Position numbers and translations under genes: made by a program | Part shown: positions 1 to 32,000 of the stretch, in pieces | How positions within the stretch are numbered: position 1 is the first letter of the stretch | Layout of the letters: each line of letters opens with the position of its first letter | The notes under the pieces: model-generated | What the model was told of the DNA's origin: nothing | The model's database searches: none | Seen by the model: only the letters and a program-made list of their open reading frames with translations | NCBI RefSeq assembly: GCF_001462395.1 | Contig: NZ_LNTB01000001.1 | Span: 1,260,001-1,292,000 of the forward strand | Direction of reading: 5' to 3' | DNA: 32,000 nt | From: Pyrodictium occultum | GTDB lineage: Archaea > Thermoproteota > Thermoprotei_A > Sulfolobales > Pyrodictiaceae

Positions 1-10
1 GCTCCTCCTA

Positions 11-3000
11 GTGGAGAGCGCCAGCACCGGCGAGGTCTGCAGCGCCCGGGCGAGCCTTAATGGCTACGCGGCCGTGAGGGCGGGCAAGCCCGGCGAAGCA
101 TTCAAGGTCTACGCGTTCTACGATGCCGATGGCGACGGGCTCTACGAGTACGTGGGCTCGGGCAGCGTCGGAGCGGCACAGCCTCCCACGGCCATCCAGA
201 AGGTGGAGATCACAGCCAGCCCGGTGATGAAGGCTATAGAGGAAGCTTTTACGGGAGCTAGCTCCACCGAGCTGAAGATGCCCTTCTCGGTGCCCATGGC
301 CCCCATAGGCGGCTACTATGTTGCCCTGATGCCGGGTCTACCGGCCTTCAACACTAGCCTGCCAGACAATCTATTCAAGTACATACTCTACAAGCTTGAC
401 CTCTACGACCTTAGAGGAAAGGTGGTTAAGAGCATACGGGTAATATTGGACTCCCGCGTGGAGTACAACGTGCTTGTGGACGGCAAGACGGTCTACAGCA
501 ACAGCTACAGGGTAAAGCCCCTCAAGCCTGGCGCTGAGCTGGCCGACCTCCCGCCGCTCGTGCTGGCCTTCGCGGGGAAGCTGCAGCTAGCAGCAGGCCT
601 TCGGGGGGAGGAGGCGCTCGGGCTCTCGCCAAGGGGCTGGAGCTACCCCGGCTTCAGACCGCTGCCGGTGACCGTTATAGCGGTGGATGATAGGGGCCTC
701 AGCGGTATCGGCCTCTACGTCTCGGTTAACGGCGGCGACTGGGTGAGGCTGGGCCTAAGCGATTACCCCGGCACCTCCGCCCTGCTCGCCGGGATGCGGA
801 GGCAGTGCGGCAGCCTAGTGTTCCTGGTCAACAAGTTCCTCGAGGGGTTCAGCAGCATCCTGGCCCCTTTGGCCAGGGGCTCCCCCTACACCACATGCCC
901 CGACGTGAAGGCCATGTATGGGGAGATACCTGGCCAGCCCCCCGGCAGCTACGTGCTCTTCAGGGCGGAGGCGAGCGACGAGAGCCACAAGGGCCTCAAC
1001 TCTGTCACGAGCCCCGCAGGCCTCTACTACGTCTACAACAGCGACTCGGATAAGACCGTGCTGGTAGTGGACCCCAGCGTGCCGCTCTGGCTGGCCAAGT
1101 ATAACGCGGCCCGGCTCGCCTTGCTCGCCGGGAGCAGCCTGGCCAGGGGCCTCCCCTTCCTCTCCGCCTATCTCGAGGAGGCCCTCAGCCTGCTTAACGC
1201 CTCCAGCCGGCTCGCGCCGCTGCTGGTGTTCCACCACTGGGAATACGTGGGCGCCAGGTACCGCCTCGTAGTGGTTACGAGCATCGACGAGCTGCCCGAG
1301 GCGCTAGACGAGTACAAGCCGGACGCAATTATCCTGAGCAACCTGTGGCCAGGCCTCAGCGCCACGGGCTCCAGCGTTCTCGACTGGGATCTCCGCGACC
1401 ACCCTAGGGCGTGGAGAGCCCTCGTCAACTACATCGAGGAGAACCACGCCGGCCTCATAGCCACGCATGCGACCCTCAGCGACCTGGTAGTCTGGCTCGG
1501 GGACGGCAGGAGGGTCAAGGTGATGGCCCGGGGCCATGCAGGCTACACTCTAAGCGACTCGCTGGACTCGGGCTCGCTGGCGGCCATGCTGGGCCTCCGC
1601 CTCATCCCGGTCTACGAGCAGCTCCGCGACACGGTGGCCGAGACCCTGCTCCAGTACGGCTCCGGGGACTCATTGCTGGCGGCACTGGGCCTGCTCCTGG
1701 GCTCTACGCCGCTTCTCTACCCGTGGGTGCCCTGGGACGGCAGGCTTGTGGCCACCGACGCGGCCAAGCAGATGGGCTGGAGAGTACCAGACGAGCCCGT
1801 GGTGGTGCCTAACCCGTATATGGAGGCCAATGCTAGCATTAAGGCATACACCCTTGTGGGCTGGCAGCTCGGCCTCCCTCAGGCCGGCGGCTGGACGGTG
1901 CTGAAGCTCCTGCCCAGGCTGGTGGGGGAGTCGAGGGCCTACTACCAGCTGCTCGACAGCCTGGTGGCCAACATTACGGGGCGCATGGCGCCGGCCTGGA
2001 GGGGCGTAGAGGACGCCGCCTCGAGGGGGCTGCCCCTGCTCCGCAGCGCCCTGGCCAACACTAGCATCGTGGACGGGGAGGCTAGGATAGCATTGAGGCT
2101 CCGGGCGGCCTCCAAGACGCTACAGCTGGGCCTCCCGGCGGGCCTCGGCGGGGAGCTCGCCGAGCAGCTGCTCCCCTCCCCTCCGGCGAGCCTGGTGGCG
2201 GTCTCCCCCGACGGCCTGGCCGGGATAGTGGCGTACGACCGCTACCGGGACCGGGAGCACTGGTACCGCTCCGTGTACTTCAGCTTCGAGGTAGAGGCCG
2301 GCTCCAACGATGCTGCCAGGACCCTGCTGCTCGAGGCCCTCGACTGGGCCATGAAGCCGAGGCGGCCGGGCGCGGGGGAGGAGGTGAAGAGCGCAGCCGA
2401 GGAGATCCTAGGAGAGCTCGAGAAGTACGTGAAGGGCATCGACTCCAGTGCCGGCCTCGTGGCGAGCAACTTCATCCTGGCCTCGCCGGGCGGCAGCACG
2501 CTAGACTATACGCTAGGCCCCGGCACCTACTACATAGCAGTGAAGAGCAGTGGGGGCGTGGAGGTAGAGCTAGAGGGCGCCGCCACGGCCCGGGTAGAGC
2601 AGCCCGCGGCTGGCGTCAAGATACTGACTGTAGAGGCCAAGGAGGAGGCCGGGGCCAGGCTGGTGATCCGAGGCAGCCCCGGCCCCGTGGCGGTGGCCCT
2701 CTACCGCGCGGGGACGGCGGCCAAGGCAGGCAGCGGCTCCAGGCAGCCGGCCGGCCCGTCAAAGCCCCTCGCCCGCGGCAGCATCTCCGTGTCCTACACC
2801 CTCTACAGCGACCACGCGGAGCTGGTCTACAGCGTAAAGCCCGGCACCTACTACATACTCGTGGAGGGCCCACCAGGCGCCAGGATCAAGGTCTCCGGCG
2901 CCCCGGCCAGCGACTACGGCGAGATCCTGCCAGGGCTCCGCGTGCTGGCAGTCGAGGCGCCGGCCGCAGCCAGGATAGAGCTCGCCGTCGCGGGCCCGCC

Positions 3001-3103
3001 GGGGTCCACGCTCTCGGTCACCCTGGTAGGCCTGGAGGCCGGGCCCGCCGGGGCGGTGGCGACGCTCACAGTAACCCTGAGCCTAGCGTACTACCCAGGC
3101 TAG
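11..3103 (+). CDS. Large secreted/cell-surface protein with two C-terminal PPC-like beta-sandwich repeats. The reading frame is open to the window edge, so it is probably 5'-truncated.
   Basis: 1030-aa ORF with coding-like composition. No stop lies upstream in frame (codons at 2-10 are open). N-x-S/T sequons are present (NTS, NAS, NIT). The peptide PGTYYI(A/L)V occurs twice in similar ~100-aa C-terminal modules, with an 18-nt identical DNA repeat at 2519-2536 and 2840-2857. A T5 tract follows the stop. Confidence 0.7.
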   Translation: MESASTGEVCSARASLNGYAAVRAGKPGEAFKVYAFYDADGDGLYEYVGSGSVGAAQPPTAIQKVEITASPVMKAIEEAFTGASSTELKMPFSVPMAPIGGYYVALMPGLPAFNTSLPDNLFKYILYKLDLYDLRGKVVKSIRVILDSRVEYNVLVDGKTVYSNSYRVKPLKPGAELADLPPLVLAFAGKLQLAAGLRGEEALGLSPRGWSYPGFRPLPVTVIAVDDRGLSGIGLYVSVNGGDWVRLGLSDYPGTSALLAGMRRQCGSLVFLVNKFLEGFSSILAPLARGSPYTTCPDVKAMYGEIPGQPPGSYVLFRAEASDESHKGLNSVTSPAGLYYVYNSDSDKTVLVVDPSVPLWLAKYNAARLALLAGSSLARGLPFLSAYLEEALSLLNASSRLAPLLVFHHWEYVGARYRLVVVTSIDELPEALDEYKPDAIILSNLWPGLSATGSSVLDWDLRDHPRAWRALVNYIEENHAGLIATHATLSDLVVWLGDGRRVKVMARGHAGYTLSDSLDSGSLAAMLGLRLIPVYEQLRDTVAETLLQYGSGDSLLAALGLLLGSTPLLYPWVPWDGRLVATDAAKQMGWRVPDEPVVVPNPYMEANASIKAYTLVGWQLGLPQAGGWTVLKLLPRLVGESRAYYQLLDSLVANITGRMAPAWRGVEDAASRGLPLLRSALANTSIVDGEARIALRLRAASKTLQLGLPAGLGGELAEQLLPSPPASLVAVSPDGLAGIVAYDRYRDREHWYRSVYFSFEVEAGSNDAARTLLLEALDWAMKPRRPGAGEEVKSAAEEILGELEKYVKGIDSSAGLVASNFILASPGGSTLDYTLGPGTYYIAVKSSGGVEVELEGAATARVEQPAAGVKILTVEAKEEAGARLVIRGSPGPVAVALYRAGTAAKAGSGSRQPAGPSKPLARGSISVSYTLYSDHAELVYSVKPGTYYILVEGPPGARIKVSGAPASDYGEILPGLRVLAVEAPAAARIELAVAGPPGSTLSVTLVGLEAGPAGAVATLTVTLSLAYYPG

Positions 3104-3122
3104 CCCCAACCCTGCCGGGACC

Positions 3123-3132
3123 TTTTTCCCTC
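3123..3132 (+). terminator. Oligo-T archaeal terminator candidate (TTTTTCCCTC)
   Basis: A T5 run lies 20 nt after the stop at 3103, in the gap between convergent genes. The same 10-mer recurs at 24733-24742 after another secreted-protein gene. Confidence 0.5.
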
Positions 3133-3179
3133 CCCGGCGTCAGGGCCTGGGGCTGCTGCCCGCCAGCCCGCCCCAGGCT

Positions 3180-4064
3180 CTACGGGCGTGGGCCGGCCTC
3201 CCCGCCGGGGCATGGCAGTATCCTCGCGGTCAGAGCCTCCCCCGCGCCTAGCGCCGCCGCCAGGGGCTCTAGGAGCCTCTCCGCCTCGCCCCTGGAGCCG
3301 GCCACTATGTAGGCGGCGGGCCCCTTGCCCGAGACTCCTACTGCGAGCGCGCCCTCCTCCCCTAGAAGGCCTAGGAGCCTCCCCGGCTCGCCCCCTGTGG
3401 CCAGCATGGTTGCGGCGCCGTTAACGGTGGCTGCTGAGAGCCAGTCGCCGCTCTCGAGCAGCCTCCAGGCAGCCATGTAGAGCCTCCTGTACTTCGCGAA
3501 GCTGCCCGGGTCTATGCTCCTTATGCTCCTCCTCCCCGGCACCACTACTGCAGCGTAGCCGCTCACCCTCGGCATCCTGGCGACTATGGCCTGCCTGGTG
3601 TTGTCGGTGGCGTAGCCCCCGCAGCCGCTGACCGCTAGATGGTCGTCCAGCGCCCCGGTCACGGTGAGCCCTGCCCGCCTCGCAGCCTCAACCCCCAGCC
3701 TAGCCAGCTCCTCCACCCCCACGCTCACGCCGTGGAGCCTCAGCACGGCCTCGAGGAGCGCGTTCACCAGGGCGCTGCTCCCCTTCAACCCGGCCTCCAG
3801 GGGGATATCGGAGGAGCCGCGGGCGCACACGGGGCCGGGGCTGCGGCCCAGGAGCCCGGCGGCCGCCTCGGAGACGGACTCCAGTATAGCCGGGTGTATC
3901 TCGACCCTCTCGCCCCTCGTGACCGTGTAGCCCCTGGGGCTGCTGCACCTCCACACCTCGACCTCGACCCAGAGGTCGAGGGCCGCGGCGGCCCCCAGGC
4001 CGCCGGTGCCTATAGCGTTCACCAGCCCCAGCGCGGCGTGGGCCCTGCTCCGTGAGCGCTCCAA
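3180..4064 (-). CDS. aroK: Shikimate kinase, archaeal GHMP-kinase type
   Basis: 294 aa with a TTG start. The N-terminus reads LVNAIGTGGLGAAAALDL, and a GHMP phosphate-binding-like motif (GLKGSSALVNALL) is present. It sits divergent to aroA. Confidence 0.85.
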   Translation of the reverse strand: MERSRSRAHAALGLVNAIGTGGLGAAAALDLWVEVEVWRCSSPRGYTVTRGERVEIHPAILESVSEAAAGLLGRSPGPVCARGSSDIPLEAGLKGSSALVNALLEAVLRLHGVSVGVEELARLGVEAARRAGLTVTGALDDHLAVSGCGGYATDNTRQAIVARMPRVSGYAAVVVPGRRSIRSIDPGSFAKYRRLYMAAWRLLESGDWLSAATVNGAATMLATGGEPGRLLGLLGEEGALAVGVSGKGPAAYIVAGSRGEAERLLEPLAAALGAGEALTARILPCPGGEAGPRP

Positions 4065-4168
4065 GGCCCCTGCCAGCCCTCCTCGTGTGGGAGCCGGGTG
4101 GGCAAGGGTTTATCCCCTAGAGGGCCCCCGGGCTCCCCGGGCCTGAGGGGACGACAGGTCTGGGCGCT

Positions 4169-5473
4169 ATGCACAGCCACTGGCTCCCCAGGCGCATCAT
4201 TGTCTCGCCGGGCCCGGTGGAGGGGCGGGCCGACGCCCCTCCATCGAAGAGCTACACCCACCGGGCCCTGCTGGCGGCCCTCCTCGCCGGGGGCGTGTCC
4301 CTGGTGGAGAACCCGCTCTGGAGCGGCGACACGCTCGCCACCCTGGAGGCGGTGGAGAGGCTCGGCGCCAGCGTTGAGAGCCGGGGGCGCGTCGCCAGGC
4401 TCAGCTCTCCCGGCGCCGCGGGCCTCTCCTGGACGCCCTGCATAGACGCGGCGGAGTCCGGCACCACTATGAGGCTCGTCACCGCGGTGGCCTCGCTGCT
4501 CGACAGGCCGGTCCTCGTCTACGGGAGGGGGAGGCTCCACCGGAGGCCGGTCCGGCCCCTCCTTGAGGCGCTGGCGGGGCTCGGCGTCCGCTACCTCGCC
4601 TCCGGCTGCTGTCCTCCCCACTCAGTCCAGGGCCCGGCCCAGAGCGGCTCCACGAAGGTGGATGCATGGGGGAGCAGCCAGTACCTCTCGGCGCTCCTCA
4701 TCCTCGGCGCCGGGCTCCCCGGGGGCCTCGAGGTGAGCGTTGAGAGGCTCGAGTCCAGGCCCTATGTGGACGTGACTGTGAGGGTTCTGGAGGCGTTCGG
4801 CGCCAGGGTGGAGAGGAGCGGCTACTCCTGGTTCCGCGTGGCCGGCGGGCTCCGGGCCACCCGGTACCGGGTCCCGGGCGACTGGAGCAGCGCCGCCCCC
4901 CTCCTCGCCGCGGGCGCGCTCGCCGGCCGGGTGGGCGTCGCGGGCCTCGACCCGGGGGACCCGCAGCCAGACAGGGCGGTGGTGGAGGTGCTCCGGGAGG
5001 CGGGCGCCCGGGTGCGGGTCTCCGGCTCCCTGGTGGAGGCGGAGTCTACGGGGAGGCTCGAGGCCTTCACAGCCTGTATCCGGGACAGCCCCGACCTGGC
5101 ACCCCTGCTGGCTGCCCTCGCCGCCCCGGCCTGCGGCGTCTCCAGGATATGCTGCGCCGACCGCCTGAGGCTCAAGGAGAGTGACCGGGTGGAGGCGGTG
5201 CTGGACCTCCTCCACCGCTCCCGCGTCGAGGCCAGGCTCGCCGAGGAGCCCGGCATGGGCCTCTGCATAGAGGTGAGGGGCCGCTGCGGCAGGCTGCCCG
5301 GGGGCGTAGCCTACAGCAGCCACGGGGACCACAGGGTAGCAATGGCGGCGGCGCTGATGGGCCTCGCCTCGGAGAAACCGGTGGTGGTCGAGCCGGCCGA
5401 CGTGGTTGCCAAGTCGTACCCGGGCTTCTGGGAGGCCCTCCGCGGCCTGGGCGTGGCGCTGGCGGAGGGCTGA
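4169..5473 (+). CDS. aroA: 3-phosphoshikimate 1-carboxyvinyltransferase (EPSP synthase)
   Basis: 434 aa with an ATG start. It carries the N-terminal signature PPSKSYTHRALLAALLA and has the length and two-domain pattern typical of AroA. Confidence 0.93.
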   Translation: MHSHWLPRRIIVSPGPVEGRADAPPSKSYTHRALLAALLAGGVSLVENPLWSGDTLATLEAVERLGASVESRGRVARLSSPGAAGLSWTPCIDAAESGTTMRLVTAVASLLDRPVLVYGRGRLHRRPVRPLLEALAGLGVRYLASGCCPPHSVQGPAQSGSTKVDAWGSSQYLSALLILGAGLPGGLEVSVERLESRPYVDVTVRVLEAFGARVERSGYSWFRVAGGLRATRYRVPGDWSSAAPLLAAGALAGRVGVAGLDPGDPQPDRAVVEVLREAGARVRVSGSLVEAESTGRLEAFTACIRDSPDLAPLLAALAAPACGVSRICCADRLRLKESDRVEAVLDLLHRSRVEARLAEEPGMGLCIEVRGRCGRLPGGVAYSSHGDHRVAMAAALMGLASEKPVVVEPADVVAKSYPGFWEALRGLGVALAEG

Positions 5474-5531
5474 ACCCTCCCCTCGGGGACCACGCCGCCG
5501 GGGTGCAGCAGAGGCCTTGCCTCTGGGCAGG

Positions 5532-6755
5532 ATGCTCCGCCTAACCATATTCGGGGAGAGCCACGGCTGCTGCATAGGCGCAGTGCTCGAGGGCGTGCCG
5601 CCGGGCATACCGGTCTCCAGCGAGGAGATAGACAGGGAGCTGGCCCTCCGCCGGCCCGGGAGACGGTTCACCACCCCGAGGAGGGAGGAGGACCGGGTCG
5701 AGATACTCTCCGGCGTATACATGGGCCACACGACCGGAGCACCCCTGGCGATGATAATACGCAACCGGGACGTGGACAGCAGCTTCTACGAGCAGGTCGT
5801 CCGCCACCGCCCCCGCCCGGGCCACGCCGACCTAACCGCGAGGCTCCGCAGCATGGGGTTCAACGACTACCGCGGCGGGGGCCCGTTCTCCGGCAGGCTC
5901 ACGGCGGCAGTGGTAGCCGCCGGAGCAGTGGCCAAGAAGATAGCGGGGCTCCACGGTGTAGAGTTCTACGCCTACCTCCGGGGCCTCGGGCACGCCGAGT
6001 GCCCCGAGCCACGGGAGCTCATGGAGCGGGGCTCCGAGGCGCTCGAGGAGCTGAGAAGGGAGAGGAACCGGAGCCCCTTCTTCTGCCACGACCCCGACGC
6101 CTCCAAGAGGATGGAGGAGGCCCTGGTGGAGGCGGTCAAGGCCGGCGACAGCCTCGGAGGCCTCGTGGAGGTCTGGATCCTCGGCACGCCGCCAGGCCTC
6201 GGCGAGCCCCCCTTCGACACCCTTGACGGCGACCTGGCGAAGGCCTTCTTCGCCATACCGGGCGCCAGGGGCTTCGAGATAGGCCTCGGGATGAAGGCTG
6301 CCAGGATGAGGGGCTCGGAGGCGACAGACGAGCTCACACTGGGCCCCGGCGGCGAGCCGCTCCCCACCCCGGGCCACAGCGGGGGAGTGCTTGGAGGCCT
6401 CTCCGCCGGCGCCCCGATAGTGGCCAGGGTTGCTTTCAAGCCCACCTCGACGATAAGGAGGCCGCTGAGAACCATAGACTGGCGCGGCCTGGATGAGGCA
6501 GTCATAACCGGCAGAGGCCGCCACGACCCTGCCATAGCGGTCCGCGCCGTCCCCGTAGTGGAGGCCATGGCGGCCCTGGTGGTGGCCGACCACCTGCTCC
6601 GCTGGCTCCCCTGGAGGCTGGAGCACTACCACCGGCTCGAGAGAGGCCTTCTAGCCGCCTTCCCCCCTCCCCCTGGGAGGCCGGACAAGGAGGTAAAAGA
6701 GGAGCACCAGAGGGCCCCCCAGGAGCGTGGCGAGGGCCCAGATGAGGGGGGCTAG
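5532..6755 (+). CDS. aroC: Chorismate synthase, with a ~50-aa non-conserved C-terminal run-on
   Basis: The internal ATG at 5532 gives MLRLTIFGESHGCCIGAVLEGVPPG, a classic AroC N-terminus. The track ORF start at 5406 would add an Arg/Pro-rich artefactual extension. Conserved sequence ends near VADHLLR, and the tail is antisense to the 6651-6869 gene. Confidence 0.92.
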   Translation: MLRLTIFGESHGCCIGAVLEGVPPGIPVSSEEIDRELALRRPGRRFTTPRREEDRVEILSGVYMGHTTGAPLAMIIRNRDVDSSFYEQVVRHRPRPGHADLTARLRSMGFNDYRGGGPFSGRLTAAVVAAGAVAKKIAGLHGVEFYAYLRGLGHAECPEPRELMERGSEALEELRRERNRSPFFCHDPDASKRMEEALVEAVKAGDSLGGLVEVWILGTPPGLGEPPFDTLDGDLAKAFFAIPGARGFEIGLGMKAARMRGSEATDELTLGPGGEPLPTPGHSGGVLGGLSAGAPIVARVAFKPTSTIRRPLRTIDWRGLDEAVITGRGRHDPAIAVRAVPVVEAMAALVVADHLLRWLPWRLEHYHRLERGLLAAFPPPPGRPDKEVKEEHQRAPQERGEGPDEGG

Positions 6756-6869
6756 GCTGCCCCTGGGATACCGGAGCGAGGCGTCACGGTAGACGTAGAC
6801 CGTCACCGCCAGCCAGGCAGCCAGTAGGAGGGCTGCCAGAAGCAGCCCCAAAGGCCCGGCCACGACCAT
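6651..6869 (-). CDS. Small two-TM membrane protein, PLDc_N-like (PLD nuclease N-terminal domain family)
   Basis: MVVAGPLGLLLAALLLAAWLAVTVYVYRDASLRYPRG..PLIWALATLLGGPLVLLFYLLVRP matches the pattern hydrophobic helix, VYxDA, basic loop, W..(L/V)..GP.G...Y from memory. The start could be 6869 or 6881. The upstream Met codons at 6929 and 6914 look like extension. Confidence 0.6.
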   Translation of the reverse strand: MVVAGPLGLLLAALLLAAWLAVTVYVYRDASLRYPRGSLAPLIWALATLLGGPLVLLFYLLVRPPRGRGEGG

Positions 6870-7028
6870 GTGTATGCTCATGCAGTGCGGCGTCAAGCAG
6901 CCCCGCAAACCCATGGCAGCCCCTGCCACCGGCCGGTCTATAGGCCCCAGGGGGCCTCTTACAAGCCCTCCCCCGCTCTCCCGCGGAGCCCCCGGGAGGC
7001 CCCCGGTCGGCGTGGAAAAGGCAGCGGG

Positions 7029-8084
7029 CTACCCCCGAGGCTCGAGGCCGCTGTCGGTGCTGGCCGCCAGCCCCTCCAGCGCCTCCCTGAGGGCCTTGAG
7101 CACTTCCCCGGTGTAGGGGTTCAGCCGGCGTATCTCCTCGACCACCCCGCGCAGCCTCTCCAGCCTCGCCGCCACCCTCTCCGTGGAGCGGAGGCTATGC
7201 GTCACCAGCTCCTTCCTCTTGTCCGTGGGGATGTCCAGCCTCTCCTCGAGCAGCCTCGCGGCCTCACGGTAGAGGTCGTAGACAAGGTGGTGGAGCACCT
7301 GGTTGACGGCCATCACTTTGTCGTGCTCCTCGGCGCTGAGGTACGCTGGGGAGAGTCCCAGCCCGGCCAGCAGCCTCTCGAGCCGGGGCCTCCAGCGCTG
7401 GAGCCTGACCGGCACTATGGCTACGGTCTCGCCGGCGGGGCAGTCAAGGGGGCCGAAGAGGGGGTGGAGGCTGGCGTACTCCGGGCCGCCGTCCCCAAGG
7501 AGCCCGGCGATCTCCCTCACCAGCGGGGTCTTCACGGAGGCTATGTCCGCCACCAGCATGCTCTCCCGGAGCATGGGTAGGTGTTCGCGGAGCAGCCCGG
7601 GCACGGCATCGCCGGGCACAGCGTAGACCAGCACGTCGGCCCAGTCCAGCGCCCTCCCGGGCTCCATGTACTTGGCGCCCACGGCGCCGGCGGCCTCCCT
7701 AGCCTTCTCCACGCTCCTCCCGGTGATCGCCACCCAGCAGCCGCCCCTAGCCATGGCGGAGGCGAGGGTCCTGGCCATGCGGCCGTAGCCGTAGAAGGCT
7801 ACGCGCAGCGCCTCGGGGCAGTAGAGCTGCCTGCACCTGGACTCCCTCGCGAGCAGGAAGTAGATCTCCTTCACCAGGTTCTCCGGGACCCCCAGCCTCC
7901 TTGCCTCCTCCACCAGGAGGTTGGCTACCGCTATCTCCCTCGAGGGGTCGTAGACGGGCATACCCTCCCCGCGCTTGACACTGCCCAGCACGTCCGCGAT
8001 GTTGAGCCTCGCCGCCACGAGGCTGACCAGGCTCCTGTCTATGCGGAGCAGGCTGCTTCGCAGCGCCTCAGCAGCCCCCTCCAT
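7029..8084 (-). CDS. tyrA: Bifunctional chorismate mutase (AroQ) / prephenate dehydrogenase
   Basis: 351 aa. The N-terminal ~85 aa are helical and CM-like (LRSSLLRIDRSLVSLVAARLNIADVLGSVK...YDPSREIAV). A Rossmann segment (VAFYGYGRMARTLASAM) and a PDH core (VADIASVK, HPLFGP) follow. Confidence 0.88.
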   Translation of the reverse strand: MEGAAEALRSSLLRIDRSLVSLVAARLNIADVLGSVKRGEGMPVYDPSREIAVANLLVEEARRLGVPENLVKEIYFLLARESRCRQLYCPEALRVAFYGYGRMARTLASAMARGGCWVAITGRSVEKAREAAGAVGAKYMEPGRALDWADVLVYAVPGDAVPGLLREHLPMLRESMLVADIASVKTPLVREIAGLLGDGGPEYASLHPLFGPLDCPAGETVAIVPVRLQRWRPRLERLLAGLGLSPAYLSAEEHDKVMAVNQVLHHLVYDLYREAARLLEERLDIPTDKRKELVTHSLRSTERVAARLERLRGVVEEIRRLNPYTGEVLKALREALEGLAASTDSGLEPRG

Positions 8085-8093
8085 CCCCGGGGC

Positions 8094-9062
8094 TCACCCC
8101 TCCCTCCCCGCGAGCAGCTCCAGCACCCTCCTCGCTATCTGCTCGGCCAGGAGCCCGTGCTCCCGGTAGAGGTCGAGCACGCTCCTCGCGCTGTGCCCGT
8201 AGCCCCTCGCGGCCACCGGGTACACGGGGGCCGGGTAGCGCTGCGCAAGCGCCTCGGCCACGGCGCCGAAGAGCCCTCCCCTCGGCAGGTGCTCCTCAAC
8301 CACGACGACAAGCCCGGTAGCCCTGGCCAGCCTCTCCAACCCCTCCTCGTCCAGCGGCTTAACAGTGTGGAGGTTGGCCACAGCGGCGCTGACGCCCCTC
8401 TCACCGAGCATCCTAGCGGCCTCGAGCACCTGGGCCAGGAGGGGCCCGGCGGAGACCAGCGCCACGTCGCTCCCGTCACGCAGGATCTCGAGCCTCCCGA
8501 GCCTGTACTCGGCCCCGGGGTCGGTAACCAGCGGCGAGTAGTCGCGGCCGACGCGGAAGTAGACCGGGCCCCTCACCTGCTCGTGCACCCTTACCAGAGC
8601 CTTGTAGGCCTGCGGCGGGTCGGCAGGCACCACCACGGTCATGTTGTGGAGCACGCGCATCAACGCTATGTCCTCGAGGCTCTGGTGGCTCGCCCCGTCC
8701 CCGTGGTCGCTGAACCCGCTGTGGGTAGCCACCAGCTTCACGTCGAGCCTCATCCTATCCACGGTGTTCCTTATCTGCTCCCAGGCCCTCATCATGAACA
8801 TGGCGAAGGCGGCGGCGTAGGGCCGCTTCCCGGCCAGCGCGAGCCCGGCGGCGAAGTCCACCAGGTCCTGCTCCGAGATCCCGATGTTCACGAACCTCTC
8901 CGGGAACCTCTCGCCGAACCAGGCGGTCCTCGTGCTCCTCGCGACGTCGGCGGTGACCACTACCACATCTGGATCGGCGTCGCCTAGGTAGAGCAGCGCC
9001 TTGCCCACAGCATCCCTAATGGTGCCGAGGCCACCCGGGCTACTCGGTGAAGCTCCCTGCAT
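8094..9062 (-). CDS. tkt: Transketolase, C-terminal (pyrimidine-binding) subunit
   Basis: IRDAVGKALLYLGDADPDVVVVTADVARSTRT...FPERFVNIGISEQDLV is typical of a split transketolase. The ATG at 9062 is preferred, with an alternative TTG at 9074. It overlaps the 3' end of the N-terminal subunit gene. Confidence 0.9.
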   Translation of the reverse strand: MQGASPSSPGGLGTIRDAVGKALLYLGDADPDVVVVTADVARSTRTAWFGERFPERFVNIGISEQDLVDFAAGLALAGKRPYAAAFAMFMMRAWEQIRNTVDRMRLDVKLVATHSGFSDHGDGASHQSLEDIALMRVLHNMTVVVPADPPQAYKALVRVHEQVRGPVYFRVGRDYSPLVTDPGAEYRLGRLEILRDGSDVALVSAGPLLAQVLEAARMLGERGVSAAVANLHTVKPLDEEGLERLARATGLVVVVEEHLPRGGLFGAVAEALAQRYPAPVYPVAARGYGHSARSVLDLYREHGLLAEQIARRVLELLAGREG

Positions 9063-9846
9063 GCTTAGGGTCAATGTGCTGCCCCCCGCTAGCCTCCAGG
9101 AAGCCTAGACCCTTCCCCCTACGGGTGTAGGCGAGCACCACCGTCGGCCTCCCCGCCACGTCGGCGGCCCTCAGCGCCTCCAGGAACATCTCGTAGTCGT
9201 GGCCGTCGACCTCGATGACGCTCCAGCCTAGACTCCTCCACCTAGCCGCCAGGTCGCCCTTCGTCTTCACAGCCTCCACGGGCCCGTCGAGCTGGAAGCC
9301 GTTAACATCAACGATGGCGACCACGCTCCGGAGCCCGAGGTGGGAGACCGTGGCTGCCGCCTCCCAGACCTGGCCCTCGTCAAGCTCCCCATCGCCCAGT
9401 ATGACGTATACCCGGTGCCTATCCTCCGTCCCGTCAAGCCTCATAGCGTAGGCGATGCCGGCCGCTATGCTGAGGCCCTGGCCGAGGCTCCCGGTGGAGA
9501 CATCGACCCCGCTGGTGGTGAAATCTGGGTGGCCCTCGAGCCCGTCTATAGCCCTTATCTTCTCCAGCTTCTCTTCGGGTATGACACCGGCCTCAGCGAG
9601 AACCGCGTAGAGGGCTGGGACGGCGTGGCCCTTGCTCAGGATGAGCCAGTCCCTCTCGGTAGGCTTCTCCCCGCTCCTCCGGAGCCCCCTGCCGAAGTAG
9701 ATCGCGACCAGTATGTCGAGAACGCTGAGCGAGGCCCCCACGTGCACGCTCCTCTCAACCACGCCCATCCGCACGACGCGGCGGCGGGCGCGGCGGGCTA
9801 TCTCGTGGAGCCTCTCGAGCCGAATTCCAAGGGCATCTCCCCCCAT
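9040..9846 (-). CDS. tkt: Transketolase, N-terminal (TPP-binding) subunit
   Basis: 268 aa with an ATG start. It carries [29 protein letters not shown] and the TPP motif [13 protein letters not shown]. Confidence 0.92.
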
Positions 9847-9932
9847 TCCAAGGGCATCACCCAGCCCAGCCTCTAGCTGCGATACAATAGGCGGTCCCCT
9901 CTGCCTCGATTTTATGCTTCATGTCGCGCCAT

Positions 9933-9961
9933 GTTCCCACCGGGGTGGGAACGGTATAAAG
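9933..9961 (+). promoter_or_regulatory. Promoter of the DAHP synthase-aroB-aroD operon: TATA box (TATAAA, 9955-9960) directly preceded by a 9+2+9 perfect palindrome
   Basis: GTTCCCACC-gg-GGTGGGAAC (9933-9952) is followed by ggTATAAAg. An SD-like GAGGTG at 10013-10018 lies 9 nt before the ATG at 10028. Confidence 0.55.
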
Positions 9962-10027
9962 TTCTTTCGCGCGCCCGGGGACACGGGGCCAGAGCCCCCG
10001 GAGAGCTGGAGAGAGGTGGAACCACTC

Positions 10028-10846
10028 ATGGACTGTAGGCTCGTCCTCCGGGAGCACGGGGAGCCGGTGCGCTTCCATATACGCGGCGTCGAGGTCAACG
10101 GTGACAAGCCCCTCATAATAGCGGGTCCCTGCAGCGTCGAGAGCAGGGAGATGATAATAGAGACCGCCATGGCTATAAAGAGGATACTCGTCGACGAGCT
10201 GGGCTTCACCAATGTGGTGCTCCGGGGAGGCGCCTGGAAGCCCCGCACGAGCCCCTACAGCTTCCAGGGCCATGGCGCCAGGGCGCTTGAATGGCTCCGC
10301 GAGGCCGGCGACAAGACGGGGCTCCCCGTCGCCACCGAGGTGTTGGATCCGAGGGACGTGGGGACTGCGGCGGAGTACGTTGACGCGATATGGGTGGGGG
10401 CCCGGAATATGCAGAACACCCCGCTCCTCCGCGAGCTGGCCAAGGCAGGGAAGCCCGTGCTCCTCAAGAGGCACTTCGGCGCCACGATAAACGAGTGGCT
10501 CTGCAGCGCCGAGTACCTCCTAGCCGGCGGCCTGGAGGAGGTGGCACTGATAGAGAGGGGGACGAGGGGGATAAACGAGTACGCCCGCTTCACCCTCGAC
10601 ATAACCGTGGTGCCAATAATAAGGGAGGTCTCGAGGCTGCCCATAATAGTCGACGTGAGCCACCCCGCAGGCCGCCGCAGCCTAGTCCCGCCCCTGGCCA
10701 AGGCAGCCCTCGCGGCGGGAGCCCATGGGGTGATGATAGAGGTCCACCCCAGCCCCGACAAGGCGCTGAGCGACGCGAAGCAGCAGCTCAGCTTCGATAT
10801 GTTCGAGAAGCTCGCCAGGGAGCTGAGAGGTGCCGGGCTGATATGA
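10028..10846 (+). CDS. aroF: 3-deoxy-7-phosphoheptulonate (DAHP) synthase, class I-beta, without a regulatory extension
   Basis: The ATG at 10028 gives [12 protein letters not shown]..., followed by [30 protein letters not shown] and VDVSHPAG. The track start at 9713 lies in the divergent promoter region. Confidence 0.9.
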
Positions 10847-11958
10847 GCCTCGAGAGGAGCCGCTGGAGGGTAGAGGACAGCATAGAGGTTGAGATTGTTG
10901 TCGGCCCCGGAGCCCGCCGGGAGCTGGGCCGGCTAGCCCGGGAGGCGGGCCCCTACTCCGCCGCAGCCCTCGTGGCGGACGGGGGCGCGCCCAGGGGCCC
11001 CCTACGCGACTTAGCCGAGGCGCTGCGCGCCGCGGGGCTCCCCGTCTACGAGAAGACGCTCCCGGGAGGCGAGGGGGTCAAGAACCTCGAAACCCTCGTC
11101 GGCCTCTGGGGCTGGATGGCGGGGCACGGGCTCCCCAGGGACACGCTCCTAGTCGCCTACGGCGGGGGAGCGGTCTCCGACACCGCGGGCTTCGCCGCCG
11201 CCACCTACATGAGGGGCATAGACTGGGCCACGGTGCCGACAACCCTCCTCTCTATGGCCGACGCCGCGGTAGGCGGGAAGACAGCGGTCAACCTCTCAGC
11301 CAAGAATATCGTCGGCGCGTTTCACCACCCGAGGATAGTACTGGCCGACGTGGAGCTCGCAGAGACCCTGCCCAGGGAGGACTATGTCTCCGGCCTCGCG
11401 GAGGTAGTGAAGCACGCCCTCCTAGAGGGGAGAGAGTTCCTAGACTGGCTCCGCCGCAGCGCCGGGCGCCTCCTGGAGCGCGACCTCGCCGTGCTCACCG
11501 AGGCTGTCAGGAGGAGCCTCGACGCGAAGATGAGGATAGTGGCCAGGGACTATAGGGAGAGAAAGGGGGACAGGATGCTCCTCAACCTGGGCCACACGGT
11601 GGCCCACGCGCTGGAGAAGGCCACGGGCTACACGATGCGTCACGGCCACGCGGTAGCCGTGGGCCTCGTTGTGGAGGGTATAGCGGCCTCCCTTAAACTG
11701 GGCCTGCCCAGGGAGACGGTGGAGGAGGTCAGGGAGCTGCTCGCCAGCCTAGGCCTCCCCATCGCGCCACCACGGGAGCTAGACCCGAGGAGCGCTTTGG
11801 AGGCGGTGAAGCTGGACAAGAAGAGGCGCGGCGGCCGCATACTGGTCCCCATGCTCCGCGCCGTGGGCGACCCGGTGATAGTCGAGATGGAGCTTGGGGA
11901 GGCGCTGAGCCTCCTAGAGGAGGCGTGGAGGATTGCGGCGGGGGCCGGCGGGGAGTAG
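10843..11958 (+). CDS. aroB: 3-dehydroquinate synthase
   Basis: The ATG at 10843 overlaps the aroF stop (ATGA). Motifs seen: [40 protein letters not shown] and [12 protein letters not shown]. Confidence 0.92.
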
Positions 11959-12637
11959 CCTCCTGGAGAGGGTGGCCTGCATACCCAGGCCCGCGCCGCC
12001 GGGGAGGCTCGCGGAGGAGGCCCTCTCGGCCGGCTGCAGGCTCGTCGAGCTGAGGCTCGACATCCTAGGCTACAGCCGCGCCGAGGCCCGCCAGGCGCTG
12101 GAGAGGCTGTCCCCGCACGGGGTGCGCGTCATAGCCACCCTCCGCGACGCGGGGGAGGGAGGCCGCTACAGCGGCCCCGCCGAGGAGAAGCTGGAGACGC
12201 TCCTCTACATGCTCGACCACGGCGCCTGGCTGATAGATGTGGAGTACCGGTTCCCCCTGCTAGACGAGGCCCTCCGCCAGGCCCCCGGCCGGGTGCTCGC
12301 CTCGATCCACGACTTCCGCTGGACCCCGCCCCCGGAGGTGCTCTACAGCTACGCCGGCGACATGCTGCGCCGGGGCGCCGCGGTGGCGAAGATAGCTACC
12401 ATGGCCCGGAGCCTGGGGGACAACTGGAGGATCCTCGGCGTCAACGCCAGGTGGCCGGGCAGGGTGGCAGCCTTCGCCATGGGGAGGCGCGGGAGGCTCT
12501 CAAGGATACTGGCCCCCTTGATAGGCGGGGCCCTCACCTATGCTAGCCTCGGCGACCCGGTGGCGCCGGGCCAGCTGTCCCTGGAGGAGCTGCTCGAGGC
12601 CTGGAGGCTCATGGGCGTGCTGGGGGAGGAGGCCTAG
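11933..12637 (+). CDS. aroD: 3-dehydroquinate dehydratase, type I
   Basis: VACIPRP...CRLVELRLD... has the AroD type I pattern. The start is either the TTG at 11933 (overlapping aroB) or the GTG at 11972, 13 nt after the aroB stop. I cannot decide between them from sequence. Confidence 0.82.
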
Positions 12638-13125
12638 CCGGGCTCGATGTCGAAGGGTAGCTCTAGCAGCCTCTTGCTCCTCCTGAACCTCGGCTTCCCC
12701 AGGGATAGGCGGCCTATGCATCCGGTGCTGGCTGTGTGCTCCTTGTTGCACGCGTTTATGTTCCATATCCCGCCCCCGGGGTCCCTTATCAGGACTATGC
12801 TGAGCTCCTGCACGTCCTCGGGCACCGGGAAGAGATCGTATATCGCATCCCCGTACCTCTCCTCGGCCTCCCTCCTAGGAAGGGTTACCACCTCCACTGG
12901 AAGGTCCCACTCCACCGTCTTGTTTGCCAGCTCCTCTATCCTGGCCAGCTCCTCGGGGCTGGGCTTCCTGTCGAACTGGACCACGAGCCTCCCATGGCCC
13001 CCCTTGACGTAGGTGGAGGCCGTCCACCTGGCGGCCTCGCCCAGGACCCGGACGACAGCCCCCTTCAGCACGTGGAGAGCTGTGTGGGTGCGCACCTCTA
13101 CCGGGTAGGAGCCCGTGCAGCCCAA
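12634..13125 (-). CDS. alaX: Alanyl-tRNA editing protein AlaX-S (Thr/Ala-tRNA synthetase second additional domain)
   Basis: [16 protein letters not shown] is an HxxxH zinc motif, and [12 protein letters not shown] is the C-terminal C...H motif. The proposed TTG start at 13125 is preceded by GGGAGG. The track start at 13287 would overlap lpd and add an Arg/Pro/Gly-rich extension. Confidence 0.75.
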
Positions 13126-13215
13126 TCCCTCCCAGCCTCCCGCGCGCCCACCTCGGTGGGGGAGCCCTGTTAATACCGGCAGCCCCCGGGGCCGGAGGGG
13201 CTGGGTACGGTCTGG

Positions 13216-14592
13216 TTGCCCGGCTCCAGGCGCTACGACCTCGTCGTGGTCGGAGGGGGCCCCGGCGGCTACCCCGCGGCGATCCACGCCGCCCGGGCCG
13301 GCCTACGGGTGGCGCTGGTCGAGGAGCGGGCGCTGGGGGGAGAGTGCACCAACTATGGCTGCATACCCAGTAAGGCCCTCCACAGGCTCGCCGAGGCGGC
13401 CAGCGTTGCCTCGAGGATAGCCCGGGTCGAGGTAGACGCCCGCAAGGCCCTGGAGGAGGCTAGGAGGGTTGTGGCGAGGCTCCGCTCCGGCCTCGAGAGC
13501 CTCATGGAGGGCTACGGGGTTGAGGTCCTGCGGGCCCGCGCCAGGCTCCGCAGCGGCCGCGCAGTAGAGGCGGGGGGCAGCGTCCTGGAGGCGGAGCGTA
13601 TAGTGCTCGCTCCGGGCACGGTGCCCGCCTATCCCCCGGGCCTGGAGCCCGACGGCCGCCTAGTCCATGATAATAGGAGCATAGTCTCCCTCGAGGACCT
13701 GCCCTCTAGGCTGCTTGTTGTGGGCGGCGGCCCGGCGGGCGTAGAGTACGCCGAGACCATGGCCAGGCTGGGGGCCGAGGTAACCCTTGTCGAGATGATG
13801 CCCAGGCTCCTCCCGAGCATGGACCGCGACCTCTCCCTGGCCGCGCGCCGCGTCCTCCGCGAGCTGGGCGTGAGGGTCTACACCTCGACGCGTGTAGCCG
13901 GCCTCGAGAGGCACGGGGACACGGTGGTAGCTGTGCTTGATAAGGGGGAGAGGCTGGAGGTCGACGCCGTCCTCGTGGTCACGGGGAGGAGGCCCGCCAC
14001 CAGGGGGCTGGGCCTCGAGGAGCTGGGAGTAGAGGTGGACGAGAAGGGCTACATAAGGGTGGACGAGAGAATGGCCACCAGCGCCCCCGGGGTCTACGCG
14101 GCGGGCGACGCTACCGGGCCGCCGCTCCTGGCCCACAAGGCTATGGCCCAGTCCATAGTGGCGGGGGTCAACGCGGCCGGCGGCAACGCCGCTTACAAGC
14201 CCCGGGCGGTGCCACTCGTTGTCTACACCGAGCCGGAGCTGCTCCAGGTAGGCTATACGCTCGAGGAGGCCAGGAGAGCGGGTTACGACGCCGCGGAGGC
14301 CCGGATAAGGCTGGGGGGAGTGGCCTCCGCGGTGATAGAGGGCGCTGAGGCGGGCCTGGTGAAGCTCGTCTATGACAGGCGCAGCCTCAAGCTACTGGGG
14401 GTGGTGATTGCGGCGCCCCGGGCCTCGGAGATCGCCGGCGAGGCGGCGCTCGCGGTGGAGAGGGGCCTCACGCTGGAGGAGGTTGCCGGCCTCATCCACC
14501 CCCATCCATCCCTGGTGGAGGCGCTGGGGGAGGCGGCTGCGGCCGCGCTCGGGAGGCCGACCCACTACCTGGTGAAGAGGCGGGGCCGCTAG
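13216..14592 (+). CDS. lpd: Dihydrolipoyl dehydrogenase-like class I pyridine nucleotide-disulfide oxidoreductase
   Basis: 458 aa with a TTG start. Motifs seen: FAD-binding [12 protein letters not shown], redox disulfide [16 protein letters not shown]-binding [25 protein letters not shown], and the C-terminal interface [10 protein letters not shown]. Confidence 0.85.
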
Positions 14593-14593
14593 G

Positions 14594-14601
14594 CTTTAAT
14601 A
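14594..14601 (+). promoter_or_regulatory. TATA box (CTTTAATA) of the trp operon
   Basis: It lies immediately after the lpd stop (14590-14592). The first in-frame ATG of trpA is at 14649, about 50 nt downstream. Confidence 0.55.
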
Positions 14602-14648
14602 GTGGGAGCCCCGTGGGCCTGCCAGGCCTGGACCCTGATCCCTGGGCG

Positions 14649-15437
14649 ATGGAGGGAGGGCGTGATGGAGCGCCAATGGCTTTGAGCCGGCCGGGGTTCA
14701 GCGTCTACCTGACCATCGGGTTCCCCGAGCCGGCCCGGTTCCCCCAGGCCCTCGAGGCCCTCGAGGCCTGTGTCGACTTCTACGAGCTCGGCCTGCCCAC
14801 GGCGAGGCCCAAGTACGACGGCCCGACGGTGCGCGCTAGCCATAGGCGCGTCGTGGCGAGGGGCCTCCGGGGCCTAGAGGCGCTGAGGCTCCTTGAGAGG
14901 ACCAGTGTGGGGAAGCCATTCACCCTAATGGCCTACATGGAGGACTATGCTGGGAGCCTGCGGGGCCTCATGGAGGCCGCTGCCAGCGCTGGCGCGGGCT
15001 GCGTGCTGCTGCCCGACCTAGCCTTCGACTACCCCGGCGAGCTGGACCGCTACGTCGAGGAGAGCGAGAGGGCCGGGCTCCGGCCCTGCTTCTTCGCCTC
15101 CAGCAGGTTCCCCCACGCCTGGCTCCAGCGCTACGCGGCCCTCGACCCGCTCTACATCTACCTAGGCCTCCAGCCCGCCACCGGTGTGGAGCTGCCGATA
15201 GCGGTGGAGAAGAACGTGAGGCTCGCCAGGAGGCTTGTCGGCGACCGCTACCTGCTCACCGGCTTCGCCATCCGCCACCCGGAGGCAGCCGCCGCCCTGA
15301 TACGCGCCGGCGCCGACGCCGTGGTAGTGGGCTCGGCGGTGCTGCGCGCCCTGGAGGAGGGAGGCGTCGAGGAGGCCAGGGGGCTGGCCTGCAGCATCCA
15401 CCGGGCTGTCCACAGCGCTGCCCGCGGGGCTGCGTAG
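14649..15437 (+). CDS. trpA: Tryptophan synthase alpha chain
   Basis: FYELGLPTARPKYDGPTVRASH corresponds to the E-x-G-x-P-x-S-D-P-x-ADGP region, followed by GFAIRHPE and VVVGSAV. An alternative ATG is at 14676. The GTG at 14613 falls too close to the TATA box. Confidence 0.88.
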   Translation: MEGGRDGAPMALSRPGFSVYLTIGFPEPARFPQALEALEACVDFYELGLPTARPKYDGPTVRASHRRVVARGLRGLEALRLLERTSVGKPFTLMAYMEDYAGSLRGLMEAAASAGAGCVLLPDLAFDYPGELDRYVEESERAGLRPCFFASSRFPHAWLQRYAALDPLYIYLGLQPATGVELPIAVEKNVRLARRLVGDRYLLTGFAIRHPEAAAALIRAGADAVVVGSAVLRALEEGGVEEARGLACSIHRAVHSAARGAA

Positions 15438-15439
15438 CC

Positions 15440-16735
15440 GTGGTGCCCAGGTACTGGTACAACATTGTGGCGGATCTCCCGGAGCCGCTGCCGCCCCTCA
15501 TCGACCCGCTCGACGACGAGGAGTCGAGGATAGCGCTGCTGGTGAGGATACTCCCCTCCAGGCTGATAGACGAGGAGTACACGCTGAGCAGGCTCATCCC
15601 GATACCAGAGAGGATACGCGAGGCCTACGCCAGGGCGGGGAGGCCTACCCCGCTGCTCCGCGCCGAGGGGCTGGAGAGGGCGCTGGGCGTGAGCGGGAGG
15701 GTGAGGATCTACTACAAGTACGAGGGCGCCCTGCCCACGGGGAGCCATAAGCTGAACACGGCGCTACCCCAGGTCTACTACGCGCTCCTGGACGGAGCGG
15801 AGGAGGTGGCCACCGAGACGGGGGCGGGCCAGTGGGGCCTCGCGGTCGCCACAGCGGCGGCCATGCTGGGTGTCAAGGCGACGGTGTTCATGACTAGGAG
15901 CAGCTACGAGCGGAAGAAGCCCAGGAGGCTCGCAATGCAGGCCATGGGCGCCACGGTGTACCCCAGCCCCAGCAGGGTCACCGAGGCTGGGAGGAGGGCG
16001 CTGGAGGAGAGGCCCGACCACCCCGGTAGCCTGGGCCTCGCCATAACGGAGGCTATAGAGTACGTGCTTGGGAACCCCAAGCGCCGCTACGTAGCCGGCT
16101 CAGTCATGGAGAGCGTCGTTACCCACCAGACGGTGATAGGCCAGGAGGTTCTCCAGCAGCTGCCGGAGGAGCCGGACTACATGGTAGCCTGCGTCGGCGG
16201 AGGCAGCAACCTGGCCGGGTTCACCTACCCCGCTATAGGGATGAGGCTCCGCGGCGAGGGCTTCGAGAAGACCCGCTTCGTGGCGGCTGAGTCGGCGGCA
16301 GCCCCCCGGCTGACGAAGGGGAGCTACAGGTACGACGGCCTAGACACCGGCCTGGTCCTCCCCCTGGCGAGGATGTACAGCCTCGGCAAGGACTACGTGC
16401 CGCCCCCGATACACGCTGCCGGGCTCCGCTACCACGGGGCCGCCGCGAGCCTCTCGCTGCTGCGCAGGCTCGGTCTGGTGGAGGCCGTGGCCTACGGCCA
16501 GGAGGAGGTGTTCGAGGCGGCCCGGATCTTCGCCCGCTCCGAGGCCCTGCTCCCGGCGCCGGAGAGCGCCCACGCGATAAGGGCTGTGATCGACATCGCC
16601 CGCCGCGCGCCCAAGGGCACGGTGATAGCTTTCAACCTCAGCGGCCACGGGCTCATGGATATCGACGCCTACGAGACTCTCTCCTCCAGGATAGTCGAGG
16701 GCAGGCTCCCCGAGCCCACGGGGACCAGGAGGTGA
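15440..16735 (+). CDS. trpB: Tryptophan synthase beta chain, TrpB2 type
   Basis: 431 aa with a GTG start 2 nt after the trpA stop. It has the TrpB2-type N-terminus (PRYWYNIVADLPEPLPP), the PLP lysine context (LPTGSHKLNTAL), and GGGSNLAG. The length is that of TrpB2 rather than TrpB1. Confidence 0.9.
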   Translation: MVPRYWYNIVADLPEPLPPLIDPLDDEESRIALLVRILPSRLIDEEYTLSRLIPIPERIREAYARAGRPTPLLRAEGLERALGVSGRVRIYYKYEGALPTGSHKLNTALPQVYYALLDGAEEVATETGAGQWGLAVATAAAMLGVKATVFMTRSSYERKKPRRLAMQAMGATVYPSPSRVTEAGRRALEERPDHPGSLGLAITEAIEYVLGNPKRRYVAGSVMESVVTHQTVIGQEVLQQLPEEPDYMVACVGGGSNLAGFTYPAIGMRLRGEGFEKTRFVAAESAAAPRLTKGSYRYDGLDTGLVLPLARMYSLGKDYVPPPIHAAGLRYHGAAASLSLLRRLGLVEAVAYGQEEVFEAARIFARSEALLPAPESAHAIRAVIDIARRAPKGTVIAFNLSGHGLMDIDAYETLSSRIVEGRLPEPTGTRR

Positions 16736-17772
16736 CCGCGGCTGTGGCCGACCTCCCCAGGCTGCTGGAGGACCTGCTCTCCGGCCGCGGCATGGGCTTC
16801 GAGGAGGCCAGGAGCGTCGCCCTAGAGATGCTCCGGGGCGGCCTGGACGACGTGGCTATAGCGGCGATACTGGTCGCCCTGAGGGCCAAGGGCGAGACAG
16901 CGGAGACGGTGGCGGGCTTCTCGGCAGCGCTGCGCGAGACCTGCGTGAAGGTGCCCGCCGGGGGCCTGGAGCCGATAGACACCGCCGGCACCGGCGGAGA
17001 CGGGGCCCACACGCTCAACGCCTCCACCGCGGCCGCGATAGTCGCCGCTAGCCTGGGCGCCAGGGTGGCCAAGCACGGTAACCGCGGCGTGAGCAGCAGG
17101 AGCGGGAGCGCCGACTTCATGGAGGCCCTGGGCTACCGGATCGACCACGGCCCCGCCGAGGCCGCCTGCATGCTCAGCCGCGCCGGCTTCGCCTTCCTCT
17201 ACGCGCCCCGCTACCACCCGGCAATGAAGAGGGTGATGCCGGTCCGCAGGAGGCTCGGGATAAGGACGGTCTTCAACCTTGTGGGCCCCCTCTCCAACCC
17301 CGCCGGGGTGCGCCGCCAGGTGCTCGGCGTCGCGAGGCCCGAGCTGCTCGAGGTCATGGCGGGGGCGGCCCGGCTGCTGGGCTACGAGAGGCTCCTCCTG
17401 GTCCACGGCGAGCCAGGGATAGACGAGGTCAGCGTCTCCGGCAGGACCACCGTCTACGAGATCCGGGGCGGCAGGGTGGAGGAGTACAGCATAGAGCCCG
17501 AGGACCTGGGGCTCGGCCGCCACCGGCTGGCGGACCTCCGGGTGGAGGCGCCCGGGGAGAGCGTGGAGCGCTTCCTAGCCGTGGCCCGCGGCGCCGGGAG
17601 GAGGCAGGACCGCGACTTCATAGCAGCCAACGCGGCCGCGGCAATCTACGCTGCAGGGCTGGCGGGGAGCCTCAGGGACGCCGCCGAGCAGGCCCTCCAG
17701 GCCCTCGGGGACGGCACAGTGGCGGCCTACCTTGAGAGGCTCGTGGAGGCCTGCAGGGCTTGCTGCGGCTAA
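16732..17772 (+). CDS. trpD: Anthranilate phosphoribosyltransferase
   Basis: The GTG start overlaps the trpB stop (GTGA). Motifs seen: DTAGTGGDGAHTLNASTAAAIVAASLG, KHGNRGVSSRSGSADFMEALG. Confidence 0.93.
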   Translation: MTAAVADLPRLLEDLLSGRGMGFEEARSVALEMLRGGLDDVAIAAILVALRAKGETAETVAGFSAALRETCVKVPAGGLEPIDTAGTGGDGAHTLNASTAAAIVAASLGARVAKHGNRGVSSRSGSADFMEALGYRIDHGPAEAACMLSRAGFAFLYAPRYHPAMKRVMPVRRRLGIRTVFNLVGPLSNPAGVRRQVLGVARPELLEVMAGAARLLGYERLLLVHGEPGIDEVSVSGRTTVYEIRGGRVEEYSIEPEDLGLGRHRLADLRVEAPGESVERFLAVARGAGRRQDRDFIAANAAAAIYAAGLAGSLRDAAEQALQALGDGTVAAYLERLVEACRACCG

Positions 17773-18416
17773 AGATCTGCGGGCTCACCCGGCCAGAGGA
17801 CGTGGAGGCGCTCGACGGCGCCGCCGACTACCTGGGCTTCGTGGTCGCCCCGTCGAGGCTGAGCCCCCGCGTGCTGAGCCCCGGGGAGGCCAGGAGCCTG
17901 GCCGAGACCGTGTCTAGGAGCCGCCCCGTCCTGGTGGCGGCCGGCTATGGGCCCCGCGACGCAGTGGAGCTGGCGGCGAGGCTCGAGGCGTTCAGGGTGC
18001 TCCAGTACCACGAGCCCGCGGGCCCCGAGGTGCTCGCCGGCCTGGCCAGGGAGCTGGGCTCGATAGGAGTCTCCCTGGCCCCCGTCTCCCTCTGGGACGG
18101 CAGGAGGCTGAGCCCAGACCCCTGCGAGGCGGCGACCGTGGCGCCGGGGCACGAGTACCTCCTAGTGGACGCCGTCAAGGGGCTGGGCCTCCGCTACGCC
18201 GGGGGCCTGAGGGCGCCCCTCGAGGCGTACCTCCGGGCGGCAGTGTGCAGCAGCCGCGCGGCAGCCGCCGGCGGGGTGGTGCCGGAGAACGCCTGCCTCG
18301 TCGCCTCCACCGGGGTCTCGATGCTCGACGTGAGCAGCGGCGTCGAGGCCGAGCCGGGCCGCAAGGACCTCTCCAGGGTGGAGAAGCTGCTGGAGGTGCT
18401 GCGCTCATGCAGCTAG
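17760..18416 (+). CDS. trpF: Phosphoribosylanthranilate isomerase
   Basis: TTG start with a 13-nt overlap with trpD. The LKICGLTRPEDV N-terminus and the ~218-aa length fit TrpF. Confidence 0.85.
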   Translation: MLRLKICGLTRPEDVEALDGAADYLGFVVAPSRLSPRVLSPGEARSLAETVSRSRPVLVAAGYGPRDAVELAARLEAFRVLQYHEPAGPEVLAGLARELGSIGVSLAPVSLWDGRRLSPDPCEAATVAPGHEYLLVDAVKGLGLRYAGGLRAPLEAYLRAAVCSSRAAAAGGVVPENACLVASTGVSMLDVSSGVEAEPGRKDLSRVEKLLEVLRSCS

Positions 18417-19699
18417 ACTGGGCCGGGTGCCGCCGCGTCCCCCTCCCAAGCGCCCCGGAGCCCCGCCGGCTGGCGGTGTGGGCGGAGGAGCGCTACGGCT
18501 ATGTCGCGCTGCTCGAGAGCGGCGCGGGGCCGGGGGAGAAGGCCCGCTACACCCTGGTGGCCTACGGGGCCCGCCGGGTGGTGGAGGGCAGCCCCCTGGA
18601 GGCCTACGCCAGGCTCCGCGAGGCAGCCGCGGGCAGGGGCTGCGCCAGCATCCCCTGCAGGAGCATGCTCTTCGGCGTGGTCGGCTACGAGGCGGTGGCC
18701 GGGGCGGAGCCCTGGCTGGCCCCGATGCTGGGCCGCCACGAGTGGCCGGCGCTCCTAGTCTTCGAGCCCGAGACCCTCGTGGTCTACGACCACGCCAGGG
18801 GCCACGCCACGCTCTGCCCCGGGGACGCCGAGGCCGGGGAGAAGCCTCTCGGCGGCTGGAGCCCGGCCAGGGGCCCCGTGGAGGAGACGCCCCGCAGGCT
18901 CTTCGAGCAGTGGGTGGCAGAGGCCAGGGAGATGCTTGAGAGGGGCGAGTTCCTACAAGTAGTGCTCTCGAGATTCGAGCGCTACGAGTACCAGGGCGAG
19001 CCGCTGGCGCTCTACGCCAGGCTGGCGGACCGGAACCCCTCCCCCTACATGTTCTACATGAGGCTGGGGGAGAGGTGGATAGCCGGCTCCAGCCCCGAGC
19101 TGCTCGTCAGGATGGACGGGGGGAGGCTGGAGACGCACCCTATAGCCGGGACCCGGCCCCGCGGCAGGACGCCGGAGGAGGACCTGGCCCTCGAGGAGGA
19201 GCTGCTGGGCGACGAGAAGGAGAGGGCGGAGCACCTCATGCTCGTCGACCTCGCCAGGAACGACCTGGGCCGGGTAGCGTTGCCCGGCACGGTGAGAGTG
19301 ACGAGGCTCATGGACGTGGAGAAGTACAGCGCGGTCCAGCATATCGTGAGCAGGGTGGAGGCTGTGGCCCGGCCCGGGCTGGGCTACGCCGACGTCCTGG
19401 CAGCGGTCAACCCCGCCGGCACGGTGTCCGGCGCCCCGAAGCCGAGGGCAATGGAGACCATAGCTAGGCTCGAGGACAGGCCCCGCGGCCCCTACGCCGG
19501 CGCCGTCGGGGTCTACTCGGACCAGGCGGGCGAGACAGCCATAGTGATAAGGAGCGTCTGGAGCATAGACGACTCCACGCTGGAGACTAGGGCGGGCGCG
19601 GGGATAGTCTACGACTCCAGGCCCGAGAGAGAGTACATGGAGACCGTACACAAGCTTGCCGCGATCCACCGGGCCCTGGGAGCCGGCGGCGGGAGGTGA
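18407..19699 (+). CDS. trpE: Anthranilate synthase component I
   Basis: The ATG at 18407 overlaps the trpF end by 10 nt. Motifs seen: NPSPYMFYM, SSPELLV, HPIAGTRPRG, EHLMLVDLARNDLGRV, PAGTVSGAPK, RGPYAGAVG. The track start at 18245 is an Arg/Gly-rich artefact. Confidence 0.93.
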   Translation: MQLDWAGCRRVPLPSAPEPRRLAVWAEERYGYVALLESGAGPGEKARYTLVAYGARRVVEGSPLEAYARLREAAAGRGCASIPCRSMLFGVVGYEAVAGAEPWLAPMLGRHEWPALLVFEPETLVVYDHARGHATLCPGDAEAGEKPLGGWSPARGPVEETPRRLFEQWVAEAREMLERGEFLQVVLSRFERYEYQGEPLALYARLADRNPSPYMFYMRLGERWIAGSSPELLVRMDGGRLETHPIAGTRPRGRTPEEDLALEEELLGDEKERAEHLMLVDLARNDLGRVALPGTVRVTRLMDVEKYSAVQHIVSRVEAVARPGLGYADVLAAVNPAGTVSGAPKPRAMETIARLEDRPRGPYAGAVGVYSDQAGETAIVIRSVWSIDDSTLETRAGAGIVYDSRPEREYMETVHKLAAIHRALGAGGGR

Positions 19700-19705
19700 G
19701 CAGGA

Positions 19706-20296
19706 ACGGCCTACGACACCCTAGTCCTCATAATAGACAACTACGACAGCTTCGTCTACAACCTGGTGAACGTGCTCGCGGAGCTCGGGGCCAGGAGCAT
19801 AGTCGTGAGGAACGACGAGATAACCGTGTCGGGGATAGAGAGGATAAACCCGGACAGGATAATAGTCTCGCCGGGCCCCGGCAGCCCCCTCTCCGCCCGC
19901 GATGTAGGCGTGTCCGTGGAGGCCGTGAAGAGGCTCGGCCCCAGGATCCCGGTGCTAGGCGTCTGCCTAGGCCACCAGGTGGTGGGCGTAGCCTACGGCG
20001 CCAAGGTGAGGCGCGCCCGGAGGATAATGCACGGGAAGACGGACGAGATAGAGCACTACGGCGGCAGCCTCTACCGCGGGGTGCCCAGGGTGTTCACCGC
20101 CGCCAGGTACCACAGCCTCGTGCTGGACGAGATCCCCCCAGTGCTGGAGGTCACGGCAAGGAGCAGGAGCGACGGCGAGGTAATGGGGGTCCGGCACCGG
20201 GAGCACCCAGTCCACGGGGTCCAGTTCCACCCGGAGAGCATAGCAACCCCCCACGGCCCCAGGCTGCTCCGCAACTTCCTCGACGACCCGTGGTAG
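19706..20296 (+). CDS. trpG: Anthranilate synthase component II (glutamine amidotransferase); the start codon is anomalous
   Basis: GVCLGHQ (catalytic Cys) and FHPES are present. The conserved N-terminal strand LVLIIDNYDSFVYNL is encoded at 19721-19765, upstream of the first canonical start (GTG 19766). The only plausible initiator is ACG at 19706, 6 nt after a perfect GGAGGTGA. See findings. Confidence 0.8.
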   Translation, partial: TAYDTLVLIIDNYDSFVYNLVNVLAELGARSIVVRNDEITVSGIERINPDRIIVSPGPGSPLSARDVGVSVEAVKRLGPRIPVLGVCLGHQVVGVAYGAKVRRARRIMHGKTDEIEHYGGSLYRGVPRVFTAARYHSLVLDEIPPVLEVTARSRSDGEVMGVRHREHPVHGVQFHPESIATPHGPRLLRNFLDDPW

Positions 20297-20330
20297 AGGC
20301 GCCGGTGCAGGGAAGGAGGCAGGGGCGGCC

Positions 20331-21107
20331 TTGGGGGAGGGGCGTCCTGGAGGCTTCCTGGGGGAGGCTCTCGGGAGGAGCCTGGAGCGCTCCAGGCTGC
20401 TGGGCTCTCCACCGCGGCCCGGCAGCCTCCGCGGCGCGGTGGAGAAGGCCCTCTCCGAGGGGAGGCCCGGGCTGCTGATAGAGTACAAGCGGTGCAGCCC
20501 CGGGGGCTTCGTGGCCTGGCGCACCCCCTGGGAGTACCTGGAGGCCACGCTAAGCGTGGCAGACGCCTACTCGGTGCTGGTGGAGCCCTACTGGTTCTGC
20601 GGCAGCCCCGAGCTGGTGGCCTTCTTCGCCCGCCACCGCCCCGTGCTGGCTAAGGACTTCGCCTCCACCGCCGAGCAGCTCCAGCTGTACCGCCGCCACG
20701 GGGCCTCGGCGGCCCTCCTGATACTGGACATGCTGGGGTGGAGGCGGCTGGACGCGCTCTACCAGGAGGCGAGGAGCCTCGGCCTGGAAGCCCTAATAGA
20801 GACCACGAGCGCGGGCCCGGCGGTGGAGGCGATGAATAGCTACCCCGAGGCCCTGGTGGGGATAAACGCGAGGAACCTGGAGACGCTGGAGGTCAGCTAC
20901 CGGAGGCTCCTAGAGGAGATCGCCCGGGCCGCCGAGAGGAAGCCGAGCAGGGCTCTCCTAGTGGCGGAGAGCAGCATAGACAGCCCCGGGAAGGCCCTGG
21001 AGCTCGCCCGGGCGGGCGCTGACGCGCTCCTCATAGGCACATGGGCCATGAAGAGCCCAGGGGGGCTGGCGGGGCTCCGGGATAGGCTCCGGGGCTCCAG
21101 GAGCTAG
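20331..21107 (+). CDS. trpC: Indole-3-glycerol phosphate synthase
   Basis: TTG start. Motifs seen: LLIEYKRCSPGG (the E-x-K-x-x-SPS-like motif), LVGINARNLETLEV, LVAESSI. Confidence 0.87.
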   Translation: MGEGRPGGFLGEALGRSLERSRLLGSPPRPGSLRGAVEKALSEGRPGLLIEYKRCSPGGFVAWRTPWEYLEATLSVADAYSVLVEPYWFCGSPELVAFFARHRPVLAKDFASTAEQLQLYRRHGASAALLILDMLGWRRLDALYQEARSLGLEALIETTSAGPAVEAMNSYPEALVGINARNLETLEVSYRRLLEEIARAAERKPSRALLVAESSIDSPGKALELARAGADALLIGTWAMKSPGGLAGLRDRLRGSRS

Positions 21108-22330
21108 GGCTTCTTTAGGAGTATCAGCCTGTTAGCCTTCCCCTCCTTAACTATCCTTATGTACCCCATCGCTGCGAGCCTCCGGACGTGCCTCCAGAGC
21201 GTGGTCTTCGGAATCCCGGTCTCCCGGAGCAGCTGGCTCTGGAGCACAGAGCCCCCATGCTCCTCCAGCTTACTGAGGATAAGCAGGTCCACCTCATCCA
21301 GGCCTGTGGATGATATGGGGGCCGCGGCGTTAGAGGGGACGCCGCCCCCGCCGCCAAAAACTCCCCCACGGCGGGCGAGAGCCAGGCCGGCAGCCACGGC
21401 TACCACCAGCACAGCTGCAACTCCTCCTATCAGCGCGGTGCTGGGCCCCTTAGAGCCAGCGGCGGGCGGTGGGCTCGAAGGCCTCCCGGTGGTTGTCGCC
21501 GGCCTCATGGTTGTGGAGAGCCGCGTGGTCGCTAGAGCAGTCGACGTAGTTGCAGGGGCTACGGGCGCTGCCGGGGTAGTGGTGCTTGTTGCAGTTGCCG
21601 TCCTAGCTGTCGTGCTGGCTGTTGTGGTACTCGTGGCTTTAGTCGCCCTTGTTACACTTGTTCTTGTTGTTGTAGTTGTGCCTCCAGGCTTAGCAGCAGC
21701 CTTGGTAGTAGTAGTGGTAGTAGTGAAGGTGGTAGCGGTAGTCTTTGAAGTCTTTGACGCGGGGGTACTTGTAGTCGCAGCGGCCCCGGTCTTAGTCTTT
21801 GCCGTGGCGGTCGGCGGCGTCTGGGGCGCGAGCACGTACCGGATGGTGGCGGGGCCCCTCAGGTACAGCACCACCGTGTTGTTCACTGTTGTGGCGTTCA
21901 CCAGGCCCTCGGGGAGGCTGAGCAGCACTACGCCCGGGCTGACCCTCAGCTCCACCAGGCCGGTGTAGTTCACCAGGAACTGGAGCACACCATTCTGCTC
22001 GGTGACGTTGCCCAGGTAGTCTATGTACACGCTCCCCCTCCCCGAGGCGGCCACGTAGATCTTGCCGCCGCTGTAGATAGCGGAGACGAGGCTCCCGCCG
22101 AGCCTAGCCTCTATCGTGGCGGGTATCGCTGGTACCGGGGCAGGGTACTCGTTCATCCCCGGCTCCGCGGTGCCCCATATCTCCACCACGACGGTCCCGT
22201 CGTCCCGTATAGTGACCACTGGCGTCTTGGAGAGCTCCGCGTGCGCGGCGGCGGAGAAGGCGAGCAGCAGCATGGCCGCCGGCAGCGCTATGCAGAGCAA
22301 CACCCGGCTCATCGCTTCTCCTCCCTCCAT
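21104..22330 (-). CDS. Membrane-tethered winged-helix protein: signal peptide, ~135-aa beta-rich ectodomain, ~130-aa Thr-rich stalk, one TM helix, C-terminal cytoplasmic wHTH
   Basis: Signal peptide MSRVLLCIALPAAMLLLAFSAAAHA|E. The Thr/Ala/Pro-rich low-complexity region spans aa ~169-297 (21440-21826). The TM helix ALIGGVAAVLVVAVAAGLALA is followed by RRGG. The C-terminal DLLILSKLEEHGGSVLQSQLLRETGIPKTTLWRHVRRLAAMGYIRIVKEGKANRLIL has a MarR/TrmB-like wHTH pattern. The start is 22330 or the Met at 22312. Confidence 0.8.
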   Translation of the reverse strand: MEGGEAMSRVLLCIALPAAMLLLAFSAAAHAELSKTPVVTIRDDGTVVVEIWGTAEPGMNEYPAPVPAIPATIEARLGGSLVSAIYSGGKIYVAASGRGSVYIDYLGNVTEQNGVLQFLVNYTGLVELRVSPGVVLLSLPEGLVNATTVNNTVVLYLRGPATIRYVLAPQTPPTATAKTKTGAAATTSTPASKTSKTTATTFTTTTTTTKAAAKPGGTTTTTRTSVTRATKATSTTTASTTARTATATSTTTPAAPVAPATTSTALATTRLSTTMRPATTTGRPSSPPPAAGSKGPSTALIGGVAAVLVVAVAAGLALARRGGVFGGGGGVPSNAAAPISSTGLDEVDLLILSKLEEHGGSVLQSQLLRETGIPKTTLWRHVRRLAAMGYIRIVKEGKANRLILLKKP

Positions 22331-22413
22331 GAGACTCTAGGCGGCTCATAGCTGTCATGATGCGGCGCGGGTATTAGCTTCTTGCGGCCCTCTCCCCGGA
22401 GCGGGTACTCCCA

Positions 22414-22432
22414 GGAACAACTGGTTTGTTCC
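22414..22432. promoter_or_regulatory. Inverted repeat GGAACAA-ctggt-TTGTTCC in the divergent intergenic region (candidate operator)
   Basis: Perfect 7-bp arms with a 5-nt spacer, located between the wHTH gene (start 22330/22312) and the coiled-coil gene (ATG 22529). A degenerate copy, GGGACAAC-AG-TTTCCC, follows at 22442-22457. Confidence 0.35.
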
Positions 22433-22528
22433 ACCGCTTACGGGACAACAGTTTCCCGCACACGTTCCAGCATCCCCCTTATGAGGACCCGAGGACACCA
22501 GGGGACCCAGGCGGACAGGGTGAGGCGG

Positions 22529-24685
22529 ATGCAGGCACGCGCCCATAGAACCGGGCTCCTAGGAGCAGCCGCGCTGAGCGTACTGGCCCTACTGCTAGCA
22601 GCCACTCTATCACCGCTGCTAGCCCCGGTCGCCCTGGCGGAGAACGGCCCAGCAGGAAACAACACCAATACCACTACAACCAATACCACTAATAGTAACG
22701 TGGCTGCAACGGCAAGCACCAGCGGCAACACCACGGCAGCCGCTACGAACACCACCGCCGGCGCGCAGCTTAGCCCCGGCGCGGTGCGCGCCCTGCTGCT
22801 AGCCTACAGCGCTATGATACGCAGCACCCTGGCCAGGATGGGCCTGCTCAACGCCACCCCTGCAGAGATAGCGGCCGCCCTGAACGTCTCGCTAGAGACC
22901 GCTGAGACGCTGAAGGAGGCGCTCAACCTGCCCAGAACCCTCGGCAACATGACCAGTCAGCAGGCCGCTGAGCTGCTCCAGAAGGTGGCCTCAGCCTACC
23001 GGGCGCTGGCCAAGAAGATGGTGGAGGCCAACCTCCACGCGGCCGAAGAGGCTAGGGAGAGGATACAGAGGCAGATGCAGCGACACCTACTGCTACGCAT
23101 ATCCCATACCGTGGAGCAGCTCGCGAGGCAGCTCAACGACACCCAGCTCGCTGCCCTGGCCCAGCAGCTCCGCAGCATGGCGCTCAGTGGCAACTACACC
23201 CGGGAGAACTTAACCAGTATAATGTCGAGCGTGGTGGCCCGGATAGAGGCGGCGAAGATATTCATGATGGCCACCACTATAGACAACGCCACCATAGCGC
23301 AGCTGGTCGAGGCAGCCGAGGCTGGCAATGCCACGAGCCTCCAGGATTACCTGGCCAGGCTCAACAAGAGCTTCGCCAAATCCCTCCACCTAGTGAAGAC
23401 GCTGTCGAAGAGGCTGCGCGCAGCCAACGAGACAGAAGTCGGTGAAGCCCTTGAGGAGGCCCTCGAGAGGCTCGAGGATGCCAACGAGACGGTGGGCCAT
23501 GTAGCGCTGGCGGCTAGCATAGCGGCAGGCGGCAACGCCACCGCAAACGCTACCGCTGTTATAAAGGGTGCGGTTGCCGCAGCCTTCCAGGCCAGGATAG
23601 AGAAGCTCGAGACAAAGATAAGCATACTCATGGAGGAGGCCAGCCTCCTAGAGAACGCTACCAACAACACCATTGTGCAGGAGCTGGTGAAGGCAGCTAA
23701 GGACGCGTTGGCGAAGGCATCACGCCTCATAAACGAGTCCAGGGCGGCGCTCGAGAAGGGCGAGATACCTATAGCGGCAAAGGACCTGGGGATGGCGTCC
23801 AGCCTCGTGGCCAAGGCGGGCATCTACCTGGCAAGGGCCAACATAGCCATAGCGCTCGGTGGCCGCCTCCACGGCCACCTGGGCGTCGGCAAGCAGGGCC
23901 CGGCCAAGCACGCTGCCCCGCCAGGCCTCTCCAAGGCGCTGGAGAGGCTGCAGAGGGCAGTGCAGGAGAGGATAGCGGAGGCGAGTAGGGCTATAAACAA
24001 GACCATGGAGGCCGTCCAGGGGATAAACAACACCAAGATAAAGGAGAAGGCTATGGAGAAGCTGGAGGAGGCAAGAGAGAAGCTGGAAGAGGCCATAGAC
24101 CTGGCCAAGGAAGCCCAGGAGAAGCTGGCGGAGGGCAGCACGGCTGCCGCCTTCCAGCTCTACCAGAAGGCCCTGGTAAAGATAGGGCAGGCTCTCAATG
24201 ATGTCAGAGTAGCCTCGTGGCTAGCCAGCCTCGGCAAGGGCTTCCGGCCGCCGATACCCCGCCTCCCTCACGAGCATGAGAAGCACGGCGGCTGGATAAA
24301 GCCCGGCGAGGCGAATGTGACCGGCAACATAACCGAGGATATCGACGAGCTGCTCGGCGAGGCCAAGGAGCTGGGCCAGGAGCTAGCCCAGCTCCGGAAC
24401 GAGACCAGCGCCAACCCGGCAGCCGCCGCCCTGGTCCACAGGGCCTCTTCGATGCTCCAGAGCGCTGTAGCGCTCCTGCTACAGGCTAAGGAGCTGGCTA
24501 AGAAGGGGCAGACACAGCCGGCCAAGGCCCTCATAAACGTAGCTAAGAACATGCTGGAGAAGGTTGAGCACACACTGAAGATGCTCGAGGAGAAGCTGAA
24601 GCATGGCGAGCATGGGGGCGGCGGGCAGAGGGGCCACGGCGAGCATGGCGAGCATGGAGGCCGCGGCAGGGGCGGCCACGGGTAA
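22529..24685 (+). CDS. Secreted, heavily sequon-decorated alpha-helical coiled-coil protein with a C-terminal His/Gly-rich tail
   Basis: The ATG at 22529 is preceded by GGTGA. Signal peptide MQARAHRTGLLGAAALSVLALLLAATLSPLLAPVALA|EN, then an Asn/Thr-rich block, then ~650 aa of Ala/Leu/Glu/Lys-rich heptad-like sequence. I counted 26 N-x-S/T sequons by eye. There is no C-terminal TM helix. The tail reads KHGEHGGGGQRGHGEHGEHGGRGRGGHG. An alternative ATG is at 22481. Confidence 0.8.
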   Translation: MQARAHRTGLLGAAALSVLALLLAATLSPLLAPVALAENGPAGNNTNTTTTNTTNSNVAATASTSGNTTAAATNTTAGAQLSPGAVRALLLAYSAMIRSTLARMGLLNATPAEIAAALNVSLETAETLKEALNLPRTLGNMTSQQAAELLQKVASAYRALAKKMVEANLHAAEEARERIQRQMQRHLLLRISHTVEQLARQLNDTQLAALAQQLRSMALSGNYTRENLTSIMSSVVARIEAAKIFMMATTIDNATIAQLVEAAEAGNATSLQDYLARLNKSFAKSLHLVKTLSKRLRAANETEVGEALEEALERLEDANETVGHVALAASIAAGGNATANATAVIKGAVAAAFQARIEKLETKISILMEEASLLENATNNTIVQELVKAAKDALAKASRLINESRAALEKGEIPIAAKDLGMASSLVAKAGIYLARANIAIALGGRLHGHLGVGKQGPAKHAAPPGLSKALERLQRAVQERIAEASRAINKTMEAVQGINNTKIKEKAMEKLEEAREKLEEAIDLAKEAQEKLAEGSTAAAFQLYQKALVKIGQALNDVRVASWLASLGKGFRPPIPRLPHEHEKHGGWIKPGEANVTGNITEDIDELLGEAKELGQELAQLRNETSANPAAAALVHRASSMLQSAVALLLQAKELAKKGQTQPAKALINVAKNMLEKVEHTLKMLEEKLKHGEHGGGGQRGHGEHGEHGGRGRGGHG

Positions 24686-24732
24686 CCCGGAGAGAGGCCG
24701 TCGCTAAGACGCATCCGGCCCATGGGGCTACG

Positions 24733-24742
24733 TTTTTCCCTC
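24733..24742 (+). terminator. Oligo-T terminator candidate (TTTTTCCCTC)
   Basis: A T5 run lies 48 nt after the stop at 24685. It is the same 10-mer as at 3123-3132. Confidence 0.5.
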
Positions 24743-24847
24743 TCCTCCCACCCCTCTTCCTCGGCGGCCCACGCACACTAGGAGGCCCGGCTCCAGGATC
24801 TCCCGCAGTAGTACAGCCCCGGGCCCCTCGGAGGAGGCTTCCACGTC

Positions 24848-25699
24848 TTGAGGCGCTGTAGCCCCTCGACCAGGCTCTACGGGCTTATAGGCAGCCCAGT
24901 CTCCCATAGCCTGAGCCCCGCCATACACTGCGAGGTCTACCGCCGAGCGGGTGTAGACGCTGTCTACCTGGCCTGGGAGACTCCGCTGGAGAGGCTGGAG
25001 GAGAGGCTGGAGGCGCTGAGAAGCCTCGCCCACGGCTTCAACGTAACCACACCCCTCAAGGAGGCCGTCCTCAGCCTCCTCGACCGCGTGGAGGCCGAGG
25101 CCGCGGAGATAGGGGCCGTGAACACGGTGAGGAACGAGGACGGGGAGCTAGTAGGCTACAACACCGACTACCTCGGCGTGGCCGAGTGCCTCAGGGGCAG
25201 CCGGCCGCGAGTAGCACTGGTCATAGGCGCGGGTGGCGCGGCTAGGGCAGCCGTCTATGCGCTCTACCGGCTAGGCGCGGAGAAGGTCTACATAGCTAAC
25301 AGGGGGGCAGAGAGGGCTAGGAGGCTCGCAGGGTGGGCCGGCCGCCTCGGCCTAGACGCCACCCCCACCCCCCTGGAGGAGGCGGCGGTGCCCGCAGCCC
25401 ACGCGGACACAGTGGTGAACGCAACCCCGCTGGGCAGCCTGGCCTGCTGCCCTGACCAGGCCCCGCCCGTGCTGGAGGGGCTCCGCGAGGGCCAGCTAGT
25501 CTTCGACATGGTTTACCGGCCTCTGGAGACCCGGCTGCTCCGGGCGGCGAGGGAGCGCGGGGCCAGGACCGTTGACGGGCTCTGCATGCTCGTCTGGCAG
25601 GCCCTCCACGCGGACAGAATATGGCTAGGCATAGAGCCCACCCGGGAGCTCTACGAGACAGCCAGAAAGGCCGCGCTGGAGGCGCTGGCGAGCAGCTAG
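24848..25699 (+). CDS. aroE: Shikimate 5-dehydrogenase
   Basis: TTG start. Motifs seen: LYGLIGSPVSHSLSPAIH, GFNVTTPLKEAV, GAVNTV, YNTDYLG, VIGAGGAARA. Confidence 0.9.
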   Translation: MRRCSPSTRLYGLIGSPVSHSLSPAIHCEVYRRAGVDAVYLAWETPLERLEERLEALRSLAHGFNVTTPLKEAVLSLLDRVEAEAAEIGAVNTVRNEDGELVGYNTDYLGVAECLRGSRPRVALVIGAGGAARAAVYALYRLGAEKVYIANRGAERARRLAGWAGRLGLDATPTPLEEAAVPAAHADTVVNATPLGSLACCPDQAPPVLEGLREGQLVFDMVYRPLETRLLRAARERGARTVDGLCMLVWQALHADRIWLGIEPTRELYETARKAALEALASS

Positions 25700-25974
25700 A
25701 CCGGGAGGAGCATCACCCTCTCCACTCCCCGGATCCTCCTCAGCTCCTCCATGAGGGGCCTCAGCTCAGTGGCCGATGCAGCAGCCACGGCTATATTGAT
25801 GCAGTGCTTCTCGTCGAGAAGCTGGTGGTGGAACGATCGGACCAGGTGAAGGTAGCGGTGGATCACCCCTATCACTCTGCGCTCGGCTGAAGTCTCCTCG
25901 TGGCATACAACGGTTGCTATTATCCATGCCCTCTTCCCCTCGAGGCTATTAGATGCCTCAAACTGTTCTATCAT
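25696..25974 (-). CDS. nikR: NikR C-terminal metal-binding (ACT-like) domain, lacking its DNA-binding domain as annotated
   Basis: [12 protein letters not shown]...[54 protein letters not shown] aligns by eye with E. coli NikR residues ~55-130 (...HVHINHDDCLEIAVLKG...GVRHG). Confidence 0.65.
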
Positions 25975-26090
25975 CCTCCTAGCCGCCTCACGTATTCGGA
26001 TCTTCCAGTAAATCCGAGCCTCTCAGCGTACATGTCTATCTTCTTGAGCAGGTTTTCGGGAATGGATATGCTCACTACGGGCATGCTCAT
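25971..26090 (-). CDS. nikR: Ribbon-helix-helix (CopG/NikR N-terminal) domain ORF, 39 aa, overlapping the downstream NikR_C ORF by ATGA
   Basis: It is not in the ORF track. My own translation of the minus strand gives [39 protein letters not shown]. The pattern beta-strand (VSISIP), helix, G.(S/T).RSE(Y/A)(V/I)R is the RHH signature. A TGA stop lies immediately upstream of the ATG at 26090. Confidence 0.6.
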
Positions 26091-26193
26091 TCATCCTCGG
26101 CTGTGGCGCGGTATACTAGTAACGCGATTGCCGACCTAATAAATTCTACATAATATGTTCATGTCTAGTTTAACAAGAAGAATTATTATATGA
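26091..26193. promoter_or_regulatory. AT-rich divergent promoter region between nikR and the P-type ATPase
   Basis: This is the locally lowest-GC stretch. It contains TATA-like elements (CTAATAAATT 26137-26146, ACATAATAT 26149-26157, TTATTATAT 26183-26191), the palindromic GTATAC/ACTAGT at 26111-26120, and a weak inverted repeat AATTCT(26142-26147)...AGAATT(26179-26184). Confidence 0.45.
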
Positions 26194-28115
26194 ATGGTGT
26201 TTTGTAGCCCTGCAGTGATGAGTGGTGTGAAGTGCTGTGGATTCCTGCATGACGGTTGGTGGCTGGCGCTGCTTATCCTCGGGCTTCTAGTACTATCGCT
26301 CAGCCTGCTAGGGCTAGACCAGCTGGCCTGGTTCATCCTTGCAGCGGTTGCAGCTGGATTGTTGGCAAGGTTCACTGTCATGTTGGCAAGGGGCAGGGTT
26401 ACTGTAGACCTCTTGATGGGGCTCTCCGTCCTAGTGATGTTGAAATACGGTCTTACCTCTGAGGCAGCGCTTGTGGCCACGCTGTACGCTGCGTCGGAGA
26501 TACTGGAGGATGCTGCGGAGGAGGCTGCAGAGAGGAGGCTTACGAGCCTCCGGGAGCTTCTGCCGCGCACCGCCCTGGTCCGCCGCGGCAACGTAGAGAA
26601 GGTTCACATTGACGAGGTGAAGCCTGGCGACGTGATCATAGTCCCGCATGGGGGCATGGTGCCTCTCGACTCCATGCTGCTAAGCGAGGAGGCGGTTTTT
26701 GATACATCTATGGTCACCGGGGAGCACGAGCCGAGGAGGCTGACGAGAGGCGACCCGGTAGAGAGCGGCTACATGAATATAGGCGGTATGGCTGTGGGGG
26801 TCAGGGCTGTAAAGCCTGCTAGGGAGAGTGCAATCCAGCTACTGGTGCGCGAGGCCCTGGAGACGCTGGAGAAGAAGACGAGGCACCAGCGCCTCATAGA
26901 GCGCATCGCCCCCTGGTACATAGGCCTGCTCCTAGCCTCCTACGCGGCTGCATCAGCAATACTTGGCCCGGAGAGAAGCCTAGTCTTCCTCCTGGCTGGC
27001 TGCCCGAGCGCCTACATAGTGGTGTCGAGCTACACCTACATGCTAGTCCTGGGCCAGCTGGCACGTCGAGGCGTGGTGGTGAGGAGCCCCAGAGCCTCGA
27101 GAACGCCTCCCGGGCCAGGACGGTTGTGCTAGACAAGACCGGCACAATCACCCTCGGCAGCCTTCGCGTGGCTCGCATACACTATGAGGGCCGGGATCCA
27201 GCCGGGAGACGATACGCCTCATAGCCTCGGCTGCAAGGGCCAGCCTCCACCCCGCAGCCGAGGCGGTGGCTAGGCTGAGCAATGAGATTGCAGAGGTGGA
27301 GGAGGTCAACGAGATCCCTGGCAAGGGCGTGGTAGCCAGGGTTGAGGGGCATCTAGTGGTCCTGGGTAGTAGGAGCCTTGTCGAGGAGCACGCCGGCGGC
27401 CTGCCGCCCGGCAACCCTTGCGAAGGGCCCGTAGTCTATGCTGCAGTGGACGGCGCCTACGTGGCCTCGTTCTGCCTGGAAGAAGAGCTGGACCCCGGGG
27501 CAGAGCGGGTGGTGGAGACGCTGAAAAACATGGGGCTTAGAGTCGTGGTTGCCAGCGGCGACTCGAGCTCATCGGTGAGAATGATCGCCGAGAGGCTCGG
27601 CATAGACTACTACGGGGGCCTACGGCCTCATGAGAAGAAGAGGCTGGTTGAAAATCTCCGGCGGGAGGGCCCTGTCCTAGTAGCCGGGGACGGGGTCAAC
27701 GACATCCCCATGCTAGCCGCCAGCGATGTCGGCGTCGCCATGGCGCGTATAGCGCTGGTGGCTAGAAGCGCCGACGCTGTATCCACCCGGGGGGCTCCGG
27801 GGCCTGCCAGACCTGCTCCGCGGATCCAGGACTTATCTGGCCTCCCTCTACACTGGGCTTGCAGCCGCCACGCTGCTAAAGCTGGCAGTAATTGTGGCGG
27901 GCTTAGCGGGCGTCATCTCCCTCCCCCCAGTGCTAGTCCTCGGCGATGATGGGGTCACACTCGTTGCCGCGGCCTCTGTCAGCCTCGCCGCGGGCTTTGC
28001 CTGGAGGAAGGGAGGAAGGCTAAGCTCGCTGCTGGGAAGGCTAGGGAGCCGCCCGCTAGGTAATACTAGTAATACCACAAGACAACGGGAAGAGTATGTC
28101 CGCAACAATTTATAA
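26194..28115 (+). pseudogene. P1B-type (heavy-metal) P-type ATPase without an N-terminal metal-binding domain, interrupted by three frameshifts
   Basis: Frame 1 (26194-~27087) carries TGE (MVTGEHEP) and a CPS motif in the TM helix (LLAGCPSAYIV). Frame 2 (~27090-27206) carries VVLDKTGTITLG. Frame 3 (~27206-27790) carries an HP motif (ASLHPAAEAV) and VAGDGVNDIPMLAASDVGVAMA. Frame 4 (~27792-28115) carries GLRGLPDLLRGSRTYL plus the final TM helices. The frame switches fall at a C4 run (27087-27090), a G3 run (27204-27206) and a G6 run (27789-27794). Confidence 0.8.
28108..28115 (+). promoter_or_regulatory. TATA box (ATTTATAA) for the 28131/28140 gene; the transcript is likely leaderless
   Basis: This consensus-like TATA overlaps the ATPase stop codon. 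ATG codons at 28131 and 28140 lie 23-32 nt downstream, which is about where transcription would be expected to start. Confidence 0.55.
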
Positions 28116-28139
28116 TCAAGCGTTAGCAGTATGGTCAGT

Positions 28140-28731
<592 letters not shown>

Positions 28732-28773
28732 ACCCTCCTCCATGGTAGTATCTTACGGCCCCTCGCCTAGGGG

Positions 28774-29223
28774 CTATTTAGCGGTTCGGCCCCCAGTCTG
28801 CAGGCCCCCCAGCGCCTCCTCTAGGAGCCTCTCCAGCTCCCCTACGCCGGGCAGCTCGGCTACAAGGCGCGCGTGGAGCGTTATCCTCGCCTCGCCGGCC
28901 TCGGGGTCGTAGTCCACGTCGTACTCCTCCACGCCCTGGGTCTCCGGCGACTCCTCCAGCAGCTCGGCTAGCCTCTCCTCCAGCTCCCTGGGGTCCAGGC
29001 CCCTAGGCGCCTCGAGGGAGGCTACGAGCTCCACCCCATCCGGGCTGGCGTCGAGGAACACGCTGCGGGTTCTCCCCCTCCGGGGCCGCGCCTCCAGCAC
29101 CACCCTGGGCCCGTACGGGTCTATCTCGAGGTTCTCCACGTCATTTATGTCTATGCCGAGAGCCTCTACAATGGGCTTGAGCGCCTTCTCGAGAAGCCTT
29201 GCCAGCTTCCCGCCCTCTCTCAT
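28774..29223 (-). CDS. Hypothetical acidic cytoplasmic protein (149 aa)
   Basis: ATG start with coding-like composition and no TM helix or signal peptide. I recognise no motif. Confidence 0.6.
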   Translation of the reverse strand: MREGGKLARLLEKALKPIVEALGIDINDVENLEIDPYGPRVVLEARPRRGRTRSVFLDASPDGVELVASLEAPRGLDPRELEERLAELLEESPETQGVEEYDVDYDPEAGEARITLHARLVAELPGVGELERLLEEALGGLQTGGRTAK

Positions 29224-29247
29224 GCCTTTAGGCCCTCCGGCCCGGCC

Positions 29248-29268
29248 GCCGGCTGCACCGCAGCCGGC
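29248..29268. promoter_or_regulatory. GC-rich perfect hairpin/palindrome GCCGGCTGC-acc-GCAGCCGGC in a divergent intergenic region
   Basis: 9-bp perfect arms with a 3-nt loop, 25 nt upstream of the ATG at 29223 (minus-strand gene) and upstream of the AT-rich molybdoenzyme promoter. Confidence 0.35.
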
Positions 29269-29299
29269 CTTAGGATAAGTGCTGCAGGCCAGTCACATG

Positions 29300-29350
29300 A
29301 TATTTTCTTGATAATTAAGGTAATTAATATAAGTAATTTTATTAATGTTC
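29300..29350 (+). promoter_or_regulatory. AT-rich promoter of the molybdopterin oxidoreductase operon, with reiterated TAATTAA-like elements
   Basis: gaTAATTAAggTAATTAAtataagTAATTTTATTAAtg is a striking AT island in a high-GC genome. GGTGG at 29386-29390 lies 7 nt before the TTG at 29398. Confidence 0.5.
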
Positions 29351-29397
29351 AACCATGTACAGGTATTGGTGGAACACTGGACCAGGGTGGGTATCGG

Positions 29398-31941
29398 TTG
29401 AGGATAACGCGCCGCGAGGCGCTCAAACTCGCCGCCGTCGCTGCAGCTTCTTCAGCGCTCCCACTCTCTATCCCGAGAAGGAGGCTTCCCCGGGCGAGAG
29501 CCGGCAGCTCTGCAGCACCGACCTCGATACGCGTGGCCAACACTGCCTGCATTATCTGCGGGCAGAGGTGCCCCATCAGGATATACGTGGCAGAGGTGGG
29601 TGGCGAGCAGGTAGTAGCGAAGGTCGTGTACAACACCGACCCTGAGTACGACCGGTACTTCGCAGCCTGCGGCAGGCCCCAGGCCATCCCGGAGCTGCGC
29701 TTCCTGCCCCAGCGCATCCGTAGGCCCCTACTCCGTGTAGGAGCAAGGGGCGAGGGCAGGTTTAGGGAGATAAGCTGGGAGGAGGCCCTCAACATACTCG
29801 CCGAGAAGCTGAAGAAGTACCTCGATGAGCCATGGCGCATCGTGGTGCTCAGCCACCAGGGCTTTGAAGGCGGCCTGGTACGCTCATTCTTCGAGAGCGT
29901 GCTGGGCACCCCGAACACTACCCAGCACTGCGACACCTGCCATACCGGCTGCGATATAGGCCGTAAACCCATCTTCGGCGCCTATAAGGGCCCCTCGGCC
30001 TTCATGCCGGACTATGCCAATGCTAAGCTCGCCGTCTTCATGGGCCGCAACCCGGCCGGGGGCATAGTGGCCTCGGCGTGGACCAAGATGTTCACCGAGG
30101 GCCGCGCCAACAAGATGAAGCTGGTGGTGTTCGATGTCCGTGAGAGCCGTCTGACCGAGCTAGCCGACGAGTACTACATAATACCCCCGGGCACCGACCT
30201 CGCGGTGAGCCTCGCCCTGCTCAACATCATACTCAGCGAGAGGCTCTACAACAAGGACTACCTTGTCAAGTGGACTAACGCTCCAATGCTGGTCTACGCG
30301 GACACCATGGAGCCCGTGAAGCTCGCCCCTAACCCGCTGATGAAGGGCAAGAAGACCTACCTAGTCTACGACGAGGCTGACGGGAAGTTCAGGCTGAAGA
30401 CTGAGGCCCTGAGCCCAGCCCTGGAGTACGAGGGCACCTACCAGGGCCGCCCCGTTAAGACCGTGCTCCTAGCCATACGCGACGCCGTCAAGAACTATAC
30501 GCCCGAGTGGGCCGAGAAGATAACTGGCGTCCCGGCCAACGCTATACGCAGGCTAGCCCACGAGCTCGCCGATGCAGCGCCCAAGGCCTTCATAGACCAC
30601 GGCTACAAGGGTACCCGCTACTACAACGAGGGCATGCTGAACAGGGTGAATATGCTCATAAACATAATGCTCGGCAGCCTAGGGGCGAAGGGCGGCATAG
30701 CCTACCCGGCTGGGAAGCCCCACTTCAAGTCCCCAATAGACATACTGGGCATAGCCAAGACGAAGCCAAGGGGCACCTCGATACCGGGGTACTGGGCCAG
30801 CCAGGGCGTGGAGAACATCCGCCCTGGCTGCTGGAGCATGCTCGTGGCAAGGTCGATTATCGAGGGCAAGCCGTATCCGATAGGCGTGCTCTTCATACAC
30901 CTAGAGAACTTCGTAAGCCACGTCCTAGGGGGCCGTAAGCTGGCTGAAGCGCTTAAGGACGAGAACCGCGTGGAGTTCATAGTAGTACTCGACACAGTGT
31001 TCAACGAGACAACGATGTATGCAGACCTGGTGCTGCCGGTACCATTCTTCTTCGAGTACGAGCCGATAACGCTAAACTATGCTAAGAAGAGCTATGTAAG
31101 CGTAGTGGTGGACCCGCAGAAGGCCCTGGACCCGCCGAGAGGCGTGGACGCTAGGCCCACCTGGTGGATACTTGTAGAGATTGCGAAGAGGCTCGGCAAG
31201 CTGCCCCCCGGTGCCTCGGTGGACCCCATAGCAGTCAAGAGGAAGCAGGCTGAGGAGGCTGGCATAAACTATGCCGAGCTGAGGAGGAAAGGCTACGCCC
31301 TGCTCTGGACCAAGCCCAAATACCACCCCTGGGGCGGCAAGCCGCTCCCCACAACCACGGGCGAGCTCGAGCTGGTGAACGTAGAGTGGCTTGCCAAGTA
31401 CAGGAGCTACATAGGTAAGGAGTCGCCGCTCAACCCGCTGCCCTGCTGGGTACCGCCCCTCTGGATGAGGAAGGGCGGCCTTGCCGATAACGAGTTCGTG
31501 GTGGTCGAGTTCCAGGATCCGTTGACAGCGATAAACAACTTCATGAGGTTCGCCAGACTGGTGAGTGACTCGCTCAAGTGGGGGAGGCTCTACGGCGTCC
31601 AGATGCACCCCTCAAGGGCCAGGAGGCTCGGGCTCAGGGATGGCGACCTGGTGAGGCTGGTGGGCCCCAACGGTGAGGTAACAGCTAGGGTCATAGTCAC
31701 CGAGAAGGTGCACCCCATGGTTCTAGCAGCACCCCATGCCACAGCTCTTGACGAAAGGGTTGTACCCAATAAGGTTGTGGTTGAGACTTCCAGCGGCACT
31801 CTCACGGTCAAGCTATTCGGAGACGGTGGAGGCTATGGCGTGAACAACAACTTCCTGGGAGACCCCATGGTGAGCGTTGTGCCTGAGGAGGGCTACAGGG
31901 CCGCCCAGCACGATTTTGTTGTGAGGGTTGAGAAGCTCTAG
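29398..31941 (+). CDS. Tat-exported molybdopterin (bis-MGD) oxidoreductase catalytic subunit, DMSO-reductase superfamily (Psr/Phs/Ttr/Arr-like)
   Basis: The TTG at 29398 gives the twin-arginine signal MRITRREALKLAAVAAASSALPLS. An N-terminal 4Fe-4S motif (CIICGQRCPI...AACGRP, C-x2-C-x3-C...C) is present. Size is ~850 aa. A downstream gene begins MARMAMVIDLNR. The track start at 29308 lies inside the AT-rich promoter. Confidence 0.85.
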   Translation: MRITRREALKLAAVAAASSALPLSIPRRRLPRARAGSSAAPTSIRVANTACIICGQRCPIRIYVAEVGGEQVVAKVVYNTDPEYDRYFAACGRPQAIPELRFLPQRIRRPLLRVGARGEGRFREISWEEALNILAEKLKKYLDEPWRIVVLSHQGFEGGLVRSFFESVLGTPNTTQHCDTCHTGCDIGRKPIFGAYKGPSAFMPDYANAKLAVFMGRNPAGGIVASAWTKMFTEGRANKMKLVVFDVRESRLTELADEYYIIPPGTDLAVSLALLNIILSERLYNKDYLVKWTNAPMLVYADTMEPVKLAPNPLMKGKKTYLVYDEADGKFRLKTEALSPALEYEGTYQGRPVKTVLLAIRDAVKNYTPEWAEKITGVPANAIRRLAHELADAAPKAFIDHGYKGTRYYNEGMLNRVNMLINIMLGSLGAKGGIAYPAGKPHFKSPIDILGIAKTKPRGTSIPGYWASQGVENIRPGCWSMLVARSIIEGKPYPIGVLFIHLENFVSHVLGGRKLAEALKDENRVEFIVVLDTVFNETTMYADLVLPVPFFFEYEPITLNYAKKSYVSVVVDPQKALDPPRGVDARPTWWILVEIAKRLGKLPPGASVDPIAVKRKQAEEAGINYAELRRKGYALLWTKPKYHPWGGKPLPTTTGELELVNVEWLAKYRSYIGKESPLNPLPCWVPPLWMRKGGLADNEFVVVEFQDPLTAINNFMRFARLVSDSLKWGRLYGVQMHPSRARRLGLRDGDLVRLVGPNGEVTARVIVTEKVHPMVLAAPHATALDERVVPNKVVVETSSGTLTVKLFGDGGGYGVNNNFLGDPMVSVVPEEGYRAAQHDFVVRVEKL

Positions 31942-31963
31942 CCCGTGAGGGAGGTGGTATACG

Positions 31964-32000
31964 ATGGCCCGCATGGCTATGGTTATAGACCTTAACCGCT
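31964..32000 (+). CDS. 4Fe-4S ferredoxin-type electron-transfer subunit of the molybdoenzyme (partial, continues past the window)
   Basis: The ATG at 31964 is preceded by GGAGGTGG (31950-31957). MARMAMVIDLNR matches the (G)MVIDL.(K/R)C.GC N-terminus of PsrB/DmsB-type subunits. Confidence 0.7.
   Translation, partial: MARMAMVIDLNR

Follow-up and report, generated by a model that had tools for sequence, protein, structure and literature searches.

We analysed a 32-kb window of the genome of Pyrodictium occultum, a hyperthermophilic archaeon (NZ_LNTB01000001.1 positions 1,260,001 to 1,292,000, forward strand), and all coordinates refer to this window. The trp genes are in the order trpD-trpF-trpE-trpG-trpC, in the window as in relatives, and trpG adjoins trpE. 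The relevant features are:

16728..16735, + strand: comparator copy of GGAGGTGA at the trpB/trpD junction, with the trpB TGA embedded (sequence)
18407..19699, + strand: trpE (anthranilate synthase component I), 430 aa (NCBIfam TrpE models, E ~1e-115; same extent in the gene call on the Logan assembly L084)
19692..19699, + strand: Shine-Dalgarno (SD) 8-mer GGAGGTGA, whose final three bases are the trpE stop (duplex -14.2 kcal/mol)
19697-19699, + strand: trpE stop codon, TGA (sequence)
19700..19705, + strand: spacer GCAGGA, 6 nt, between the SD/stop and the ACG (sequence)
19706..19708, + strand: ACG, proposed near-cognate initiation codon of trpG (orthologue start alignment; three identical assemblies)
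19706..20296, + strand: trpG (anthranilate synthase glutamine amidotransferase), 196 aa in the ACG model, stop 20294-20296 (TIGR00566, orthologues, AF2, dN/dS)
19721..19735, + strand: codons for strand beta1 (LVLII, residues 6-10; DSSP on the AF2 model, 1QDL_B alignment)
19730..19735, + strand: two ATA codons, starts of the NCBI models (NCBI protein records)
19766..19768, + strand: GTG, first canonical in-frame start, which opens a 176-aa model called on Logan contigs (gene calls)

As the first-pass annotation had reported, trpE ends at TGA 19697-19699 and the same frame runs on into trpG: GCA GGA ACG(19706) GCC TAC GAC ACC CTA GTC CTC ATA ATA, followed by GAC AAC TAC GAC AGC TTC GTC TAC AAC CTG and then GTG(19766). 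The sequence also bears out that none of the 22 sense codons (AGTAYDTLVLIIDNYDSFVYNL) between the trpE stop and GTG 19766 is ATG, GTG or TTG, and that GGAGGTGA at 19692-19699 lies 6 nt before ACG 19706, which is in frame with the trpE TGA and two codons after it. For comparison, of 86 other trpG loci, all but one have a canonical start at a distance of 3-30 codons upstream of the DNYDSF motif; the exception, L001 from a MAG, also has an in-frame TGA.

The ACG is a real base call. It is present in the reference, for which 22.5 million MiSeq reads went into the assembly of a 1.6-Mb genome (PMC4767911). The Logan assemblies of runs DRR667394 (L084) and SRR5453782 (L085) carry it too, so that three assemblies, each from its own read set, agree. 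Over 6531 nt, L084 differs from the window by 3 SNPs (99.954% identity), and L085 matches it exactly over 1898 nt.

The Shine-Dalgarno site and its RNA context

GGAGGTGA occurs 3 times in the window, against 1.4 occurrences expected (both strands). Two of the three copies lie at trp-operon junctions (trpB/trpD and trpE/trpG), each with the upstream gene's TGA embedded, and this recurrence implies that the placement 6 nt before the ACG is not due to chance. The 8-mer had been described as a full anti-SD match and is indeed a strong one: we computed a duplex of -14.2 kcal/mol with GAUCACCUCC, which we assume to be the 3' tail of the P. occultum 16S rRNA. This is the strongest SD among the trpG orthologues that we compared, for which the other values ranged from -5.8 to -12.3 kcal/mol. 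Every operon-internal trp gene has an SD; spacers elsewhere in the operon are 6-11 nt, and trpE itself has GGAGGTG 8 nt upstream of its ATG at 18407. Of the near-cognate codons at the junction, the SD serves the ACG alone, as ATA 19730, ATA 19733, CTG 19763 and GTG 19766 all lack one (about -1 kcal/mol).

The predicted fold of the junction RNA is less stable than that of shuffled sequences (z = +1.6), so the SD and start site should be accessible. The same comparison found no stable structure after the trpE stop that would promote read-through or hide the SD; archaea have no defined read-through signals. There is no special tRNA in the window, where an Rfam scan gave nothing beyond a single tRNA-Ala(TGC). 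A scan for bacterial promoters and terminators gave two matches, both in AT-richer coding stretches; these models are bacterial and hence uninformative for an archaeon.

Orthologous starts and the TrpG protein

The ACG aligns codon for codon with the starts of five Pyrodictiaceae orthologues, whose proteins begin MAYDT, MADT or MAGDT followed by LVLIIDNYDSF. The first-pass annotation had proposed examining the relatives' codon at this position: it is ATG in P. abyssi and L088, TTG in P. delaneyi, and GTG in L087 and Pyrolobus. The two closest comparators, P. abyssi (AP028907.1) and P. delaneyi (CP013011.1), share the gene order trpB-D-F-E-G-C, a TrpG that is 83% identical to that of P. occultum, the N-terminus AYDTLVLIIDNYDSF and the start position. 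They differ in that their canonical ATG and TTG are preceded by weaker SDs (-5.8 and -8.6 kcal/mol, versus -14.2 in P. occultum). When we scanned metagenomes for closer relatives, the matches listed had 48-60% identity.

Because P. abyssi carries ATG at the aligned codon, the ACG probably arose by a T-to-C change of an ancestral ATG, as had been suggested. That had been listed as an alternative to initiation at the ACG; the two are complementary, not competing. The ACG itself was found only in P. occultum assemblies, with ATG, TTG, GTG or CTG in relatives, and cross-species conservation of the non-canonical codon, a hallmark of regulatory cases such as infC, was not seen. However, Stetteria hydrogenophila (L090) and the metagenome contig L089 have CTG at the orthologous position, with an SD placed for that CTG. 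Thus, near-cognate codons that look like starts recur at the trpE-trpG junction.

Judging from its sequence, trpG is an intact gene under purifying selection. Its 196 codons have no frameshift, stop or loss of a catalytic residue: C87, H175 and E177 are all present, in invariant columns of the TrpG alignment. The ACG model scores 209.3 bits against TIGR00566 (the TrpG/PabA class-I glutamine amidotransferases; the cut-off is 121.05) and covers profile positions 2-191 of 192. The whole-gene dN/dS is about 0.15. Within codons 2-20, all of them ahead of the first canonical start, there are 4 synonymous and 0 non-synonymous differences from P. delaneyi, and the same from P. abyssi. As the date of the start mutation cannot be fixed, purifying selection over the whole branch does not prove that selection continued once the ATG had gone. 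Being an obligate chemoautotroph (PMC4767911), P. occultum must synthesise its own tryptophan.

The AF2 model of the 196-aa protein has a pLDDT of 95, with beta1 at residues 6-10 and helix 1 at residues 16-26 (DSSP). This beta1 aligns with residues 3-7 of TrpG from S. solfataricus (1QDL_B). Furthermore, the number of residues before DNYDSF is 4-10 in all but two of 120 homologues, and both exceptions are longer.

Alternatives to initiation at the ACG

The start might have been lost recently in a slightly deleterious mutation, leaving a hypomorphic or effectively silenced allele that makes little or no TrpG. The TrpE subunit of anthranilate synthase can use NH3 without TrpG, so TrpE alone would make anthranilate from free ammonia, and the gene would still look intact because too little time had passed for it to decay. 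This would account for the confinement of the non-canonical codon to P. occultum while relatives keep ATG, TTG or GTG. Some relaxation of selection is also compatible with the pairwise dN/dS, which is 0.15, versus 0.055 between P. delaneyi and P. abyssi. A crude parsimony count assigned 26 non-synonymous changes and 23 synonymous ones to the branch of P. occultum, but this count under-samples saturated synonymous sites and so overstates dN/dS. On the other hand, the reading frame and catalytic residues are undamaged, the protein sequence encoded by the N-terminal 19 codons is fully conserved, the SD is undecayed and the strongest among the orthologues, and the ACG is common to assemblies that differ by SNPs. 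We consider a silenced allele unlikely.

The database models place the start downstream of the ACG. NCBI has a 188-aa protein from ATA 19730 (KSW12427.1/WP_058371111.1) and a 187-aa protein from ATA 19733 (WP_269082829.1), so that TrpG would begin M(I)DNYDSF. ATA is permitted as a rare start in translation table 11, both NCBI protein models chose it, and in E. coli it initiates at 1-2% of the AUG level in one set of constructs and at 0.02-3% in another (bioRxiv 10.1101/063800). However, no SD lies within 22 nt of either ATA (-0.7 to -1.5 kcal/mol), and according to the AF2 model, initiation there would remove 3-4 of the 5 core residues of beta1. Just 1-2 residues would precede DNYDSF, and among 122 family members, fewer than 4 are seen in these two models alone. 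The AYDTLVL that would be left untranslated is identical to the orthologues, with all of the DNA changes synonymous. The ATA-start models are thus, by sequence comparison, outliers in the TrpG family, and we regard initiation at either ATA as improbable. Models that start downstream of the ACG are probably wrong, and those of 187, 188 and 176 aa probably lack the core beta-strand. Similar truncations with the same cause affect the models from Stetteria (190 aa), P0027 (191 aa) and P0059 (163 aa).

We also considered read-through of the trpE stop to give a TrpE-TrpG fusion, as had been proposed; the fusion would be about 69 kDa, and separate initiation would be unnecessary. Such fusions do exist in other lineages, as had been stated: families TIGR01815 and PRK13566 have TrpG at the C-terminus, and their domain order matches the hypothetical read-through product. 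TGA 19697-19699 is in frame with trpG and just 2 codons before the ACG, and an in-frame TGA is likewise present at L001, the other locus that lacks a start. The frame is not conserved, however: of the 8 lineages in the initial comparison, 5 have trpE and trpG in frame and 3 (P. delaneyi, L088 and L002) do not, nor do L089 and L090, which were examined later. The SD 8-mer accounts for the TGA, which is embedded in it as at trpB/trpD, and a fusion would have no need of a strong SD. The natural fusions are single open reading frames with a longer linker (about 22 profile positions, against about 13 residues here), while trpE and trpG of P. occultum are parted by a stop and an SD. Nor did the folding comparison show a stable structure after the stop, and an unprogrammed event would yield far less TrpG than TrpE. 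Read-through gains no support from these comparisons, and its probability is slight.

Initiation at GTG 19766, as in the automatic call on the Logan contigs, would give a 176-aa protein. This is the sole in-frame ATG, GTG or TTG in the region, but it has no SD and begins at position 18 of the TIGR00566 profile. As the first-pass annotation had warned, starting there would delete the conserved strand: the AF2 model indicates that beta1, the invariant DNYDSF loop and part of helix 1 would be lost. Orthologues that start at the equivalent of this GTG would have favoured it, but no family member begins there, and we give it very little credence.

Another GTG, at 19696, overlaps the trpE stop (GTGA, -4 overlap with the TGA). 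We rejected it: its frame is +1 with respect to trpG and holds a 260-aa GC-rich shadow ORF (19696-20478), which it opens, and no spacer would separate this GTG from the SD. There is no slippery heptamer between GTG 19696 and the conserved region of trpG. Finally, a sequencing or assembly error at 19707 that conceals a true ATG, which had been raised earlier, is refuted for practical purposes by the agreement of three assemblies from different read sets at 19706-19708 and by the very high Illumina depth of the reference (PMC4767911), and we found nothing in its favour.

Proposed near-cognate initiation at trpG

Among the options raised by the first-pass annotation, initiation at the ACG fares best. 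This codon is the exact positional orthologue of the ATG, TTG and GTG starts and the sole near-cognate codon with an SD, and it is favoured because the downstream starts lack an SD and would cost core structure. On balance, we lean towards SD-directed initiation at the near-cognate ACG 19706, possibly aided by ribosomes that are terminating on trpE.

The decoding of the ACG by the initiator tRNA, the expression level of TrpG and any contribution from termination-reinitiation are what we infer from the sequence. An ancestral ATG start of trpG would have become ACG by a T-to-C transition at 19707, with the gene staying functional. The 30S subunit would be positioned by the 8-nt SD GGAGGTGA that overlaps the trpE stop, and some of these subunits may derive from ribosomes that had finished trpE just before, at the stop 6 nt upstream. 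The initiator Met-tRNA would then pair imperfectly with ACG 19706. The product would be a 196-aa TrpG that begins M-A-Y-D-T-L-V-L-I-I-D-N-Y-D-S-F, like the orthologues, and is made at a reduced rate.

Translation table 11 does not accept ACG as a start. In E. coli, ACG reporters with a good SD give detectable full-length protein, and this low-level initiation yields an N-terminal methionine (bioRxiv 10.1101/063800). Those are artificial bacterial reporters, whereas the ACG of P. occultum is in a native gene of a biosynthetic operon in an archaeon that grows at 105 °C. The rate in E. coli is about 0.1-1% of AUG (bioRxiv 10.1101/063800), and by analogy, a similar rate in P. occultum may be too low for a 1:1 TrpE:TrpG complex. 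In Haloferax volcanii, ribosome profiling placed about 30% of putative alternative initiation sites at near-cognate codons (PMC7261190), and weaker start codons go with stronger SD sites (PMC5622118). In Sulfolobus in vitro, archaeal aIF1 discriminates against near-cognate AUU (PMC4705826). In the literature that we searched, we found no documented archaeal ACG start; one match that mentions ACG concerned a viral tRNA-Thr.

Non-canonical starts have been proven for infC (ATT/ATA), Deinococcus dnaA (ATC) and rpsL (CTG) (PMC2830850). As in trpG, these genes have no canonical start at the N-terminus that homology requires, they have a near-cognate codon there, and automatic annotation truncates them. 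Their codons, however, are first- or third-position variants that are conserved across species and proven by N-terminal peptides (PMC2830850), while the ACG of P. occultum is a putative, species-specific, second-position variant in an archaeon with eukaryote-like initiation factors.

ACG also stands at the initiator position of functional genes in eukaryotes, viruses and chloroplasts. The eukaryotic and viral starts use scanning or Kozak context and the chloroplast codon is converted to AUG by C-to-U editing of the mRNA, unlike the SD context of the ACG in P. occultum. To our knowledge, neither scanning or Kozak context nor C-to-U editing occurs in crenarchaeal mRNAs, and we know of no mRNA editing in Crenarchaeota at all. 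Spontaneous or enzymatic C-to-U conversion that restores AUG in the trpG mRNA would probably be negligible, given deamination rates and mRNA lifetimes.

The trpE-trpG junction also resembles pairs of genes that are linked by termination-reinitiation (PMC6728339, PMC10666635), in that the SD lies inside the 3' end of the upstream gene. The 6-nt distance from stop to restart and the encoding of two subunits of one heteromeric enzyme are coupling-like. Typical coupled pairs have a 4- or 1-nt overlap and restart at ATG or GTG, while trpE-trpG, at +6 nt, is a candidate pair. In H. volcanii, a distance of +13 nt lowers reinitiation by about 60% and one of +22 nt abolishes it, and one Sulfolobus gene pair that was studied in vitro was not coupled (PMC6728339, PMC10666635).

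More broadly, Pyrodictiaceae and related hyperthermophilic Desulfurococcales might accept near-cognate starts at operon-internal cistrons that are led by an SD. This is a tentative generalization, and we think it possible rather than probable. The cases behind it are the ACG of P. occultum, the CTG in Stetteria hydrogenophila and in contig Ga0072504_103552, and possibly CTG/AGG in the MAG CAYZCH01. If it is correct, start-codon stringency in these archaea would be looser than table 11 allows and gene models would systematically misplace their N-termini; pairing a weak start with a maximal SD could also serve to set a low TrpG:TrpE ratio. If the allele were instead nearly silent, P. occultum would offer a natural example of an anthranilate synthase without its glutaminase subunit.

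The case bears on how stringently aIF1 and aIF2 select the start when a strong SD fixes the ribosome, and on the completeness of translation table 11 for Crenarchaeota. If the ACG is used, it would be a natural second-position near-cognate start in an archaeon, of a kind that we did not find in the literature searched, in a biosynthetic gene needed by an obligate autotroph growing at 105 °C.

The trp operon and the trpE-trpG junction

The window has a G+C content of 60-73% and carries a trp operon in which every internal gene is preceded by a Shine-Dalgarno (SD) sequence, 6-11 nt ahead of its start:

15440-16735, + strand: trpB
between trpB and trpF, + strand: trpD; SD GGAGGTGA (16728-16735), 8 nt before GTG 16744
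17760-18416, + strand: trpF; SD GGAGG, 10-11 nt before the start
18407-19699, + strand: trpE (NCBIfam archaeal TrpE models, E ~1e-115); SD GGAGGTG, 8 nt before the start
between trpE and trpC, + strand: trpG; SD GGAGGTGA (19692-19699), 6 nt before ACG 19706
20331-21107, + strand: trpC; SD GGAGG, 10-11 nt before the start

TrpG scores 209 bits with TIGR00566 (NCBIfam), whose cut-off is 121, and the translated region is 99% identical to the annotated TrpG of Pyrodictium occultum and 83% identical to TrpG from P. delaneyi and P. abyssi. The start of trpD is ambiguous: it could be GTG 16732 (a GTGA overlap with an SD spacer of zero) or the in-frame GTG 16744 (8 nt past the SD). Convergent with trpC is a 408-aa ORF (21104-22330, - strand) with a long low-complexity middle rich in Thr, Ala, and Pro and a C-terminal winged-helix region; the products from P. 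delaneyi and from L084 (an assembly of another P. occultum run) match MarR_2, HTH_24, and DUF7343. P. abyssi has a similar-sized ORF at this position, with no recorded Pfam match. The sole RNA gene that Rfam and ARAGORN identified in the window is a tRNA-Ala(TGC) (28655-28731, - strand); Rfam found no rRNA gene there.

The first-pass annotation had reported that trpG lacks a canonical start codon, and the sequence bears this out. The trpE frame closes at TGA 19697-19699, and the same frame then continues for 22 codons without ATG, GTG, or TTG until GTG 19766. (These codons are GCA GGA ACG GCC TAC GAC ACC CTA GTC CTC ATA ATA GAC AAC TAC GAC AGC TTC GTC TAC AAC CTG; the two ATAs begin at 19730 and 19733.) The SD and the ACG 6 nt beyond it are also as described. 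In the +1 frame, a 260-aa ORF (19696-20478, + strand) runs from a GTG overlapping the trpE TGA through all of trpG; it looks like a GC-rich shadow ORF and not a gene.

The ACG is a genuine base call. The reference assembly, 1.6 Mb in size, rests on 22.5 million MiSeq reads (PMC4767911), and the ACG is also present in Logan assemblies of two further, independent public runs, DRR667394 (L084, on a 62-kb contig) and SRR5453782 (L085, on a 1.9-kb contig). Over 6.5 kb, three single bases (19765, 20892, and 22608) set L084 apart from the window, none of them at the ACG, so it is not a copy of the reference assembly. These differences suggest another strain or culture line, or noise in the assembly; the G>T change at 19765 is synonymous for trpG. 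Of the earlier proposal that the ACG was an error in or a mutation of an ancestral ATG, the mutated start codon survives as history and the error does not.

Start codons of relatives and alternative starts

We obtained the trpE-trpG junctions of relatives via protein matches, aligned them, and compared the codon just before GCC-TAC-GAC-ACC (A-Y-D-T). Where P. occultum has ACG, the suspected ATG is found in P. abyssi and in a metagenome relative (L088), but not in P. delaneyi (TTG in two genomes), another metagenome relative (L087, GTG), or Pyrolobus fumarii (GTG). Annotated orthologues begin with MAYDTLVLIIDNYDSF, MADTLVLIIDNYDSF, or MAGDTLVLLIDNYDSF. Together, these codons and N-termini place ACG 19706 exactly where the orthologues have their start codon. 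ACG is one transition away from ATG.

The SD points to the same codon. Using an archaeal 16S 3' tail that we take to be GAUCACCUCC, the duplex energy is -14.2 kcal/mol for ACG 19706 and about -1 kcal/mol for ATA 19730, ATA 19733, CTG 19763, and GTG 19766; with the same assumed tail, the values for trpG orthologues lie between -5.8 and -12.3 kcal/mol. The RNA at the junction folds less than shuffled controls (z = +1.6).

In an AlphaFold2 model of TrpG (from 31 sequences; pLDDT 95, pTM 0.92), with the ACG counted as residue 1, strand beta1 spans residues 6-10 (LVLII) and helix 1 spans residues 16-26. Residue 3 of the S. solfataricus TrpG structure (1QDL_B) aligns with residue 6. Among the 120 best homologues, 118 have 4-10 residues ahead of the conserved DNYDSF motif and the other two have more; just 1 or 2 residues are found only in the two NCBI models of P. 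occultum TrpG, KSW12427.1/WP_058371111.1 (188 aa, MIDNYDSF, from ATA 19730) and WP_269082829.1 (187 aa, MDNYDSF, from ATA 19733). As the first-pass annotation had anticipated, starting at GTG 19766 removes the conserved strand: this 176-aa form, an automatic call, also lacks the invariant loop and some of helix 1, and its match to the TIGR00566 profile begins only at position 18. On both SD and structural grounds, ATA 19730, ATA 19733, and GTG 19766 are unlikely starts.

Near-cognate codons also occur at this junction in other members of the clade. The codon at the orthologous start position is CTG in Stetteria hydrogenophila (L090, DRR667203; CTG GCT GAC ACC CTG GTG, 1486-1503) and in JGI Ga0072504_103552 (L089; CTG CCT GAC ACC CTG GTG, 1486-1503). 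A strong SD lies 3-5 nt ahead of each CTG (-12.3 kcal/mol in L090 and -13.1 in L089), while the annotated GTG start, five codons further on, has an SD of only -3.6 or -4.3 kcal/mol, respectively, and is the Val codon of beta1. In neither does trpG share the frame of the trpE TGA, so read-through cannot account for these two cases. In a Desulfurococcales MAG (L001; CAYZCH010000011.1, 2968-3003), trpG lacks any ATG, GTG, or TTG from an in-frame trpE TGA up to DNYSSF, and its gene call (P0059) is shortened to 163 aa. It could start at CTG 3001, which has GAGG 6 nt ahead of it, or at AGG 2992, with an SD of -14.2 kcal/mol 7 nt upstream; in L171, the nearest relative of the MAG, a GTG precedes the CTG position by one codon, and the loss in L001 may be an assembly indel. 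This recurrence raises the chance that the clade tolerates near-cognate codons as starts, as judged from sequence, but it could also reflect mere weak selection on TrpG expression.

Rival readings: a silenced allele or read-through

The trpG allele could instead be silenced or hypomorphic, with P. occultum relying on the NH3-dependent activity of TrpE. The ACG is specific to this species and the mutation is undated, which would allow a recent loss; the intact ORF and strong SD argue against a long-standing one. All 196 codons are open and retain the catalytic Cys87, His175, and Glu177, with a pairwise dN/dS of 0.15 relative to P. delaneyi and P. abyssi. The 19 codons from the ACG to GTG 19766 have four synonymous and no non-synonymous differences from each of these species. 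Such a substitution pattern shows that the sequence 5' of any canonical start has been protein-coding, but as the ATG-to-ACG change cannot be dated, it says nothing about selection since then. A crude count of changes specific to P. occultum (26 non-synonymous and 23 synonymous, biased by synonymous saturation) hints that constraint may be somewhat relaxed.

Read-through of the TGA to give a TrpE-TrpG fusion, which was also proposed, is unlikely. The frames do match and fused enzymes exist (TIGR01815, PRK13566), but the frames are not matched in P. delaneyi, L088, L002, L089, or L090, we found no structure 3' of the trpE stop, and the linker would be ~13 residues instead of the ~22 profile positions of natural fusions. 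Of eight related lineages (the window, L081, L083, L086, L087, L088, L001, and L002), five have trpE ending in the frame in which trpG begins, which does not differ significantly from the expected third or so. The two loci that wholly lack a canonical trpG start, those of P. occultum and L001, both have the TGA in the trpG frame. Furthermore, two of the three copies of GGAGGTGA in the window are at trp junctions, each including the TGA that ends the preceding gene (trpB, TGA 16733-16735, and trpE). The trpE stop is TGA because it is shared with this 8-mer, so read-through is not needed to explain it.

Proposed initiation at ACG

SD-directed initiation at the near-cognate ACG is the most economical reading and the best supported of the three original proposals, given the orthologous start position and an SD that serves the ACG only. 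The 8-mer would direct the ribosome to ACG 19706, and ribosomes ending trpE 6 nt upstream may add to initiation. SD-dependent initiation at internal cistrons is established in Crenarchaeota (PMC7531240, PMC4705826). Termination-reinitiation in Haloferax and E. coli operates at overlaps or very short distances (with a ~60% drop at +13 nt), often with an SD inside the upstream gene, and is enriched in subunits of heteromeric complexes (PMC6728339, PMC10666635); one Sulfolobus gene pair showed no coupling in vitro.

By analogy with three precedents, ACG could plausibly serve as a start, though a weak one. In E. coli, this codon belongs to a class with 0.1-1% of the activity of AUG and yields an N-terminal Met (bioRxiv 10.1101/063800). 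In Haloferax ribosome profiling, near-cognate codons made up ~30% of putative alternative initiation sites, which the authors set aside (PMC7261190). Across prokaryotes, a stronger SD accompanies a weaker start codon (PMC5622118), and P. occultum trpG, with a maximal SD before ACG, fits this pattern. Against an ACG start, Sulfolobus aIF1 rejects AUU in vitro (PMC4705826), and the literature we searched contained no documented archaeal ACG start.

An ACG start implies that the database models of P. occultum TrpG are truncated. We consider trpG of P. occultum a credible single-gene candidate for a natural archaeal ACG start, which would be a variant of the already known phenomenon of near-cognate initiation.

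What the first reader, a model, noticed from the sequence alone, without database searches (positions are those of the whole stretch)
21104..22330. One-component, membrane-tethered winged-helix regulator with an extracellular sensor domain held on a ~130-aa Thr-rich stalk
Seen in sequence: a cleavable-looking signal peptide, a ~135-aa beta-rich ectodomain with N-x-S/T sequons, and a very long Thr/Ala/Pro low-complexity segment (aa ~169-297). One TM helix followed by RRGG comes next (positive-inside rule, so the C-terminus would be cytoplasmic), then a C-terminal MarR/TrmB-like wHTH. This would couple an extracellular or pseudo-periplasmic input directly to DNA binding. It resembles ToxR/CadC logic with inverted topology. 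The stalk is long enough to place the sensor domain at or beyond the S-layer. I know of no experimentally characterised archaeal member of this architecture. It is transcribed divergently from a giant secreted coiled-coil glycoprotein, which suggests a regulator/target pair.
Basis: partly seen in the sequence, partly recalled or inferred. Interest (0 to 1): 0.7.

Follow-up and report, generated by a model that had tools for sequence, protein, structure and literature searches.

The report
Membrane-tethered archaeal regulator with surface-protein partner
A Pyrodictium gene encodes a DNA-binding switch anchored in the cell membrane with a sensor-like domain outside the cell, and across many heat-loving archaea it sits beside the gene for a large secreted surface protein whose promoter carries a conserved repeat, so the switch probably controls that gene.

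Summary
ORF 21104-22330(-) is Pyrodictium occultum CF15_06800, annotated as hypothetical. It has a signal peptide, a 140-aa all-beta ectodomain (AF2 pLDDT 96, no Pfam family), a 126-aa Thr/Ala/Pro stalk, one TM helix followed by RR, a Gly-rich tether and a minimal ArsR/MarR-like wHTH.

Across 121 relatives the N-out/C-in topology holds. K+R is 0.85 before the TM and 3.75 after it. Sequons are 2.15 per 100 aa outside and 0.08 inside.

The family occurs in many Thermoproteota lineages. The long stalk is specific to the Pyrodictiaceae clade (family median 43 aa).

The neighbouring secreted, sequon-rich helical protein is conserved in 19-21 of 24 well-flanked loci, in divergent or tandem order.

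Its promoter carries a conserved array of GGAAC/GTTCC half-sites directly upstream of the TATA box. Density is 14/kb against 1.4/kb in other intergenic DNA. Where the two genes are separated, the array stays with the helical gene.

The best reading is a type-I, membrane-tethered one-component regulator of the adjacent surface-protein gene, possibly a feedback loop.

About a quarter of the ectodomain family appear to lack the wHTH, and two of the three such loci I examined keep the helical partner. The extracellular partnership may therefore be the core.

There is no experimental precedent. It is a new variant of a known kind.

The parts
21104..22330 (-). Whole ORF of the membrane-tethered wHTH protein. 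It is 408 aa from ATG 22330. The likely real start is Met7 at 22312, giving 402 aa = CF15_06800. The stop codon is at 21104-21106.
22238..22312 (-). Signal peptide, aa 7-31 (MSRVLLCIALPAAMLLLAFSAAAHA|E).
   Evidence: Hydropathy. An N-terminal hydrophobic segment is present in the relatives.
21815..22237 (-). Extracellular all-beta domain, aa 32-172, with 4 N-x-S/T sequons. It has no Pfam family and shows a weak fold resemblance to the N-terminal beta domain of M1/M61 aminopeptidases.
21437..21814 (-). Thr/Ala/Pro/Ser-rich low-complexity stalk, aa 173-298.
   Evidence: Linker length across the family is 8-147 aa with a median of 43 aa.
21374..21436 (-). Single transmembrane helix, aa 299-319, followed by R320 R321.
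21302..21373 (-). Short Gly-rich cytoplasmic tether, aa 320-343 (RRGGVFGGGGGVPSNAAAPISSTG).
   Evidence: The family median TM-to-wHTH distance is 17 aa.
21116..21301 (-). Minimal winged helix-turn-helix, aa 344-405. The recognition helix is about aa 375-388 (KTTLWRHVRRLAAM).
22370..22380 (-). A/T-rich TATA-like element (AAGCTAATACC on the minus strand), the candidate promoter of the regulator gene.
   Evidence: Read from the sequence. Inferred, not tested.
22414..22432 (.). Perfect inverted repeat GGAACAA-CTGGT-TTGTTCC, the candidate operator core.
   Evidence: unique in the 32-kb window, 0 of 100 shuffles. Aligned with conserved sites in relatives.
22451..22468 (.). Two further half-sites, GTTTC (22451-22455) and GTTCC (22464-22468). 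The second lies 10 nt upstream of the partner gene's TATA (CTTATGAG, from 22478) and 5 nt upstream of the C-run at 22474.
22474..22489 (+). Conserved C-run plus TATA-like box (CCCCCTTATGAGGACC) of the helical-protein gene, about 45 nt before its ATG.
   Evidence: Conserved in the divergent-type loci except L005, where it is degenerate, as GGTTCTCATAAGG on the other strand.
22529..24685 (+). Partner and probable target gene: a secreted, heavily sequon-bearing alpha-helical protein (718 aa, CF15_06805). It has a signal peptide, an Asn/Thr-rich N-terminus, a His/Gly-rich C-terminal tail and no membrane anchor.
24717..24729 (+). Terminator-like hairpin plus T-run after the partner gene.
   Evidence: consensus match only.

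Best explanation
The gene encodes a type-I (N-out/C-in) single-pass membrane protein that acts as a one-component transcription regulator.

Proposed steps:
1. After Sec export and signal-peptide cleavage, a glycosylated beta-sandwich ectodomain stands on a Thr-rich stalk outside the membrane.
2. A minimal wHTH hangs from the inner face on a tether of about 20 residues.
3. The wHTH binds an array of GGAAC/GTTCC half-sites lying between the two divergent promoters. These half-sites are directly upstream of the TATA box of the neighbouring gene for a secreted, N-glycosylated helical surface protein.
4. Binding controls that gene, probably as an activator because the sites lie upstream of the TATA. 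It possibly also controls the regulator's own gene.
5. The wHTH has no dimerisation helices of its own, so occupancy of the paired half-sites should depend on oligomerisation driven by the ectodomain or TM helix. That would be how the outside state is transmitted.
6. The most likely outside input is the partner protein itself or the state of the envelope it builds, giving a feedback loop.

Shown in silico: the architecture, the topology, the wHTH fold, the conserved gene pairing, and the conserved cis-element tied to the partner promoter.

Inferred: that this wHTH binds that element, the sign of regulation, and the nature of the signal.
For: Architecture and fold.

Topology: in 121 relatives K+R averages 0.85 in the 15 aa before the TM and 3.75 after it, with 113 of 121 having more inside. 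Sequons are 2.15 per 100 aa outside and 0.08 inside.

Family size and distribution: the ectodomain profile finds 168 cluster representatives. Of the 160 family proteins analysed (150 listed hits plus earlier family members), 121 have SP-ecto-linker-TM-R/K-wHTH. They occur in Pyrodictiaceae, Acidilobaceae, Aeropyrum, Desulfurococcaceae, Ignisphaera, Nitrososphaeria/Wolframiiraptor and Geothermarchaeota. Divergent versions occur in Bathyarchaeota and Methanomethylicales.

Pairing: 19 of 24 well-flanked loci have an adjacent SP-bearing, sequon-rich helical protein. The count is 21 of 24 if Aeropyrum and L004 are included. Only 1 of 64 background ORFs meets the same criteria. The partners are collinearly homologous within clades. 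Gene order varies between divergent, regulator-first tandem and partner-first tandem, which argues for functional linkage rather than inherited synteny.

Cis-element:
- A conserved block runs TATA, then TTyGTTyC, then TTGTTCC-N11-GGAACAA.
- GTTYC-N9-13-GRAAC occurs 14 times in 377 kb, and 10 of these are within 250 nt upstream of the family gene.
- Tandem-type loci have GRAACC-NTTT-GRAACC directly before CCCTAAWATC.
- Half-site density is 14.2/kb against 1.45/kb in 68 other intergenic regions of the same loci.
- In L004, where the genes are 1.8 kb apart, the array sits at the partner's promoter and none lies upstream of the regulator.
- In the window the densest 80-nt stretch of the whole 32 kb is 22385-22464, and the 19-nt palindrome is unique.

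Recognition helix: the motif G[LI]PKTT[LI]WR is nearly invariant, which matches the conserved half-site.
Against: There is no experimental evidence of any kind.

The motif was found and tested on related sequences, so the enrichment statistics are post hoc and not phylogenetically independent.

wHTH-less ectodomain-stalk-TM relatives (L043, L044) still have a helical partner with TGAAACA/TGTTTCA palindromes at its promoter, and no wHTH gene lies within 5 kb. In those genomes some other protein must bind the element, so it could do so here as well.

Four to five loci with the regulator show no helical neighbour (L023, L026, L035, and L029 and L033 with limited flank).

A tether of about 20 residues requires the promoter DNA to come to the membrane. 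This is known for bacterial ToxR/CadC and for ArnR but is untested here.

In the window the N11 palindrome seen in relatives is degenerate on one arm, and a different arrangement (GGAAC-N9-GTTCC) is present instead.
Confidence: 0.6

Rival explanations
1. The protein is primarily a structural membrane anchor or receptor. The ectodomain on its stalk holds or organises the secreted helical protein, which has no anchor of its own, in the pseudo-periplasm or envelope. The wHTH is an accessory, lineage-variable add-on that may give autoregulation or DNA-membrane tethering, and is not the main function.
For: About a quarter of ectodomain relatives end right after the TM with no wHTH. Three were checked. 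L043 and L044 are paired with 576-580-aa secreted helical proteins. L040 lies in a MoxR/DUF58/DUF4350 surface-complex operon. None has a wHTH within 5 kb. The helical partners have a signal peptide but no C-terminal TM. Conserved ectodomain positions are Gly, Pro and hydrophobic residues with no obvious ligand pocket.
Against: Of the 160 family proteins analysed, 121 do carry the wHTH, with a near-invariant recognition helix. That degree of conservation is hard to explain for a dispensable add-on. The cis-element co-occurs with the pair. No direct evidence exists for ectodomain-partner binding, and the apparent fusion in L037 was not significant. This reading is compatible with the best explanation rather than exclusive of it.
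Confidence: 0.2
2. The protein is a proteolytically released regulator with Notch/ATF6-like logic. The membrane form is inactive, and an outside event triggers cleavage near or within the TM helix. This frees a roughly 9-kDa soluble wHTH that then binds the GGAAC sites.
For: In the Wolframiiraptor/Nitrososphaeria clade a Zn-ribbon Peptidase_M48 gene (E 6e-23) stays next to the pair in two different arrangements. The tether is very short (median 17 aa), which makes DNA access from the membrane awkward. In one lineage a 1-nt frameshift directly after the TM yields a separate 81-aa wHTH ORF. A weak, sub-threshold GPS-CTERM-like sorting-signal match spans the TM.
Against: No protease is conserved next to the pair in Pyrodictiaceae, including this window. 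The M48 protein shows no clear TM segments by hydropathy. A lone 65-aa wHTH has no dimerisation surface, so release would lose the avidity needed for paired half-sites. The frameshift lies in a T7 homopolymer run and may be an assembly error.
Confidence: 0.12
3. The conserved GGAAC array is the operator of a different, soluble transcription factor. The tethered wHTH would then bind other DNA or act as a protein-protein module, and the gene adjacency would reflect only a shared role at the cell surface.
For: wHTH-less loci keep the palindromes. In the window, a 20-bp perfect palindrome with the same half-sites (GTTCCCACCGGGGTGGGAAC, 9933-9952) abuts the TATAAA of the DAHP-synthase promoter. The half-site may therefore belong to a wider regulon or to another factor.
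Against: The array tracks the pair across lineages from Thermoprotei to Nitrososphaeria and Methanomethylicales, together with a near-invariant recognition helix. It is about 10-fold rarer in 68 other intergenic regions.
Confidence: 0.08

Closest known systems
Bacterial bitopic transmembrane transcription regulators (ToxR, TcpP, CadC, PsaE)
   Same: They are one-component systems. A single TM helix links an extracytoplasmic domain to a cytoplasmic wHTH that acts on promoters from the membrane. Oligomerisation of the outside domain controls DNA binding.
   Different: Those proteins have an N-terminal OmpR/PhoB-type wHTH and a C-terminal periplasmic sensor (type II topology, no signal peptide). 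Here the order is inverted (type I, signal peptide needed). The wHTH is a minimal ArsR/MarR-like core (HTH_24/MarR_2/DUF7343) with no Trans_reg_C hit. The tether is much shorter. The transcription machinery is archaeal TBP/TFB.
ArnR / ArnR1 of Sulfolobus acidocaldarius (PMC6396743)
   Same: They are the only biochemically studied archaeal membrane-bound transcription factors. They activate a gene for a secreted surface structure (archaellin flaB) through boxes upstream of its promoter, which is analogous to the GGAAC array upstream of the partner's TATA.
   Different: ArnR has an N-terminal HTH, a cytoplasmic HAMP-like and sensing domain, and two C-terminal TM helices, with no ectodomain. None of these features is present here.
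'Transmembrane transcription regulators' census (Demey et al. 2023, PMC10269533)
   Same: The protein meets that paper's operational definition (predicted DNA-binding domain plus at least one TM). The census counts 1-2 TTRs in Pyrodictiaceae genomes and 1,384 in archaea.
   Different: The census is a count by domain. It does not describe this family, its ectodomain, its topology, its partner gene or its operator.
MarR/ArsR-type soluble wHTH regulators (e.g. PDB 3bpx, 6j0e, 8zde)
   Same: The wHTH core is the same (TM-score 0.7-0.83, rmsd 1.1-1.8 A), and they bind palindromic half-site operators.
   Different: Those are soluble homodimers with flanking dimerisation helices and a ligand or metal site in the same domain. 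Here only the 65-aa core exists, fused behind a TM helix.
Eukaryotic type-I membrane-tethered transcription factors (Notch-like logic; from my own knowledge)
   Same: The topology is the same: extracellular receptor domain, single TM helix, and a cytoplasmic transcription-factor moiety at the C-terminus.
   Different: There is no homology. Notch acts only after proteolytic release, which is not shown here.

Membership tests
Transmembrane transcription regulator (TTR, operational class of Demey et al. 2023) | Predicted DNA-binding domain | tested here: met
   HTH_24, MarR_2 and DUF7343 score above the Pfam cut-offs. AF2 gives a wHTH fold. Foldseek matches DNA-bound MarR/ArsR structures.
Transmembrane transcription regulator (TTR, operational class of Demey et al. 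2023) | At least one transmembrane segment in the same polypeptide | tested here: met
   TM at aa 299-319, hydropathy 2.65. A TM lies between the ectodomain and the wHTH in 121 of 121 relatives.
Transmembrane transcription regulator (TTR, operational class of Demey et al. 2023) | Regulates transcription while in the membrane | not testable with these tools
   This needs fractionation plus ChIP or in vitro transcription.
ToxR/CadC-like regulators | N-terminal cytoplasmic OmpR/PhoB-type wHTH (Trans_reg_C) | tested here: not met
   No Trans_reg_C hit at E<=1. The wHTH is C-terminal and of HTH_24/MarR_2 type.
ToxR/CadC-like regulators | Type II topology (N-in, C-terminal periplasmic sensor, no signal peptide) | tested here: not met
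   The protein has a signal peptide and an N-terminal ectodomain. Positive-inside and sequon statistics give N-out/C-in.
MarR family | wHTH core matching the MarR profiles | tested here: met
   MarR_2 scores 30.7 bits against a cut-off of 27. MarR (PF01047) scores only 16.6 against 24.6.
MarR family | N- and C-terminal helices forming the dimer interface; soluble homodimer of about 140-160 aa | tested here: not met
   The domain is about 65 aa with only H1-b1-H2-H3-b2-b3. Foldseek covers only about 40-45% of MarR chains (TMt 0.37-0.46).
ArnR/ArnR1 | N-terminal HTH, HAMP-like/sensor domain, two C-terminal TM helices | tested here: not met
   Domain order per PMC6396743. Here the HTH is C-terminal, there is one internal TM and there is no HAMP hit.
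TrmB family | PF01978 above the gathering score | tested here: not met
   15.7 bits against a cut-off of 25.6.
Pfam DUF7343 (PF24034) | Score at or above the gathering cut-off | tested here: met
   27.7 against 27.6 bits, which is marginal. The domain is also precomputed on 16 of the 18 first-round homologs.
GPS-CTERM sorting signal (NF040681) | Score at or above the cut-off and position at the C-terminus | tested here: not met
   18.7 against 28 bits. The match is internal (aa 295-322) and is followed by 86 more residues.
M1/M61 aminopeptidase N-terminal beta domain (fold only) | Close structural superposition | tested here: inconclusive
   Best Foldseek result is E 1e-4, TMq 0.40-0.56, rmsd 6-8 A, 8-13% identity. 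There is no Pfam hit for the ectodomain.

The most novel reading that the evidence does not exclude
Across Thermoproteota there may be a two-gene 'envelope feedback' module. A membrane-anchored receptor would physically bind a secreted, glycosylated helical surface protein through its beta-sandwich ectodomain. It would convert that occupancy directly into transcription of the same protein's gene, through clustering of a tethered wHTH on a GGAAC half-site array. This would be an assembly checkpoint for an archaeal cell-surface component with no kinase, sigma factor or second messenger. The wHTH-less relatives would be the ancestral anchor-only form.
Probability: 0.25. Interest if true: 0.75.

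Novelty: new variant of a known kind. Interest (0 to 1): 0.6.

Why it matters
Signal transduction across the archaeal membrane is poorly understood, especially in Thermoproteota, which largely lack classical two-component systems. The only studied archaeal membrane-bound regulators (ArnR/ArnR1) sense inside the cell.

This family would be the first archaeal regulator class with a true extracellular domain wired directly to DNA binding. The analysis supplies three things that make it testable:
- a defined 65-aa DNA-binding domain;
- a predicted operator (GGAAC half-sites at 22414-22468);
- a predicted target (CF15_06805).

It also flags an unstudied family of large secreted helical glycoproteins as a conserved, specifically regulated component of the envelope of hyperthermophilic archaea.

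Tried and rejected
- Pfam and NCBIfam on the ectodomain gave no family. A PDB sequence search gave only weak HTH hits.
- Foldseek of the ectodomain gave only a loose match to the M1/M61 aminopeptidase N-domains. I do not use it for function.
- Homolog searches for the helical partner, with a single sequence and with a profile, returned only the protein itself.
The PDB profile search and Pfam gave only generic helical-bundle hits. 'Coiled coil' therefore remains unproven.
- The ectodomain alignment was too variable to seed the genome scan. The full-length alignment worked through the wHTH motif.
- The repeat finder at minimum length 12 missed the 7-bp-arm palindrome. I found it by reading the sequence and confirmed it with the DNA search.
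- Rosetta-stone idea: the helical insert in the Methanomethylicales homolog (L037) resembles partner proteins no better than shuffled controls do (27.7 vs 26.9 bits). Rejected.
- Stalk length against partner length gave Spearman rho 0.36, p 0.07, uncorrected for phylogeny and with some TM-calling errors. Inconclusive.
- The 'split' wHTH gene in L041/L042 is a 1-nt frameshift in a T7 run. It is not evidence for a naturally separate wHTH.
- Literature searches for DUF7343, COG2512 and related terms found nothing on the family.
Full report
**What is there**

The window is from Pyrodictium occultum. The ORF at 21104-22330(-) is 100% identical to CF15_06800, annotated 'hypothetical protein'. The database entry starts at Met7 (nt 22312), which is preceded by GGAGG.

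- a hydrophobic signal peptide, aa 7-31, ending AHA|E;
- a beta-rich domain, aa 32-172, with sequons at N108, N121, N145 and N150;
- a low-complexity stretch, aa 169-297, containing 50 Thr, 25 Ala, 14 Pro and 13 Ser out of 129 residues;
- one TM helix, aa 299-319, followed by RRGG;
- a Gly-rich tether;
- a C-terminal wHTH.

Pfam places aa 343-402 in HTH_24 (E 5e-8), MarR_2 and DUF7343, all above their gathering scores. TrmB, IclR and ArsR profiles score below theirs.

An AlphaFold2 model of aa 337-408 built on 14 family sequences has pLDDT 86.7 and the canonical H1-b1-H2-H3-b2-b3 order. It superposes on ArsR, MarR and HsmR DNA-binding cores at 1.1-1.8 A. It covers less than half of those proteins, so this is a bare wHTH without the dimerisation helices of MarR.

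The ectodomain model is very confident (pLDDT 96.3, 15 strands). It has no Pfam family and only a loose resemblance to the N-terminal beta domain of M1/M61 aminopeptidases (TM 0.4-0.56, rmsd 6-8 A).

**Topology**

A profile of the ectodomain searched against 1.84 billion cluster representatives found 168 relatives, 125 of them at E<=1e-10. Of the 160 family proteins analysed (150 listed hits plus earlier family members), 121 have the full order: signal peptide, ectodomain, linker, TM, basic residues, wHTH.

In these 121, the 15 residues before the TM hold 0.85 K+R on average and the 15 after it hold 3.75. In 113 of 121 there are more after than before. N-x-S/T sequons occur at 2.15 per 100 aa on the N-terminal side and 0.08 per 100 aa on the C-terminal side. 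The wHTH is therefore cytoplasmic, held a median of 17 residues from the membrane.

The linker between ectodomain and TM ranges from 8 to 147 aa with a median of 43 aa. The ~130-aa Thr-rich stalk is a feature of the Pyrodictium clade. Hyperthermus butylicus has 38 aa.

**Distribution**

A scan of one genome per species returned family loci from:
- Pyrodictiaceae, Acidilobaceae, Aeropyrum, Desulfurococcaceae and Ignisphaera;
- Nitrososphaeria, including three Wolframiiraptor species;
- Geothermarchaeota.

Bathyarchaeota, other Desulfurococcales and Methanomethylicales carry proteins with the same TM-wHTH module and a divergent beta-rich ectodomain.

**The neighbour**

The divergent gene probably starts at ATG 22529 and encodes the 718-aa CF15_06805. 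It encodes a signal peptide, an Asn/Thr-rich segment, a long alpha-helical body and a His/Gly-rich tail. There are 26 sequons in the 767-aa ORF that starts at 22382. It has no TM anchor. It matches nothing specific in Pfam or PDB, only generic helical bundles.

Homologous proteins of 606-1463 aa lie divergently upstream of the regulator gene in P. delaneyi, H. butylicus, several Pyrodictiaceae MAGs and Aeropyrum. The rest of the neighbourhood differs among these genomes.

In the Wolframiiraptor/Nitrososphaeria, Geothermarchaeota and one Desulfurococcaceae lineage, a 406-680-aa secreted, sequon-rich helical protein lies immediately downstream in the same orientation. In a Methanomethylicales MAG it lies immediately upstream.

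I used fixed criteria: at least 350 aa, a hydrophobic N-terminus, at least 7 sequons and helix-favouring composition. By these, 19 of 24 loci with at least 1.5 kb on both sides have such a neighbour. The count is 21 of 24 if the sequon-poor Aeropyrum protein and the L004 protein 1.8 kb away are included. Only 1 of 64 other large ORFs in the same loci qualifies.

**A conserved cis-element**

The divergent intergenic regions align over about 110 nt. The aligned block contains:
- a C-run plus TATA-like box for the helical gene (window 22474-22489, CCCCCTTATGAGGACC), about 45 nt from its ATG;
- further upstream, a cluster of GGAAC/GTTCC half-sites (GAAAC/GTTTC in P. delaneyi). In six relatives this includes TTGTTCC-N11-GGAACAA with exactly 11 nt of spacing.

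The pattern GTTYC-N9-13-GRAAC occurs 14 times in 377 kb of fetched DNA, and 10 of these are within 250 nt upstream of the family gene.

In the window the arrangement is:
- GGAACAA-CTGGT-TTGTTCC at 22414-22432, which is unique in 32 kb and appears in 0 of 100 shuffles;
- GTTTC at 22451-22455;
- GTTCC at 22464-22468.

The densest 80-nt stretch of half-sites in the whole window is 22385-22464.

The tandem-type loci served as a semi-independent test. Their short spacer before the helical gene carries GRAACC-NTTT-GRAACC and more half-sites directly in front of a CCCTAA(A/T)ATC TATA box.

Strict half-site density is 14.2/kb in these promoter regions, against 1.45/kb in 68 other intergenic regions of the same loci and 1.2/kb overall.

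Two observations tie the element to the helical gene rather than to the regulator gene:
- In L004 the genes are 1.8 kb apart. The array sits in front of the helical gene's TAAAAAGG box, and the regulator's own upstream region has none.
- In the Methanomethylicales locus it precedes the helical gene, which comes first.

The recognition-helix motif G[LI]PKTT[LI]WR is almost invariant across the family, consistent with a conserved half-site.

**Mechanism proposed**

The protein is a type-I membrane-tethered one-component regulator, and its wHTH acts on the adjacent promoter from the membrane. The sites lie upstream of the TATA boxes of both divergent genes, so activation is more likely than repression. 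This follows from general knowledge of archaeal promoters and from the ArnR boxes.

The wHTH lacks its own dimer interface. Cooperative occupancy of the paired half-sites should therefore depend on clustering driven from outside the membrane.

The conserved partner, the absence of an obvious ligand pocket (conserved ectodomain positions are Gly, Pro and hydrophobic) and the partner's lack of an anchor all point to the partner protein or the envelope state as the input. That step is inference.

**Complications**

About 35 of the 160 family proteins analysed lack the wHTH. I examined three kinds:
- One (L041/L042) is a 1-nt frameshift in a T7 run right after the TM.
- Three are genuine, with no wHTH within 5 kb. 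One sits in a MoxR/DUF58/DUF4350 operon. Two are paired with 576-580-aa secreted helical proteins whose promoters still carry perfect TGAAACA/TGTTTCA palindromes.

The ectodomain-partner relationship therefore seems older than the wHTH fusion. In those genomes another DNA-binding protein, perhaps a paralog, must use the element.

A proteolytic-release mechanism cannot be excluded. A Zn-ribbon M48 peptidase gene stays next to the pair in the Nitrososphaeria clade, but nothing comparable is present in Pyrodictiaceae.

**Comparison with known systems**

The logic is that of ToxR/CadC, but the domain order and topology are inverted and the wHTH class differs. ArnR/ArnR1, the only studied archaeal membrane-bound regulators, have an N-terminal HTH, cytoplasmic sensing and two C-terminal TM helices. 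The 2023 census of transmembrane transcription regulators counts such proteins in Pyrodictiaceae but does not describe them. Literature searches for the Pfam DUF and related terms found nothing.

**Verdict**

The finding is extended by a family-wide topology test, a distribution across many Thermoproteota lineages, a conserved partner gene and a predicted operator. It is a new variant of a known kind (transmembrane one-component regulators). It is uncharacterised and experimentally tractable. Interest is 0.6.

Noticed in passing
window 9933-9952: A 20-bp perfect palindrome, GTTCCCACCGGGGTGGGAAC, lies directly upstream of a canonical TATAAA (9955-9960) in the divergent region between the transketolase genes and the DAHP-synthase gene (likely start ATG 10028). 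It uses the same GTTCC/GGAAC half-sites as the candidate operator. It could be a second target of the tethered wHTH or the site of an aromatic-amino-acid regulator.
   Followed up: partly
L008, L009, L010, L016, L022, L024, L025, L028 (e.g. L025:3931-4857): In the Wolframiiraptor/Nitrososphaeria clade, a ~308-aa protein with terminal zinc ribbons and a Peptidase_M48 domain (E 6e-23) stays next to the regulator/helical-protein pair. It is divergent upstream in some loci and follows the helical gene in others. It may be a processing protease for the system.
   Followed up: partly
L041:5001-5949 and L042:114-1062: A family gene is split right after the TM helix by a 1-nt frameshift in a T7 homopolymer run (…ARRRFF* / …FFERSISLYLDDID…). 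This gives a 241-aa ectodomain-TM ORF and an overlapping 81-aa wHTH ORF. The same sequence appears in an NCBI MAG and in a Logan assembly. It could be an assembly error, a pseudogene or slippage-controlled expression.
   Followed up: partly
L040:1-5903; L005:1-2644: A wHTH-less ectodomain-stalk-TM protein is the last gene of an operon that includes a DUF4350 protein, and a bpMoxR AAA ATPase plus DUF58 gene pair lies divergently upstream of that operon (L040). A MoxR-DUF58 pair also lies just beyond the helical partner gene in L005. This hints at a link to MoxR-type surface-complex assembly.
   Followed up: no
L043:3081-5825; L044:3172-5723: wHTH-less ectodomain-stalk-TM genes are paired with 576-580-aa secreted helical proteins. 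Perfect 7-bp-arm palindromes TGAAACA/TGTTTCA lie upstream of the helical gene, and no wHTH ORF occurs within 5 kb.
   Followed up: yes
L017:1402-2235 and 4968-5834; L020 likewise: Geothermarchaeota/Nitrososphaeria loci carry two family paralogs 3.5 kb apart. The second is preceded by its own 455-aa signal-peptide protein of helix-favouring composition with only 3 sequons.
   Followed up: no
window 26194-27949: A heavy-metal-type P-type ATPase is broken into at least two ORFs (E1-E2_ATPase 26194-27132; HAD hydrolase 27266-27949). The DKTGT motif lies in a third frame around 27120-27160, so there are at least two frameshifts. It is a pseudogene or contains sequencing errors. A 92-aa NikR_C-domain ORF lies just upstream at 25696-25974(-).
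   Followed up: partly
window 11-3103: A 1030-aa ORF has no Pfam match. Its C-terminal third holds repeated units of the type 'GTYYIAVKSSGGVEVELEG… / GTYYILVEGPPGARIKVSG…', which suggests tandem beta domains. I did not examine it further.
   Followed up: no
window 3180-20478 and 24848-25699: The regulator/partner pair is inserted inside a large aromatic-amino-acid biosynthesis cluster (aroA, aroC, tyrA-like, transketolase, DAHP synthase, aroB, aroD, trpA/B/D/F/E/G/C, aroE), between trpC and aroE. P. delaneyi also has the pair next to the trp operon, but H. butylicus does not.
   Followed up: partly
window 21365-21448 (aa 295-322): There is a weak, sub-threshold match to the GPS-CTERM sorting-signal model (18.7 vs 28 bits) over 'GPS'+TM+RR. 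Some homologs also have GPS or GPP before the TM. The wHTH-less relatives end exactly after TM+RR, like sortase-type tripartite signals.
   Followed up: no
window 24600-24685: The helical partner ends in a His/Gly-rich tail (HGEHGGGGQRGHGEHGEHGGRGRGGHG). Relatives end in Gly/Ser/His-rich or strongly acidic tails. This may be a metal-binding or surface-interaction segment.
   Followed up: no

Follow-up and report, generated by a model that had tools for sequence, protein, structure and literature searches.

A predicted secreted helical-bundle glycoprotein of Pyrodictium occultum and the membrane-anchored DNA-binding-domain protein encoded beside it

Gene CF15_06805 of Pyrodictium occultum, located in a 32,000-nucleotide stretch of contig NZ_LNTB01000001.1 (here called the window), belongs to an unnamed family that, as far as sequence searches reach, is confined to hyperthermophilic archaea. 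The reading that we favor, and to which we give an even chance, is that its product is all-alpha and non-enzymatic, is exported with heavy N-glycosylation, docks on the ectodomain of a membrane-anchored protein encoded next to it (the partner), and is transcriptionally coupled to that partner. The pairing of nearly all family members with a membrane-anchored protein that carries a DNA-binding domain suggests a cell-envelope module that has not been described. In Pyrodictium and related archaea, little is known about the contents and organization of the wide pseudo-periplasm, and equally little about the way in which archaea that lack two-component systems inform the genome of envelope conditions. 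An orphan "hypothetical coiled-coil protein" becomes a definable family with a genetic partner, a candidate operator, and a model of a chain of helical bundles, from which testable hypotheses follow on anchoring without a transmembrane segment and on membrane-tethered control of transcription at 100 degrees C.

RESULTS

Export signals and composition of CF15_06805

The product of the open reading frame is identical to the NCBI entry "hypothetical protein CF15_06805 [Pyrodictium occultum]," and its features are listed in Table 1. GGTGAGG or AGGTGA precedes the starts of its homologues as it does here. The only segment with a KD19 value above 1.6 covers residues 7 to 38 and ends in VALA followed by EN; the same scan found no hydrophobic segment after residue 38, and a C-terminal transmembrane helix is absent. 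Because the sole hydrophobic segment is N-terminal, a Sec-type signal with no C-terminal anchor fits, as the original prediction had it. The signal peptide is probably cleaved after VALA, judging by the sequence of this site, and the homologues have equivalent A-x-A-like ends; if it stayed uncleaved, the protein would carry its own N-terminal anchor.

The predicted 26 N-x-S/T sequons were confirmed, and they hold 26 of the 39 asparagines. Shuffles of the same composition gave 4.4 +/- 1.9 sequons (maximum of 13 in 2,000 shuffles), an excess of about 6-fold. There are no cysteines. The Asn/Thr-rich block that had been noticed earlier proved to be residues 43 to 77, within a disordered segment whose length varies widely across homologues (about 200 amino acids in P0003).

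The GC content of the gene (62.8%; GC3, 78%) is indeed lower than that of the flanking trp and aro genes (69 to 72%; GC3, 84 to 92%), as had been suspected. However, the neighboring partner gene has 63.7%, and the average of the P. occultum genome is 63.4% (PMC4767911). CF15_06805 is therefore typical of the genome, and it is the biosynthetic flanks that lie above average. With the gene so close to the genome average, the GC argument for a foreign origin falls, and horizontal acquisition on that ground was rejected.

Table 1. Features of CF15_06805 and its surroundings (coordinates are those of the window)
Feature	Coordinates	Strand	Description
Partner gene	21104..22330	-	408 aa; divergent from CF15_06805
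Inverted repeat GGAACAAC-TGG-TTTGTTCC	22414..22432	.	Candidate operator between the divergent CF15_06805 and partner genes
TATA-like element CCCTTATGAGGACC	22476..22489	+	About 50 nt upstream of the CF15_06805 ATG
GGTGAGG, Shine-Dalgarno-like element	22519..22525	+	3 nt before the ATG; read from sequence
CDS CF15_06805, secreted helical glycoprotein	22529..24685	+	718 aa plus stop codon
Sec-type signal peptide, residues 1-38	22529..22642	+	Basic n-region, hydrophobic core, c-region SPLLAPVALA followed by E
Disordered Asn/Thr/Ala-rich segment, residues 39-82	22643..22774	+	5 sequons; AlphaFold2 pLDDT < 40
Conserved family core, residues 83-445	22775..23863	+	Multi-helix bundle domain; 12 helices of 7-60 aa
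Disordered Gly/His/Pro linker RLHGHLGVGKQGPAKHAAPPG, residues 446-466	23864..23926	+	pLDDT < 50
First three-helix bundle, residues 467-571	23927..24241	+	Helices 467-497, 502-534, 538-571
Disordered Pro/His linker FRPPIPRLPHEHEKHGGWIKPG, residues 572-593	24242..24307	+	AlphaFold2
Second three-helix bundle, residues 594-693	24308..24607	+	Helices 594-625, 630-658, 662-693
Disordered Gly/His tail KHGEHGGGGQRGHG and EHGEHGGRGRGGHG, residues 691-718	24599..24682	+	14-aa tandem duplication
Oligo-T run, possible archaeal terminator	24733..24737	+	48 nt past the CF15_06805 stop; inferred from sequence

Predicted fold

The AlphaFold2 model of CF15_06805, built on an alignment of 11 sequences, has a pLDDT of 73. 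The prediction of an almost wholly alpha-helical protein was borne out, with 86% helix over residues 83 to 693 in the form of 18 helices of 7 to 60 amino acids separated by turns of 2 to 7 residues. The conserved core is recognized by the signature ...YSxMxRxxLxxLGLLxATPxxVAxAL... plus NDTxL..LAQQLR and is followed by two three-helix bundles. Three of the stretches that AlphaFold2 leaves disordered are the two linkers and the C-terminal tail, so that the two Pro/Gly/His breaks seen originally are real low-confidence stretches (residues 446 to 463 and 572 to 595); at the site of the first of them (residues 446 to 466) homologues carry Pro-rich linkers. The turn LAEGSTAAAFQL in the first three-helix bundle fits the family motif LxxGNxxxAxxL, and the turn motif LxxG(N/D)xxxA is kept throughout the family. 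Additionally, of 21 sequons, 15 are no more than 3 residues away from a helix turn, against a background of 32% (P = 2.5e-4). No internal sequence repeats were found by self-BLAST.

The best Foldseek matches were helical-bundle arrays (vinculin, catenin, and talin) and three-helix bundles, and none in PDB or BFVD was significant. The first three-helix bundle gave local matches to designed three-helix bundles (TM score of about 0.58), and the second gave a weak FAT-domain-like match together with a sub-threshold Pfam match to the SbsC spectrin-like family.

The original prediction compared the protein with tetrabrachion and put the length of a fully helical rod at about 100 nm. This did not hold: the longest predicted helix has 60 amino acids (about 9 nm), the longest stretch free of Pro and Gly has 81, and the helices pack as hairpins and three-helix bundles. 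In a heptad scan that used our own crude scoring rather than Marcoil or DeepCoil, short heptad-like segments were 12-fold more frequent than in shuffles. The in-phase runs reached only 28 to 40 amino acids, each coinciding with one helix, and the dominant period was 3.65 to 3.8 versus 3.5 for heptads. As modeled, CF15_06805 strings antiparallel helical bundles together into a jointed chain of a few tens of nanometers at most rather than one parallel coiled-coil rod, although an AlphaFold2 monomer with a shallow alignment may fold oligomeric coiled coils back on themselves.

A family of hyperthermophilic archaea

CF15_06805 had no family match in Pfam, NCBIfam, PDB, PHROG, or PADLOC, and no enzymatic domain that could explain the sequence was found in it or in any homologue. 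A word-index homology search returned the protein itself only; with the core profile it gave one spurious match, and with the partner ectodomain it gave nothing. These searches missed the family probably because low-complexity words swamped the candidate list. In contrast, an exhaustive phmmer search recovered 10 real relatives, including Hyperthermus butylicus ABM80015 (annotated as "putative coiled-coil protein"; E = 1e-79) and ABM80902 of the same species. The profile made from 11 members scored CF15_06805 at 9e-113, and the iterated core profile collected 54 open reading frames. The family is small and occurs in Hyperthermus, Pyrodictium, and uncultured thermophilic archaea of vents and hot springs. 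Exact look-ups of the metagenomic members led to unnamed MAG proteins only, and the literature on DUF7343, Hyperthermus coiled-coil proteins, and Pyrodictium S-layers held nothing on CF15_06805.

All homologues combine an N-terminal signal with high sequon counts. The members range from 300 to 1,300 amino acids through gain or loss of modules of about 100 amino acids, and it is the signal peptide, a conserved helical core of about 350 amino acids, variable three-helix modules, and dense sequons that mark them as a new family. Since neither Pfam nor NCBIfam has a model for it, a new profile could better annotate many thermophile genomes.

The partner gene and its pairing with the family

In the partner, a signal peptide is followed by an all-beta ectodomain and a Thr-rich linker, each of about 130 amino acids; a transmembrane helix (residues 299 to 319) comes next, and a spacer rich in Gly leads to the Lrp/AsnC-type winged helix at the C terminus (residues 346 to 404). 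Its Pfam matches above cut-offs were HTH_24, MarR_2, and DUF7343, and the winged helix (pLDDT > 90) resembles Lrp/AsnC N-terminal domains. The AlphaFold2 model was made from a single sequence and is reliable only for the transmembrane helix and the winged helix, and for this reason the ectodomain is modeled with low confidence. With a predicted DNA-binding domain and transmembrane helix in one polypeptide, the partner fits a transmembrane transcription regulator (TTR); TTRs have been reported as enriched in Thermoproteota (PMC10269533).

A gene for the partner ectodomain adjoins a family member in the window and at loci L004, L017, L019, L021, L023, L024, and L025. The partner also served as the seed of a metagenome scan, which gave 80 loci, and a core-family gene was directly adjacent in 38 of them (31 co-directional and immediately downstream, 7 divergent). 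At three more loci, L042, L044, and L045, the core gene stands beside a second, ectodomain-only copy of the partner. In total, 45 distinct paired loci were counted, which supports the alternative already raised in the original prediction, that the protein is anchored through another protein. At L024 and at the three loci with a second copy, partner variants with ectodomain, stalk, and transmembrane helix that lack the winged helix still adjoin the helical gene, pointing to the ectodomain as the functional link. Whether the two genes diverge or form an operon, the pairing persists while core identity drops to 12 to 20%. The mirror-tree correlation of core versus ectodomain (r = 0.89) was no higher than that of core versus winged helix and shows co-inheritance only.

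No partner was found near ABM80015 (L022), the closest sequence relative, which comes after two pilin-like genes with class-III-type signals, or near the distant P0012 (L020). In 40 of the 80 partner loci, a core-family neighbor was not detectable, and some core-less loci hold another sequon-rich secreted protein; a Sulfolobales-type neighbor of this kind, with 485 amino acids, was rejected as a family member (hhalign probability of 0.3%). An aroE-based genome scan found syntenic loci, but few, and the short contigs of L002, L003, and L005 held no copy of the pair. Downstream lie NikR_C and heavy-metal ATPase genes, to which a link is unlikely, because the ATPase gene is frameshifted twice and both genes are missing from the aroE-retaining loci L004, L017, and L023.

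The divergent intergenic region

The TATA-like element is kept as CCTTAT[G/C]AGAACC in all seven divergent loci. In the 1,438 nt of intergenic DNA of these loci, GGAACA/TGTTCC occurred 13 times versus 0.28 per kb in the flanks, a 32-fold enrichment (Poisson, 9e-16) for a motif that was found post hoc in the same loci. The motif was absent upstream of the co-directional operons in more distant taxa, and the repeats could be bound by a factor other than the partner.

The Gly/His tail

The tail KHGEHGGGGQRGHGEHGEHGGRGRGGHG of the original prediction was confirmed and has 6 His and 14 Gly in 28 amino acids. Its tandem encoding was seen as a 42-nt duplication (24600 to 24681; two copies, 87% match), whereas the proposed unit GGCGAGCAT, a 9-mer, makes just 2.2 repeats inside the tail. 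Gly/His/acidic tails occur in roughly 11 of 40 complete family members, including GGEHGEEGEHG in L049; tails like that of CF15_06805 were seen in L049, L083, L027, L055, L028, P0005, and P0012. The nearest homologues are without such a tail, and positional orthologues have Pro/Lys tails instead.

DISCUSSION

In the model that we propose, mature CF15_06805 would consist of an Asn/Thr-rich glycosylated disordered region, a core of about 360 amino acids, two three-helix bundles of about 100 amino acids each on flexible linkers rich in Pro, His, and Gly, and the disordered Gly/His tail. The family and its type I membrane protein would form a two-gene module in which the partner displays its beta ectodomain of about 130 amino acids on a Thr-rich stalk, and docking onto this ectodomain would keep the anchorless CF15_06805 in the pseudo-periplasm or at the cell surface. 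The partner's winged helix would bind the GGAACA/TGTTCC repeats that lie between the divergent promoters of the pair, and such binding would couple expression of the two genes to envelope conditions. How many bundle modules the C-terminal part has, and whether the tail is Gly/His/acidic or Pro/Lys-rich, would be lineage-specific additions, and in P. occultum the HGEHG tail, by its sequence, may add cation binding or surface binding.

A bolder version, which we put forward as improbable, is that the pair is an archaeal envelope-to-genome signaling device of a kind not described before, in which a membrane-tethered transcription factor bears on its ectodomain a glycosylated helical scaffold of the pseudo-periplasm. 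Metal load on the Gly/His tail, attachment of the S-layer or of cannulae, or heat damage would alter the docking contact and, with it, transcription from the GGAACA-containing divergent promoter; the winged helix might be released by intramembrane proteolysis. If true, hyperthermophilic Thermoproteota would have their first defined one-component system of the envelope-stress type.

That CF15_06805 is a cytoplasmic coiled-coil protein of the SMC or EzrA kind, as weak sub-threshold Pfam matches to coiled-coil families might suggest, or a spurious open reading frame in GC-rich DNA is effectively ruled out by the present data: every homologue has the N-terminal signal, the number of sequons exceeds expectation 6-fold, about 45 homologous genes stand in conserved synteny, and the gene has a TATA-like box and a Shine-Dalgarno-like element. 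We also consider it very unlikely that the protein is a tetrabrachion- or SlaB-like stalk, i.e., a parallel coiled-coil rod of about 100 nm that serves as an S-layer spacer and is anchored by its His-rich tail. In favor of a stalk, the protein is exported, glycosylated, and 86% helical, has the 12-fold excess of short heptad-like segments, and belongs to a hyperthermophile of the Desulfurococcales type, whose pseudo-periplasm is wide; tetrabrachion, the S-layer protein of Staphylothermus marinus, another hyperthermophile in that order-level group, is likewise extracellular, N-glycosylated, and helix-rich. However, tetrabrachion is an uninterrupted four-stranded parallel coiled coil of about 70 nm with beta-rich arms and a C-terminal transmembrane anchor, whereas CF15_06805 forms hairpin bundles of helices of at most 60 amino acids, with in-phase heptad runs of at most 40, and has neither a beta-rich lattice domain nor an anchor. 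Its chain is interrupted by conserved Gly/Asn turns and Pro-rich linkers, the sequons are located at helix turns, and the family varies from 300 to 1,300 amino acids in steps of about 100. The S-layer subunit of P. occultum, far above about 75 kDa, also counts against a stalk. Solved structures gave no link to tetrabrachion or SlaB: PDB sequence searches at E <= 1 found no tetrabrachion chain, and none was among the best 50 of 100 Foldseek matches with E <= 10. We correct the tempting analogy with tetrabrachion as wrong.

Two further explanations were weighed. CF15_06805 could be a periplasmic metal-binding or chaperone-type signaling accessory of the ZraP or CpxP kind that modulates the partner and has no structural role; its tail and linkers would then bind metal ions or envelope proteins that have become unfolded. 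Its all-alpha, extracytoplasmic nature, the divergence from a membrane-bound regulator with an operator-like region in common, and the His-rich tail and linkers, with G/H/acidic tails recurring in the family, are consistent with this. We nevertheless regard it as unlikely: CpxP, Spy, and ZraP are smaller than the protein by a factor of 5 to 10, no LTXXQ or Metal_resist Pfam match was found, the tail is missing in the nearest homologues and replaced by Pro/Lys tails in positional orthologues, the gene is still accompanied by partners without a DNA-binding domain, and the nearby heavy-metal ATPase gene is frameshifted and missing from syntenic aroE-retaining loci. Adjacency is also compatible with regulation alone, so that the protein could be an independent surface-matrix or adhesion protein whose partner is only its transcription factor, with an ectodomain that responds to an unrelated signal, and forms no complex with it. 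Two family members without a partner agree with this, and the pilin-like genes before the closest homologue in H. butylicus hint at a surface-structure context. This explanation is likewise unlikely, because ectodomain-plus-transmembrane partners without a winged helix remain adjacent and because the pair is kept across a large evolutionary distance in both gene arrangements. Docking onto the partner ectodomain remains our preferred reading.

The pair can be likened to several known systems. In the Sulfolobales, SlaB, the membrane-anchored partner, holds the secreted glycoprotein SlaA away from the membrane, and here too adjacent genes encode a secreted glycoprotein without an anchor and its membrane-anchored partner. 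The beta-rich SlaA is Ig-like, and the coiled coil is in SlaB (2026 preprint). In contrast, CF15_06805 is all-alpha, the partner's small beta ectodomain with its Thr-rich stalk would be the anchor, and in most cases the partner has a DNA-binding domain in the cytoplasm, a feature missing from SlaB. The SlaB order of beta-sandwich, coiled coil, and C-terminal transmembrane helix does not occur in CF15_06805, which is all-alpha without a transmembrane helix, nor is its neighbor, a 408-amino-acid ectodomain-transmembrane-winged-helix protein, SlaA-like; PDB sequence searches detected no homology of the pair to SlaA/SlaB.

In ToxR/ToxS, CpxA/CpxP, and ZraS/ZraP, a membrane transducer is encoded beside a secreted helical accessory protein, often divergently; ZraP has Gly/His-rich termini, and zraP is divergent from zraSR. 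A gene beside a membrane sensor, as for CpxP, Spy, and ZraP, is what the 45 loci present, as a functional analogy only. These systems are bacterial, with unglycosylated accessory proteins of about 100 to 170 amino acids, unlike CF15_06805, and the topology of ToxR, with its winged helix at the N terminus and its periplasmic domain at the C terminus, is the reverse of the partner's. Pfam and other profile searches gave no family-level match of the pair to any of the three, and LTXXQ and Metal_resist were not matched by the 718-amino-acid protein even at E <= 0.1.

The linker-joined antiparallel bundles of three to five helices recall the vinculin, alpha-catenin, and talin rods and the SbsC spectrin-like repeats. 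For vinculin, catenin, and talin, the similarity (E = 4e-3; TM score of about 0.1) is at the level of fold class only, and these proteins are eukaryotic and cytoplasmic, unlike the exported CF15_06805; there is no evidence of common ancestry with vinculin-type or SbsC bundles. Among crenarchaea, the transcription factors ArnR and ArnR1 of Sulfolobus acidocaldarius, which are cited in general terms in PMC10269533, are membrane-bound, and their genes stand next to the surface-structure gene that they control. ArnR, whose target is archaellin, has an N-terminal HTH, C-terminal transmembrane helices, and no exported ectodomain. It differs from the partner, a predicted regulator that is likewise membrane-bound, in lacking that ectodomain.

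Sequence features and predicted fold of CF15_06805

The window is Pyrodictium occultum DNA. The translated open reading frame was identical to the NCBI entry "hypothetical protein CF15_06805" in a database comparison, and the same order of genes around it was found in an independent read assembly. All of the sequence features listed in the original prediction were found in the 718-aa product, which contains no cysteine: a predicted signal peptide with the only hydrophobic segment (residues 7 to 38, with VALA|EN at its end), then a block rich in Asn and Thr, 26 N-x-S/T sequons compared with 4.4 +/- 1.9 expected from composition shuffles, two Pro/Gly/His breaks, and the C-terminal tail KHGEHGGGGQRGHGEHGEHGGRGRGGHG (residues 691 to 718). 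The DNA of the tail is a 42-nt tandem duplication giving two 14-aa units, and the 9-mer GGCGAGCAT within the tail makes only 2.2 repeats. The GC content of the gene (62.8%) was similar to that of the neighboring partner gene and is that of the genome average, published as 63.4% (PMC4767911); the unusually GC-rich genes are the flanking trp and aro genes.

We modeled the protein with AlphaFold2 using an 11-sequence family alignment. The mean pLDDT was 73, 526 residues reached at least 70, and the model is a chain of helical domains separated by disordered linkers (see the table). Evidence independent of the model agreed with it: Gly/Asn residues are conserved at the turns (family motif LxxG(N/D)xxxA), of the 21 sequons in the folded part, 15 are no more than 3 residues away from a turn (background, 32%; P = 2.5e-4), the longest stretch free of Pro and Gly measures 81 aa, and hydrophobicity in 56-aa windows had a dominant period of mostly 3.65 to 3.8, not 3.5. 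In a heptad-register scan with a scoring scheme written for this analysis, a/d patterns were enriched (12% of windows scored higher than the 99th percentile of shuffled sequences); the heptad-like runs stayed in phase for only 28 to 40 aa, each matching one single helix. Foldseek returned no match to the model at an E value of ≤0.001 in the PDB and BFVD, and its best-ranked entries were arrays of bundles from vinculin, catenin, and talin, together with designed three-helix bundles. The helix lengths (7 to 60 aa), the turns, the short heptad runs, and the Foldseek result therefore give no support to the rod or stalk of about 100 nm, comparable to tetrabrachion, that had been proposed, and we rejected it. 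Judged from the helix lengths, the protein is probably flexible and a few tens of nanometers in size.

Positions of features in the window and of predicted domains in CF15_06805
Feature	Position	Remarks
ORF of >1030 aa	1-3103 (+)	Extends beyond the 5' edge of the window
Aromatic amino acid biosynthesis genes	3180-21107	Unrelated ORFs between
Pyr_redox_2 oxidoreductase	13216-14592	Example of an unrelated ORF
Partner gene	21104-22330 (-)	Divergent to CF15_06805
Inverted repeat GGAACAAC-TGG-TTTGTTCC	22414-22432	Between the two promoters
CCTTAT[G/C]AGAACC copy	22476-22489	
GGTGAGG	22519-22525	After the CCTTAT[G/C]AGAACC copy
CF15_06805	22529-24685 (+)	
Disorder	Residues 1-79	AlphaFold2
Large helical domain	Residues 83-450	AlphaFold2; 12 helices of 7-60 aa
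Disordered linker	Residues 446-463	AlphaFold2
Three-helix bundle, first	Residues 467-571	AlphaFold2
Disordered linker	Residues 572-595	AlphaFold2
Three-helix bundle, second	Residues 594-693	AlphaFold2
Disordered tail	After second bundle	AlphaFold2
aroE	24848-25699	
P-type ATPase and NikR C-terminal-domain genes	26194-27949 (and 25696-25974)	ATPase split in two ORFs
Helical ORF of 181 aa	28131-28676 (+)	
PhsA-like oxidoreductase	29308-31941	

Family of CF15_06805

Nothing above threshold came from searches of Pfam, NCBIfam, PADLOC, PHROGs, and the PDB sequences. An exhaustive phmmer search, which covered 1.84 billion representatives, brought up 10 real relatives. Among them were Hyperthermus butylicus ABM80015, annotated as "putative coiled-coil protein" (38% identity, E = 1e-79), its paralogue ABM80902, a Pyrodictium sp. 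MAG fragment, and metagenomic proteins of 600 to 1300 aa. All relatives share a signal peptide, high sequon counts, and a conserved core of about 350 aa with the signature YSxMxRxxLxxLGLLxATPxxVAxAL, followed by a variable number of helical modules of about 100 aa and by disordered, lineage-specific C-terminal tails. Tails rich in Gly, His, and acidic residues occur in CF15_06805, in relatives P0005 and P0012, and at loci L027, L028, L049 ("GGEHGEEGEHG"), L055, and L083; other tails are Pro/Lys-rich and end in KP or are purely acidic. Two family members of about 930 aa (L093, 8860-11652; L091, 946-3726) carry three beta-rich repeats of about 80 aa (e.g., ...IPPNYVFDRWEAIGDIEI...) at the C terminus, after the helical part, which shows that family members can carry fused surface domains that are not helical.

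Pairing with a membrane-anchored partner

The product of the divergent partner gene consists of a signal peptide, a beta-rich ectodomain of about 130 aa (about residues 34 to 167), a Thr-rich linker of about 130 aa, a transmembrane (TM) helix, a Gly-rich spacer, and a C-terminal winged-helix DNA-binding domain (wHTH, within about residues 335 to 408) that is Lrp/AsnC-like, with HTH_24, MarR_2, and DUF7343 above cutoffs. Homologues of the ectodomain adjoin homologues of CF15_06805 at L004, L017, L019, L021 (the H. butylicus paralogue), L023, L024, and L025. Scanning metagenomes with the partner alignment as the seed yielded 80 loci, and with an iterated profile of the helical core a family member was detected directly adjacent in 38 of them, on the same strand immediately downstream in 31 cases and divergent in 7. 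Three further loci had the family gene beside a second partner copy with the ectodomain and TM only, and the total of distinct paired loci was 45. Identity fell from the wHTH (50 to 70%) through the ectodomain (30 to 47%) to the helical core (12 to 31%).

Partner variants lacking the wHTH were still found beside the helical gene at L024, L042, L044, and L045, with a possible wHTH copy beyond the contig end at L024. These paralogues (L024, 4347-5291; L042, 8831-9748; L044, 2268-2996; and those of L045 to L048) keep the beta ectodomain, a Thr/Pro stalk, and a C-terminal TM with an RKR/KRR tail, and at L042, L044, and L045 their genes are flanked by the helical gene on one side and by a full-length, wHTH-bearing partner on the other. 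No partner was present at the P0012 locus (L020) or at that of ABM80015, the closest homologue (L022, 1545-4827), which lies directly behind two genes with class III (type IV pilin-like) signal sequences, encoding a 156-aa product and a 953-aa sequon-rich protein.

The iterated core profile detected no family neighbor at 40 of the 80 partner loci, some of which had a different sequon-rich secreted protein instead. The low-GC partner relatives from hot springs have one of two neighbors: a downstream gene for a secreted protein of 485 aa and 27 sequons (L052, 1515-2972; also L053, L057, L058, L078, and L082) or a divergent gene for a secreted protein of about 735 aa and 13 sequons (L061 to L068). 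Neither protein had detectable kinship to the helical family, and hhalign found no relation between such sequon-rich neighbors and that family. Members of the partner family may therefore be encoded together with secreted glycoproteins of more than one kind.

Seven divergent intergenic regions shared the element CCTTAT[G/C]AGAACC about 50 nt upstream of the helical gene start. The hexamers GGAACA/TGTTCC, a motif defined post hoc on the same loci, occurred 13 times in 1438 nt compared with 0.28 per kb in the rest of these loci (Poisson P = 9e-16), and in the window they form the inverted repeat listed in the table. The hexamer motif was absent from the distant co-directional operons.

Interpretation of the gene pair

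The CF15_06805 family is uncharacterized and belongs to a conserved two-gene envelope module. The best-supported reading is that CF15_06805, a chain of helical bundles, is exported and glycosylated and, without an anchor of its own, would be held at the envelope by the ectodomain of the partner, that the cytoplasmic wHTH would act on the shared promoter region, and that the module number and tail would be lineage-specific decorations. Docking, DNA binding, and metal binding by the pair are each putative. Of the original prediction, a glycosylated, helical protein that is predicted to be secreted and to lack an anchor of its own stands, without the stalk analogy, and the suggested protein-mediated anchoring is plausible.

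The pair resembles SlaA/SlaB, in which a membrane stalk retains a glycoprotein that has no anchor, and the bacterial ToxR/ToxS, CpxA/CpxP, and ZraS/ZraP pairs of a membrane regulator with a secreted accessory protein; in membership tests, it did not qualify for any of these families. Thermoproteota are known for an enrichment of transmembrane transcription regulators (PMC10269533). We found no description of the pair in the literature, and we consider it a finding of moderate interest that is directly testable.

Surrounding genes

The aromatic genes include those for a GHMP-type shikimate kinase, EPSP synthase, chorismate synthase, transketolase, DHQ synthase, and trpD, trpE, and trpC. They are parted from aroE by the gene pair, and the linkage of the pair to aroE is kept in L004, L017, and L023. 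Beyond aroE lies a P1B-type heavy-metal (Cd/Zn-like) ATPase gene that is split into two ORFs. Its DKTGT phosphorylation motif (VVLDKTGTITLG) falls between them and uses a third frame, which puts two frameshifts into a stretch of about 150 nt. The gene has probably become a pseudogene, the alternative being a sequencing error. Divergent from it is a gene for a 92-aa protein with only the NikR C-terminal domain and no ribbon-helix-helix, and GC falls to 56% across this region. A metal role by way of these two neighbors found no support, since the ATPase is frameshifted and both genes are absent from the three loci that keep aroE.

The ORF of >1030 aa at the start of the window matched no Pfam family; its product contains 5 sequons and, toward the C terminus, repeats rich in Gly, Ala, and Pro. 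The 181-aa helical ORF, which matched no family and has a Gly-rich tail (GGSGGGGGPAGI), lies upstream of the gene for a PhsA-like molybdopterin oxidoreductase of the thiosulfate/polysulfide reductase type.
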